Of a stretch of 36,921 nucleotides of DNA, positions 1 through 36,921 are shown piece by piece (the stretch's first letter is position 1; each line of letters begins with the position of its first letter). This DNA is from Acidobacteriota bacterium (lineage in GTDB: Bacteria; Acidobacteriota; Blastocatellia; Pyrinomonadales; Pyrinomonadaceae). The notes under the pieces were generated by a model. It was given only the letters and a program-made list of their open reading frames with translations, searched no databases and was not told where the DNA came from. The translations under genes were made by a program, and so were the position numbers. Location: assembly GCA_013698055.1 (NCBI GenBank), contig JACCVS010000755.1:1-36921 (forward strand), read 5' to 3'.

Positions 1-662
1 GTTCCAAAGGTGTGCGCCGTAAGAATGTGCGGCTGGTCGGGGGCCAGCCGCTGATCGCCTACACAATACAGGCTGCACAGAAAAGCCGCTCGATCACCCG
101 TTTTATAACTTCGACGGATGATGAAGAGATAGCCGCAGTCGCCGAAAGCCTGGGTTGCCCCGTTTTGAAGCGCTCCGTAGAACTAGCCGCCGATGACACT
201 CCGATGGTTCCTGTTGTCAAGCACGCTTTGGCTCAAGATTCCGGCTCCTATGACTACGTGCTTCTTTTGCAACCGACGGCTCCCTTTAGAACGCATGACG
301 ATATAGACGATGCCTTAAGCGAGCTGGTCAAGGCCGGGTCTGACTCCGTGGTCAGCGTCTACCAGGTGACTGACAATCATCCGGCGCGAATGTATCGGTG
401 CGCTGAGGGGAGACTGGTTCCATACGAGGCTGAGCCGCCGGCGCGCCTGCGCCAGGGCTTGCCACCGGTTTATCATCGCAACGGGGCCATTTATGCTTGC
501 CGGCGGGAACTGATTGACCAACACGATAGCCTGACCGGGTCAGACATCGTGCCCTACATAATGCCGCGTGAGCGCTCATTTAATATTGACGACGAAATGG
601 ACCTGGCTTTTGTTGATTACCTATTGAGCCAGCAACGTAAGACATGGCAGACAAGGCAGTAA
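1..662 (+). CDS. N-acylneuraminate/nonulosonate cytidylyltransferase family (CMP-sugar synthetase), 5-prime partial
   Basis: The frame is open to the window edge. Codons at nt 3-11 read SKG directly before VRRKN, giving the GSKG-x-x-KN signature of NeuA/PseF/LegF-type (CTP_transf_3) enzymes. LLLQPTAPFR, HRNGAIY and FNIDDEMD motifs are also present. The N-terminus lies outside the window. Confidence 0.85.
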   Translation, partial: SKGVRRKNVRLVGGQPLIAYTIQAAQKSRSITRFITSTDDEEIAAVAESLGCPVLKRSVELAADDTPMVPVVKHALAQDSGSYDYVLLLQPTAPFRTHDDIDDALSELVKAGSDSVVSVYQVTDNHPARMYRCAEGRLVPYEAEPPARLRQGLPPVYHRNGAIYACRRELIDQHDSLTGSDIVPYIMPRERSFNIDDEMDLAFVDYLLSQQRKTWQTRQ

Positions 663-1612
663 TCCGCATCCTGAATGCTGAGCCTTTCGGCTACAGCAAC
701 GAGGCGCGGCGCGTTTTGCAATCAGTAGGTGAATTGCACGAGAGCGCGTTAACGCGGGAAGGTTTAGTTGCGGCGCTCGACGGTTTTGAAGCTCTGATCG
801 TCCGCCTCGGATTTCGGATAGACCGCCGGACTATTGATGCCGGATGCCGCCTGCGAGCTATCGTCACCGCCACCACAGGGCTGGATCACATTGATGTCAG
901 GTATGCTGAAGAGAAGGGCGTCAGGGTTCTGAGCTTGAAAGGGGAGATAGAGTTTCTGCGCTCGATTCCTGCCACTGCCGAGCACACGTGGGCATTATTG
1001 CTGGCGCTGACCCGTCGCATTCCACAGGCTTTCGCATCGGTGTGCCGGGGAGAGTGGGAACGCGATGCGTTTCGCGGACACGACCTGTGCGGCAAGCGAT
1101 TGGGCATAGTCGGGTTGGGTCGCATTGGTGAACGGGTGGCGCGCTATGCTATGGCTTTCGGCATGTCTGTTAAAGCATGTGACCCATATCGCCGCGAGTG
1201 GGTTCCCGGCGTTGGCCGCGCAGACAGTTTGCATGATTTACTCAAGGACGTTGATGTCTTATCGTTACACGTTCCCTTAAACGATGAGACCCGGCATCTC
1301 CTGGGGGCGCGAGAACTAGAGATGCTTCCCCCAACTTCCGTGGTAGTTAATACATCTCGCGGAGCCGTTACTGATGAAGAGGCTCTGCTATCAGCTCTCG
1401 GGAAGAAACAGATAGCCGGGGCCGCACTGGATGTTATTGAGGATGAGAATAGCTTGCGGGATTTTGCCGATAGCCCGTTGGTTAGCTATGCTCGGTGTCA
1501 CGACAACCTTCTGATTACGCCGCATCTGGGTGGAGCGACTGCTGAATCCATGAGTATGACAGAGGTTTTTATGGCCCATAAACTGAAATCATTTTTAGAA
1601 AGTTGTAGTTGA
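644..1612 (+). CDS. D-isomer-specific 2-hydroxyacid dehydrogenase (NAD-binding, SerA/GhrB-like)
   Basis: Carries the GIVGLGRIGERVARYA Rossmann GxGxxG motif, plus LSLHVPL, NTSRG and ITPHLGGAT motifs typical of the family. The ATG at 644 overlaps the upstream stop by 19 nt. Confidence 0.85.
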   Translation: MADKAVIRILNAEPFGYSNEARRVLQSVGELHESALTREGLVAALDGFEALIVRLGFRIDRRTIDAGCRLRAIVTATTGLDHIDVRYAEEKGVRVLSLKGEIEFLRSIPATAEHTWALLLALTRRIPQAFASVCRGEWERDAFRGHDLCGKRLGIVGLGRIGERVARYAMAFGMSVKACDPYRREWVPGVGRADSLHDLLKDVDVLSLHVPLNDETRHLLGARELEMLPPTSVVVNTSRGAVTDEEALLSALGKKQIAGAALDVIEDENSLRDFADSPLVSYARCHDNLLITPHLGGATAESMSMTEVFMAHKLKSFLESCS

Positions 1613-1649
1613 GGGCGGCTGAACGCAAAAGCTGAGTGACGGCACTTTA

Positions 1650-1673
1650 ATAAGCCGGGAATTCCGGGCTTAT
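1650..1673 (+). terminator. Imperfect 24-nt palindrome/hairpin (ATAAGCCGGGAATTCCGGGCTTAT) downstream of the dehydrogenase gene
   Basis: Seen directly in the sequence: a stem of about 9 bp with one bulge around a GAATT loop, 38 nt after the stop at 1612. No U-tract follows, so terminator function is doubtful. Confidence 0.25.
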
Positions 1674-1694
1674 GTTGGAAGGTAATAAGGATTG

Positions 1695-3419
1695 ATGAAA
1701 AATTTGCCTAAACTCTGGGCATTGAAGCGCGCGGTGCGCCAGTTTTATCCGGTCAAAGTCCCGCAGCCCAAGTGGGAAGAACTGTTAGGAGAAGACTTCA
1801 ATTCCTGGAAATCTCTGGCTTCGCGAGAGACGCAGACCGGTCAACGCATCCTGCTGGTGTCAACGGTCGGCGCGCCTACCGTCACTACCGTGGACAGCCT
1901 GCTGGCTGTGGCGTTGACGCTGCGCGGGGCCGAGGTGGATATCTTAATCTGCGACGGCGCGCTGCCAGCCTGTCAAGCGAGCTGGCTGGACCGGCTACAG
2001 AGTGAGAAGGAATTTGTGAAACATGGTCCGCAAAGGGACTTATGCCCTTCGTGCTTCTCTTCGGGTTATGACATGTACCGTTCGCTCGGGATCAAGGTTC
2101 ATCGCTATAGTCAATTCTTATCAGAAGATGATTACCGCAGGGCCGAGAGCCTTGCCGCCTCTATTCCACTGGATGAGATTCCGCAGCACACTGTTGACGG
2201 CATTCCCGTCGGCGAACATGCATTAGCGGGAGCCATACGCTTTTACGCGCGCGGCGGGCTGGAGCGTGAGGAATATGGAGAAGCAGTTCTGCGGAGATAT
2301 ATGGCTGCCTCTTTGCTCACGATGTATGCCTCGAACAGGCTGTTCAATGAGCTTGACTACTCATGCGTCAGCGCCAATCACGGAATTTATGTTCCCCAGG
2401 GAGTTATCTGCGCCGTCGCAAAGCAGAAGGGCGCGCGGATAGTGAACTGGGCAATCGGGTACCGTAAGAATTCCTTCATCTTTAGCCATGACGACACTTA
2501 TCACCACACTCTGATGACAGAGCCGGTGTCTAACTGGATCAACATGAACTGGGATGAAGAGATGGAGTCCGACCTTCTCAAATATCTGAAGAGCAGGTGG
2601 AGTGGAGCTAACGACTGGATTTCATATAGCAAGAATGCTGAGGCTGATCGGAACGCAATCAGTAAAGAGGTCGGAGTAGATTTCTCGAAACCTTGCATTG
2701 GCCTTCTGACTAATGTTGTCTGGGACGCTCAACTGCACTATCCCCAGAATGCGTTTCCAAACATGCTGGACTGGCTGATGGTAACAATCCGTTACTTCGC
2801 TGAGCGGCCCGACCTACAGTTGGTAATTCGCGTGCATCCTGCCGAGGTGCAGGCTCAAATTCAGTCTCGTCAGCCAGTCGTCGAAGAGATCAAGCGCGCA
2901 TTCCCAGACCTCCCCGGAAATATATTTATTATTCCTCCCGAAAGCGCTGTCAGCACATACGCGGTCATGATGCAGTGCGATTCCGTACTGATTTATGGGA
3001 CGAAGGCGGGGGTGGAATTGACCAGTTTTGGTGTGCCTGTGATAGTGGCGGGAGAAGCCTGGATACGCAACAAGGGAATCACCGCGGATGCCACTTCCAG
3101 CGAACACTACATGGAGCTTTTGGAGAAGCTTCCTCTGGGAGAACGATTGAGCGAAGAGATTGTCAGGCGCGCTCGCAAATACGCCTACCACTTCTTCTTT
3201 CGACGGACGATGCCACTTAAAGTGATTCAACCGGTGAACGCTGAAACCTGGTGGGCACCCTATGAAGTACAGATCAGCGGGCTGAATGACTTACTCCCCG
3301 GCAACGATCCCGGCCTGGACGCTATTTGTGACGGGATTTTACATGGCCGGGAATTCATCTATCCGGCAGAACGACTTGGTAAACCAAGCGACGAACTGGC
3401 TACGGCGGGAGTTGCGTAG
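1695..3419 (+). CDS. Capsule-biosynthesis (KpsS/KpsC, Capsule_synth-like) putative CMP-sugar-dependent glycosyltransferase
   Basis: Three motifs appear in the same order as I recall for E. coli KpsS: CIGLLTNVVWDAQL (compare LAVLQVYNDSQI), LVIRVHPAE (compare LVIKHHPMD) and SVLIYGTKAGVELTSFGVPVIVAGEAW (compare VVTINSTAGISALIHNKPLKVMGNALY). There is an N-terminal four-Cys cluster (CDGALPAC ... CPSC). A TTG at 1692 or the ATG at 1695 could be the start. This is a by-eye similarity only. Confidence 0.45.
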   Translation: MKNLPKLWALKRAVRQFYPVKVPQPKWEELLGEDFNSWKSLASRETQTGQRILLVSTVGAPTVTTVDSLLAVALTLRGAEVDILICDGALPACQASWLDRLQSEKEFVKHGPQRDLCPSCFSSGYDMYRSLGIKVHRYSQFLSEDDYRRAESLAASIPLDEIPQHTVDGIPVGEHALAGAIRFYARGGLEREEYGEAVLRRYMAASLLTMYASNRLFNELDYSCVSANHGIYVPQGVICAVAKQKGARIVNWAIGYRKNSFIFSHDDTYHHTLMTEPVSNWINMNWDEEMESDLLKYLKSRWSGANDWISYSKNAEADRNAISKEVGVDFSKPCIGLLTNVVWDAQLHYPQNAFPNMLDWLMVTIRYFAERPDLQLVIRVHPAEVQAQIQSRQPVVEEIKRAFPDLPGNIFIIPPESAVSTYAVMMQCDSVLIYGTKAGVELTSFGVPVIVAGEAWIRNKGITADATSSEHYMELLEKLPLGERLSEEIVRRARKYAYHFFFRRTMPLKVIQPVNAETWWAPYEVQISGLNDLLPGNDPGLDAICDGILHGREFIYPAERLGKPSDELATAGVA

Positions 3420-3490
3420 CGGCGCAGTAAATAATTGTTCGCAGTAATTTTTATCCAAAACGTTTTGCCTGGTAAGGGTGAAGACTCGGT

Positions 3491-4378
3491 ATGACTTGCC
3501 CCCTCTGTGATAGTGAGCGCGCGCGTGCCTCCTGGCTAGGCTCTGTCTTTTATCGTGGCAAGGAGTTTCCCTATGTTCAGTGCTTAGCCTGCAACTCTCT
3601 TTATTGTAACCCGATGCCTGATAAGGAGACATTGGCTCAGATGTACGGCCCTGAATATTACGATGGAAGCTATGACACAGATCTTTCTGCTGAGGGAACT
3701 AAAGACCCGTTGGAGGTTGTCAAGTGGCTTAAGAAATCGGGAGGAGGCACGTTTATTGACTATGGCTGCGGCACCGGGGCATTGCTCACGGAAGCCGTAA
3801 AGCTGAACTGGGAAGCCATCGGGGTGGAGTTCGATGAGGAGGTGGCGAAAACGGTCGAGGCGCACACAGGCGCTAAGGTGGTGAATAGTTCTATCGAGTT
3901 AGGCGGCGAACCAAGCGCCGACATCCTTCATTTAGGAGACGTGATCGAACACCTGACAGAAACGAATCAACAAATGCCTGAAATACTGAGATTGATCAAG
4001 CCCGGCGGGTTGCTGCTGGCTCAGGGACCTCTTGAGGCCAACACCAACTTATTCGCTTTCGTCTTACGCGTGGCCCGGTCACTGAAGCGCTCGCGGCGAA
4101 CAGAGATGGCACCTTATCATGTCATGCTCGCGACTGCGGAAGGACAGAGGAAGCTGTTTGAGCGGTTAGGGCTGAAGGAGTTGGAATTTACCATCCATGA
4201 AGTAGCATGGCCTGCCCCGAGTCGGCTCTCACGCTCCGAACTGAGACGGCCCCGCCTGACCGGACTATTCGTTCTTCGGCGCTTGTCTCAAATGAGTTCT
4301 GCGTTCAGACCTTCCCGGTGGGGTAATCGCTATTTCTACGTGGGTCGCCGCGATAGTCAAGCTGCGCGTCAACAGTAG
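3491..4378 (+). CDS. Class I SAM-dependent methyltransferase with N-terminal zinc ribbon
   Basis: Has CPLCDS ... CLACNS (two CxxC pairs), the SAM motif I FIDYGCGTGALL, and LGDVIEHL / LIKPGGLLL post-motifs. Confidence 0.8.
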   Translation: MTCPLCDSERARASWLGSVFYRGKEFPYVQCLACNSLYCNPMPDKETLAQMYGPEYYDGSYDTDLSAEGTKDPLEVVKWLKKSGGGTFIDYGCGTGALLTEAVKLNWEAIGVEFDEEVAKTVEAHTGAKVVNSSIELGGEPSADILHLGDVIEHLTETNQQMPEILRLIKPGGLLLAQGPLEANTNLFAFVLRVARSLKRSRRTEMAPYHVMLATAEGQRKLFERLGLKELEFTIHEVAWPAPSRLSRSELRRPRLTGLFVLRRLSQMSSAFRPSRWGNRYFYVGRRDSQAARQQ

Positions 4379-4554
4379 TAACGCCATCTCATCACCTGTT
4401 TGAGTTCAATTCAACGCATAAACAAGTAGACTAAGACTAATCGTGAGACCCTCCCAATGTTGATTCTCCGGCGAGGCAGCGGAGATTGCCTGACTAGTGA
4501 ACAGACGCCCCACATTCGATTGCCGTTCGACATCGAATTAAGGCCTAATTATCC

Positions 4555-5682
4555 ATGAAGCGCCGACTTAAGGTTCTACATTTTATTAGCTTTGCCGGGC
4601 GAAGCCCTTTCTTCTGCGCCGTTGCGGAGCACGCCAACCGCGACGACTTCGAGATCATCGTCGCCAGCCTCTCGCCAACGGGGCCGCTGCTGGATGACAT
4701 GAAAGAGCGCGGGATTCAAACCTTCGCGCTCGACTGCACGCGACGAGCGCAATACCCCCGAGCGGTATTTCGTCTCGCCGCCTGGCTGAGGCGCGAACGG
4801 ATTGACGTTATTCAAACACACCTTTTTGATGCAAGCCTCGTGGGGTTAATGGCCGCGCGGCTGGCTCGAACGCCCTTATCTATTTTTACGGGGCATCACT
4901 CGCACGAAATTCCTTTGTACCGAAGACGAGCCTTACTTTGGGCGGACTGCCTGTCCAGCCGCTGGCTATCGCACCACGTGATCGCGCATTCCGTGGATAT
5001 GAAGGAAATATTCGTCCAGTACGAAGGTGTTCCGCCGGAAAAAATAGCGGTCATTCCCCTCGGGTTTGAACTCGACCGATGGAATCCTTCGACAGCCGGA
5101 CGGGAGCGAGTCAGAACGGAATTGAGTCTCGGGGGAAAAGTCGTCTTCGGCGCTGTTGGCAGGATGTACTGGATCAAAGATTACCCCACTCTCTTTAAAG
5201 CTTTCGCTCCGATTGCCGCAAAGATGCGGGAGACGATGCTACTGGTAGTCGGCGATGGGCAGGATCGGGAACAACTCGAGCGTCTCGCCAGAGAACTCTC
5301 ATTAGAAGAGAGAATAATCTTCACTGGTCAGCGGAGTGATATCGTAGATGTTTTATCCGCCGTGGATGTTTTCGTTCACCCATCGCTGGCAGAATCTTTC
5401 GGGCAAGTCATCGTCGAGGCGCTTGCGCTTGGCAAACCAGTGGTAAGCACGGATGTGGGAGTGTCGCGAGAAATTATCGAGAACGGCGTTAATGGATTTC
5501 TGGTCCCGACCGGTAATTCTGCGGCACTGCAAGAGGCAATGGAAAAAATCTTGCGCCTTCGAGACGGGTGGGAGGAGATGGGGAGGAACGGTCAAAAGCG
5601 CGTTCAGGGATTCGCCGTAGAGAAAATCGAGCCTGCTTTTGAAGCCCAGTACGTTGCATGGTTGAAGGAAAGGAGAAGTTGA
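4555..5682 (+). CDS. Glycosyltransferase family 4 (GT-B fold)
   Basis: C-terminal ESFGQVIVEALALGKPVVSTDVG ... NGFLV (EX7E-type signature). Size is typical at 375 aa. Confidence 0.9.
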   Translation: MKRRLKVLHFISFAGRSPFFCAVAEHANRDDFEIIVASLSPTGPLLDDMKERGIQTFALDCTRRAQYPRAVFRLAAWLRRERIDVIQTHLFDASLVGLMAARLARTPLSIFTGHHSHEIPLYRRRALLWADCLSSRWLSHHVIAHSVDMKEIFVQYEGVPPEKIAVIPLGFELDRWNPSTAGRERVRTELSLGGKVVFGAVGRMYWIKDYPTLFKAFAPIAAKMRETMLLVVGDGQDREQLERLARELSLEERIIFTGQRSDIVDVLSAVDVFVHPSLAESFGQVIVEALALGKPVVSTDVGVSREIIENGVNGFLVPTGNSAALQEAMEKILRLRDGWEEMGRNGQKRVQGFAVEKIEPAFEAQYVAWLKERRS

Positions 5683-6501
5683 GTGTCAACAGCGCACCTT
5701 GATAAGCAACAACGCCCTGATGGCCATGAAGAGCGCCATCTAACGGACCCGAGTTCTCCCTGGTGGGGCGTTCATGCCGCGCGTTACCATTTTGCCGCCG
5801 CCTACGTGGACGGCTGCCGGGTTCTTGATGTTGCCTGTGGCTCCGGCTATGGCCTGTCCATTCTCCAAGCGAGAGCCAACATGGTAATAGGAGTTGACAT
5901 TGACTTACAGACTGTCATAAATGTCCGGGCCGGACTTCCACGAGGCTCAAGCGAAGTCATCGTAGCAGATGGGCTTAACCTCCCATTCGAGGATAAAAGT
6001 TTCGATGCAATAATATCTTTTGAAACGGTAGAGCATTTAGAGCAGCGTGCTGGATTCCTGGCTGAACTGCGGCGGCTCCTTGCTCCCAAAGGCACCTGTA
6101 TTATCTCTACTCCGAATGCGAATCATACCCTTCCCGTTAACGGAAAGCCGCAAAATCCCTATCACGTTTACGAATACACGCCGCAAGAGCTACATCTGGA
6201 GCTAAGCAATCATTTTCCAGATGTCACTATGTTAGGGCAGGTGCTGGACAAGCGCTTTGTGATTCCACCTTTTTGGGACGAACAGGAGCGGCTTTCCGGG
6301 CAAGGTCGAATGCGCGCGCACGTTCTTTTCTGGCGTGCGTTGAATAAGCTGCCCTTCGCCTCCGTGCGTGACCGCGTGAGCCGCGCGTTGTGGGGGCAGC
6401 CATTTCTACCGCAAGAGGCTGATTACCACTTCAAAGAGACAGATGTGGAGATGGCACCCGTCCTGGTAGCGCTCTGCCGTCAGGATTCGTCTCCCGCTTG
6501 A
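5683..6501 (+). CDS. Class I SAM-dependent methyltransferase
   Basis: Has VLDVACGSGYG (motif I), FDAIISFETVEHL and LAPKGTCIIS. The GTG start directly abuts the upstream TGA (5680-5682). Confidence 0.8.
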   Translation: MSTAHLDKQQRPDGHEERHLTDPSSPWWGVHAARYHFAAAYVDGCRVLDVACGSGYGLSILQARANMVIGVDIDLQTVINVRAGLPRGSSEVIVADGLNLPFEDKSFDAIISFETVEHLEQRAGFLAELRRLLAPKGTCIISTPNANHTLPVNGKPQNPYHVYEYTPQELHLELSNHFPDVTMLGQVLDKRFVIPPFWDEQERLSGQGRMRAHVLFWRALNKLPFASVRDRVSRALWGQPFLPQEADYHFKETDVEMAPVLVALCRQDSSPA

Positions 6502-6510
6502 TGCTATGTT

Positions 6511-7455
6511 ATGGTTAAACCGCTCGTAAGCGTCATTATCCCGAACTACAATTACGCTCGCTATTTGTCTCAAACGATCAATAGCGTTCTCGCGCAATTA
6601 TATCCCAACATTGAAATCATTGTGATTGATGATGGCTCAACCGATGGCTCTCAGGCGGTGCTGCGCGAGTACGGCGAGCGTATACGGTGGTTCCAGCAGG
6701 GGAACGAAGGGGTCTCGATGGCGCGCAATCGCGGCGTTCAGGAGAGTCGCGGTGAGATGGTGGCATTCCTCGATGCCGATGATGTCTGGTTGCCGATGAA
6801 ACTCGAAAGGCAGGTGCAAAGACTTGTTGATGAGCCTGATCTCGGCTTAGTACACTGTGGGTATGAAGAGATTAATGAAACAGGTGATACCCTGCGCTCT
6901 CGCCTCGACGGGTTAGAGGGATGGGTGGCAAAGGAGATGTTGCTCTTCAAACGGTCAGCTATTCTGGCAGCGGGAAGCGGGGCGTTGGTTCCCCGTAGCA
7001 CCTTCGACGCGGTGGGAGGTTTCGACACACGGCTCTCAACGGCAGCCGATTGGGACTTCTGTTACCGGGTAGCCGTCCATCAGAGAGTAGGGTTCGTGCC
7101 GGAAGCGCTTTTCCAATACCGGATGCATAACGTCAACATGCACGCGAATATAGGCGTAATGGAGCATGACATGTTGATCGGATATGACAAGGCTTTCGGA
7201 CGCGCCGCCCCTGAGATTCATCGCCTGCGCCGCCGCAGTTATGGGAATTTACATATGGTACTCGCTGGCTCTTTCTTTAGGGCCGGGAAGCGCCGCGAGT
7301 TTGTCCGGCACGCCGTCAAAAGCCTATGGCTTACACCGGGTAATTTCAAACGCGTCATGGGATTTCCCTTACGCTGGTGGCAAAGGAGTAGACAGTCGAA
7401 AGTAGGATCGCACCCTTCGGCGCAGAGTTCTTCTGATAGCTCTATCGGAAAGTGA
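6511..7455 (+). CDS. Glycosyltransferase family 2
   Basis: Has VSVIIPNYNYARYL, IEIIVIDDGSTDGS and the FLDADD (DxD) motif, all classic GT2 (GT-A) N-terminal signatures. Confidence 0.9.
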   Translation: MVKPLVSVIIPNYNYARYLSQTINSVLAQLYPNIEIIVIDDGSTDGSQAVLREYGERIRWFQQGNEGVSMARNRGVQESRGEMVAFLDADDVWLPMKLERQVQRLVDEPDLGLVHCGYEEINETGDTLRSRLDGLEGWVAKEMLLFKRSAILAAGSGALVPRSTFDAVGGFDTRLSTAADWDFCYRVAVHQRVGFVPEALFQYRMHNVNMHANIGVMEHDMLIGYDKAFGRAAPEIHRLRRRSYGNLHMVLAGSFFRAGKRREFVRHAVKSLWLTPGNFKRVMGFPLRWWQRSRQSKVGSHPSAQSSSDSSIGK

Positions 7456-7459
7456 ATTT

Positions 7460-8680
7460 ATGAAAACTCTGTACATTTGCTATTTCGGGTTGCGAGAACC
7501 GTTGGTGCAAACTCAGGTGCTACCTTATCTGCGCCACCTCAGCAAAGTCGGCATCGGTGTCAGCCTTCTCACCTTTGAGCCGAATAAGAGGGACGCGTGG
7601 TCGGCGCAAGCCGTTAGTGAGTGGGAAGCCCGTCTTCAGACGGATGGAATTCAATGGTTCTCGTTGCCGTATCACAAGCGCCCATCAATACCTGCCACGC
7701 TTTATGACATAATGGCCGGAGCGCGGACAGCGGCACGCTTGATGAGGCAACATGGCATTCACGTCCTACACGCGCGCTCTCACGTGCCGATGGCGATGGC
7801 GCTCATGGCTCGGCGAATGGTGCGATGCCGATTAGTGTTTGATATCCGCGGGCTGATGGCGGAAGAGTATGCCGACGCCGGTATCTGGTCGGAGAATTCC
7901 CTCCCCTTCCGTGTCATGAAGCGGCTGGAGCGAGCGGGCATCCGCAAGTCGGATCAGGTGGTTGTCTTAACTCAAAAAATGCGAAGGTGGTTGATTGAGC
8001 GCGGGCTGGCAGGCGCGAACAAAATTGAAGTGATCCCCTGCTGCGTAGACTTTTCGCGATTTACTGACGAGCATATTGAGGGTAATGGCAAGAGTTCAGG
8101 CCGTTTCGAGATGGTCTATGCAGGATCAGTGACCGGCCTTTATCTCTTTGAAGAGATGGGGAGATTTTTTTTAGCGCTTCGCGCGGCGCAGCCGGATGCA
8201 TTCTTTCGCGTCCTGACTAATTCTTCCGCAGCGGACGCGGCGGACGTACTTCAGCGGGTGGGACTCGATGATAAGGACTTCTGGATCGGGGCCGTCCCCC
8301 CGGAAGAAGTGCCGCGCCACCTTCGACAGGCGCGATTAGGGCTTTCTTTTCGCAAGCCGACATTTTCACAAATTGCTGCGTCTCCAACTAAGATTCCAGA
8401 ATACCTCGCCGCGGGGTTGCCTGTGGTCAGCAACTACGGAATCGGGGATGCGGATGATTTGCTGGAAAAGGAAAAGGTTGGTGTGATAATGAGAGCCTTC
8501 AACGACCAAGAATATGCGCGGGTCGTAAAGGAAGCTCTCTCCCTCCTACGTGACCTGGAAATACAAACGCGCTGTATGGCTGTCGCGCGCGAGCATTTTG
8601 ATTTAGTTAACGTCGGCGGTGAAGGCTATCACCGTGTTTACAATCGAGTTGAAGAAAAGGCAGCCATGACTAATCCCTGA
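7460..8680 (+). CDS. Glycosyltransferase, GT-B fold (GT4-like)
   Basis: Has MKTLYICYFGL at the N-terminus and SPTKIPEYLAAGLPVVSNYGIGD as the C-terminal nucleotide-sugar binding signature. It sits 4 nt after the upstream stop. Confidence 0.75.
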   Translation: MKTLYICYFGLREPLVQTQVLPYLRHLSKVGIGVSLLTFEPNKRDAWSAQAVSEWEARLQTDGIQWFSLPYHKRPSIPATLYDIMAGARTAARLMRQHGIHVLHARSHVPMAMALMARRMVRCRLVFDIRGLMAEEYADAGIWSENSLPFRVMKRLERAGIRKSDQVVVLTQKMRRWLIERGLAGANKIEVIPCCVDFSRFTDEHIEGNGKSSGRFEMVYAGSVTGLYLFEEMGRFFLALRAAQPDAFFRVLTNSSAADAADVLQRVGLDDKDFWIGAVPPEEVPRHLRQARLGLSFRKPTFSQIAASPTKIPEYLAAGLPVVSNYGIGDADDLLEKEKVGVIMRAFNDQEYARVVKEALSLLRDLEIQTRCMAVAREHFDLVNVGGEGYHRVYNRVEEKAAMTNP

Positions 8681-8734
8681 GCCTAAGTTTACCGGCAATC
8701 TCAGTTGCGCTCCGAACAGCGACCGGGCATTTTT

Positions 8735-9637
8735 ATGATAGAAAATAATATTGATTCAGCCGAGCGGCGGTGTCCAGCCTGCGATTCAGCCCGTACAGCG
8801 TATGTCGGGCAGAAGAACGATTTTCGCATGTTGTCATGTCAAAAATGCGGGACGCTGTATACGTCCGGCCTCCCCGCTCCCGAGAGTGCCGAAGACTACG
8901 ATGGTTATTACAACTCGGAGAATCTCTCAGTACCTGACTTTATCAATAAACGGCTGGACGAGATCGTTGCCGGCTTTTCTGCTTATCGGCAGAATGGGCG
9001 ACTATTGGATATAGGATTCGGAGCCGGAACGGTGCTGCAAGCGGCTGCCCGCGCCGGCTGGACAGCCACGGGCATAGAAGTTTCTCAAACGGCAGTCGAG
9101 TACGTCAGAGGTTTGGGATTTACCGTCTTCTGCGGGGAGTTGGCTGAGGCGAAATACCCCGACGGGCACTTTGATGTTATTACCGCGAGCGAAGTTTTAG
9201 AGCACGTTCCCGAGCCGGACGCCTTGCTACGTGAAATGGCGAGGGTCTTACGCCCCGGCGGTCTGTTATGGGCGACCACTCCCAACGGCAAAGGATTATC
9301 CTCGAGACTCCTGGGCTTGAGATGGAGCACGGTCAGCCCGCCAGAACATTTACAGCTATTCTCTCTCAAGGGATTAAAAACAATGCTGGACGCGGCGGGC
9401 TTCCGCCGGGTGCGGATAGTTACACACGGAGTAAATCCGTTCGAGATTCTGCATACGCTAAGGCAACGACGGAGTAATGGCGAAGTCCAGGAATGCTCTG
9501 ACCGTGTCGGGTCGAGCTACCGCCTGAATGAGTTCTTGACCGAAAGCCATTCGCGCAAGGCGTTGAAAGGGATCGCTAATGGACTGCTCAGCGTCGGCCA
9601 TTTTGGTGATTCATTAAAGACCTGGGCTGAGAAATAG
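8735..9637 (+). CDS. Class I SAM-dependent methyltransferase with N-terminal zinc ribbon (paralogous architecture to 3491-4378)
   Basis: Has CPACDS ... CQKCGT, LLDIGFGAGTVL (motif I), FDVITASEVLEHV and LRPGGLLW. The ORF track starts at TTG 8705; ATG 8735 is more plausible. Confidence 0.8.
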   Translation: MIENNIDSAERRCPACDSARTAYVGQKNDFRMLSCQKCGTLYTSGLPAPESAEDYDGYYNSENLSVPDFINKRLDEIVAGFSAYRQNGRLLDIGFGAGTVLQAAARAGWTATGIEVSQTAVEYVRGLGFTVFCGELAEAKYPDGHFDVITASEVLEHVPEPDALLREMARVLRPGGLLWATTPNGKGLSSRLLGLRWSTVSPPEHLQLFSLKGLKTMLDAAGFRRVRIVTHGVNPFEILHTLRQRRSNGEVQECSDRVGSSYRLNEFLTESHSRKALKGIANGLLSVGHFGDSLKTWAEK

Positions 9638-9844
9638 CTAGACAGGCAAAAAGCTGTTATCTTGAAAGCTGTTTTGTAAAGGATCGGCCCGGTGATTCGA
9701 GTCCAATATTTATTCATCTCCGGGAGCAGGGAGGCTATCTTATCAGGTGACTCCCGGAAATACTCTTAATCCGAGAAGTGCTTTTTACCATCTGTTCATG
9801 ACCTCTTCAATAAGACGTGCGTGGCCTCGCCCTAATCATCTAAC

Positions 9845-10948
9845 ATGAATGTTCTAGCCCTGGCTTCCTACCCGGTTGAAGCCGCCGCAACCCGTTATCG
9901 CCTCACCCAATTCGTCGCCCCATTAGCCGAACGCGGTATTACGCTCACCGTCCATCCCTTTCTTGATTCACGGCTATTCGTATCGCTTTATAAGCGATCA
10001 GAAATGCTGAGCACTGGCCTGGGCTTGCTGCGCTCGGCGCTCGGGCGATTCGGCGATGCGTACGCGGCACGAAGGGCCGATGTCGTGCTCGTCCAGCGCG
10101 AGGCGATGATGTTCGGGCCGCCCTTGATCGAATGGCTGGCACTGAAGTTTGGACGTTGCCCGCTGGTTCTCGACTTGGATGATGCGACGTACATCTCGTA
10201 TACTAGCCCGACTTATGGCCGTCTCGGGAGCTCGCTTAAATGGTTCGGTAAAACCGATGATTTGATCCGCTGGGCGACAGTCGTCACGTGCGGTAATCGC
10301 TCCATCGCCGAATATGTGGCGAGCAAAGGAACACGCGGGGTGGTTATTCCCACCGTTGTCGACACGGAGTGCTTTCGGCCTGCGGCGCGCATGACCGAGC
10401 GTAGCCCTCCGGTACTCGGCTGGATCGGTACGCATTCCACTTTTCCGTACTTGGAATCAATCTTTCCGGCGTTGCAACAGCTTGCAAGGGAGCACCGCTT
10501 TCACCTCAAGGTGGTCGGTGCCGGTAGAGAGCAAATAAATCTTCCGGGTGTGGAAGTAGAGAGCTTGGCGTGGAGTTTGGAACGCGAGATAGAGGATTTC
10601 CAGTCCTTTGATATCGGCCTCTACCCGATTAATGCCGGACTCTATGCGGATCAATGGGCGGCGGGCAAATCCGGCTTCAAGGCCATTCAGTATATGGCCG
10701 TCGGGATACCTTATGTGGTCACGCCCGTCGCGGCCTGCGCCGAGATCGGAGAACTGGGGTTGACCCACCTTTGTGCTGCGACGCAAGAAGACTGGCAAGA
10801 GTCGCTGGCGAAGTTGATAACGGATGAAGGAGTCCGGCAGCGAATGGGAGCTGCGGGGCGGCTTCATGCCCTGGAGCACTATACCGTAGCCGCGCAGGCC
10901 GACAAACTTGCCGAGGCATTGCGCGAAGCAACCGGACGAAACCAATGA
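9845..10948 (+). CDS. Glycosyltransferase, GT-B fold (GT4/GT1-like)
   Basis: Has LGWIGTHSTFPYL and GKSGFKAIQYMAVGIPYVVTPVAACAEI, as in WcaL-type group 1 glycosyltransferases. Confidence 0.75.
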   Translation: MNVLALASYPVEAAATRYRLTQFVAPLAERGITLTVHPFLDSRLFVSLYKRSEMLSTGLGLLRSALGRFGDAYAARRADVVLVQREAMMFGPPLIEWLALKFGRCPLVLDLDDATYISYTSPTYGRLGSSLKWFGKTDDLIRWATVVTCGNRSIAEYVASKGTRGVVIPTVVDTECFRPAARMTERSPPVLGWIGTHSTFPYLESIFPALQQLAREHRFHLKVVGAGREQINLPGVEVESLAWSLEREIEDFQSFDIGLYPINAGLYADQWAAGKSGFKAIQYMAVGIPYVVTPVAACAEIGELGLTHLCAATQEDWQESLAKLITDEGVRQRMGAAGRLHALEHYTVAAQADKLAEALREATGRNQ

Positions 10949-11006
10949 CTCGGAGAAAGAGCGCGCGCGGACGCCGAAGTGAGCTTGGGCCGAAGCGCTC
11001 CCAGCG

Positions 11007-11801
11007 ATGCAAAAAGAGGAAACGGTAAAGACGGAGACAGCCGCTGCGGCTAATCGCAGTCATATATTACGTGGCGCGCACCGACCTTCGCGCCTGCGAC
11101 TAATCGAACTGGCTATCATCGGTCTACTCCCGTCCTTCCTGAAGTGTCACTGCTACCGCCTGTTCTTCGGCTATCGCATCGGCAAGCGTGTGCGCATCGG
11201 CCTGACTATCCTTGACGCGAGAGAGTGTGAGATTGCAGACGACGTAAGCATCGGGCACTTGAACCTGGTAATCGGCGTCGGAAAGATCAGCATGGGAGAT
11301 CACGTCCGCATCGGACACCTGAATATATTGCGCGGCGGCGACGAAATCCGCATTGGCCGCTATGCACAGATTATGAGGATGAATGAGATCAACTCGATTC
11401 CCGAACCCGATGCGGTCAATCCTGTGAATCCCAGGTTTCTGTTGGGTGAGGGCAGTGTCATTACCACCGGACATAAGATAGATTTTACGGATCGCGTGGA
11501 GATTGGCCGCCGCACCATCCTGGGCGGTCGTAACTCATCTTTGTGGACACACAACAGGCAACGCACGCTTCCCATCGAAATTGGCTCGCTGACTTACATC
11601 GGCTCCGAAATCCGAATTGCTCCGGGAGGATCGATTCCTTCGCGCTGCATCGTCGGTATCGGAGCAGTGATTACAAAGAATTTGAAAGAGGAGAGTTATC
11701 TGATCGCGGGTGTCCCGGCAAAGCCAATCAAGCCGCTTGACACAGAAGATGTTTTTTTGATTGAACAGAAGACGCGCCCGGATTTGCCCGATAACATCTG
11801 A
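11007..11801 (+). CDS. Hexapeptide-repeat (left-handed beta-helix) acyltransferase, probable sugar O-acetyltransferase
   Basis: Shows repeated [LIV]-G-x4 periodicity: VSIGHLNLVIGVGKISMGDHVRIGHLNIL, VEIGRRTILGG and IEIGSLTYIGSEIRIAPGGSI. A hydrophobic N-terminal segment is present (LIELAIIGLLPSF). Confidence 0.75.
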   Translation: MQKEETVKTETAAAANRSHILRGAHRPSRLRLIELAIIGLLPSFLKCHCYRLFFGYRIGKRVRIGLTILDARECEIADDVSIGHLNLVIGVGKISMGDHVRIGHLNILRGGDEIRIGRYAQIMRMNEINSIPEPDAVNPVNPRFLLGEGSVITTGHKIDFTDRVEIGRRTILGGRNSSLWTHNRQRTLPIEIGSLTYIGSEIRIAPGGSIPSRCIVGIGAVITKNLKEESYLIAGVPAKPIKPLDTEDVFLIEQKTRPDLPDNI

Positions 11802-11928
11802 TCAAAACAACGGGCAATAATACAAGAAACTGCTTTTGCCTTACCGCCCCGGTGGTACGCGCCCGCCTGGCGGCTAATCTTTTTAGAGGCGAAGATGAAA
11901 CCAGTTCGATCCCTTTTGCCATAGAAAT

Positions 11929-13281
11929 ATGAATGCTTTATTTACGCTTCTGGCGTTGCTCGTGAGTGGCGGTATTTTAGTCACCGTTCCTGCGGAGGGC
12001 GGGGCGGCACTGCTCGTGTGTGTCATTGCTGCCGTGCTGGTCGGACTAATCATCTCGCGCGTCCAAAACGACAAAGAATTTTTATTGCATTTGTTTATAG
12101 GTGCCTTACTGGTGAGAGTCCTGATCGGCACGATAATTTTTGCTTTTAACCTGCAAGATTTCTTCGGGGGCGATGCCTATACTTATGACTTCTTCGGTTA
12201 CGCTCTATCTAAAGTCTGGCAAGGAGATAACTATTATCTATCTTTGGTCAATACATATGTCAGCGAAACCGGTGCAGGCGCGTGGGGCATGTTTTACTTT
12301 GTCGCTTTCATTTATACGATAATCGGACGCAACATGTTGGCGATTCAGTTTGTCAACGCAGTATTAGGCGCTGCCACGGCCCCGGTGATTTTCCTCTGCG
12401 CAAAGCATGTCTATAATAATCTCAGGGTTGCGCGATTGGCTGGATTTTTTGTTGCTTTTTATCCTTCGCTGGTGTTGTGGTCGTCACAAGGTTTGAAAGA
12501 TGGCCCTATTGTTTTTCTGCTCGCAATTTCCATACTCGCGACGTTCAAGCTGGGCGAGAATATTAACTTAAAATACTTGGCCGTCTTGGCCAGCTCACTG
12601 TTCGCTATACTCACTTTGCGATTCTATGTCTTCTACATGATTGTGGTGGCGGCGGGCGGGTCGCTTCTCATTGGAATGAGGATGGCCTCCGTGCGTAGTC
12701 TCGCGCAGAGGTTTGTGGTGATTATCGGGATCGGCCTGGCCCTAACTTATCTGGGTGTCCTGCGAACCACCAGTATGCAGTTTGAGTCATTTGGTAATTT
12801 AGAAAAAATACAGGTCAGCCGCTCTGACATGATGCAAAGGGCTGAAACCGGCTTCGGCAAGGACGTTGACGTTTCGACAGTCTCAGGAGCATTTAGCGCT
12901 ATTCCTGTCGGTGCTACTTATTTGCTGTTCGCTCCCTTTCCCTGGCAGTTAGCGAGCCTGCGGCAGAGCATTACCTTTCCAGAGATGGTTGTTTGGTGGG
13001 CATCCTTTCCACTGCTTGTGCTGGGGTTGTGGTTTACTATCAAATACCGTTTACGACAATCGCTTCCAATATTGATTTTCACGGCGATGCTGACGCTGGC
13101 CTATTCACTCTTTCAAGGTAATGTCGGCACGGCCTACCGCCAGCGGGCGCAGTTGCTGGTCTTCTACTTCATCTTTGTCTCGGTCGGATATGTGTTGATG
13201 CAGGAGCGGCGCGAAAACCGCCGGCAAAAGATACTGGCCACAAAGCACTTGACGATGCCGGGGCGTCGCCAGACATCTTGA
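11929..13281 (+). CDS. Polytopic inner-membrane protein, candidate GT-C-type glycosyltransferase or polymerase (uncharacterised family; paralog of 34488-35879)
   Basis: Has about 11-13 hydrophobic segments and an acidic first-loop motif GGDAYTYD. It shares YPSLVLWSSQGLKDGPIVF, FAPFPW and GNVGTAYRQRAQ motifs with the minus-strand ORF 34488-35879. G+C looks lower than its neighbours by eye. Confidence 0.5.
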   Translation: MNALFTLLALLVSGGILVTVPAEGGAALLVCVIAAVLVGLIISRVQNDKEFLLHLFIGALLVRVLIGTIIFAFNLQDFFGGDAYTYDFFGYALSKVWQGDNYYLSLVNTYVSETGAGAWGMFYFVAFIYTIIGRNMLAIQFVNAVLGAATAPVIFLCAKHVYNNLRVARLAGFFVAFYPSLVLWSSQGLKDGPIVFLLAISILATFKLGENINLKYLAVLASSLFAILTLRFYVFYMIVVAAGGSLLIGMRMASVRSLAQRFVVIIGIGLALTYLGVLRTTSMQFESFGNLEKIQVSRSDMMQRAETGFGKDVDVSTVSGAFSAIPVGATYLLFAPFPWQLASLRQSITFPEMVVWWASFPLLVLGLWFTIKYRLRQSLPILIFTAMLTLAYSLFQGNVGTAYRQRAQLLVFYFIFVSVGYVLMQERRENRRQKILATKHLTMPGRRQTS

Positions 13282-13293
13282 GATTACGCGAAT

Positions 13294-15177
13294 ATGTGTG
13301 GAATCGCAGGAATAGTTAATCGGAATGGCAGGGCGGTGGATGCAGATGTGCTTGCACGCATGTGCGATGCGATCTGCCATCGTGGCCCTGATGGGGAAGG
13401 ACGCTATCTTAATGATACGGTCGGATTGACGATGCGACGGCTCGCCATTATTGACGTTGAGGGTGGGCAACAGCCGATTCACAACGCAGACCGGACAGCC
13501 TGGATTGTCTTCAACGGCGAAATCTATAACTACCGTGAGTTGCGCGAGAGCCTGGAAAAGCTCGGACATGCTTTTTATACCAACTGCGATACCGAAGTCA
13601 TCATTCATGCCTATGATCAGTATGGCGCGGAGTGCCCCAAGTATCTGCGTGGGATGTTTGCCTTCGCTATCTGGGACGAGCGGACGCAGGAACTCTTTTT
13701 AGCTCGCGACCGCGTCGGCAAGAAACCCTTGCTCTACTCACTGGTCAACAATCAGCTTATCTTCGGTTCTGAGTTCAGCGCGCTTCTCCAACACCCTGAT
13801 ATCAGCCGCGACATCGCGCCGGAAGCGATTCATTACTATCTCTCTTTTATGTGCGTGCCCGCGCCGCTCACGGCTTATCGCGCTATCAGAAAACTTGAGC
13901 CAGGACACTCTTTGCGCTTCACGAGCGCGGGCGAGATCAAGATCGAGCGATACTGGGAGCTGGAGTTTTCACCGAAGGTCAAGCTGAGCGAAGAAGAAGC
14001 GGGCGAGCGCGTTGTGGAACTTCTGCGCGATGCGGTGCGCGTGCGCTTGATGTCAGAAGTTCCACTTGGAGCCTTTCTCTCGGGCGGGGTTGATTCCTCG
14101 GCGATTGTCGCCTTGATGAGTGAAGCGAGCAGCGAACCGATCAAGACTTTTTCCATCGGTTTTGAAGAACAGGACTTCAGCGAACTTCACCACGCACGTC
14201 GCGTCGCAGAACATGTTGGGTCTGACCATCACGAGTTCATCGTGCGGCCTGACGCGATGGAAGTGCTGCCCACACTTGTCGAGCATTATGGCGAGCCGTA
14301 TGCCGATTCGTCCGCCATTCCGACATACTACGTTTCGCGCGAGACGCGGCGTCATGTGACTGTGGCCTTGAACGGTGACGGCGGTGACGAGTGCTTCGCA
14401 GGTTATGAGCGTTATGCCGCAATGCGACTGGCCGAGCGCTATCGCAAACTGCCCGGCCTGATGCGTGAAGGCGTTATCAAGCAGGCCGTTAATTGGATTC
14501 CTTCATCTGAGTTGCGTCGCAGTCGCGTCCGCAGCGTAAAACGTTTCCTTCAGGCAGCCTCTCTTTCGCCCGTCGAGCGTTACCTGCGCTGGGTAAGCGT
14601 ACTGGATCGGGCGGCCAAGGACGAACTTTATACCGATGCGTTTCGCCAGGAAATGGCAGCACACGATCCGGCCATTTGGCTCTCGCCCTGGTTCGCTCAA
14701 GCTAACGGGGCGGGTGTGGTGGACGCAAGCCTCCTGACGGACACGATGACGTATCTCCCGAATGATCTGCTGGTCAAGGTTGATATTGCGAGCATGGCTG
14801 TCTCGCTCGAAGCGCGTTCGCCATTTCTGGATCATCATGTCATGGAGTTTGCAGCCAGTTTGCCGGAGAAGTTCAAGTTGCGCGGGTTAACAACCAAGTA
14901 TATCTTGAAGCGTGTCCTCAAAAAACTGGTCCCGGTTGAGAATCTCAACCGCCCCAAGATGGGCTTCGGAGTTCCCATCGGCCACTGGTTCCGCAACCAC
15001 ATGAAGGCGTTTGTGGGAGAAACGCTATTGAGCGAGAGAGCGCTCAATCGCGGCTTCTTCAAGAGCGAGGAAGTCAAGCGCATGTTTGAGCTACACACGA
15101 GCGGGACGCGCGACTACGCACACCAGCTCTGGACGCTGTTGATGCTGGAATTGTGGTTCGAGAGATTCATTGATTAA
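13294..15177 (+). CDS. asnB: Asparagine synthase (glutamine-hydrolysing) family amidotransferase
   Basis: Has N-terminal MCGIAG (Cys2 nucleophile of Ntn class II glutamine amidotransferases) and the LSGGVDSS PP-loop. Length is typical at 627 aa. Confidence 0.92.
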   Translation: MCGIAGIVNRNGRAVDADVLARMCDAICHRGPDGEGRYLNDTVGLTMRRLAIIDVEGGQQPIHNADRTAWIVFNGEIYNYRELRESLEKLGHAFYTNCDTEVIIHAYDQYGAECPKYLRGMFAFAIWDERTQELFLARDRVGKKPLLYSLVNNQLIFGSEFSALLQHPDISRDIAPEAIHYYLSFMCVPAPLTAYRAIRKLEPGHSLRFTSAGEIKIERYWELEFSPKVKLSEEEAGERVVELLRDAVRVRLMSEVPLGAFLSGGVDSSAIVALMSEASSEPIKTFSIGFEEQDFSELHHARRVAEHVGSDHHEFIVRPDAMEVLPTLVEHYGEPYADSSAIPTYYVSRETRRHVTVALNGDGGDECFAGYERYAAMRLAERYRKLPGLMREGVIKQAVNWIPSSELRRSRVRSVKRFLQAASLSPVERYLRWVSVLDRAAKDELYTDAFRQEMAAHDPAIWLSPWFAQANGAGVVDASLLTDTMTYLPNDLLVKVDIASMAVSLEARSPFLDHHVMEFAASLPEKFKLRGLTTKYILKRVLKKLVPVENLNRPKMGFGVPIGHWFRNHMKAFVGETLLSERALNRGFFKSEEVKRMFELHTSGTRDYAHQLWTLLMLELWFERFID

Positions 15178-15241
15178 CGGCTAGTGATCGAAAGATAAGC
15201 TCTCCCTTAAACTAAGCACCAATCGCTATTGGAGGTTTTGA

Positions 15242-16006
15242 ATGAAAGGCGTTGTCCTGGCTGGTGGATTGGGAACGCGGCTACTGCCTTTGACGGCGGT
15301 AACGAACAAGCATTTGTTGCCGATCTATAATCAGCCGATGATTTATTATCCCATTCAGACGATGGTGAATGCCGGGATCAAAGACATTATGATTGTCACG
15401 GGCGGCAACTCGGCAGGCGATTTTTTGAAGCTGCTCAAGAACGGCAAACCGTTCGGCCTCAAACATCTTAATTACACCTATCAGGAAGGCGAGGGGGGAA
15501 TCGCCGATGCTTTATCGCTGGTCGAAGACTTTGCCGATAATGAGCCGATCTGCGTCATTCTTGGCGATAACATCATTGAAGGAAATATCTGCAAGGCGGT
15601 GCGCGATTACCACCAACAGGGCGGCGGGGCCAAGATCATGCTGAAGAAGGTTCCCGACCCGCAACGCTTCGGCGTGCCTCAACTGGATGGTCGCCGTGTC
15701 CTGCGCATCGAAGAGAAGCCCTCCCACCCCAAATCCGATTATGCCGTCATCGGCATCTACATGTATGATTCGGAAGTCTTCAATATCATCCGCACACTCG
15801 TGCCATCAGGGCGGGGCGAGCTGGAGATTACAGACGTCAACAATGCATATATCGAGCGAGGCGAGATAACCTGGGAGGAGTTGGATGGATGGTGGACTGA
15901 CGCGGGGACCTTCGAGAGTCTGCTTCATGCGTCAAATCTAGCAGCCGAGACGGGGGCAAACAAACTGGAGAATAAAGATGCAGCCCAAGCTGGACATGTC
16001 CACTGA
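15242..16006 (+). CDS. Sugar-1-phosphate nucleotidyltransferase (short RmlA-like glucose-1-phosphate thymidylyltransferase)
   Basis: Has MKGVVLAGGLGTRLLPLT (GxGTRxxPxT) and ILGDNI. A GGAGG Shine-Dalgarno sequence lies 7-11 nt upstream. Confidence 0.88.
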   Translation: MKGVVLAGGLGTRLLPLTAVTNKHLLPIYNQPMIYYPIQTMVNAGIKDIMIVTGGNSAGDFLKLLKNGKPFGLKHLNYTYQEGEGGIADALSLVEDFADNEPICVILGDNIIEGNICKAVRDYHQQGGGAKIMLKKVPDPQRFGVPQLDGRRVLRIEEKPSHPKSDYAVIGIYMYDSEVFNIIRTLVPSGRGELEITDVNNAYIERGEITWEELDGWWTDAGTFESLLHASNLAAETGANKLENKDAAQAGHVH

Positions 16007-16484
16007 AATCTTTAAGCGCGGCATGATTCAAGGTGTGGCCGTACGCGATTTGCGAAAACATGTGGATGATCGTGGATGGCTCTCCGAGTTGTTTCGCCAC
16101 GATGACCTGGCGGAAGAGTTTTATCCACAGATGGGCTATATCTCACAATCACAGCCGCACGTACAGCGCGGGCCGCACGAACATGCTGAGCAGGCCGATT
16201 TTTTCTGTTTTATAGGCCCATCGAACTTTAAAATGCGCCTGTGGGATAACAGGGCTGACTCTGAGACTTATCGCTCCGTGATGACTCTCTTCGTCGGCGA
16301 AGATAATCCGAAATCGATTCTTGTGCCTAAAGGTGTCGTCCATGCTTACCGCAATATTGGGCATGGCGTCGGCATCGTCATTAACTTTCCCAATCGCCTC
16401 TTCATGGGCACCAACCGGAGCGAAGAGATTGATGAGATCAGGCATGAAGACGATCCCGAGACGATTTTCAAGATTGATGAGTAG
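15978..16484 (+). CDS. RmlC-like cupin (dTDP-4-dehydrorhamnose 3,5-epimerase family)
   Basis: Has DDRGWLSELFR and PKGVVHAYRN cupin motifs and is 168 aa long. A GGAG sits 8 nt upstream of the ATG. The gene overlaps the upstream gene by 29 nt. Confidence 0.7.
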   Translation: MQPKLDMSTEIFKRGMIQGVAVRDLRKHVDDRGWLSELFRHDDLAEEFYPQMGYISQSQPHVQRGPHEHAEQADFFCFIGPSNFKMRLWDNRADSETYRSVMTLFVGEDNPKSILVPKGVVHAYRNIGHGVGIVINFPNRLFMGTNRSEEIDEIRHEDDPETIFKIDE

Positions 16485-16558
16485 CCAGGAGTCAGAATTC
16501 GGAATAAGGATGGGGAGATCGTTATCCTTGTGACTTTTGACCTCTGATTCCTGCTGTT

Positions 16559-17887
16559 ATGAAGATTATTCGTATCATCGCCCGGCTAAACGTCGGTGGG
16601 CCATCGCGTCACGTTGTTTGGCTTACCGCCGGGTTGCAGAGTCCAATGTGCGAATCCATGCTGGTGGCAGGTGTGGTGCCGCCCGGCGAAGATGACATGA
16701 GCTACTTTGCCGCAAAGAATGGAGTTGTGCCGCTCATCATCCCGCAAATGAGCCGCGAGATTTCTCCGAAAGATGTACTGACGATCTGGAAACTTTACCG
16801 CCTTTTTGTGCGGGAATGCCCGGACATAATTCATACTCATACAGCTAAAGCCGGAACTGTGGGGAGGACAGCCGGGCTGCTTTATCGCTGGCTAACGTTA
16901 GGTCTGCTTGTCGGAAGACCGCGCCGCTGTCGTCTCGTGCATACCTATCACGGGCACATCTTTCACAGTTATTATGGAGCGTTGAAGACACGCATCTTTC
17001 TGGGCATTGAAAAAGCGCTGGCGCGTCTCGCGACCGACCGGATCATAACGATCAGCCGGCAACAGTATAGAGAGATTCATGAAAAGTTTGATGTCGGGGA
17101 CGACGAACAATTTGTGGTTATCCCGCTTGGTTTGGACACCACGATTTTCGCAGACTCGTTGAATCGTCGTAGCTTGATGCGCGACGAACTAGGCATGAAC
17201 AAGACGGATATGTTGATCGGAATTGTGGGGAGGCTAACGGAAGTAAAAAACCATGCCCTCTTTCTCAAGACCATTGCTTATTATAAAGAGACGTTTGGCA
17301 CGGTGAAGGATGGGCGGCGCGTGCGATTCGTGGTCATTGGCGATGGACATCTGCGTGATCAGCTTCAGACGCAGGCGCGCGAGCTTGGCATTGAAGAAGA
17401 TTTGATGTTTTTGGGAACGCGCGAGGACCCCGAAAACTTTTATCCAGCGCTAGACATAGTTGCGCTAACTTCACTTAACGAGGGCACACCGCTCACGCTT
17501 ATCGAGGCGATGGCGAATGCGCGATGCGTAATCGCAACGGCGGTCGGCGGCGTGGTTGATCTTCTGGGCGAGGATGTTAGTTCACCAGACGGGCTTGAGG
17601 ATGCCGGTTACAGTTTAGGTGAGCGCGGCGTGCTTGTTCACCACAACGATCCGGCAACCTTCTGCTCCGGCCTCGCGCGCCTGGTTGAAGATGAAACGCT
17701 GCGAGATGAGATGGGCGAGCGTGGACGCCGTTTTATTAGCCAAAACTATTCCAAAGACAGGTTGCTGGCGGACGTTTTGAAACTTTATCATGAGCTGACA
17801 CGAGAAAAACAGGCCGTGGAATCCAAAGCCCAAAATCCGAAGTCAGAAGTTGGAAATGAATCTACAACCTTGGACATCGGGCATTAA
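16559..17887 (+). CDS. Glycosyltransferase family 4 (GT-B fold)
   Basis: Has RLNVGGPSRHV at the N-terminus and NEGTPLTLIEAMANARCVIATAVGG as the EX7E-type signature. Confidence 0.88.
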   Translation: MKIIRIIARLNVGGPSRHVVWLTAGLQSPMCESMLVAGVVPPGEDDMSYFAAKNGVVPLIIPQMSREISPKDVLTIWKLYRLFVRECPDIIHTHTAKAGTVGRTAGLLYRWLTLGLLVGRPRRCRLVHTYHGHIFHSYYGALKTRIFLGIEKALARLATDRIITISRQQYREIHEKFDVGDDEQFVVIPLGLDTTIFADSLNRRSLMRDELGMNKTDMLIGIVGRLTEVKNHALFLKTIAYYKETFGTVKDGRRVRFVVIGDGHLRDQLQTQARELGIEEDLMFLGTREDPENFYPALDIVALTSLNEGTPLTLIEAMANARCVIATAVGGVVDLLGEDVSSPDGLEDAGYSLGERGVLVHHNDPATFCSGLARLVEDETLRDEMGERGRRFISQNYSKDRLLADVLKLYHELTREKQAVESKAQNPKSEVGNESTTLDIGH

Positions 17888-18355
17888 CTTTTGGGGTTGC
17901 ATCTGAAAGGTTCTGACAACTTGCGCGAATGGGTGAGAGGGGGTTCGGGCTTTATCGAAACTGACGAAATCGCATTCGGAGATTATATCTGTGCCCGATG
18001 ATTGAGGTATCGAAGACATCTACTTACAAATGGCAATGGTCAACAGCAGCGTGGCATTATTGGTCACGACCACAATGATGCGTGGTTTTCGCTTGAGTAA
18101 AGCAGCGTGGAATGATAGTGAGGAAACAGAATGTGAAAACCTGTCTAGATCAAATCTATAATTTTGACTGTCCGGCCTCCCCCATTTCATCTTTAACCGG
18201 CTATTCATAAAGCCTCAATCCAAACCGGCACAGACATTAAGCCATGATTCCACCTAATATAAAAAATGGTCAGTATGGCTTGGGCAGAAGTTGCTGGATA
18301 CTTACGCTGATACGAAGTGAGAATTTACTCAACCTAAGAACGGAGCAAAAATAGA
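17888..18355. promoter_or_regulatory. 468-bp non-coding, comparatively AT-rich gap splitting the locus into two transcription blocks (putative internal promoter region)
   Basis: This is the largest gap in an otherwise overlapping or abutting gene array. It contains no convincing ORF. A GGAG lies upstream of the ATG at 18356. Confidence 0.3.
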
Positions 18356-19321
18356 ATGCGAATATTGATTACAGGGGGGGCGGGCTTTATCGGATCGCAT
18401 CTCTCAGACTCGTACATTGATCGCGGCGACGAAGTTTTTGTGATAGATGACCTCTCGACCGGAAGTTTTAGGAACATCGCCCATCTGAAGGAACACCCTC
18501 GTTTTCACTACACCATTGATTCCGTTAACAACCAGCCGGTACTGGCCGAACTCGTTGATCAGTGCGACGTGATCTTTCATCTAGCGGCGGCTGTCGGCGT
18601 CAAGCTTATCGTCGAAAGCCCGGTCAGGACAATCGAGACCAATGTGCACGGCACGGAAGTGGTTCTCTCCCTGGCGAGTAAGAAGAAAAAGAAAGTCCTG
18701 GTCGCTTCGACTTCGGAAGTTTACGGCTTGAGCGCCGAAGTGCCTTTCCGCGAGGACGGCAATCTCGTGATGGGCGCGACGACCAAGGGGCGTTGGAGCT
18801 ACGCCTGCTCGAAAGCTATTGACGAGTTTCTCGCTTTAGCCTACTGGAGAGAGAAGAAATTGCCGACGGTCGTCGTCCGGCTCTTCAACACAGTGGGGCC
18901 GCGGCAGACAGGGCAGTATGGGATGGTCATCCCGACTTTCGTTAAGCAGGCTCTGTCGGGGCAACAGATAACCGTTTACGGTGACGGTAAGCAGTCGCGC
19001 TGTTTTGGATATGTCGGCGATGTGGTCGGCGCGCTTGTCGAACTGATGGATCACGAGGCAGCGGTCGGCCAGGTCTATAATATCGGCTCGAACGAAGAGG
19101 TGACGATTCTTGAGCTTGCAAAGCGCGTCAAGGAGCTGACGAAATCGGATTCGGAGATTACGTTTGTGCCGTATGACGAGGCATACGAAGAAGGTTTCGA
19201 GGATATGCCGCGACGTGTCCCGGATATCTCAAAGATAAATTCACTTGTCGGATTTAGCCCCAGCATGTCGCTTGATGGTATTCTAGGGAGCGTCATCAGT
19301 TTTCATGCCGAGTTGCCATGA
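18356..19321 (+). CDS. SDR-family NAD-dependent sugar epimerase/dehydratase (UXS / ArnA-decarboxylase-like)
   Basis: Has ITGGAGFIGSHL (GxxGxxG), STSEVYG, YACSK (YxxxK) and RLFNTVGPRQ. Confidence 0.9.
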   Translation: MRILITGGAGFIGSHLSDSYIDRGDEVFVIDDLSTGSFRNIAHLKEHPRFHYTIDSVNNQPVLAELVDQCDVIFHLAAAVGVKLIVESPVRTIETNVHGTEVVLSLASKKKKKVLVASTSEVYGLSAEVPFREDGNLVMGATTKGRWSYACSKAIDEFLALAYWREKKLPTVVVRLFNTVGPRQTGQYGMVIPTFVKQALSGQQITVYGDGKQSRCFGYVGDVVGALVELMDHEAAVGQVYNIGSNEEVTILELAKRVKELTKSDSEITFVPYDEAYEEGFEDMPRRVPDISKINSLVGFSPSMSLDGILGSVISFHAELP

Positions 19322-19353
19322 TATGCTCAGCTAGCAGCTAGTGAGATGAATAG

Positions 19354-19743
19354 GTGAAAAGCGAAAGCATGGATGTGATGCACCGCTGGGTTAAAGAGGT
19401 CTGGAACAAGAAGCGAAAGGAGACGATTGACGAGATATTCGCCGACGCAGGCGTCGCGCGCAGCTTCGTAGGCGAGAGCGGTCAGGAGTTACGCGATCAC
19501 GCAGGTTCCAAGCCCTTCTTCCGAAGATTCCGCAATGCTTCCCCTGATCTTCAGGTCGCTATCGAAGATTGCTTCACCGAAGGCGAGAGGGCCGTAGCCC
19601 GCTGCACGGTCAATGCGAAGCAGACCGGCAACCCCGTCGAGTTCACCGGAATAAGCATCATCCGCGCCGGGAACGGGAAGATTGTCGAGGCGTGGAACAA
19701 CTTCGACTTCATGAGCCTGAACCAACAAGTAGCAGTGATCTAA
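19354..19743 (+). CDS. SnoaL/NTF2-like small protein (predicted ester cyclase family)
   Basis: Has HRWVKEVWNKKRKETIDEIFA and GKIVEAWNNFD, typical of SnoaL-like proteins, and is about 125 aa long. The start is ambiguous (GTG 19354, ATG 19369 or ATG 19378). Confidence 0.6.
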   Translation: MKSESMDVMHRWVKEVWNKKRKETIDEIFADAGVARSFVGESGQELRDHAGSKPFFRRFRNASPDLQVAIEDCFTEGERAVARCTVNAKQTGNPVEFTGISIIRAGNGKIVEAWNNFDFMSLNQQVAVI

Positions 19744-19890
19744 TAACTGACTATAAGACGTTTCCCCCAAAACGCATCTCGTTGAAATGAGGATGTGTTT
19801 CACACTTGCTCGGGCGCTTGATTTGTCGCCTTCAATCGAATAGGGTTTCAAGTTCTCAACGAGAAGACCGCCCCACAACTGTGACGAGTA

Positions 19891-21726
19891 ATGCCTTTTG
19901 AGCTGACACAACTTATTCCGGTAGCATCTTCGCTGGCGCTGGCGCTTATTCTGACGCCAATTATACGAAGACTGGCACGCTGGCGGGGCATTATCGCTCG
20001 TCCGAACACTGATCGTTGGCACAAGAAGCCGACCGCGATGCTCGGCGGTATCGCAATTTTTTTATCGGTCACTTCCGTCATTCTCATCTATCTGCTCTTA
20101 ATACCGCCCGGGGCGGACGAAATTCAGCATCATAGTCGCCCTTATCTCTGGGTAGTGCTGGGAGCCAGCTCCTTCCTTTTCGCGGTTGGTTTGGCTGATG
20201 ATCTGTTTCAAGCCAAGCCCTATCAGAAATTGATCGGGCAGGTGATGGGGGCGGCGTTCGTTATCTACTATGGCTTGACTCTGCCGTGGACAGGGTCTGC
20301 GACAATTAACATGGTGATTACGATTTTCTGGTTAATCGGCATCACCAACGCCGTCAACCTGCTCGACAACATGGACGGGTTGGCCGCGGGGATTGCGGCG
20401 ATCTCGTCCATCTTTTTGGCGGTCAATTTCCTGATCGGTTCCCAGCCGACGGAAGCCTTAGTGCTAGCCGTCTTCGCCGCCGCTCTGATCGGTTTTCTCG
20501 TTTACAACTCGAACCCGGCCTCAATTTTCATGGGCGACTGCGGTTCAATGTTCATCGGGTTCTTCCTGGCGAGTGCGTCGTTGGTGAGCATGGCCGGGGG
20601 GCGCTCGCGCAGCTTTCTGCCCGTCCTCGCCGTGCCGATTATGGTTCTCCTCATTCCGATCTTCGACACGACGTTCGTCACGATTCTGAGAAAGCTTTCG
20701 GGCCGGGCCGCATCGCAAGGCGGGCGTGATCACACGTCGCACAGGCTGGTGGCGCTCGGCATGTCCGAGCGTCGAGCCGTCTGGATGCTCTACGCGTTTG
20801 CGGCGCTTTCGGGTCTGCTGGCAATGCTGGTGCGCGAGATGAATCTCGACGTCAGTCTCGCCGTCATCATCGGGTTCACGATACTGCTCACGCTGCTGGG
20901 GGTTTACCTGGCGGGCGTTAAGGTTTACGACGAAGAAGAAGTCAAGGCTGCGCGTGACAAGCCCTTGTTCGCTTTCCTGATTGACCTCTCTTACAAGCGC
21001 CGCGTCTTCGAGGTCTTGCTAGACCTCGTCCTGATCGTTCTCGCCTATTACGGAGCTTATCTCCTCCGTTTCGGCTCGATAGAAGAGAGCAGGACATGGT
21101 CAATATTCCTGCGCACGCTGCCCGTGCTGCTGTTTGTCAAGATGGGGGCGTTCCTCGTGATGGGCGTCTACCGTGGCATCTGGCGCTACACGAGCATTGA
21201 TGATCTGGTGGTCTTTGCCAAGGCCGTAGTCGTCGGGTCAATCGCGAGCGTGATGGCGATTCTCTTTGCCTTCCGCTTTGAAGGCGTCTCGCGCACGGTC
21301 TTCTTTCTCGACGCGATGATAATGTTGATGCTGCTAGCCGGAAGCCGGATGGCCTTTCGCCTGTTCCGGCAGATTCTCCCGGCGCAGATGCAGCGCAAGG
21401 GTTGCCGCGTGTTGATTTACGGCGCGGGTGACGCGGGCGAGCTGTTATTGCGTGAGCTACTTAACAACCGTGAGCTACGATATGCGCCCATCGGTTTTGT
21501 GGACGACGACCCGAACAAGAAGGGCAAAGTCATTCACGGCCTGCGTGTCTTTGGCGGCAACGGTATGCTCCGCAGCGTGTGCCGGGAGCACCGCGTTGAG
21601 GAAGTGCTCATCTCCAGCTCACGCTTCTCTGATGAGCACATAGCACAGATTATGAGCGATTGCGAGGCCGAGCAGATTTCTCTCAAGCAGATGCGTATCA
21701 GAATCGAGAATATCAGTGGCCTCTGA
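19891..21726 (+). CDS. Polyprenyl-phosphate N-acetylhexosamine-1-phosphate transferase (WecA/MraY family) fused to a CapD/WbaP-type 4-TM plus Rossmann-like (CoA_binding_3-like) module
   Basis: N-terminal half: LADDL (aa 101-105), NAVNLLDNMDGLAAG (aa 153-167, nt 20347-20391), SIFMGDCGS, IFDTTFVTILR and GGRDHTSHRL. C-terminal half (about aa 362-611): LLRFG, GVYRGIWRYTSIDDL, then RVLIYGAGDAGELLLREL ... IGFVDDDPNKKGKVIHGLRVFG (nt 21406 onward). Confidence 0.85.
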   Translation: MPFELTQLIPVASSLALALILTPIIRRLARWRGIIARPNTDRWHKKPTAMLGGIAIFLSVTSVILIYLLLIPPGADEIQHHSRPYLWVVLGASSFLFAVGLADDLFQAKPYQKLIGQVMGAAFVIYYGLTLPWTGSATINMVITIFWLIGITNAVNLLDNMDGLAAGIAAISSIFLAVNFLIGSQPTEALVLAVFAAALIGFLVYNSNPASIFMGDCGSMFIGFFLASASLVSMAGGRSRSFLPVLAVPIMVLLIPIFDTTFVTILRKLSGRAASQGGRDHTSHRLVALGMSERRAVWMLYAFAALSGLLAMLVREMNLDVSLAVIIGFTILLTLLGVYLAGVKVYDEEEVKAARDKPLFAFLIDLSYKRRVFEVLLDLVLIVLAYYGAYLLRFGSIEESRTWSIFLRTLPVLLFVKMGAFLVMGVYRGIWRYTSIDDLVVFAKAVVVGSIASVMAILFAFRFEGVSRTVFFLDAMIMLMLLAGSRMAFRLFRQILPAQMQRKGCRVLIYGAGDAGELLLRELLNNRELRYAPIGFVDDDPNKKGKVIHGLRVFGGNGMLRSVCREHRVEEVLISSSRFSDEHIAQIMSDCEAEQISLKQMRIRIENISGL

Positions 21727-21729
21727 TAA

Positions 21730-23148
21730 GTGACGAGCAAAGACGTTTTTAACTTGTCACTCGTCATCTGTCACAGTCTTAAAGTGTCTCAATCAACATC
21801 CGATCAACTGAAGCTGATAGATGTGCGCAAGCCGCTCTTGCGCGCGTTGCTCGTCGTGCCGGTCTTGCTGGCGCTGCTCTTTTCCTGGTACGCGACCCGC
21901 TGGTACATGGGCAACTTCGTGGCGGAGTTTGCGCCGAGGATGCAGGAGGGGCAGCTCGATGCCGCACTGGCTGCGATGCGTCTTGCGCCCGACGACCCCT
22001 GGACACATGGGGCTGTGGCAAGCCTGAAGAAGGGGAGCCTGTTGCCGGAGGAACTGGCCGACGCCGTGCATCACTATGAAGAGGCCGTCAGACTCTCGCC
22101 CAACGACTATCGTTTCTGGCTGGAATTAGGTCGGGCGCGAGAACAGTCGGGTGACTCGGCAGGCGGTGAGAAGGCCTTGCGGCGTGCCGTCGAACTTGCC
22201 CCGTCTTATGCTTACCCTCGCTGGCATCTGGGGAATCTGCTGCTCCGCGCGGGGCGCGGCGAAGAGGCCTTCGCAGAGTTGCGGCGCGCCTCTGATGCGG
22301 CCTCGACGCTGCGACCACAGATGTTCAACGTCGCATGGTCGCTGTACGGCCAGAATATTGATGAGATAAAAAGGGCGGTCGGCGATTCCGCCGCGACGCG
22401 CGCCGAGTTTGCGATTTATCTGGTGGGGCGGGCGCGCCCGGACGATGCTCTGGCTCTCTGGTCTAGCTTACAGCCTGCCGAGAAGAGGGCGCAGCGCGAG
22501 GCAGGCGAAGCCATTATGAAGAGCCTGCTAGCGCAGAAGCGTTATCGCGCAGCCGTCAGCATTCTAAGCGACCTTAGTACTGAAGGGGCTTCGCCCAAAG
22601 CCGCGCAATTCATCAACGGCGGTTTTGAAGAAGACATTAACACCTCCGGCACTAACGTTTTTAGCTGGCAGATCAAGTCTGATCCGCAGGCGCAGATAGT
22701 CATTGACGGGAGTACCAGGCACAGCGGCGCGCGCAGTCTGCGGATTCTTTTCAAGGTCTCCTCTTCGCTTTCTTTCAACAACATTGCACAGCTTGTTTCG
22801 GTCGAGCCTTCCGCCCAGTACCGTTTTGAATGCTACGTTCGGGCGGAAGATTTGAAGAGCGCGGGAACGCCCGCGATAGAGATCGTAGACGCCACGGATG
22901 GCACGACGGTACTGGCCGTCCTGCCGCCAATTCCCGTCGGCACGTATGACTGGCAGCCGGTCGCAATAAATTTCAAGACGCCGCCGCAAACGGAGGCGGT
23001 CACGGTGCGTATCGTCCGCTCGACGTGCAGCGCGGACGCTGTCTGCCCAATTTTTGGCATGGTCTGGTATGACGACTTCAATCTCCAACATGTCGGCGGG
23101 GCAGCCAGCCCACGGGACAGTCGCGGCGCAACCAAAGCCCGCACCTGA
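21730..23148 (+). CDS. Membrane-anchored TPR-repeat protein with C-terminal carbohydrate-binding-module-like (CBM4_9/jelly-roll) domain
   Basis: Has one N-terminal hydrophobic helix (LLRALLVVPVLLALLF), TPR-like repeats (YEEAVRLSPNDYRFWLELGRA ... ALRRAVELAPSYAYPRWHLGNLL), then FINGGFEE ... W ... HSGARSLRI ... YRFECYVRAEDL. The start is uncertain (GTG 21730 or GTG 21823). Confidence 0.65.
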   Translation: MTSKDVFNLSLVICHSLKVSQSTSDQLKLIDVRKPLLRALLVVPVLLALLFSWYATRWYMGNFVAEFAPRMQEGQLDAALAAMRLAPDDPWTHGAVASLKKGSLLPEELADAVHHYEEAVRLSPNDYRFWLELGRAREQSGDSAGGEKALRRAVELAPSYAYPRWHLGNLLLRAGRGEEAFAELRRASDAASTLRPQMFNVAWSLYGQNIDEIKRAVGDSAATRAEFAIYLVGRARPDDALALWSSLQPAEKRAQREAGEAIMKSLLAQKRYRAAVSILSDLSTEGASPKAAQFINGGFEEDINTSGTNVFSWQIKSDPQAQIVIDGSTRHSGARSLRILFKVSSSLSFNNIAQLVSVEPSAQYRFECYVRAEDLKSAGTPAIEIVDATDGTTVLAVLPPIPVGTYDWQPVAINFKTPPQTEAVTVRIVRSTCSADAVCPIFGMVWYDDFNLQHVGGAASPRDSRGATKART

Positions 23149-24601
23149 TCGCTCCGCGCTGGTCGAACCGGTGCGGACGCTGGCAAGCCGCTTCATCATC
23201 GTGATGCTCTGCATCGCGATAATTCTCTCTGCCCTCCTTTACGGCACGGTTCACTACTGGTCGCTAGCCGTTTTCGAGATCGGCGCGTGCGCCATCATTC
23301 TCCTGTGGGTCGTAGACGCATGGCGCAGCCGCACGCTGCGCCTCAGCCGCAGCCCTTTACAATGGCCGCTCATCGGCCTGCTCTTGATTGGCCTCGTGCA
23401 GCTTCTTCCACTGCGCAGCCCTGCGGACGCCGGCGCGCTCTCGTCCCCACCCGTCAGCAGTCTTTCGCTTGATCCGTACTCGACACGCCTCGCGCTCGTA
23501 CAAATTCTCGCGCTTCTCATCTATTTTGCCGCCGCACTGGTCTTCATTGACAGCCCGAAGCGTTTGCGCCTAATAGTGCGAATCGTCACCATCTTCGGTT
23601 TCCTGCTGGCGCTCCTCGGCCTCATTCAGTCTTTCACCAGCCCGGATAAAATCTACTGGCTGAAAGAGCTGCCGCAGAGCATTCCGTTCGGCCCCTTCTA
23701 CAACCGCCATCACTTCGCGGCCTACATGGAACTCGCCCTGGCTCTGCCGCTCGGCCTGCTCCTTTCAGGCGCAATCGAACCCGACAAACGCCCGCTCTAT
23801 ATCTTCGCGGTCGTCTTGATGGGGATCGCCCTGATCATGACAGGTTCGCGCGGCGCAATGATTAGCTTCGTGGCCGAAGCGGCCTTTCTGGTAATCTTCG
23901 CCAGCTTCGTGCCAGGAGAAGGGGCCAGGCAAAGGGGGGAGAAAAGAGGACGCATCGGCGCAACGTTCAAGCGCGTGGCGCTGGCGCTGGCGCTCGTGCT
24001 CGCGCTCTTTGGTGGGGCGGTGTTGTTCGGGGGCGGGGCGGCTTTGAGCAGGTTGGTCGGGACGGTCAATTCCGATGATCCGACGACGGGGCGCGCGCAT
24101 TTCTGGGGCGCGACGCTCGATATCATACGCGCCCACCCGCTCACGGGCAGCGGGCTTGGCTCTTACGGGCTGGCTTACACACAGTATGATTCGCGCAACG
24201 GATTACTTCGTCTCGAGCAGGCGCACAACGATTACTTGCAGTTGATGTCGGACGCCGGAATTATCGGTGTCGGGCTGGGGGTCTTCTTCATCGTCGCGCT
24301 TTTTCGGACGGGCTTCGCGCGCCGGGAGACGGAAGACCCCTTCAGGCGCGGTGTGGCCACGGGCGCACTCGCCGGGTGCTTTGCCGTACTCGTTCACAGC
24401 TTCTTTGACTTTACGCTGCACACGACGGCGAACGCACTGCTGTTTCTAATGCTGGCGACGTTTGCGACCATCAATGGGCAGGTTGAACAGACCTCCGGGT
24501 CCCGCCGTCATCATCGCCGTCGCCGCCGCAGGTCAATAAAGCAGCCCGACGTTCCTGACACTTACGAGGCCACAAGGGTCCCACAGTCACACAGCCGGTA
24601 G
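23054..24601 (+). CDS. O-antigen ligase/polymerase family (Wzy_C domain) polytopic membrane protein
   Basis: Has at least 10 hydrophobic segments and the signature LEQAHNDYLQLMSDAGIIGVGL. The C-terminal tail is polybasic (RRHHRRRRRR). The start is uncertain: ATG 23054 or 23090 overlap the upstream gene, while GTG 23171 and ATG 23204 do not. Confidence 0.8.
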   Translation: MAWSGMTTSISNMSAGQPAHGTVAAQPKPAPDRSALVEPVRTLASRFIIVMLCIAIILSALLYGTVHYWSLAVFEIGACAIILLWVVDAWRSRTLRLSRSPLQWPLIGLLLIGLVQLLPLRSPADAGALSSPPVSSLSLDPYSTRLALVQILALLIYFAAALVFIDSPKRLRLIVRIVTIFGFLLALLGLIQSFTSPDKIYWLKELPQSIPFGPFYNRHHFAAYMELALALPLGLLLSGAIEPDKRPLYIFAVVLMGIALIMTGSRGAMISFVAEAAFLVIFASFVPGEGARQRGEKRGRIGATFKRVALALALVLALFGGAVLFGGGAALSRLVGTVNSDDPTTGRAHFWGATLDIIRAHPLTGSGLGSYGLAYTQYDSRNGLLRLEQAHNDYLQLMSDAGIIGVGLGVFFIVALFRTGFARRETEDPFRRGVATGALAGCFAVLVHSFFDFTLHTTANALLFLMLATFATINGQVEQTSGSRRHHRRRRRRSIKQPDVPDTYEATRVPQSHSR

Positions 24602-24613
24602 AATTGTTCGCCA

Positions 24614-25783
24614 ATGAAGAAGAGTTTCTTACAAGTCGTGGTCTGTCCTCTGTGCCGGGGAACGCTCCGCTGCGAGAGTTTCCAGGAGACTGAGGGAGGA
24701 GAGATCGAGAGCGGTCTCATCACCTGCGGGTGCGGAGCGAGCTATCCGCTCATCGGAGGTATCCCACGCCTGCTCCCGCCCGCGCTGCAAAGTATGCTAT
24801 GGGAAATGCATCCCGAGTTTTTCCGCGCTTACGGGGCGCGACTGCCCGCAGAGTTGCTGCCGGATGAAGAGAAGCACGCCGACAAGTCGGACAGTGATGG
24901 CGCGACGAAAGCTCAGCGCGACACGGCGCGCAGCTTCGGCTATGAGTGGCAGGCATTTTCCGAGATGCTCCCCGATTACGAATCGAACTTTCGCTGGTAC
25001 TTCGAGCGCTTCGCGCCCGGCTCCTTTGCGGGCAAGCGGATTCTCGACGCCGGTTGTGGCACGGGACGCCACACCTTTCATATGGCACGCAGCGGGGCGC
25101 ACGAAGTTGTGGCGATGGATTTCAGCCAGGCCATAGAAGTCGCCGCGCGCAACAACAGCGAGAATCAGAACACGCATTTCGTCCAAGCGGACATTTATCA
25201 CCCGCCGTTTCCGCCGGACAGTTTCGATTTCGTTTACAGCCTCGGCGTGCTGCATCACTTGCCCGACCCGGAAAAGGGATTCCGCACGTTGCTGCCGCTA
25301 CTGCGCGCTGGCGGTTACATGAACATTTATCTCTACTGGAATCTGGAAAGCGAAGCGGCGTGGCGGCGCGCGGCGCTCTCGGTTATTACGCAAACGCGAC
25401 GCATCACAACGCGCCTACCCCACACCCTGCTCAAGAAGGTGTCATGGTTGATCGCCGCCGCCTTTCAAGGAGCATTCGTCCTTCCGGCACGCGCGCTCGA
25501 CAAGTTCAAGGTGACGCGCCCGCTCGCCGACCGGGTACCTCTCGGACATTATCGCAAGTATTCGTTCCGCGTGCTTTACACGGATCAGTTCGACCGCTTC
25601 TCTGCGCCGATTGAGAATCGCTATAGCCGCGCGGATGTTGCAAAGTGGTTTGAGAAGGAAGGGATTGAGGATACTGTAATTCTCGGCGGTGCCGGGTGGC
25701 GCGCATCCGGCAAGCGTGCAATCGGAATTCAAAGCGATGAAAACGCTGCCGCCGCGCCGGTAAAGGCTGCCAAACTTGATTGA
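24614..25783 (+). CDS. Trm112-like zinc-ribbon domain fused to class I SAM-dependent methyltransferase
   Basis: Has VVCPLCRGTL ... CGCGASYPLIGGIPRLLP (Trm112-type ribbon), then ILDAGCGTGRH (motif I), FDFVYSLGVLHHL and LRAGGYMNI. Confidence 0.8.
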   Translation: MKKSFLQVVVCPLCRGTLRCESFQETEGGEIESGLITCGCGASYPLIGGIPRLLPPALQSMLWEMHPEFFRAYGARLPAELLPDEEKHADKSDSDGATKAQRDTARSFGYEWQAFSEMLPDYESNFRWYFERFAPGSFAGKRILDAGCGTGRHTFHMARSGAHEVVAMDFSQAIEVAARNNSENQNTHFVQADIYHPPFPPDSFDFVYSLGVLHHLPDPEKGFRTLLPLLRAGGYMNIYLYWNLESEAAWRRAALSVITQTRRITTRLPHTLLKKVSWLIAAAFQGAFVLPARALDKFKVTRPLADRVPLGHYRKYSFRVLYTDQFDRFSAPIENRYSRADVAKWFEKEGIEDTVILGGAGWRASGKRAIGIQSDENAAAAPVKAAKLD

Positions 25784-27275
25784 AACGGAAACACCTGCCG
25801 CGCTCTCGCCAGAGGGGACAAGGCCTGTGGGTCACGAAACCGAGGCGGCCACTTCCCCGCGCCTTTCGCGCCGCCTTGCTTCGGTGGTCTGGATGACTGG
25901 CCTCGGTTCGGTGGCGACGATGGCTGTAAGCACGCTTGCTAGTGTCGCCGTCGCGCGCAACGGCGGCCCCGCTGGTTATGCCACTTTTATCACCGCTAAT
26001 ATGTTGATTTTCGTTACGGCGGTGCTGTCCTCGTGCGGTTTGCCCGTTGCCTTAGCTAAATATGTCGCCCGCGAGGAAGAAAGGGGGCATCACGAAGCGC
26101 TCAGACAATCATGCACAACAACATTCATTTTAATGCTCCTGTCCGCGCTTGTTGCTGGCGTTGTGGTGAGTCTCAATTTATCACGCCTGGAACAGTATCT
26201 TAATGTTTCAATCGGAGACGGCTTTGCTCTTGCTTTTCCGATCATCCTGCTGTGCGCGGCGACCTCTGATTGCGTTCAGGGAATTTACTCCGGCCTGCTA
26301 CGCCCGCGCTCTATGATTGCTATTACGGTGGCCGGGCCACTGGCAATGATATTTTACATATTGGTTCGCCGGGGTGGCGCGCCCTTGCCTCTGTGGGGAG
26401 CGGTGGCCGCATCTTATATCTGCTCCGGTGTGGTAGCGGGCTACAAGTCGTGGCGCGATAAACTGCTAGGCGCGCCCGCATTAATCAGCGAAATTCGACC
26501 GATCTTAAAAGATATTGCGCCGGCAGCCACCTTCACTTTCTTTACAATCTTTTCTACCTGGAGCGACCGCTGGATCGTCGGAACACAGTTGGGAGCGATT
26601 GCGATGGGATCATATACTGCTGCTGTCTTGGTGATTCAGGCAGTATTGCGTGTGCCCACTCATATCGGATACCTGCTTGTGCCCGCATCCACTAGAATGG
26701 CTTTGGGGGGAGTAGAAAGGATCAGAAAATTCAACAATATTATGATTGGCATTTTCGGTATTTTCTCAGCATTAATGATGGTCGTGATAATGCTTGCGCC
26801 AACGACCATTGTGAGATTGCTCTTTGGCCCAGGGTTTTCGTTGGCCGCGCCAACCCTGTTGATTATGGCGTTGGGTCTGATGGCCTCCGCTGTCAGTATT
26901 CCTTTCATCTCGGCGCTGACCGGGTCAACGAAAAATCGCCTGGTGATCTGGTTACTTGCACTGACGCTGCTGCCCCGCATCCTGCTCCTTCTATTTTTCA
27001 CCCGGCGCTGGAGTCTCCTGGGCACTGCTTTAGCCACGGTGTTGGCCGACTATCTGCTGGCCTTATGTTGCCTCCTTTTAGCCCACAAAATCGGTATAGG
27101 CTTCCCTCTGTTTCCTTTGTTGCGATCTTACCTGATTGGCGCGCTCATTCTCATTGCAGGCCTCGGAGCGCTATTGCTCAATGTTCCTCAATTGGTTGTG
27201 GTTGCTCTGGCTATCGCCGCTTTCACGCCAGCTTTATGGCAAGCGGCGCGATCCATATATGAGTCAAGCGATTGA
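25776..27275 (+). CDS. wzx: Wzx-like oligosaccharide flippase (MOP superfamily polysaccharide biosynthesis protein)
   Basis: Has about 12-14 hydrophobic segments over 499 aa, with size and topology typical of Wzx, and sits next to Wzy_C and glycosyltransferase genes. The TTG start at 25776 is uncertain (alternative GTG 25827). Confidence 0.65.
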   Translation: MIETETPAALSPEGTRPVGHETEAATSPRLSRRLASVVWMTGLGSVATMAVSTLASVAVARNGGPAGYATFITANMLIFVTAVLSSCGLPVALAKYVAREEERGHHEALRQSCTTTFILMLLSALVAGVVVSLNLSRLEQYLNVSIGDGFALAFPIILLCAATSDCVQGIYSGLLRPRSMIAITVAGPLAMIFYILVRRGGAPLPLWGAVAASYICSGVVAGYKSWRDKLLGAPALISEIRPILKDIAPAATFTFFTIFSTWSDRWIVGTQLGAIAMGSYTAAVLVIQAVLRVPTHIGYLLVPASTRMALGGVERIRKFNNIMIGIFGIFSALMMVVIMLAPTTIVRLLFGPGFSLAAPTLLIMALGLMASAVSIPFISALTGSTKNRLVIWLLALTLLPRILLLLFFTRRWSLLGTALATVLADYLLALCCLLLAHKIGIGFPLFPLLRSYLIGALILIAGLGALLLNVPQLVVVALAIAAFTPALWQAARSIYESSD

Positions 27276-27478
27276 TGGGCAATGCCCACACATCTCCTCT
27301 TGCTATTGCAACTTGGGATAAGTTCATTAGACGGATCAGGCTGGCAAAAGCATTTATTGACATGCACCGAACCTTTCAACTACAGTTTGAACGAAGTCCA
27401 GTCTGCGCCGATTGCTACAATATGAAGCGTTACATCAACGGTGACATAGTTAGTCCTCTTATCGTCTCTAATGATTAG
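27275..27478 (+). CDS. Hypothetical small protein (67 aa) exactly filling the wzx-to-glycosyltransferase gap
   Basis: The ATG at 27275 shares one nt with the wzx TGA (27273-27275). The TAG at 27476-27478 overlaps the downstream ATG at 27471. The only open frame in the gap runs flush between both neighbours. No recognisable motif apart from one CADC pair. Confidence 0.3.
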   Translation: MGNAHTSPLAIATWDKFIRRIRLAKAFIDMHRTFQLQFERSPVCADCYNMKRYINGDIVSPLIVSND

Positions 27479-28739
27479 TGGTCAAGATATAGTATGTATT
27501 GCCAGCATCGAATGGGACTTCTTGTGGCAGGGCCATCAGGAAATCAATTTGCGGTTGGCGCAAGCTGGAAACCGCGTCCTTTACATTGAAAATACAGGAG
27601 TGCGCTCGCCCGGACTCAGAGATGCGGGACGCATCTTAAAACGGCTTAGACGATGGATAAAGTCACTCCGCTCGAGCGGTGTGCGTCAGGTAGCGCCTAA
27701 TATCTATGTTTGCTCACCACTTGTCTTGCCTCCCTTGGGATCAGGCTGGCAACGTCAAATCAACCGGCGGCTACTGTTGCCGTTCGTGCGCCGCACGGCG
27801 CGTCGCTTAGGAATGGTTGACCCGTTGCTGTGGACATATTTACCGACCGACACGGCAGTTGAGATTATCAATCTGTTACGAATGCCCCGTAGTGTGGTCG
27901 TTTATTATTGTATTGCTGATTTCTCACAATTGACGCCGCGAGTTCACCAGTTGCGGCAAAGCGAACAGGCAATCCTTAAAGCGAGCGATCTGATCTTCGC
28001 GCAGGGGCCCGAATTGGCCGATCATTGTCTGCAATGGAACGATAATGTCCATATCTTTCCCTTCGGCGTGAATCTCGATGCCTTTCCTTTAGAGGATGGC
28101 ATTGAAGGCGAACATCGCTCGGATCATGCTCCAACCAAGTCACCATCAGTATTCTTAAAATCTCTTTCCCGGCCCATCATCGGTTATGTCGGAGGACTAC
28201 ACCGGCATGTGGATTTCGATTTATTAGTAGCGATGGCTCGTTCTCGCCCCGCCTGGTCATGGGTGTTTGTAGGCACGATTCAAACTGCCGTAGGCGAGTT
28301 GTCCGCCCTGCCCAACGTGCGGTTACTGGGCCAGAAACCACACTATGAATTGGTGAATTACATTCGCGCCTTCGACGCCTGCATCGTCCCTTATATGAGC
28401 AGCATCTATACTGATACTGTAGTGCCAACCAAGATCAATGAGTATCTGGCGGTCGGCAAGCCGGTTATTTCGACGGAACTCCCCGCCGTGTGTGATTTCA
28501 ATCAACGATATAATATTTTACAAACAACTCCCGCCGAGCCGGAGAGATTTCTTCAAGCTATCGAACAAGCACTCCAGATGCCGACAGATGAAGCAACGAT
28601 TATACAGCGCCGCACCGTAGCCGAGTTGGGTGATTGGACAGATCGCGTTGAGGTCATGAGCCGGTTGATTGAGAGCGAACTAGAAGCAAAAGAGATTCGG
28701 GAAAAGAAGCCCCGGTCAAAGGCCATTGCGGAGGCTTAA
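27471..28739 (+). CDS. Glycosyltransferase, GT-B fold (group 1, TuaH-like)
   Basis: Has DIVCIASIEWDFLWQGHQEINLRLAQAGNRVLYIEN at the N-terminus and PTKINEYLAVGKPVISTELP at the C-terminus. Confidence 0.75.
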   Translation: MISGQDIVCIASIEWDFLWQGHQEINLRLAQAGNRVLYIENTGVRSPGLRDAGRILKRLRRWIKSLRSSGVRQVAPNIYVCSPLVLPPLGSGWQRQINRRLLLPFVRRTARRLGMVDPLLWTYLPTDTAVEIINLLRMPRSVVVYYCIADFSQLTPRVHQLRQSEQAILKASDLIFAQGPELADHCLQWNDNVHIFPFGVNLDAFPLEDGIEGEHRSDHAPTKSPSVFLKSLSRPIIGYVGGLHRHVDFDLLVAMARSRPAWSWVFVGTIQTAVGELSALPNVRLLGQKPHYELVNYIRAFDACIVPYMSSIYTDTVVPTKINEYLAVGKPVISTELPAVCDFNQRYNILQTTPAEPERFLQAIEQALQMPTDEATIIQRRTVAELGDWTDRVEVMSRLIESELEAKEIREKKPRSKAIAEA

Positions 28740-28796
28740 ACAGCGCGCAGCGAAGATTCTTCACTGCACGTCGCTTAAGGAGAGACGGAAAACTCA

Positions 28797-29579
28797 TTGT
28801 CAAAGCAGGAATCAAAGATGTTGCTTCGGACTGAGGTGCTGGCCCATCGCCTTAAAAGTGCTATCAAAAGAGTTCTTCCACCAACTCTTTACCGCCCTAT
28901 CCTAACTCGTTTGAGAGGGACGAAACCGATTCCAGCAGATCTTTTGGCTCTGCTCAATCCCGTCAGCCGATTGCATGGTCTTGACCGGGGACTACCGATA
29001 GATCGCTACTACGTAGAGAAATTTCTCAGTGCCCACGCGCGCGATATACGGGGCCACACTTTAGAAATGGGTGATCCAAGGTACACGCATCAATTTGGCG
29101 GAGATCGTGTCTCTCATTCAGATGTGCTCCACTTCGTTCCTGGAAACCCGGAAGCAACAATAGTCGGCGACCTTACGTCAGAAACTCCTCTTCCACCAGA
29201 TACTTTTGATTGCCTAATCGTAATCAATACGTTTCTGCTCATTTATGATATTCGATCTGCGTTGAGGAATTGTTATCGCGCTCTTAAAGGAGAAGGTGTG
29301 CTGTTAGCACACTTTCCAGGTATCTGTCCGAGAATCCCTTATGGCCCGGCATGGACTGGCGACTACTGGCGCTTCACCTCAACTTCTGTCCGCCAACTAT
29401 GCGAAGAGTTCTTTCCGGCGAAAGATATAGAGATTGAATCTTATGGGAATGTACGCACTGCAACGGCTTTCCTCTATGGTTTGTCGGCGGAGGACTTGTT
29501 GCCTGCGGAATTGGATTACCATGATCGTGACTATGAGATGCTCATCACTGTTCGAGCTGTGAAGCATAAAGAGAAGTAG
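28797..29579 (+). CDS. Putative class I methyltransferase-like protein (divergent motif I)
   Basis: Has HTLEMGDPRY in the motif I position, IVGDL and FDCLIVINTFLLIYD in the motif II/III positions, and LKGEGVLL. AAGGAG lies 11 nt before the TTG start. A truncated paralog is present at 32146-32556 (minus strand). Confidence 0.55.
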   Translation: MSKQESKMLLRTEVLAHRLKSAIKRVLPPTLYRPILTRLRGTKPIPADLLALLNPVSRLHGLDRGLPIDRYYVEKFLSAHARDIRGHTLEMGDPRYTHQFGGDRVSHSDVLHFVPGNPEATIVGDLTSETPLPPDTFDCLIVINTFLLIYDIRSALRNCYRALKGEGVLLAHFPGICPRIPYGPAWTGDYWRFTSTSVRQLCEEFFPAKDIEIESYGNVRTATAFLYGLSAEDLLPAELDYHDRDYEMLITVRAVKHKEK

Positions 29580-30619
29580 TGAAAGTTACTCCAATAGTCA
29601 ATTGGGAGATTTTTCCACAGACCGGCCAGCGGAACGACTGGGATCGGCTGCTCTTAGAGAGCCAGGATTACAATGTCTTTCAATCCTATGGTTGGGGTGA
29701 ATACAAGCGCACCTTGAATTGGGTACCCATCCGCTGGATAGCAAGAAATAGGGGCGGGGCGGTGGCAGCAGTAGCTCAAATCTTGACCAGAAAGCTTCCG
29801 GGTGGCAGCAGTGTTGGATGGTCACCGGGCGGGCCTATCCTGATGTTTCCACAGACTCCAAGCCGTGATTTGGCGTCAATTATCGAATTACTATTGCGGC
29901 AAATCAAAGCGCAAAACAGCAAGGCGTGTGTTCGCTTCAACTGCTACCTCCCGCATCATGCAGGTCTGACTTATGCTTTTAGTCGGTCATGTGTGCGACC
30001 CCTTCTTAGTCTGACCACAGGGTATTCCGTTTGTCTGGATTTGGGGACTTCTTTGGCTCCGCTTGTTGGACAGATGAAGGCCAAGCATCAAGCTTATATT
30101 AAGAAGGCTTTGAGCTATCCGATTGAATGGAAGACCGGGCGTGACTCTCATTTCGTGCAGGAGTTCGTTAAACTTCATCATGAGATGACGATGGATAAGA
30201 GCCTTTCGTCATACCGCGCCAGTGCGCCCGAGATTTCCGCCTTATGTAAGCACCTCGATGAGCAAGCTATCATTTTTACAGGCTACTTTGATGGCGAGGC
30301 TCTCACCTCTTATCTGATCGTCCTCTGCGGTCAAAAGGCTTTCACCGTGATGGCAGCGACAGGGCGCAAGGGCAGAGAAATTGGAGCCTCTTACGGGGTG
30401 TTAGTTCAGTTGTTAGATTATCTGATAAACAGAGGCATCACGCAGTTTGATCTAGGAGGCTTAGACCCGCGAACCCCTGGGACGGAGGGGTCAAACCATT
30501 TTAAGAGAGGCTTCGGAGGGAAATTCGTAGAATATGTCGGAGAGTGGGAATGGTCTAGCACGGAGTGGGTGCGTTGGGTCACGAATTTCGCCATCTGGTT
30601 CCGGGGCAAGCGATTATGA
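29579..30619 (+). CDS. FemAB-fold / GNAT (Acetyltransf_6-like) transferase
   Basis: Has FQSYGWGEYK near the N-terminus and FDLGGLDPRTPGTEGSNHFKRGFGG near the C-terminus, both typical of Fem-family and BioF2-like proteins. The GTG start shares one nt with the upstream TAG (TAGTG). Confidence 0.75.
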   Translation: MKVTPIVNWEIFPQTGQRNDWDRLLLESQDYNVFQSYGWGEYKRTLNWVPIRWIARNRGGAVAAVAQILTRKLPGGSSVGWSPGGPILMFPQTPSRDLASIIELLLRQIKAQNSKACVRFNCYLPHHAGLTYAFSRSCVRPLLSLTTGYSVCLDLGTSLAPLVGQMKAKHQAYIKKALSYPIEWKTGRDSHFVQEFVKLHHEMTMDKSLSSYRASAPEISALCKHLDEQAIIFTGYFDGEALTSYLIVLCGQKAFTVMAATGRKGREIGASYGVLVQLLDYLINRGITQFDLGGLDPRTPGTEGSNHFKRGFGGKFVEYVGEWEWSSTEWVRWVTNFAIWFRGKRL

Positions 30620-31395
30620 GATGGAAGAGAGCCATCGCCAGAACTATCTCCGAGATTTCTGCGCTACAGAGAGGCCAGAGCGCGCCTCGCTCCGGTTTTC
30701 GCATCATGCTCTATCAGGCCGTCGGCTCGCCTCTCTCGCGTGATCCATACGGGATCAGCATTAAGCCGGAGCTGTTCGAGCGCCACATGAAAATTTTAGC
30801 CCAGAACACCGACGCTCATCTTGTCCCCTTCGCTGATGGCTGCGCAGTTGATTCTGCCTTTCGTGTGGCAGTAACTTTCGATGATGGGTACAGGGATAAT
30901 CTGCACACGGCAGCGCCAGTTCTGCTGAAATTTCGTATTCCTTTTACTGTGTTCGTCGTCTCTTCTTTTCTCAAGCAGCAAGATTCCGATTACCTGACTC
31001 CATCCGAGTTAAGGGAGTTAGCCGCTCTTCCCGGCGCGACCATCGGCTCGCACGGAGCGACGCATCTACAGCTCGCCAAATGCGACGATGCTACGCTGTG
31101 GCGAGAACTGCACGAGAGCAAGTGTGAGATTGAAGACATGCTCGGAGTCCCCGTCACGGGGATTGCTTATCCGCACGGCTCTGTGGATTTACGGGTGCGC
31201 GATGCAACCGCGCGCGCCGGTTATCTAACGGGCGGGTGCAGCCGGTTTGACATCAACGATCAGAGCCGCGATCCTCTTCTGCTCTCTCGCCGTGAAGTGG
31301 TGGCTGCGGATTCCGAAAGGACTTTCCTGCAAAAGCTGTATGGCGCGTGGGATTGGTATCGCTGGCGGATGCCAGACCCTGCGCGCGCCGAATAA
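30616..31395 (+). CDS. Polysaccharide deacetylase (CE4 / NodB-homology domain), copy 1
   Basis: Has VAVTFDDGY (TFDDG), GSHGATH (H-x3-H) and IAYPHG. The ATG at 30616 forms an ATGA overlap with the upstream stop and aligns with the paralog N-terminus (MRWKRAIARTISE versus WGWKRFAARAIAE). The ORF-track start at 30565 was rejected. Confidence 0.85.
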   Translation: MRWKRAIARTISEISALQRGQSAPRSGFRIMLYQAVGSPLSRDPYGISIKPELFERHMKILAQNTDAHLVPFADGCAVDSAFRVAVTFDDGYRDNLHTAAPVLLKFRIPFTVFVVSSFLKQQDSDYLTPSELRELAALPGATIGSHGATHLQLAKCDDATLWRELHESKCEIEDMLGVPVTGIAYPHGSVDLRVRDATARAGYLTGGCSRFDINDQSRDPLLLSRREVVAADSERTFLQKLYGAWDWYRWRMPDPARAE

Positions 31396-31517
31396 ATCCC
31401 AGCACTGTAAACATGATCGGTGGTTGCGTTCGAGCGATAGTTTGTGAAGGACAGCTTTCAGTGCCGAGATAAACATCGAGAGATGAAAAGAGTGATCGAG
31501 AAAGCTTTGATGGCAGC

Positions 31518-32160
31518 TTAAAGCGATTCTACGTCGAGCATTGCTGGAATCCCGGCCCGCTCCGGCTTTCGTTGATACGCTATACCTGCCGACCATCTCT
31601 GGGCGGGCAGTTCTACCAACTGATACAGCAAATAGGCGCTGAGGATAGTTGCTCCCAGCGCAATTACGTACACAGAGAGTCTTCCGGCGATGCCGTGTAC
31701 TCTGTGCAGAGAGAAGTCGAGAATTGCGCTCCCTACGCTGGCATGCATGAGATAAATCGAATAGGAAATCTTCCCGAAGAATTTGAACGGGCCTCCACTC
31801 GTGTTAAGGAACGCGATGGCTAAAGCTGTGGCGAGTCCGGCCATTGTTATCGCCGGGCCGAGACTCACCAGCAGGCACACCGTCAGGAGAGCAACTGCAC
31901 ATAAAAAGGACTTTGCTGCAAGTAGCTTCTTCCGATATTGATAGGTGATGATTCCTAAGAGGAAAAGAAAGACATAGTGGCAGACGAACGCTTCGGAGGG
32001 GGTAAGCAGAAATGTTAAGCCCAGGCAAATGAGCGATATGTTTCTGACCAATCTCCGTCGGTTACTTATCAGTGGATACAAAAGCCCGATAGATAAATAG
32101 AACTGGAACTCGATTGCTAGTGTCCAGTAAACCGGAAGAATCCAGTCATAGCCGAAGAAA
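31518..32160 (-). pseudogene. 3-prime fragment of an acyltransferase-3 (OafA/WecH-like membrane O-acyltransferase) gene
   Basis: This frame reads FFGYDWILPVYWTLAIEFQFYL (WTLAIEFQFY at 32097-32126), then hydrophobic helices and ISYSIYLMHASV, corresponding to the middle and C-terminal parts of the family. There is no ATG, and an in-frame TGA sits at 32175-32177. The roughly 150-aa N-terminal part typical of the family is absent. Confidence 0.65.
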
Positions 32161-32556
32161 CTGGAAAGTTTGGGTCACGATCATGCAATCGAATGCTTCT
32201 GTGGGGATACCCTGCCCGGTGGCCAAGTCACCGACGAGAGTGGCCTGCGGATTACCGGGGATGACGTGCAACACCTCTGAGCGGGTCACACGGTCGCCGC
32301 CGAACATGCGCGTATACTGCGGGTCTAAGATTTCAAACACCCGTCCCTGGATATCGGCGCTATGGCTTTGCAGAAAGGCGTCGATGTAGTAGCGATCAAG
32401 ACAACGCCCGCGATCCAGACCATAGAGACGGCTAATCGGCGTCAAGCGCCGGAGGTTGGCCCAATCAATCGCTTTGCGCCGCCGCCACCAAATGCGGAGA
32501 GGCCGGTAGATTGCCGGTGGCACGATCTTCTTAATTGTGTTCTTTAACTCGGGCAA
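32146..32556 (-). pseudogene. 5-prime fragment (136 codons) of a methyltransferase-like gene, paralog of 28797-29579
   Basis: It aligns by eye along aa 19-150 of the 260-aa paralog, for example RLYGLDRGRCLDRYYIDAFL versus RLHGLDRGLPIDRYYVEKFL, and FDCMIVTQTFQF versus FDCLIVINTFLL. It stops 3 codons after the last aligned block, so the C-terminal 110 or so aa are missing. Confidence 0.7.
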
Positions 32557-32798
32557 GGCAGTTTTCTCCAGTGCTCAGATGCCATCTCAGCTATGTTACA
32601 TTTAAAGTCTGCGTTATTGTTACCTAAGGTCAATTTTGAATCAAACGCTCCATCGCTGAACTGCGGCCACTATAGCAATTCTCAATTGGACGCGACTTGT
32701 TCAGAGTTCACGCTTGAGCGTGATTGTGATAATAGCCTAAAGGCTGAACTCTAAACTCGGTCGCACTCATTTGAGAACCACTATAATTAATCCAGACT
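32557..32798. promoter_or_regulatory. Divergent intergenic region with nested inverted repeats and four TGAAC/GTTCA half-sites
   Basis: AGAGTTCA (32703-32710) pairs with TGAACTCT (32745-32752), and TCACGC (32708-32713) with GCGTGA (32718-32723). GCTGAACT occurs at 32655-32662 and 32743-32750. GTTCA occurs at 32699-32703 and 32706-32710. Confidence 0.3.
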
Positions 32799-33578
32799 AT
32801 GTCATGGGGATGGAAAAGATTTGCCGCGAGAGCAATCGCCGAGGCTTCGGCTTTGACCGGAAGGGGCCGAGTACGCCCCGGCTACCGCGTCCTCCTGTAC
32901 CATGCGGTGGGGTCGCGACTCGCGCGAGACCCTTATGGAATCAGCATCGAGCCGAAATTGTTTGAGCGCCAGATGGAGGCTTTAGCCCGAAACTCACAAT
33001 TCAGCGTTGCCAGCTTTCACGCTCCCCAGTCATCACACGCGCAACTTCAGGTTGCCGTGACCTTCGATGACGGTTACAGGGATAATCTATACACGGCGGC
33101 TCCCATTCTTCTCAAATTTAAGATCCCCTTTACCGTCTTCGTGACCTCATCATTTATTCGGAGCCAGTCAGACGACTTCCTGACACCCGCCGAGCTGAGA
33201 GAATTAGCCTCTTTGCCGGGCGTGACCGTCGGGTCGCACGGGGCGACGCATCTCCCGCTCGACAAGTGTGACGATTCAACTCTCTGGCAAGAGCTGTATG
33301 AGAGCCGATGTTATATTGAAGATGTGACCGGGACTACGGTGAGAGCAATAGCCTACCCTCATGGTTCCGTCACTTTGCGGGTGCGTGATGCGGCGCAGCG
33401 AGCCGGTTATGTCATCGGAGGTTGCAGCCGATTCGATATTAACGATGAAGACCGCGATCCTCTTTTATTGTGTCGCTGCGAAGTGGTCGCGGCAGACTCC
33501 GAAAGGGTCTTCCAGCAAAAATTACGTGGGGCTTGGGATTGGTATAGACTGCGCGCCAAAGACCCCGCAGCCGGATGA
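32799..33578 (+). CDS. Polysaccharide deacetylase (CE4 / NodB-homology domain), copy 2
   Basis: Has VAVTFDDGY, GSHGATH and IAYPHG. It is collinear along its whole length with copy 1 (about two thirds of residues identical by eye). Confidence 0.85.
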   Translation: MSWGWKRFAARAIAEASALTGRGRVRPGYRVLLYHAVGSRLARDPYGISIEPKLFERQMEALARNSQFSVASFHAPQSSHAQLQVAVTFDDGYRDNLYTAAPILLKFKIPFTVFVTSSFIRSQSDDFLTPAELRELASLPGVTVGSHGATHLPLDKCDDSTLWQELYESRCYIEDVTGTTVRAIAYPHGSVTLRVRDAAQRAGYVIGGCSRFDINDEDRDPLLLCRCEVVAADSERVFQQKLRGAWDWYRLRAKDPAAG

Positions 33579-33638
33579 GAGCTTCTGCTCTGATGGTCTT
33601 GAGCCTCCGGGTTCCGGTTCCGAAGAGCCAGCGGCAGA

Positions 33639-34478
33639 ATGACTATGGGTAAGCTTGCCAGTCTAGGTAAAAGTTTTCACAGGCTTTGGTCGGTGCGGCG
33701 GCGATATCTTAACTCGCGCGACTGGCTCTACAGCTTTTATCACCGGATTCTCCTGCGTTTTCCGCGGCTACCGCTCCCGGAGCGAAATCATCTGCGCCAG
33801 GTGCGGCTGACAGAGGTGCGCGAGCCGTTTCATGTTCGTCTCGGCACAACAGACTGGTACGTCCTGGAAGAGATTTTCATTGATGGGGTGTATCAGCCGT
33901 TAATCAAGCTGCAAATCAAAGATGTCCGCCATATCGTCGATCTCGGAGCCAACTCTGGTTTTTCTATCCGCTTGTGGCAACTCAGCTACCCAACAGCTTG
34001 CGTGATAGGCGTCGAGCCGGATGCGGAGAATCTAGAGATGTGTCTCCGCAACGCATTAACTGGAACGACGGATGATCAATTAAAGTTAGTGCAAGCTTGC
34101 GTGGCGGGCAGGAGCCGCGCGGTTTCGCTGGAGCGGTCACGAGGAGCCTGGGAATTCAGAATGCAAGAGCCTGATCAGGCCGGTCAGGAATCCATCCGGG
34201 CGATAACGATGTCTCAACTCCTGGCCGAATGTAGAGTCGAAAGCCCGATTGACGTTTTAAAGTGCGATATTGAAGGAGCTGAATCTGAAGTCTTTGCGGA
34301 TTGCGGCGCGTGGATTCATCAGGTACGGAATCTGATCATCGAGTTACACCCGCCCTATTCATCCGAGCAGTTCTTAGCAGACTTGAGCCGGGGAGGAGCG
34401 CGGTTCGAGTTGTACTGCCGCACGCCCTGTGAGGGTGGCTCCGAGCTGTTATTTCTCCAACAAGCTGAGTTGAAATAA
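33639..34478 (+). CDS. FkbM-family methyltransferase
   Basis: Has IVDLGANSGFS and DVLKCDIEGAESEVF, both characteristic FkbM motifs. Confidence 0.85.
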   Translation: MTMGKLASLGKSFHRLWSVRRRYLNSRDWLYSFYHRILLRFPRLPLPERNHLRQVRLTEVREPFHVRLGTTDWYVLEEIFIDGVYQPLIKLQIKDVRHIVDLGANSGFSIRLWQLSYPTACVIGVEPDAENLEMCLRNALTGTTDDQLKLVQACVAGRSRAVSLERSRGAWEFRMQEPDQAGQESIRAITMSQLLAECRVESPIDVLKCDIEGAESEVFADCGAWIHQVRNLIIELHPPYSSEQFLADLSRGGARFELYCRTPCEGGSELLFLQQAELK

Positions 34479-34487
34479 ACGGCGGGG

Positions 34488-35879
34488 TCAGGCTGCCACC
34501 TCCGATCTCCTCTTTGATGACCAGAGAGAGTAGGCTTGCACCGCCCCCTCGGCTCCGAGGATGATGAGGAGCATCCAGAAGACATAGCGCATTCTGTAGA
34601 GCGCGCCGATATTAATGACGACGAGCCCGAGGGCGATGACGCCGACCCCGGCGGCCAGCGCCAGCAGCCACGCCGACCAACAACGCCGACGTTGCCATAA
34701 ACCTAAAATGGCCAGTAGTTCGACGACGTATATCACAAAGGTTTCCAGCCCGCAGAGTAATCTTCCCGTCAGCCCCGTCTGAGGTCCGGCGACAAACCAC
34801 ATGTTCGGGAAGGGTGAGAAGAAACCGATGGCAGCGGCCCGCGGCAGGTAGCGCAGAATGTCTCCCATATTGGAGAACTCTATCTCCTTATCAATGTTCG
34901 AGCCGGCGTTAGGATAGCTCGTAATAAAACCGTGTCGCAATTGATTAATCCGGGCGGGCAAACTCGAGCCCGGCGAAATCGCCTGACCTTCGGCGACAGC
35001 AATCGTTTGGTCTGGCTGAACAGTAACCGGAGAGGCTCCATCTGTGTTTGACGTGGCGACGGAACTTTGACTGAGGAGATCATTACGGGCCTCAACGATT
35101 GCCCACACTCGCGGAAGGCTAATGATGATTGCCAGTAACAAAGCGGCGCTGATCAAATTCCCGACTAGAAACCGCTTTTCGTAGAATTGCCTGGCTATCA
35201 ATAGACAGATGGCCAGCAGCGTCATCGTTAGCACGACTTCCCACATCTCTCTCCTTAAAAACCATAGCAGCCATGCCACGGCTCCGCCCGCAACTCCGGA
35301 GGCCAGGCCCTTCGGCCATGAATAATCTCTCGTCAGCCAGCAGGCGTAGATCAACACCAAGCCCAACACGGCAGCGATAAAGAGAGGGTCTCTAAAGAGC
35401 TGTGTCGTGTGCAACAGAAATGACGGCCACAGTCCGACCATTCCGGCGGCGAGCAGGCCGACCCGCCGGTCGAACACTTCGCAGCCCAATTTGAAAACGA
35501 GAGACAAAATCAAGAGGTAATAAAGCAGGTTCAATGGCTCGGCGCTTAAAATGTTGTAACCCAGCCACGGCCCCAGGACGGCGAAAGAAAGTGAATATAT
35601 TTTGAGGTGGAATGGATTAACAAGAAAGTTAGAAGATGCCGAGAGCCAAGCCATTAACCCCTGTTGAAAGAGCGTGTCAATGAGCGAGATCACCTCGCCA
35701 CGATAAGCTATGCAATCAGCCGCGAATAAAAGTCCAAACCCGTTGCCGTCGAAGACACCTGGAAGAAGCGCGAATCGTCCAATCAAATAAATGACCACTG
35801 TTAACGTGACATGCAGGGCAGCAGCCGCCATCAGCAGATGCACCGGCTTTACTCGTCGGCCAAGTTCTTGGCTCATCAT
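34488..35879 (-). CDS. Polytopic inner-membrane protein, paralog of 11929-13281 (candidate GT-C-type glycosyltransferase/polymerase)
   Basis: Has about 11-13 hydrophobic segments. It shares WPSFLLHTTQLFRDPLFI, FSPFPNMW and INIGALYRMRYV with the plus-strand paralog. It has a Ser/Thr/Pro-rich central loop. This is the only intact minus-strand gene in the locus. Confidence 0.5.
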   Translation of the reverse strand: MMSQELGRRVKPVHLLMAAAALHVTLTVVIYLIGRFALLPGVFDGNGFGLLFAADCIAYRGEVISLIDTLFQQGLMAWLSASSNFLVNPFHLKIYSLSFAVLGPWLGYNILSAEPLNLLYYLLILSLVFKLGCEVFDRRVGLLAAGMVGLWPSFLLHTTQLFRDPLFIAAVLGLVLIYACWLTRDYSWPKGLASGVAGGAVAWLLWFLRREMWEVVLTMTLLAICLLIARQFYEKRFLVGNLISAALLLAIIISLPRVWAIVEARNDLLSQSSVATSNTDGASPVTVQPDQTIAVAEGQAISPGSSLPARINQLRHGFITSYPNAGSNIDKEIEFSNMGDILRYLPRAAAIGFFSPFPNMWFVAGPQTGLTGRLLCGLETFVIYVVELLAILGLWQRRRCWSAWLLALAAGVGVIALGLVVINIGALYRMRYVFWMLLIILGAEGAVQAYSLWSSKRRSEVAA

Positions 35880-36105
35880 AGTTGCTCGCAGTTCTCTTTT
35901 TGCATCATGGTATATTATATAAAGCGATAATGAATCAGATCATAGATAATACTACAGGTTGTTAAAATTCAGTTTTACCTTCAAGCCGGATGGTTGAAGT
36001 TTGAAAGGCGCGAGATGGCGCGGTGAGGAGATGGACGATGCCGATATTTGTGTTGACAGAGCACACTCCCGTAAGCAGCGCCGCCTCTATGCCCGTGGAG
36101 CGAAG
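35880..36105. promoter_or_regulatory. AT-rich divergent intergenic region (right border of the glycan locus)
   Basis: The sequence is visibly AT-rich (ggtatattatataaagcgataatgaatcagatcatagataatac) and lies between a minus-strand and a plus-strand gene. No specific -35/-10 assignment was attempted. Confidence 0.3.
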
Positions 36106-36531
36106 ATGACTTTATTGGAAATGATGCGCTGCAGCGCGGATCGCACCGTGCTGAAGACGCTGAACATCGAAGTCGAAGCGGCGGAGCGTGATAAGGTGGT
36201 GCTCTCGATGCCTGTTGATGAGAGGGTGCATCAATACACCGGCTTGCTTCACGGGGGCGTCTCGGTCGTGCTTGCCGAGACTGCCGCCGCCATCGGCGCG
36301 GCTCTCAACACAGACCTCGCGCGCTTCACTCCCGTCGGCGTCGAGATCAACGCCAATCACCTGCGCTCGGTCAGCAGAGGAAGAGTGACGGCGGTGGCCG
36401 TGCCTGTTTACAAGGGCAGGCAAATGAGCGTCTGGTCAATCGAGATCCGCGACGAGCGCGAGCGTCTCATCTGTGTCTCGCGCTGCACGCTGGCCTTGAA
36501 GCCGGGCAGCGCCTTATCATCTACAGAGTAG
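36106..36531 (+). CDS. PaaI/YdiI-type hotdog-fold thioesterase
   Basis: Has LHGGVSVVLAETAAAIGA and a layout typical of 140-aa PaaI-family proteins. The ORF track starts at TTG 36001; ATG 36106 gives the canonical length (ATG 36031 is also possible). Confidence 0.8.
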   Translation: MTLLEMMRCSADRTVLKTLNIEVEAAERDKVVLSMPVDERVHQYTGLLHGGVSVVLAETAAAIGAALNTDLARFTPVGVEINANHLRSVSRGRVTAVAVPVYKGRQMSVWSIEIRDERERLICVSRCTLALKPGSALSSTE

Positions 36532-36625
36532 AAGGCAAACTTCCCCCGGCTTCGTTCCCGTTAGCGTTTCAGTCGAAAACTAAAATAAGGAGCCGACGAT
36601 TGTTCTTAGTATCACGTCGCTCACG

Positions 36626-36921
36626 ATGGCCGACTCAACCCGCGAACCACTGCACGCTCCCACGACACTTCCGCAACTCTGTCTCGACGCGATTGGGCGC
36701 TACGCGAAGCAGGACGCGCTTAATCACAAACGCGCGGGCAAGTGGATTCACATCTCCGCCGAAAGTTTTGTTGAGCGCGTCCGTCACATCGCGTTCGGAC
36801 TCTCTGAGTTAGGCGTCATGGCCGGAGACCGCGTCGCGCTTCTTTCCGAAAACCGCCCCGAGTGGTCAATAGTTGACCTCGGCATCCTCAGCCTCGGCGC
36901 AATCAATGTTCCTATCTACAC
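36626..36921 (+). CDS. Long-chain acyl-CoA synthetase (AMP-dependent ligase), 5-prime partial, runs off the window
   Basis: I translated this myself, since it is absent from the ORF track because no stop is reached: MADSTREPLHAPTTLPQLCLDAIGRYAKQDALNHKRAGKWIHISAESFVERVRHIAFGLSELGVMAGDRVALLSENRPEWSIVDLGILSLGAINVPIY. This is a typical FadD-like N-terminus. Confidence 0.8.
   Translation, partial: MADSTREPLHAPTTLPQLCLDAIGRYAKQDALNHKRAGKWIHISAESFVERVRHIAFGLSELGVMAGDRVALLSENRPEWSIVDLGILSLGAINVPIY

Follow-up and report, generated by a model that had tools for sequence, protein, structure and literature searches.

At the step catalysed by initiating phosphoglycosyl transferases (PGTs), the scarce carrier undecaprenyl phosphate becomes committed to a single glycan pathway, and the control of this step is largely obscure. 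PNPTs use a UDP-sugar to place a sugar-1-phosphate on undecaprenyl phosphate, with release of UMP. An accessory module of four transmembrane (TM) helices and a soluble domain (4TMH + DUF, PF13727) was earlier described on the large monotopic PGTs and on PglF-like dehydratases, and its sharing by such 'functionally unrelated' enzymes was called puzzling (PMC10942596). In WbaP the module provides the dimer interface and its DUF is stabilised by UMP, UDP or UTP, and UMP inhibits with an IC50 of 4.1 uM (PMC10942596), while in EpsZ a response regulator acts via the module region (PMC12802240). Here we describe the PF13727 module on the other PGT superfamily, in a large, old and multi-phylum family of polytopic PGTs. 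Apparently this PNPT-module fusion has not yet been described in the literature.

Domain architecture of the fused protein

The window, that is the whole stretch of 36,921 nucleotides that was analysed, is filled by a Wzx/Wzy-type polysaccharide cluster. A single ORF at 19891..21726 (stop codon counted in; this and all features given below lie on the forward strand) encodes a 611-aa protein consisting of a PNPT, a linker, a 4-TM bundle and a Rossmann-like domain, with exactly the limits given in an earlier note on this DNA. The ORF begins at the first available start codon downstream of a stop and ends at a genuine stop at 21724-21726. The Pfam scan that the earlier note had suggested placed PF00953 on aa 87-233 (E 2.3e-32, 112.6 bits, Pfam cut-off 27) and PF13727 (CoA_binding_3) on aa 424-594 (E 1.5e-14, 54.8 bits, cut-off 25), which bears out the two-part architecture proposed there. 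The motifs it had quoted were all located: LADDL at 101-105, NAVNLLDNMDGLAAG at 153-167 and IFDTTFVTILR at 257-267 in the first half, and LLRFG at 391-395, YRGIWRYTSIDDL at 427-439, RVLIYGAGDAGELLLREL at 506-523 and IGFVDDDPNKKGKVIHGLRVFG at 534-555 in the second. From hydropathy and from the AF2 model, 11 + 4 TM helices are counted, with a 123-aa soluble tail after them. A structure prediction had also been named as a check, and the model (72 diverse sequences; pLDDT 91.6, pTM 0.88) is confident through the junction, with 11 TM helices of the MraY fold, linker, four-helix TM bundle and Rossmann-like domain in that order. A run with 30 close orthologues only had a pLDDT of 56, and the model used is that of the 72 diverse sequences.

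The PNPT half (MraY/WecA/GPT fold, aa 1-341, 19891..20913) was delimited by PF00953, phmmer, hydropathy, AF2 and Foldseek, and PF00953 matches all 72 diverse relatives. From hydropathy and K/R distribution its N-terminus is predicted to lie outside and its C-terminus in the cytoplasm. Against MraY 5jnq phmmer gives an E of 4e-13, and the Foldseek TM-scores normalised to the target (TMt) are 0.73-0.79 for MraY (5jnq: E 1.7e-9, TMt 0.78) and 0.62-0.70 for DPAGT1. The DD motif D103-D104 (20197..20202) aligns with WDD of Aquifex MraY (4j72), the NxxNxxDxxD motif N153-A-V-N156-L-L-D159-N-M-D162 (20347..20376) with NAVNLTDGLDG of MraY, and the His motif H281-T-S-H284 (20731..20742), preceded by D280, with HHH of MraY and HIHH of WecA. 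Among 72 diverse members (32-68% identity) D103, N153, N156, D159, N160, D280, H281 and H284 are invariant, D104 is at least 90% conserved, and D162, D216 and D259 are also invariant or nearly so. Thus the profile, the loop motifs (DD, NxxNxxDxxD, FMGDxGS, His) and an MraY-like fold of 10-11 TM helices all identify a PNPT and, as far as motifs can tell, one that is catalytically intact.

The JGI name 'UDP-GlcNAc:undecaprenyl-phosphate GlcNAc-1-phosphate transferase' is to be read as a superfamily-level label, because the WecA equivalog model TIGR02380 scores 94.3 bits, below its cut-off of 326; UDP-GlcNAc as the donor is therefore a default guess only. With the WecA/WbpL/TagO-type PNPTs the protein shares the fold, the 11 TM helices, the WecA-like N-out/C-in layout, the motifs DD, NxxNxxDxxD, FMGDxGS and DHxxH and the place within a Wzx/Wzy cluster, but it is ~250 aa longer and its PNPT domain falls in a separate clade of fused proteins only. 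This pure clade holds 50 of 51 fused PNPT domains and points to a single origin of the fused PNPTs.

The PNPT half is followed by a K/R-rich linker (aa 342-373, 20914..21009; hydropathy and AF2) with short helices at 348-355 and 358-364, whose conservation is 82% in close orthologues but only 20% over the diverse set. The four-helix TM bundle (aa 374-488, 21010..21354; model helices 366-394, 401-423, 436-461 and 468-495) can be aligned with the corresponding four helices of CapD-type proteins and with WbaP 8t53. D378 (21022..21024) in its first helix occurs in all four CapD-type references too, and beyond the PNPT half no other residue is invariant in the 72 diverse members. The cytoplasmic loop between bundle helices 2 and 3 carries Y427-R-G-I-W431-R-Y (21169..21189; Y427 97% and W431 91% conserved in the same set), a motif common to CapD/WbpM-type proteins (alignment A4). 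The Rossmann-like domain (aa 489-611, 21355..21723), which is the soluble part of PF13727 and the 'DUF' of WbaP/PglF, has five beta strands alternating with helices in the AF2 model and, like the linker, is cytoplasmic by predicted topology. Strands 505-510 and 531-537 flank helix 514-525. The glycine-rich loop G511-A-G-D-A-G516 (21421..21438) follows strand 1 and the acidic D538-D-D of GFVDDDP (21502..21510) stands at the end of strand 2, both recognised from conservation and alignment (A4 for the latter): in the 72 members G511 is conserved at 97%, A512 at 94%, G513 at 90%, G516 at 93%, D538 at 94% and D539 at 86%. The closest solved domain is 3nkl, the accessory domain of a Vibrio WbpM-type protein (phmmer E 6e-6; Foldseek TMt 0.73, rmsd 1.5-3.4 A).

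Role of the module

As the best explanation of the whole we propose, with a probability of about 0.6, an initiating PNPT whose CapD-type module serves as a nucleotide-binding regulator and/or as an oligomerisation module. The fused polypeptide would catalyse the initiating transfer for the Wzx/Wzy-type polysaccharide cluster in the window: with a UDP-sugar as donor, its PNPT half would load undecaprenyl phosphate with a sugar-1-phosphate, most likely HexNAc-1-phosphate, and release UMP. The cytoplasmic linker would couple this half to the bundle and the Rossmann-like domain that are normally N-terminal in UDP-HexNAc 4,6-dehydratases. On binding a nucleotide and/or oligomerising, the module may adjust transferase activity where the scarce lipid carrier is committed, as is reported for the WbaP module with uridine nucleotides and UMP feedback. 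Of this scheme we infer the sugar substrate, the ligand and the regulatory effect; by analogy, the module most likely regulates the transferase through nucleotide sensing or oligomerisation, WbaP being the sole experimental precedent and yet a more distant relative of the fused module. Nucleotide binding had been considered in the earlier note, and the conserved GAGxxG, the DDD and the modelled Rossmann fold make a putative site of this kind plausible. Both the GxGxxG with its acidic residue and the similarity to Rex in Foldseek would fit NAD(H)/adenine nucleotides as well as uridine nucleotides. The Rex matches, which come next after 3nkl and WbaP, are weak, with E 3e-3 for the fold and 0.09 for the sequence, and we claim no membership. 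As a functional analogy only, the Rex and KTN/RCK sensors also have a small Rossmann-like domain with GxGxxG and an acidic residue after strand 2 that reports a nucleotide pool to an effector, whereas the fused protein is without a DNA-binding or channel part.

The upstream neighbour of the fused gene leads to a rival reading of the module. It encodes a 321-aa soluble extended SDR of the UXS/ArnA/4,6-dehydratase clade (18356..19321), scoring 194 bits to UXS and 178 bits to a LegB-type model. On comparing loci, the gene immediately before the PNPT proved to be such a UXS-like, dehydratase/decarboxylase-type SDR at 13 of 29 loci with the fusion, across Acidobacteriota, Omnitrophota, Desulfobacterota and further groups, but at only 1 of 52 loci with a stand-alone PNPT (Fisher p = 2e-6). 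At 54-85% identity the SDR is more conserved than the fused protein, and no Polysacc_synt_2 gene was found in the flanks of the fused loci at any locus. Also, the module is natively followed, covalently, by an SDR dehydratase, and initiating PGTs can take the 4-keto product of the dehydratase directly, as for WreU of R. etli, a small monotopic PGT (PMC11626204). The 4-TM-Rossmann module could then be a docking platform that recruits the UXS/LegB-like SDR non-covalently, in a membrane metabolon that passes a modified and possibly labile UDP-sugar straight to the PNPT active site. We regard this as unlikely. The two genes may be neighbours simply because the SDR supplies the donor sugar, without any contact between the proteins; the SDR belongs to another subfamily than Polysacc_synt_2 (59 bits on our profile); and 16 of the 29 fused loci are without an SDR within the flanks examined.

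The downstream genes are those for a TPR+CBM_4_9 protein (21730-23148), a Wzy-type polymerase/ligase (23054-24601), a methyltransferase (24614-25783) and a Wzx-like flippase (25776-27275), so that the pathway genes on this side span 21730..27275. The suggestion of the earlier note that the module is a scaffold for the TPR, Wzy and Wzx proteins gained no comparative support, since synteny of TPR and Wzy with the fused gene is found only inside Blastocatellia. The ~330-aa tails of two relatives (P0203 and P0207) were tried as counterparts of the window's TPR protein and rejected, there being no blastp match and, for P0207, a weak TPR_12 match only (Pfam).

Both the preferred regulator and the docking of the SDR find a place in a more general but tentative proposal, which we rate as less likely than not: the 4-TM + Rossmann module may be a portable 'governor' carried alike by monotopic PGTs, polytopic PGTs and UDP-HexNAc 4,6-dehydratases, three enzymes of unrelated mechanism that act where undecaprenyl-phosphate-linked glycan assembly begins. 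In the fused family it would sense UMP or NAD(H) and so limit the use of the lipid carrier, or dock the upstream SDR so that a modified UDP-sugar is channelled to the transferase.

Constraint on the module

Pairwise identity is 75% for the module as against 79% for the PNPT half among close orthologues, and ~30% as against 39% in the diverse set, with almost no gaps. The module is therefore under strong constraint, nearly equal to that on the catalytic half. This bears on the very improbable reading of the module as what is left, without function, of a lost dehydratase, at most an inert membrane tail. Such a remnant would be in line with the end of the 611-aa protein, which lies exactly at the start of the CapD DUF-to-dehydratase linker. 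PglF without the module is still active (PMC10942596; PMC6441080), and hence the module is dispensable for its native chemistry. Also, four relatives (P0124, P0183, P0249 and L017) stop after the 4-TM bundle. A leftover, however, would hardly stay free of indels and almost as conserved as the catalytic half in 72 members whose identity goes down to 32%, with an invariant D378 and a highly conserved glycine loop and DDD, nor would it be kept in >130 clusters (50% identity level) under at least seven phylum-level labels.

Affinity and origin of the module

The earlier note took the module to come from the other initiating-transferase superfamily, and here our results depart from it. That the module is common to CapD/WbpM/PglF dehydratases and WbaP-type PGTs, as the note had stated, agrees with the literature (PMC10942596) and with our sequence comparison. 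On scoring with the module profile, however, four CapD/WbpM-type proteins reach 195, 190, 123 and 117 bits, but the scores fall to 43 and 30 bits for two proteins of the WbaP type, one of them E. coli WcaJ. The annotated plasmid tblastn matches to the module are all dehydratases (~32% identity over 97% of the module), with no sugar transferase among them. D378, YRGxWRY, GAGxAG and GFxDDDP are common to the module and the CapD-type proteins, whereas the glycine loop and the DDD are degenerate in WcaJ. Taken together, bit scores, plasmid matches, motifs and 3nkl assign the module to the CapD/WbpM/PglF type and not to the WbaP type.

A hybrid of two initiating-transferase superfamilies, in which a WbaP-type module was put onto a PNPT, is thus very improbable. 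What speaks for it are the NCBIfam matches of large-PGT models on aa 376-598 (TIGR03025 87 bits, TIGR03023 81 bits), the Foldseek alignment with WbaP 8t53 (250 columns, probability 1.0) and the homology of the module in both host families (PMC10942596). TIGR03025, however, covers positions 1-218 of its 445, which is the non-catalytic N-terminal half of large PGTs, and the TIGR03025/03023/03022 matches are all confined to model positions 1-224 of about 450; since NCBIfam is without a model for the CapD N-terminus, its matches are biased to PGT models. Also, blastp of the module reaches WcaJ only at E 7.9, and S. enterica WbaP was missed by sequence at E<=1 while 3nkl was found. The three-domain relatives described below end in a dehydratase, never in Bac_transf.

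Neither Bac_transf (PF02397) nor Polysacc_synt_2 (PF02719) or any other SDR was found by Pfam scan in the 611 aa, and the earlier note was right that no dehydratase or PGT catalytic domain follows the module. Judged from sequence, the protein is a PNPT joined to a dehydratase front end, with one catalytic domain, and not a hybrid of two PGT superfamilies. Compared with the CapD/WbpM/PglF/WbgZ/WreV dehydratases, its C-terminal 250 aa are closest to their N-terminal module (26-32% identity over the whole module) and share the 3nkl fold and the four motifs, but the SDR dehydratase domain that defines that family is absent here, and the module is C-terminal to another enzyme instead of N-terminal to its own. 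With the large PGTs WbaP/WcaJ/CpsE/EpsZ (4TMH + PF13727 + PF02397) it has in common that a module of the same kind sits on a UMP-releasing initiating transferase, but the two catalytic domains, polytopic here and monotopic there, have no relation to each other, and the module is again C-terminal, not N-terminal. The model ends with strand 597-600, without the beta-hairpin of the domain-swapped dimer of S. enterica WbaP; EpsZ is also without it, so the hairpin is not universal among large PGTs (PMC12802240).

The arrangement of related genes suggests how the fusion came about. Rare proteins with all three domains, PF00953+PF13727+PF02719 (P0135, P0145 and P0153), were found in independent samples and inside a polysaccharide cluster, and have the canonical 45-aa DUF-to-SDR spacing. 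In some genomes separate PNPT and 4TM-DUF-dehydratase genes lie 3 bp apart. CapD-type dehydratase genes typically come directly after the initiating PGT gene, an order also seen in Rhizobium and Shigella sonnei. Most likely, the fusion arose from a PNPT gene and the dehydratase gene following it, and gave the 611-aa form without the dehydratase domain. The order of these events is what we infer from present-day genes: the PNPTs of the split pairs do not group closely with the fused clade, and as proteins with three domains are few and fall among those with two in a crude NJ tree, either a dehydratase loss or a later regain would fit. One protein (P0262) has two DUF copies, and hence secondary fusions occur. 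An ancestral SDR-PNPT-CapD trio was also considered and rejected, the SDR upstream of one split PNPT (L068) being only 23% identical to that of the window.

Distribution and reality of the fusion

The PNPT-module fusion is real, old and widespread. The single-ORF architecture is present in all 120 close homologues listed, in 70 of the 72 diverse representatives and at 28 genome loci. Full-length orthologues number in the hundreds and were independently assembled (JGI, ENA, NCBI, Logan), and the alignment runs end to end in the >130 clusters mentioned above, the single-ORF fusions occurring under each of the phylum-level labels counted there. That the architecture marks a large and old family, and is not a peculiarity of the window, was outside the view of the earlier note. 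A protein profile search with alignment A3 gave matches confined to the same Pyrinomonadaceae clade. On scanning around the gene for promoters and terminators, promoter-like sites were found at chance level and terminator-like sites lay inside coding sequence.

A sequencing or assembly frameshift that merged two neighbouring genes, the danger named in the earlier note, has next to no standing even though genuinely split PNPT/CapD-type pairs exist and tblastn listed two loci (L033 and L068) as full-length, for the ORF is continuous, the remaining two frames at the domain junction hold many stops, the linker is well conserved in close orthologues and confidently modelled, and the recurrence of the single-ORF architecture together with these stops excludes a frameshift or chance. 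L033 and L068 proved to be two genes each and were rejected as fusions. Also rejected was L048, a supposed 616-aa PNPT fusion that is an artefact of stop-to-stop reading, its PNPT lying in a different frame and being followed by a separate SDR gene.

Implications

For annotation, the fused proteins should not carry the name WecA. The three-domain relatives and the split gene pairs indicate a route of fusion, and the finding gives natural 'Rosetta stone' evidence that a PNPT and a membrane dehydratase cooperate. It also speaks for a link of the module with the priming step itself and not with one enzyme chemistry. Being C-terminal and removable, the module offers a simple construct for the nucleotide-sensor hypothesis. 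If the 'governor' proposal is true, by sensing or by docking, it would explain why the module occurs on 'functionally unrelated' enzymes, and the fused family would be the simplest system for its proof, because here the module is not placed before a second catalytic domain.

Architecture of the fused gene

The gene at 19891-21726 on the forward strand is an uninterrupted ORF of 611 aa, in which a polytopic phosphoglycosyl transferase (PNPT) is followed by a linker and by a module made of a four-helix membrane bundle and a Rossmann-like domain. Pfam matched the protein to Glycos_transf_4 (PF00953; aa 87-233, 112.6 bits, cut-off 27) and CoA_binding_3 (PF13727; aa 424-594, 54.8 bits, cut-off 25), and the motifs quoted in the earlier note all lie at the residue numbers it gave, which confirms its two-domain observation in full. 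The note had also held that no dehydratase or PGT catalytic domain stands beside the module, and indeed neither Polysacc_synt_2 (the SDR domain of the dehydratases) nor Bac_transf (that of the large monotopic transferases, Lg-PGTs) was found by Pfam in the 611 aa. The NCBIfam Lg-PGT models TIGR03025, TIGR03023 and TIGR03022 match aa 375-599, with the matches confined to the first ~220 of ~450 model positions, i.e. the non-catalytic half. A frameshift artefact, raised in the same note, is ruled out: several stops occur in each of the other two frames across the domain junction, the fused ORF is continuous and homologues have the same architecture.

Both Pfam domains are present in all of the best 120 database homologues (71-88% identity, 590-654 aa), which come from JGI, ENA, NCBI and Logan assemblies labelled Pyrinomonadaceae, Blastocatellia or Acidobacteria. 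By these labels, the source organism of the window probably belongs to Pyrinomonadaceae or stands close to them. In an exhaustive search of 1.84 billion representatives the best 150 matches extend down to 34% identity (E 3e-98), and the majority align end to end; 70 of the 72 sampled carry both domains. It may be noted that public annotation already shows the two domains in the best 120 homologues, under the names 'UDP-GlcNAc:undecaprenyl-phosphate GlcNAc-1-phosphate transferase', 'glycosyl transferase' or 'hypothetical protein'. No description of the PNPT-module architecture was found in the full-text literature, whose coverage is incomplete, so that this is absence of evidence only.

The transferase half

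Hydropathy analysis placed 11 TM segments within aa 1-341, followed by a K/R-rich linker (aa 342-373), 4 more TM segments (aa 374-488) and a soluble tail of 123 aa. The predicted layout is that of WecA, whose N-terminus is outside and C-terminus inside, and would therefore make the active-site loops, linker and tail all cytoplasmic. The structure prediction proposed in the earlier note was carried out with AlphaFold, which returned a poor model (pLDDT 56) with 30 close orthologues as input and a confident one (mean pLDDT 91.6, pTM 0.88, no segment below 50) with 72 diverse sequences. The latter shows 11 PNPT helices, two short linker helices, four long bundle helices (366-394, 401-423, 436-461, 468-495) and a beta-alpha-beta domain with strands at 505-510, 531-537, 551-553, 571-574 and 597-600. 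In a Foldseek search of the PDB its N-terminal half matched MraY (5jnq, E 1.7e-9, TM-score 0.78 normalised to target) and also human DPAGT1.

In 72 members that share 32-68% identity with the window protein, D103, N153, N156, D159, N160, G163, N206, D259, D280, H281 and H284 never vary, and D104, D162 and D216 are each conserved in at least 90%. By phmmer alignment these land on the MraY motifs WDD, NAVNLTDGLDG, FMGDVGS and HHH, which we take, from the MraY, WecA and GPT literature, to supply the Mg-binding and catalytic residues. Profile, motifs and fold thus all place the protein in the PNPT superfamily, with a transferase half that looks intact and catalytically competent, even if it misses the WecA equivalog threshold of NCBIfam (94 vs 326 bits).

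Affinity of the module

The soluble domain of the model resembles 3nkl (TMt 0.73, rmsd 1.5-3.4 A by Foldseek), which covers 141 residues of a Vibrio fischeri protein under the deposited name UDP-D-quinovosamine 4-dehydrogenase and is also the tail's only sequence-level PDB match (E 6e-6). The bundle and soluble region together match S. enterica WbaP (8t53) over 250 columns with probability 1.0 but an rmsd of 12 A, and Rex repressors rank next.

The earlier note had assigned the module to the other initiating-transferase superfamily, an attribution that direct comparison makes improbable. A module profile (aa 362-611, made from the diverse alignment) reaches 195 and 190 bits on two 650-aa proteins whose genes adjoin a PNPT gene, one from Ampullimonas (L033) and one from a Desulfobulbaceae MAG (L068), 123 bits on the WbgZ-type protein of Shigella sonnei and 117 bits on the Rhizobium pRL9 dehydratase, all four of PF13727+PF02719 type by Pfam; on the Lg-PGT references, two sequences only, it scores 43 bits (a Bacillota Bac_transf protein) and 30 bits (E. 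coli WcaJ). A tblastn search of 72,556 plasmids with the module gave 212 records at E<=1e-3. Among the annotated matches listed, sampled over the whole ranking up to E 10, all are 'nucleoside-diphosphate sugar epimerase/dehydratase' or 'polysaccharide biosynthesis protein' and none is a sugar transferase, although plasmids may under-represent large PGTs; the matches have ~32% identity across 97% of the module. Alignment shows G-x-YRGxWRYxS, PRxV, GAGxAG and GFxDDDP to be common to fused and CapD-type proteins, the glycine-loop and acidic motifs reading VAGDLAAG and GVYHDP in WcaJ. Also shared is D378, an aspartate inside the first bundle helix (nt 21022-21024, forward strand) that is invariant in 72 diverse fused proteins, has an equivalent in all four CapD-type references and is absent from WcaJ. 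Moreover, the C-terminus of the window protein, …LKQMRIRIENISGL, coincides with the start of the CapD-type linker LPDL…GR…IR-x-LEIEDLL to the dehydratase domain. The protein therefore has the CapD-type version of the shared module, yet belongs to neither the CapD/WbpM/PglF nor the large monotopic PGT family, because the defining catalytic domain of each is absent.

Distribution and origin

With one genome per species and six-frame ORFs checked by a separate profile for each half, single-ORF fusions were found at no fewer than 28 loci, a lower bound, under labels that may be wrong for MAGs: Blastocatellia/Pyrinomonadaceae, other Acidobacteriota, Terriglobales, Desulfobacterales/Desulfatitalea, 'delta proteobacterium', Omnitrophota, Gaiellaceae/Actinomycetota, Salinivenus, Fibrobacterales, and MAGs labelled Heliomicrobium and Bifidobacteriaceae. 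One more fused representative comes from a SAR324 MAG. In a neighbour-joining tree (BLOSUM distances, as for all our trees) built on the PNPT domains alone, a single clade takes in 50 of the 51 fused proteins and none of the 53 stand-alone PNPTs, the most divergent fusion (L036, Fibrobacterales) alone falling outside. This grouping argues for essentially one old fusion event that founded a PNPT subfamily of its own. Some members apparently end after the bundle and lack the Rossmann-like domain (L017 5779-7431, 551 aa; P0124, P0183 and P0249, 475-495 aa); genuinely short variants and truncated gene calls are both possible readings.

Three rare proteins among the best 150 representatives, P0135 (975 aa), P0145 (955 aa) and P0153 (936 aa), carry PF00953, PF13727 and PF02719 together (locus L084/L085 7001-9868 is listed with them), with 45-49 residues between DUF (the soluble part of the module) and SDR, the spacing also seen in CapD-type proteins that stand alone. 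An identical P0145 gene occurs in two ENA samples; the cluster around it encodes Wzx, a methyltransferase, a DegT aminotransferase, a GFO/hexapeptide acetyltransferase protein, two GT4s and a Wzy-TPR protein. Such proteins hold an initiating transferase and a dehydratase making a 4-keto sugar in one polypeptide, adjoining the DegT aminotransferase. P0262 (1110 aa; a cluster of 3 from Logan, ENA and JGI) has a second, partial CoA_binding_3 between module and dehydratase and looks like a secondary fusion, in which a two-domain protein was joined to a CapD-type gene. Other additions C-terminal to the module are a polysaccharide deacetylase with DUF3473 (P0222, 888 aa) and ~330 unannotated residues (P0203 and P0207, ~930 aa; P0207, from a SAR324 MAG, has a weak TPR_12 match), so that the module stands between the PNPT and varied second domains.

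The same partners also occur as split genes. In L033 a 357-aa PNPT gene stops 3 bp short of a 649-aa 4TM-DUF-dehydratase gene, and L068 is arranged likewise. As a monotopic counterpart, a small monotopic PGT gene directly precedes a 4TM-DUF-dehydratase gene on Rhizobium johnstonii pRL9 (L081 4212-6917) and the Shigella sonnei virulence plasmid (L083 2860-5384), and R. etli WreU, a small monotopic initiating transferase, uses the dehydratase's 4-keto product (PMC11626204). From these pairs and the WreU substrate, an initiating PGT gene followed by a membrane-dehydratase gene is a common and functionally meaningful order. Loss of a single stop codon in such a pair would yield a three-domain protein. 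In a crude tree the three similar three-domain proteins share a clade with one further member, and this clade is nested within the two-domain proteins; either the 611-aa form arose by dehydratase loss, or the three-domain forms regained the dehydratase.

The surrounding cluster

The PNPT stands at the head of a Wzx/Wzy cluster, nearly all on the forward strand, with many GT4/GT2 glycosyltransferases, methyltransferases, an RmlA-like nucleotidyltransferase, an AsnB-type amidotransferase, Wzy, Wzx, a FemAB-like protein and deacetylases. The module had been suggested as a scaffold for the downstream TPR/Wzy/Wzx proteins, an idea that finds no support since synteny of the TPR and Wzy genes with the fused gene is confined to Blastocatellia. 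As ORFs listed, the TPR + CBM_4_9 gene (21730-23148, forward) and the Wzy_C gene (23054-24601, forward) overlap by ~95 nt; at an unrelated three-domain locus (L084 11314-13806, reverse) one 830-aa protein combines Wzy_C with TPR repeats, a possible Rosetta-stone link of the TPR protein to a polymerase/ligase. The amidotransferase (13294-15177) scores 687 bits against a cut-off of 817 on TIGR03108, an XrtA/PEP-CTERM (exosortase)-associated EPS model, the TPR and Wzy_C genes have weak, sub-threshold PrsT-like TPR and PEP_O_lig_1 matches, and the module matches TIGR03013 weakly; a relationship of the cluster to exosortase-linked EPS loci is possible. Its composition is mosaic, with G+C of 57-61% at ~20-26 kb (20001-26000; fused gene, TPR, Wzy, methyltransferase) vs 50-52% just upstream, and 49-53% in most of 26-33 kb. 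A 168-aa ORF (15978-16484, forward) overlapping the end of the RmlA-like gene has weak dTDP_sugar_isom (RmlC-like cupin) and Polysacc_synt_C matches, no NCBIfam match, and syntenic homologues in Blastocatellia loci. A 463-aa ORF (34488-35879), among the few large ones on the reverse strand, has no Pfam match.

Proposed role of the module

In PglF-like dehydratases the module has been called puzzling (PMC10942596), and PglF truncated to remove it is still active (PMC10942596, PMC6441080); it is therefore no part of the chemistry in its native host. In WbaP the dimer is formed through the homologous module, UMP, UDP and UTP stabilise the DUF on its own, and the enzyme is inhibited by UMP (IC50 4.1 uM), for which feedback control over undecaprenyl-phosphate use was proposed (PMC10942596). 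For M. xanthus EpsZ, of an enzyme type with such a module, a response regulator appears to act via dimerisation (PMC12802240). UMP is released by PNPTs too, so the same feedback logic would apply, and the glycine loop and acidic strand-2 end are intact in the Rossmann-like domain covalently tied to the PNPT. By analogy, the module is most likely a nucleotide-binding regulatory and/or oligomerisation device of the transferase. The ligand could be a uridine nucleotide, as in WbaP, or NAD(H) or an adenine nucleotide, as the canonical motif and Rex resemblance suggest. The beta-hairpin of WbaP is absent from our model, so any dimerisation must work differently.

Alternatively, because its native covalent partner is an SDR, the module might dock a soluble one instead. 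A soluble 321-aa UXS/ArnA/LegB-like SDR (18356-19321, forward), nearest to UDP-glucuronate decarboxylases (194 bits; LegB-type 4,6-dehydratase model 178 bits, below cut-off), lies upstream of the fused gene, separated from it by a small SnoaL-like ORF. Homologues of it (54-85% identity) are directly upstream in 12 of 28 other fused loci of several phyla (L002, L003, L006, L007, L008, L011, L012, L013, L018, L021, L022, L025) vs 1 of 52 stand-alone PNPTs (Fisher p ~5e-6; 13/29 vs 1/52, p ~2e-6, with the window counted), and are more conserved than the fused protein. No Polysacc_synt_2 gene occurs in the flanks of any fused locus. But the SDR may equally just make the donor sugar.

That the module is a decaying remnant is very improbable given the constraint on it: mean pairwise identities for PNPT half, linker, bundle and soluble domain are 0.79, 0.82, 0.75 and 0.75 in close orthologues and 0.39, 0.20, 0.32 and 0.29 in the diverse set, whose alignment is nearly gap-free in the bundle and domain core, and besides the invariant D378 each of Y427, W431, R486, G511, A512, G513, G516, D538 and G550 is conserved in at least 90%.

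The chemistry of the fused protein is unsurprising. What it adds is a third, unrelated enzyme scaffold that carries the 'puzzling' module, Rosetta-stone evidence that PNPT and dehydratase act as partners, and a simple test system.

Follow-up and report, generated by a model that had tools for sequence, protein, structure and literature searches.

We asked what three overlapping genes on the plus strand of an acidobacterial surface-polysaccharide locus of the Wzx/Wzy type might do together. The genes lie at 28797-29579, 29579-30619 and 30565/30616-31395 of the window (the whole stretch of DNA that was analysed, 36,921 nt), and Pfam searches place a WecA-like initiating transferase, Wzx, Wzy and many glycosyltransferases in the same locus. 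The initial annotation had described them as a translationally coupled methyltransferase-like, FemAB-fold and CE4 deacetylase triad, and its reading of the sequence held: stop and start codons overlap at both junctions (TAG 29577-29579 with GTG 29579-29581, and ATGA at 30616-30619), and the expected peptides are found in the middle protein (FQSYGWGEYK, residues 34-43; FDLGG, 290-294; FKRGFGG, 308-314) and in the third (TFDDGY, 87-92; HGATH, 146-150; YPHG, 185-188), with the Pfam models PF02388, PF13480 and PF01522 all above cutoff in the proteins where they were expected. Start/stop overlaps by themselves are common in operons, and what goes beyond chance here is the conserved arrangement of the genes rather than the overlap as such: the order glycosyltransferase (GT1), methyltransferase-like (MT-like), Fem, CE4 recurs in three further loci (L001, L004, L149) and, truncated, in two more (L006, L014). 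Two other public assemblies carry the same DNA with 0-2 mismatches. The gene content of the locus also bore out the expectation of a polysaccharide rather than a peptidoglycan setting. None of the three proteins carries a transmembrane or signal segment, and all look cytoplasmic. The triad forms a conserved cassette, which probably serves to unmask and re-decorate a sugar amino group.

The third gene encodes a homologue of PplD/PgaB-type polysaccharide deacetylases (CE4a; 259 aa, 30616-31395, plus strand), for which we take the ATG at 30616 within the ATGA overlap as the start because homologues align from residue 1. It scores 80.6 bits against Polysacc_deac_1 (PF01522; cutoff 23.1), confirming it as a CE4 protein, and matches the structures 4V33, 4HD5 and 6DQ3 (PplD), whereas the deacetylase family TIGR03006 of PEP-CTERM loci does not include it (14.7 bits; cutoff 276.2). 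Residues D89, D90, H146, H150 and R225 are invariant in our CE4 alignment (A3), the first four corresponding to PplD D167, D168, H223 and H227 and the last probably to R302, so that CE4a has its Asp-His-His metal triad and MT1 Asp intact. At the position of the catalytic His (His105 in the 'YH' motif of PplD, the H105A variant of which is inactive; PMC8807736), however, CE4a has Gln34 (CAG 30715-30717), a codon that is the same in the two other assemblies, while the His is kept in 19/19 other sequences of the alignment. Among these are the nearest relative, from L149, and a paralogue in the window itself (CE4b; 32799-33578, plus strand), which is 67% identical to CE4a, scores 82.8 bits against PF01522 and has the full catalytic set including His34. 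The Fem-linked CE4 proteins of L001, L040 and L149 resemble CE4b more than CE4a. Both window proteins share the CE4 subtype of PplD, PgaB and IcaB, with an N-terminal YH catalytic His position, no MT3 Arg and an Arg from elsewhere holding the Asp; they differ in having no signal or transmembrane segment, whereas those enzymes act outside the cytoplasm (PplD de-N-acetylates linkage-unit GlcNAc; PMC8807736), and CE4a differs further in its Gln. Hence, of the proposal that the triad deacetylates an amino sugar, the CE4 fold stands, but since the triad's own copy lacks the catalytic His, deacetylation, if any, is more likely carried out by CE4b, which from its residues is likely the active deacetylase.

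The first gene (28797-29579, plus strand) encodes a methyltransferase-like protein with a class I methyltransferase fold and a non-canonical motif I. It more likely starts at ATG 28818 (253 aa) than at TTG 28797, as independent gene calls give 253 aa and the N-termini of homologues align there. Methyltransf_11 matches residues 121-170 only (28.6 bits; cutoff 21.2; E 2.3e-6), and the family comprises more than 1,274 matches. Upon searching with the AF2 model (pLDDT 83), we found that the top 50 Foldseek matches were almost all class I methyltransferases (E ~1e-9, TM 0.4-0.5). One of the matches is the methyltransferase-fold cyclase SpnF. In place of the glycine-rich E/DxGxGxG, motif I reads LE(M/I)(G/A/K/E)(D/E)xxYT in alignment A2, with L89 and E90 as its only invariant residues, while the later motifs VGDL and FDC are retained. 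Because its SAM loop is non-canonical, methyltransferase activity is only putative, which weighs against the explanation we favour below. In 30/56 loci of this family, the MT-like gene is directly followed by a CE4 gene without any Fem gene, a pairing that makes methylation of the CE4 product likelier than methylation of the finished, acylated sugar as originally suggested.

The surroundings of the three genes were informative as well. A Wzx-type flippase gene (25776-27275, plus strand; Polysacc_synt, 29 bits; many hydrophobic windows) precedes the cassette here and in every locus of the MT-like clade, with the order Wzx-GT1-MTlike-Fem kept in L001, L004, L006 and L014. Between flippase and cassette lies the gene of a GT1-family, TuaH-like glycosyltransferase (27471-28739, plus strand; Pfam Glyco_trans_1_4 and Glycos_transf_1; NCBIfam TuaH E 2e-31, under cutoff), which is possibly the first gene of the operon; the only promoter-like site scoring 10/12 is found at 27357-27386, in a search where site counts were not above those in shuffled sequences. 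A GT1 gene lies near Fem-CE4 in 8/44 loci of the Fem family. Downstream of CE4a, on the minus strand, a truncated Acyl_transf_3 gene (31518-32081) retains only its C-terminal 187 aa, a pseudogene remnant covering positions 142-325 of the 326 in PF01757 (30.1 bits; cutoff 31); the gene is full-length in the relative L004, and the fragment occurs in assembly L064 too. Abutting this remnant is a truncated second MT-like copy (32146-32556, minus strand), of which residues ~19-149 are left at 50% identity (blastp, tblastn) and which has no Pfam match. Beyond CE4b follows an FkbM-family methyltransferase gene (33639-34478, plus strand; Pfam, TIGR01444); as a CE4 and an FkbM gene adjoin in L040 and L149 and an FkbM gene lies nearby in L001, FkbM is the ancestral downstream neighbour of the cassette CE4. 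With the catalytic His of CE4a gone and two truncated genes adjoining, the cassette looks partly decayed in this genome and is therefore not the best member for experimental study.

The reading we favour, to which we give somewhat less than an even chance, is that the genes form an N-tailoring cassette that acts in the cytoplasm on an amino sugar of a Wzx/Wzy-dependent heteropolysaccharide, with the CE4 step preceding the MT-like and FemX-like steps. A CE4 enzyme, in this genome most likely CE4b, would remove the N-acetyl group from a HexNAc of an Und-PP-linked or nucleotide-linked intermediate before flipping. The MT-like protein would methylate the freed amine, on nitrogen rather than oxygen, in a NodS-like role, and the FemX-like tandem GNAT would acylate it, most probably with an amino acid from aminoacyl-tRNA, since every biochemically characterised close structural relative uses that donor. 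De-N-acetylation would thus be followed by N-methylation and/or tRNA-dependent N-aminoacylation, and the repeat unit would end up with an N-aminoacyl hexosamine that may also be N-methylated. No aminotransferase gene lies in the 36.9-kb window, and none was found within 8 kb in L001 or L004, which leaves CE4 as the one local provider of an amine. Counting against this explanation are the missing catalytic His in CE4a, the very copy coupled to Fem, and the fact that tRNA use by HfsK-type Fem-like proteins was never demonstrated (PMC5362036).

The middle protein is a FemX-like tandem-GNAT transferase of 346 aa (29579-30619, plus strand) whose GTG start overlaps the upstream TAG. Pfam FemAB (PF02388) scores 48.1 bits (cutoff 24), aligned over residues 240-326 only, and a family profile matched SaFemX (2e-23) and the FemX of Weissella viridescens (FemX_Wv; 1e-22) in the PDB, both at full length. 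The AF2 model (pLDDT 92.9, pTM 0.90) contains two tandem GNAT-like domains, and its best Foldseek match was 1NE9 (Weissella FemX; TM 0.80/0.82, E 6.5e-23), followed by SaFemX, Sba18/Sbb17, FemA and MprF. Model, structure search and profile all place the protein in the Fem/GNAT fold on which the initial annotation had staked its proposal. We nevertheless considered N-acyl exchange without tRNA, in which CE4 deacetylates and the Fem-like protein re-acylates from acyl-CoA or acyl-ACP with, for example, a hydroxyacyl or other short group, much as in NodB/NodA or LpxC/LpxD and matching the loose proposal made for HfsK. In its favour, the protein also matches Acetyltransf_6 (PF13480, 24.3 bits; cutoff 22), GNAT donors are versatile and the authors of the HfsK work predicted none (PMC5362036), and linkage of Fem to CE4 fits this exchange equally well. 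Two FemX_Wv residues, R211 and D108, are moreover not conserved in the alignment of the Fem-like family, which also counts against a tRNA donor. On the other hand, the close solved relatives (TM 0.66-0.82) are all aminoacyl-tRNA-dependent, whereas acyl-CoA tandem GNATs reach a TM of only ~0.54. F308-K309 is invariant in 33/33 family members and aligns with F304-K305 of FemX_Wv, whose F304 stacks against A76 and whose K305 serves to stabilise the transition state; K43, also conserved, aligns with K36. Some loci of the family contain a GT2-Fem fusion, Fem-Fem fusions or two to three tandem Fem genes (L024, L046), variants in keeping with peptides being built up step by step during glycan assembly, and Fem-Fem fusions and tandem genes suit such stepwise addition better than a single acyl exchange. 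We therefore regard exchange without tRNA as unlikely, if a serious contender. A tRNA-binding helical arm, which had been suggested as a further check, is absent: the AF2 model has no coiled-coil insertion of the FemA/SaFemX subtype and SaFemX residues ~198-242 have no counterpart, but because FemX_Wv also lacks the arm, this is not disqualifying.

We also compared loci across the two families. In 24/39 independent loci the immediate downstream neighbour of Fem is a CE4 gene, also where the Fem proteins are only 25-30% identical, and in 32/39 loci, from many phyla, the two genes are no more than 6 kb apart, a strong co-conservation that fits a functional link. The commonest upstream partner of Fem is a gene for a DegT-like aminotransferase, directly adjacent and often overlapping in 21/44 loci, while an MT-like gene occupies this place only in one small, derived clade, to which the window belongs and which, in a rough NJ tree, is nested among the DegT-linked loci. 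By this tree, the MT-like gene is a derived replacement of the DegT-like one, and the family-wide core is DegT-Fem-CE4 rather than the triad, which had been taken as the unit. As DegT is both ancestral and the commonest upstream partner, transamination of a keto sugar may have been the original source of the acceptor amine, with CE4 otherwise employed, a point against the cassette reading favoured above. This bears on the alternative that the three proteins act separately and share nothing but their location: Fem would acylate a sugar aminated by its ancestral DegT partner, an aminotransferase that would be encoded elsewhere in this genome, and CE4 and the MT-like protein would modify a different residue, for instance producing a cationic or N-methyl GlcN. 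The predominance of DegT in the tree agrees with it, as do the widespread MT-like/CE4 pairs without Fem and the gene set of L150, where DegT and Fem stand with an NDP-sugar transferase, a dehydratase and an isomerase, much as in a pathway to an NDP-3/4-amino-6-deoxyhexose in which Fem takes the place of the N-acyltransferase. Independent action leaves unexplained, however, why CE4 is linked to Fem even in DegT loci, and DegT is absent from the 36.9-kb window and from the flanks of L001, L004 and L149, so that we consider this alternative improbable. A further alternative would have the middle gene build interpeptide bridges in peptidoglycan. Several family members carry the name lipid II:glycine glycyltransferase in JGI and NCBI annotation, and the best NCBIfam match of the middle protein is FemX (NF047883), but this role is very improbable, for the score is 40 bits against an equivalog cutoff of 500, the gene always sits inside Wzx/Wzy/GT polysaccharide loci beside CE4, and the carriers belong mostly to diderm phyla. 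The same context speaks against a peptidoglycan precursor (UDP-MurNAc-pentapeptide or lipid II) as acceptor.

Returning to the N-tailoring cassette, the adjacency of CE4 both to Fem (24/39) and to MT-like genes (30/56) makes CE4 the shared hub of these arrangements. The Fem-like family itself, with about 1,100 clusters or more at 50% identity and no NCBIfam equivalog, extends over many diderm phyla, including Acidobacteriota, Pseudomonadota, Chlorobiota, Nitrospirota, Elusimicrobiota, Omnitrophota, Planctomycetota and others. For the family as a whole, a broader and more doubtful proposal is that its members transfer amino acids from aminoacyl-tRNA to amino sugars of Und-PP-linked repeat units, the amines being supplied via CE4 or DegT, and that tandem or fused Fem proteins build short peptide stems.

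The initial annotation had put the triad forward as undescribed chemistry, yet the concept has close precedents. In Caulobacter crescentus the holdfast is modified by HfsK (CC3689), a FemX-like tandem GNAT and c-di-GMP effector with a C-terminal c-di-GMP-binding extension, and Sprecher et al. (2017) suggested that it acylates amines exposed by the CE4 enzyme HfsH, noting that in several phyla the genes of HfsK homologues are grouped with EPS genes (PMC5362036). The likeness, a cytoplasmic CE4 and a Fem-like tandem GNAT acting on a Wzx/Wzy-type polysaccharide, carries no mechanism with it, and our comparison with HfsK is by description; hfsK is not adjacent to hfsH, whereas the window genes overlap, the window CE4 scores 18.3 bits against the HfsH model NF050820 (cutoff 400), and our motif-based genome scan recovered no Caulobacter locus. 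In Nod-factor synthesis, NodB, NodS and NodA carry out cytoplasmic de-N-acetylation of GlcNAc, N-methylation of the free amine and then N-acylation (PMC11681206). Here the likeness is in the three-activity logic only: the window CE4 is weakly homologous to NodB (26.9 bits; cutoff 240), no window protein, the MT-like one included, matches NodS or NodA in Pfam, and the Nod substrate is a free chitooligosaccharide rather than a repeat-unit intermediate. NodA has an unrelated fold and uses an acyl-ACP donor.

In PEP-CTERM/XrtA loci, TIGR03006 (CE4) adjoins TIGR03019 (FemAB-related; PMC3684757), which gives neighbouring CE4 and FemAB-like genes in Gram-negative EPS loci as in the window. The order there is CE4 then Fem, however, the window proteins are not members (12.7 bits, E 0.048, against a cutoff of 260.35 for TIGR03019, a model the initial annotation had named for checking the middle protein), and no exosortase family was matched among 30 window ORFs by Pfam or 10 by NCBIfam within these 36.9 kb. 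A direct precedent for the proposed chemistry comes from streptothricin biosynthesis, where the Fem-fold proteins Orf11, Sba18 and Sbb17 transfer Gly from Gly-tRNA to the amino-sugar amine of streptothrisamine (PMC12945691). They match our model structurally (TM 0.66/0.78) at 16-17% identity, but what they modify is an intermediate of a small-molecule Streptomyces antibiotic, and they have no CE4 or methyltransferase partner. FemX_Wv and S. aureus FemXAB share the fold (TM 0.80-0.82) and FemX_Wv, at 335 aa, nearly the length of the middle protein, while differing in sequence (17-19% identity) and in genomic context, which here is polysaccharide and not peptidoglycan.

FemAB-like genes beside CE4 deacetylases have been noted for years, in PEP-CTERM loci and as HfsK/HfsH in Caulobacter, with, to our knowledge, no reaction so far ascribed to them in Gram-negative EPS loci. 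The family found here is a third lineage of this theme, large and nearer to true FemX than the PEP-CTERM or HfsK lineages, and it sharpens a testable hypothesis: a CE4 hub that partners an MT-like protein, a Fem-like protein or both, with a sugar aminotransferase as a further partner of Fem. Were aminoacyl-tRNA to prove the donor, glycan decoration would gain a new class and tRNA a new non-ribosomal use; with any other donor, the cassette would remain a recurrent module for N-acyl editing, one that present-day pipelines wrongly label 'lipid II:glycine glycyltransferase'. Should the tRNA-dependent reading hold across the family, peptide-branched or zwitterionic exopolysaccharides would represent a widespread, unrecognised use of tRNA outside translation, and the role of FemAB-like genes in Gram-negative EPS loci would be answered.

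The three genes of the triad, all on the + strand, proved to be joined as the initial annotation had described them. The TAG stop codon of the methyltransferase-like (MT-like) gene (28797-29579), at 29577-29579, overlaps the GTG start of the Fem-like gene (29579-30619) at 29579-29581; the latter runs into the first CE4 gene, CE4a (30616-31395), through an ATGA at 30616-30619; and all peptide motifs quoted for the three proteins are present. Pfam assigned the first protein to Methyltransf_11 over its C-terminal half only (E 2.3e-6), the second to FemAB (48.1 bits, cutoff 24) and Acetyltransf_6 (24.3 bits, cutoff 22), and the third to Polysacc_deac_1 (80.6 bits, cutoff 23.1). CE4a starts at the ATG at 30616, while the MT-like protein most likely starts at the ATG at 28818 (253 aa), since two public assemblies call it so and the N-termini of homologues align there. 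As an NCBI assembly (GCA_020063805.1) and a Logan assembly both carry the cassette DNA with 0-2 mismatches, the features of the window are not an assembly artefact.

We found the middle protein to adopt the FemX fold, in line with its earlier assignment. Its AF2 model was confident (pLDDT 92.9) and matched Weissella viridescens FemX (FemX_Wv) best (TM 0.80/0.82), followed by S. aureus FemX (SaFemX), Sba18/Sbb17, FemA and MprF, while acyl-CoA tandem GNATs reached a TM of only about 0.54. Sba18/Sbb17 are aa-tRNA-dependent peptide synthases whose structures were solved with the amino-sugar compound streptothrisamine. The family profile aligned over its full length to both FemX_Wv (E 1e-22) and SaFemX (2e-23). 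In the HMM alignment, the invariant F308-K309 fell on F304-K305 of FemX_Wv and the nearly invariant K43 on its K36, which contacts the UDP phosphates; R211 and D108 of FemX_Wv had no conserved counterpart in the Fem-like family. Like FemX_Wv, the Fem-like protein has no counterpart of the coiled-coil arm seen in FemA and SaFemX, a lack that is therefore uninformative on tRNA use, neither for nor against. A C-terminal amphipathic membrane helix, considered by analogy with HfsK, was rejected, since the C-terminal helix ranks below the top segments by hydrophobic moment.

Searched against 5.8 billion proteins, the Fem-like sequence returned only 61 clusters, all of ~340 aa and the best 63% identical; in an exhaustive profile search of 1.84 billion representatives, 1,103 clusters passed E <= 1e-30 and 8,477 passed E <= 1e-10. 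Against plasmids, tblastn gave only two distant matches (26% identity), one in a peptide ABC exporter locus and one among purine/thiamine metabolism genes; as both contexts are unrelated, these matches are uninformative.

Fem-like genes are persistently accompanied by a CE4 gene. Scanning genomes for the family turned up 57 loci, spread over Acidobacteriota, Pseudomonadota, Chlorobium, Nitrospirae, Elusimicrobia, Omnitrophota, Margulisiibacteriota, Planctomycetota and others. Among the 39 loci with enough sequence, a CE4 homologue started <=400 nt downstream of Fem in 24 and lay within about 6 kb in 32, a linkage kept even at 25-30% Fem identity. The gene directly upstream varied: of 44 loci with enough sequence, 21 carried a DegT-like sugar aminotransferase there and 4 an MT-like gene, to which the L149 locus and the window add. 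In a rough, distance-based NJ tree, which carries no support values and serves as a guide only, the MT-like/Fem/CE4 loci (the window, L001, L149 and L006) formed a derived clade nested among DegT/Fem/CE4 loci, with L004 separate. Gene order is constant in the MT-like clade, Wzx-GT1(TuaH-like)-MTlike-Fem-CE4, and DegT is absent from all of its loci. Hence, the counts and the tree identify the Fem-CE4 pair as the stable core, and the triad, proposed earlier as a unit, is just one variant of it.

The upstream aminotransferase is a divergent DegT/DnrJ/EryC1-like protein of about 356 aa, often overlapping Fem (L003, L007-L011, L015-L020, L023, L025, L035, L036, L038, L041, L043-L045 and L150). In the one example read, at L007, the putative PLP lysine is retained ('FSLRK'), and at L150 the gene follows NDP-sugar transferase, dehydratase, cupin and epimerase genes, as in an NDP-amino-6-deoxyhexose pathway.

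The MT-like protein showed a CE4 link of its own. Its family is far larger than the Fem-like one (>1,274 matches); in a random sample, three distant members each had CE4 as the following gene, overlapping by 4 nt or set off by a short gap, and lacked Fem, and in a metagenome scan CE4 came directly after MT-like in 30 of 56 loci with enough downstream sequence, while only one locus had a Fem. These CE4s share the same signature, TFDDGY..DN, H-x3-H and AYPxG with an N-terminal YH, plus an inserted segment. CE4 is thus the common partner of the MT-like and Fem-like proteins, the simplest reading of which is that both act on the CE4 product. The CE4s that follow MT-like genes (L066, L067, L068; 30/56 among L066-L148) are 'long' forms of 314-348 aa, in which roughly 80-100 aa are inserted between TFDD and HxxxH; the pairs occur without Fem in ABC-transporter-type (Wzm/Wzt) and other glycan loci and appear to form a widespread two-gene module in their own right. 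The model of the MT-like protein shows a class I methyltransferase fold, with LE(M/I)(G/A)D..YT in place of the glycine-rich SAM loop, and judging from this model 'methyltransferase-like' is the right level of claim.

The CE4 of the triad has lost its catalytic histidine. The window CE4s are of the PplD/PgaB subtype, with 4V33, 4HD5 and 6DQ3 as the best PDB sequence matches. PplD binds Zn through D168, H223 and H227, its R302 holds D167, and its acid/base catalyst is His105, H105A and D167N being inactive in vivo (PMC8807736). By counting along the alignment to chain 6DQ3, His105 falls in the 'YH' motif and D167/D168 in TFDD. Across a 20-sequence CE4 alignment, D89, D90, H146, H150 and R225 were invariant and the catalytic-His column showed His in all 19 sequences other than CE4a, which has Gln there, its codon 34 reading CAG (30715-30717) here and in two other assemblies; the nearest relative, L149, has His. 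A paralogue, CE4b (32799-33578, + strand), lies 1.4 kb downstream, is 67% identical to CE4a and keeps the His. The stretch between the two copies contains two gene fragments that abut each other on the - strand: an Acyl_transf_3 gene reduced to its C-terminal half (31518-32081) and a further MT-like gene, 50% identical to the first, reduced to its N-terminal half (32146-32556). They resemble a scar such as deletion or recombination between two copies of the cassette would leave; a tblastn search of 31.4-32.8 kb at E <= 1 revealed no remnant of a second Fem copy. As the order in L149 is simply MTlike-Fem-CE4-FkbM, with CE4 present once, the region was duplicated or recombined in the window lineage. 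A relative-rate test gave no significant acceleration of CE4a over CE4b (p 0.06-0.88). By this measure, CE4a does not resemble a pseudogene in free decay. It may have become a substrate-binding pseudoenzyme, possibly retained after a duplication that left an active copy beside it, or else the change to Gln may be a recent one. In both cases, the deacetylation attributed to the triad falls more plausibly on CE4b.

The surrounding genes make the window a large polysaccharide biosynthesis locus by Pfam, nearly all on the + strand, with the triad on its 3' side. It encodes many glycosyltransferases of GT1, GT2 and GT4 types, at least six methyltransferases, AsnB-like amidotransferase, RmlA-like, cupin and epimerase proteins, a WecA-like initiating transferase, a Wzy_C protein and a Wzx flippase. 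The presence of six methyltransferase-type genes in one 37-kb glycan locus (3491-4378, 5683-6501, 8705-9637, 24614-25783, 28797-29579 and 33639-34478) suggests a heavily methylated polysaccharide. The window opens (12-3419) with a CTP_transf_3 cytidylyltransferase, a D-2-hydroxyacid dehydrogenase and a 575-aa Capsule_synth-like protein, which hint at an acidic or ulosonic sugar component; L003 has a large protein similar to the last, adjoining an FkbM methyltransferase. An unusual 611-aa protein (19891-21726) joins a WecA/MraY-type Glycos_transf_4 domain (residues 87-233) to a CoA_binding_3 domain (424-594), a domain normally found N-terminal to Bac_transf or Polysacc_synt_2 domains. The longest Wzy_C ORF (23054-24601) overlaps the preceding TPR/CBM_4_9 ORF (21730-23148) by 95 nt, and the true Wzy gene probably starts further downstream. 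On the - strand (34488-35879) lies a gene for a multi-pass membrane protein of 463 aa that neither Pfam nor NCBIfam matches; in L004 and L005 a 37% identical homologue directly follows CE4, on the opposite strand, and L038 has a partial match. The protein may be an uncharacterised cassette partner, e.g., a polymerase, ligase or transporter. A promoter and terminator scan of 25.5-34.8 kb gave site counts not above shuffles, and operon ends are therefore not defined by it.

The best explanation that we can offer, held tentatively, is a three-step one in which CE4 would expose the amine of a HexNAc, the MT-like protein would methylate it in a NodS-like manner, and the Fem-like enzyme would aminoacylate it with aa-tRNA as the donor. 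Any such donor would be cytoplasmic, so that the reaction would take place on nucleotide-linked or Und-PP-linked intermediates before Wzx flipping; the triad proteins contain no hydrophobic segment (maximum KD19 below 1.6). Conservation of the K36 equivalent, a 643-aa GT2-Fem fusion (P0183) and the WecA-like enzyme are compatible with a diphosphate-linked acceptor on a membrane assembly line. The same scheme with acyl-CoA or acyl-ACP as the donor we consider rather unlikely: the family also includes Fem-Fem fusions of about 700 aa (P0182, P0244, P0276, P0277, P0292 and P0300 in the representative library) and loci with 2-3 tandem Fem genes (L024, L046), which resemble the stepwise action of FemX, FemA and FemB and fit peptide building better than a single acyl transfer. 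Unlikely, too, is independent action, with Fem working on an aminotransferase-made amine and CE4 and MT on another residue; the ancestral coupling to DegT and the context of L150 support it, yet it leaves unexplained both the persistent linkage of CE4 to Fem and the absence of DegT from all MT-clade loci. A peptidoglycan-bridge role is highly improbable, judged by genomic context and the FemX equivalog score (40 bits against a cutoff of 500, with no NCBIfam equivalog for the family), and 'lipid II:glycine glycyltransferase', the label given to family members by the JGI and NCBI pipelines, is, judged by context, very unlikely to be the right name.

The concept behind the aminoacylation scheme has precedents; the initial annotation had put the triad forward as its best candidate for undescribed chemistry. 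Sprecher et al. described Fem-like HfsK, of the HfsH/HfsK pair, and its paralogues as modifying EPS and as occurring within EPS loci of different phyla (PMC5362036), CE4 and FemAB genes adjoin as a pair in PEP-CTERM loci (PMC3684757), NodB/NodS/NodA deacetylate, N-methylate and N-acylate in that order (PMC11681206), and the Fem-fold Orf11/Sba18 can aminoacylate an amino sugar from Gly-tRNA (PMC12945691). In the literature searched, no Fem-like enzyme turned up that had been characterised as acting on O-antigen, capsule or EPS. The window proteins score below the curated cutoffs of TIGR03019, for which the Fem-like protein had been a candidate (12.7 bits, cutoff 260), TIGR03006, for which the CE4 was rejected, HfsH and NodB. 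By sequence, with HfsK compared by description, they form a lineage apart within this kind of system. New here are the lineage itself and how close it stands to true FemX, the position of CE4 as a hub, the alternation of DegT and MT-like in the upstream slot, and the loss of the catalytic His in CE4a. Overall, the observation of the triad was confirmed and its interpretation supported in part. Within the bounds set by a purely genomic basis, an uncultured metagenomic source organism and a window copy that is partly degenerate, the question that this cassette touches is a real and long-standing one, and the Fem-like family is widespread.
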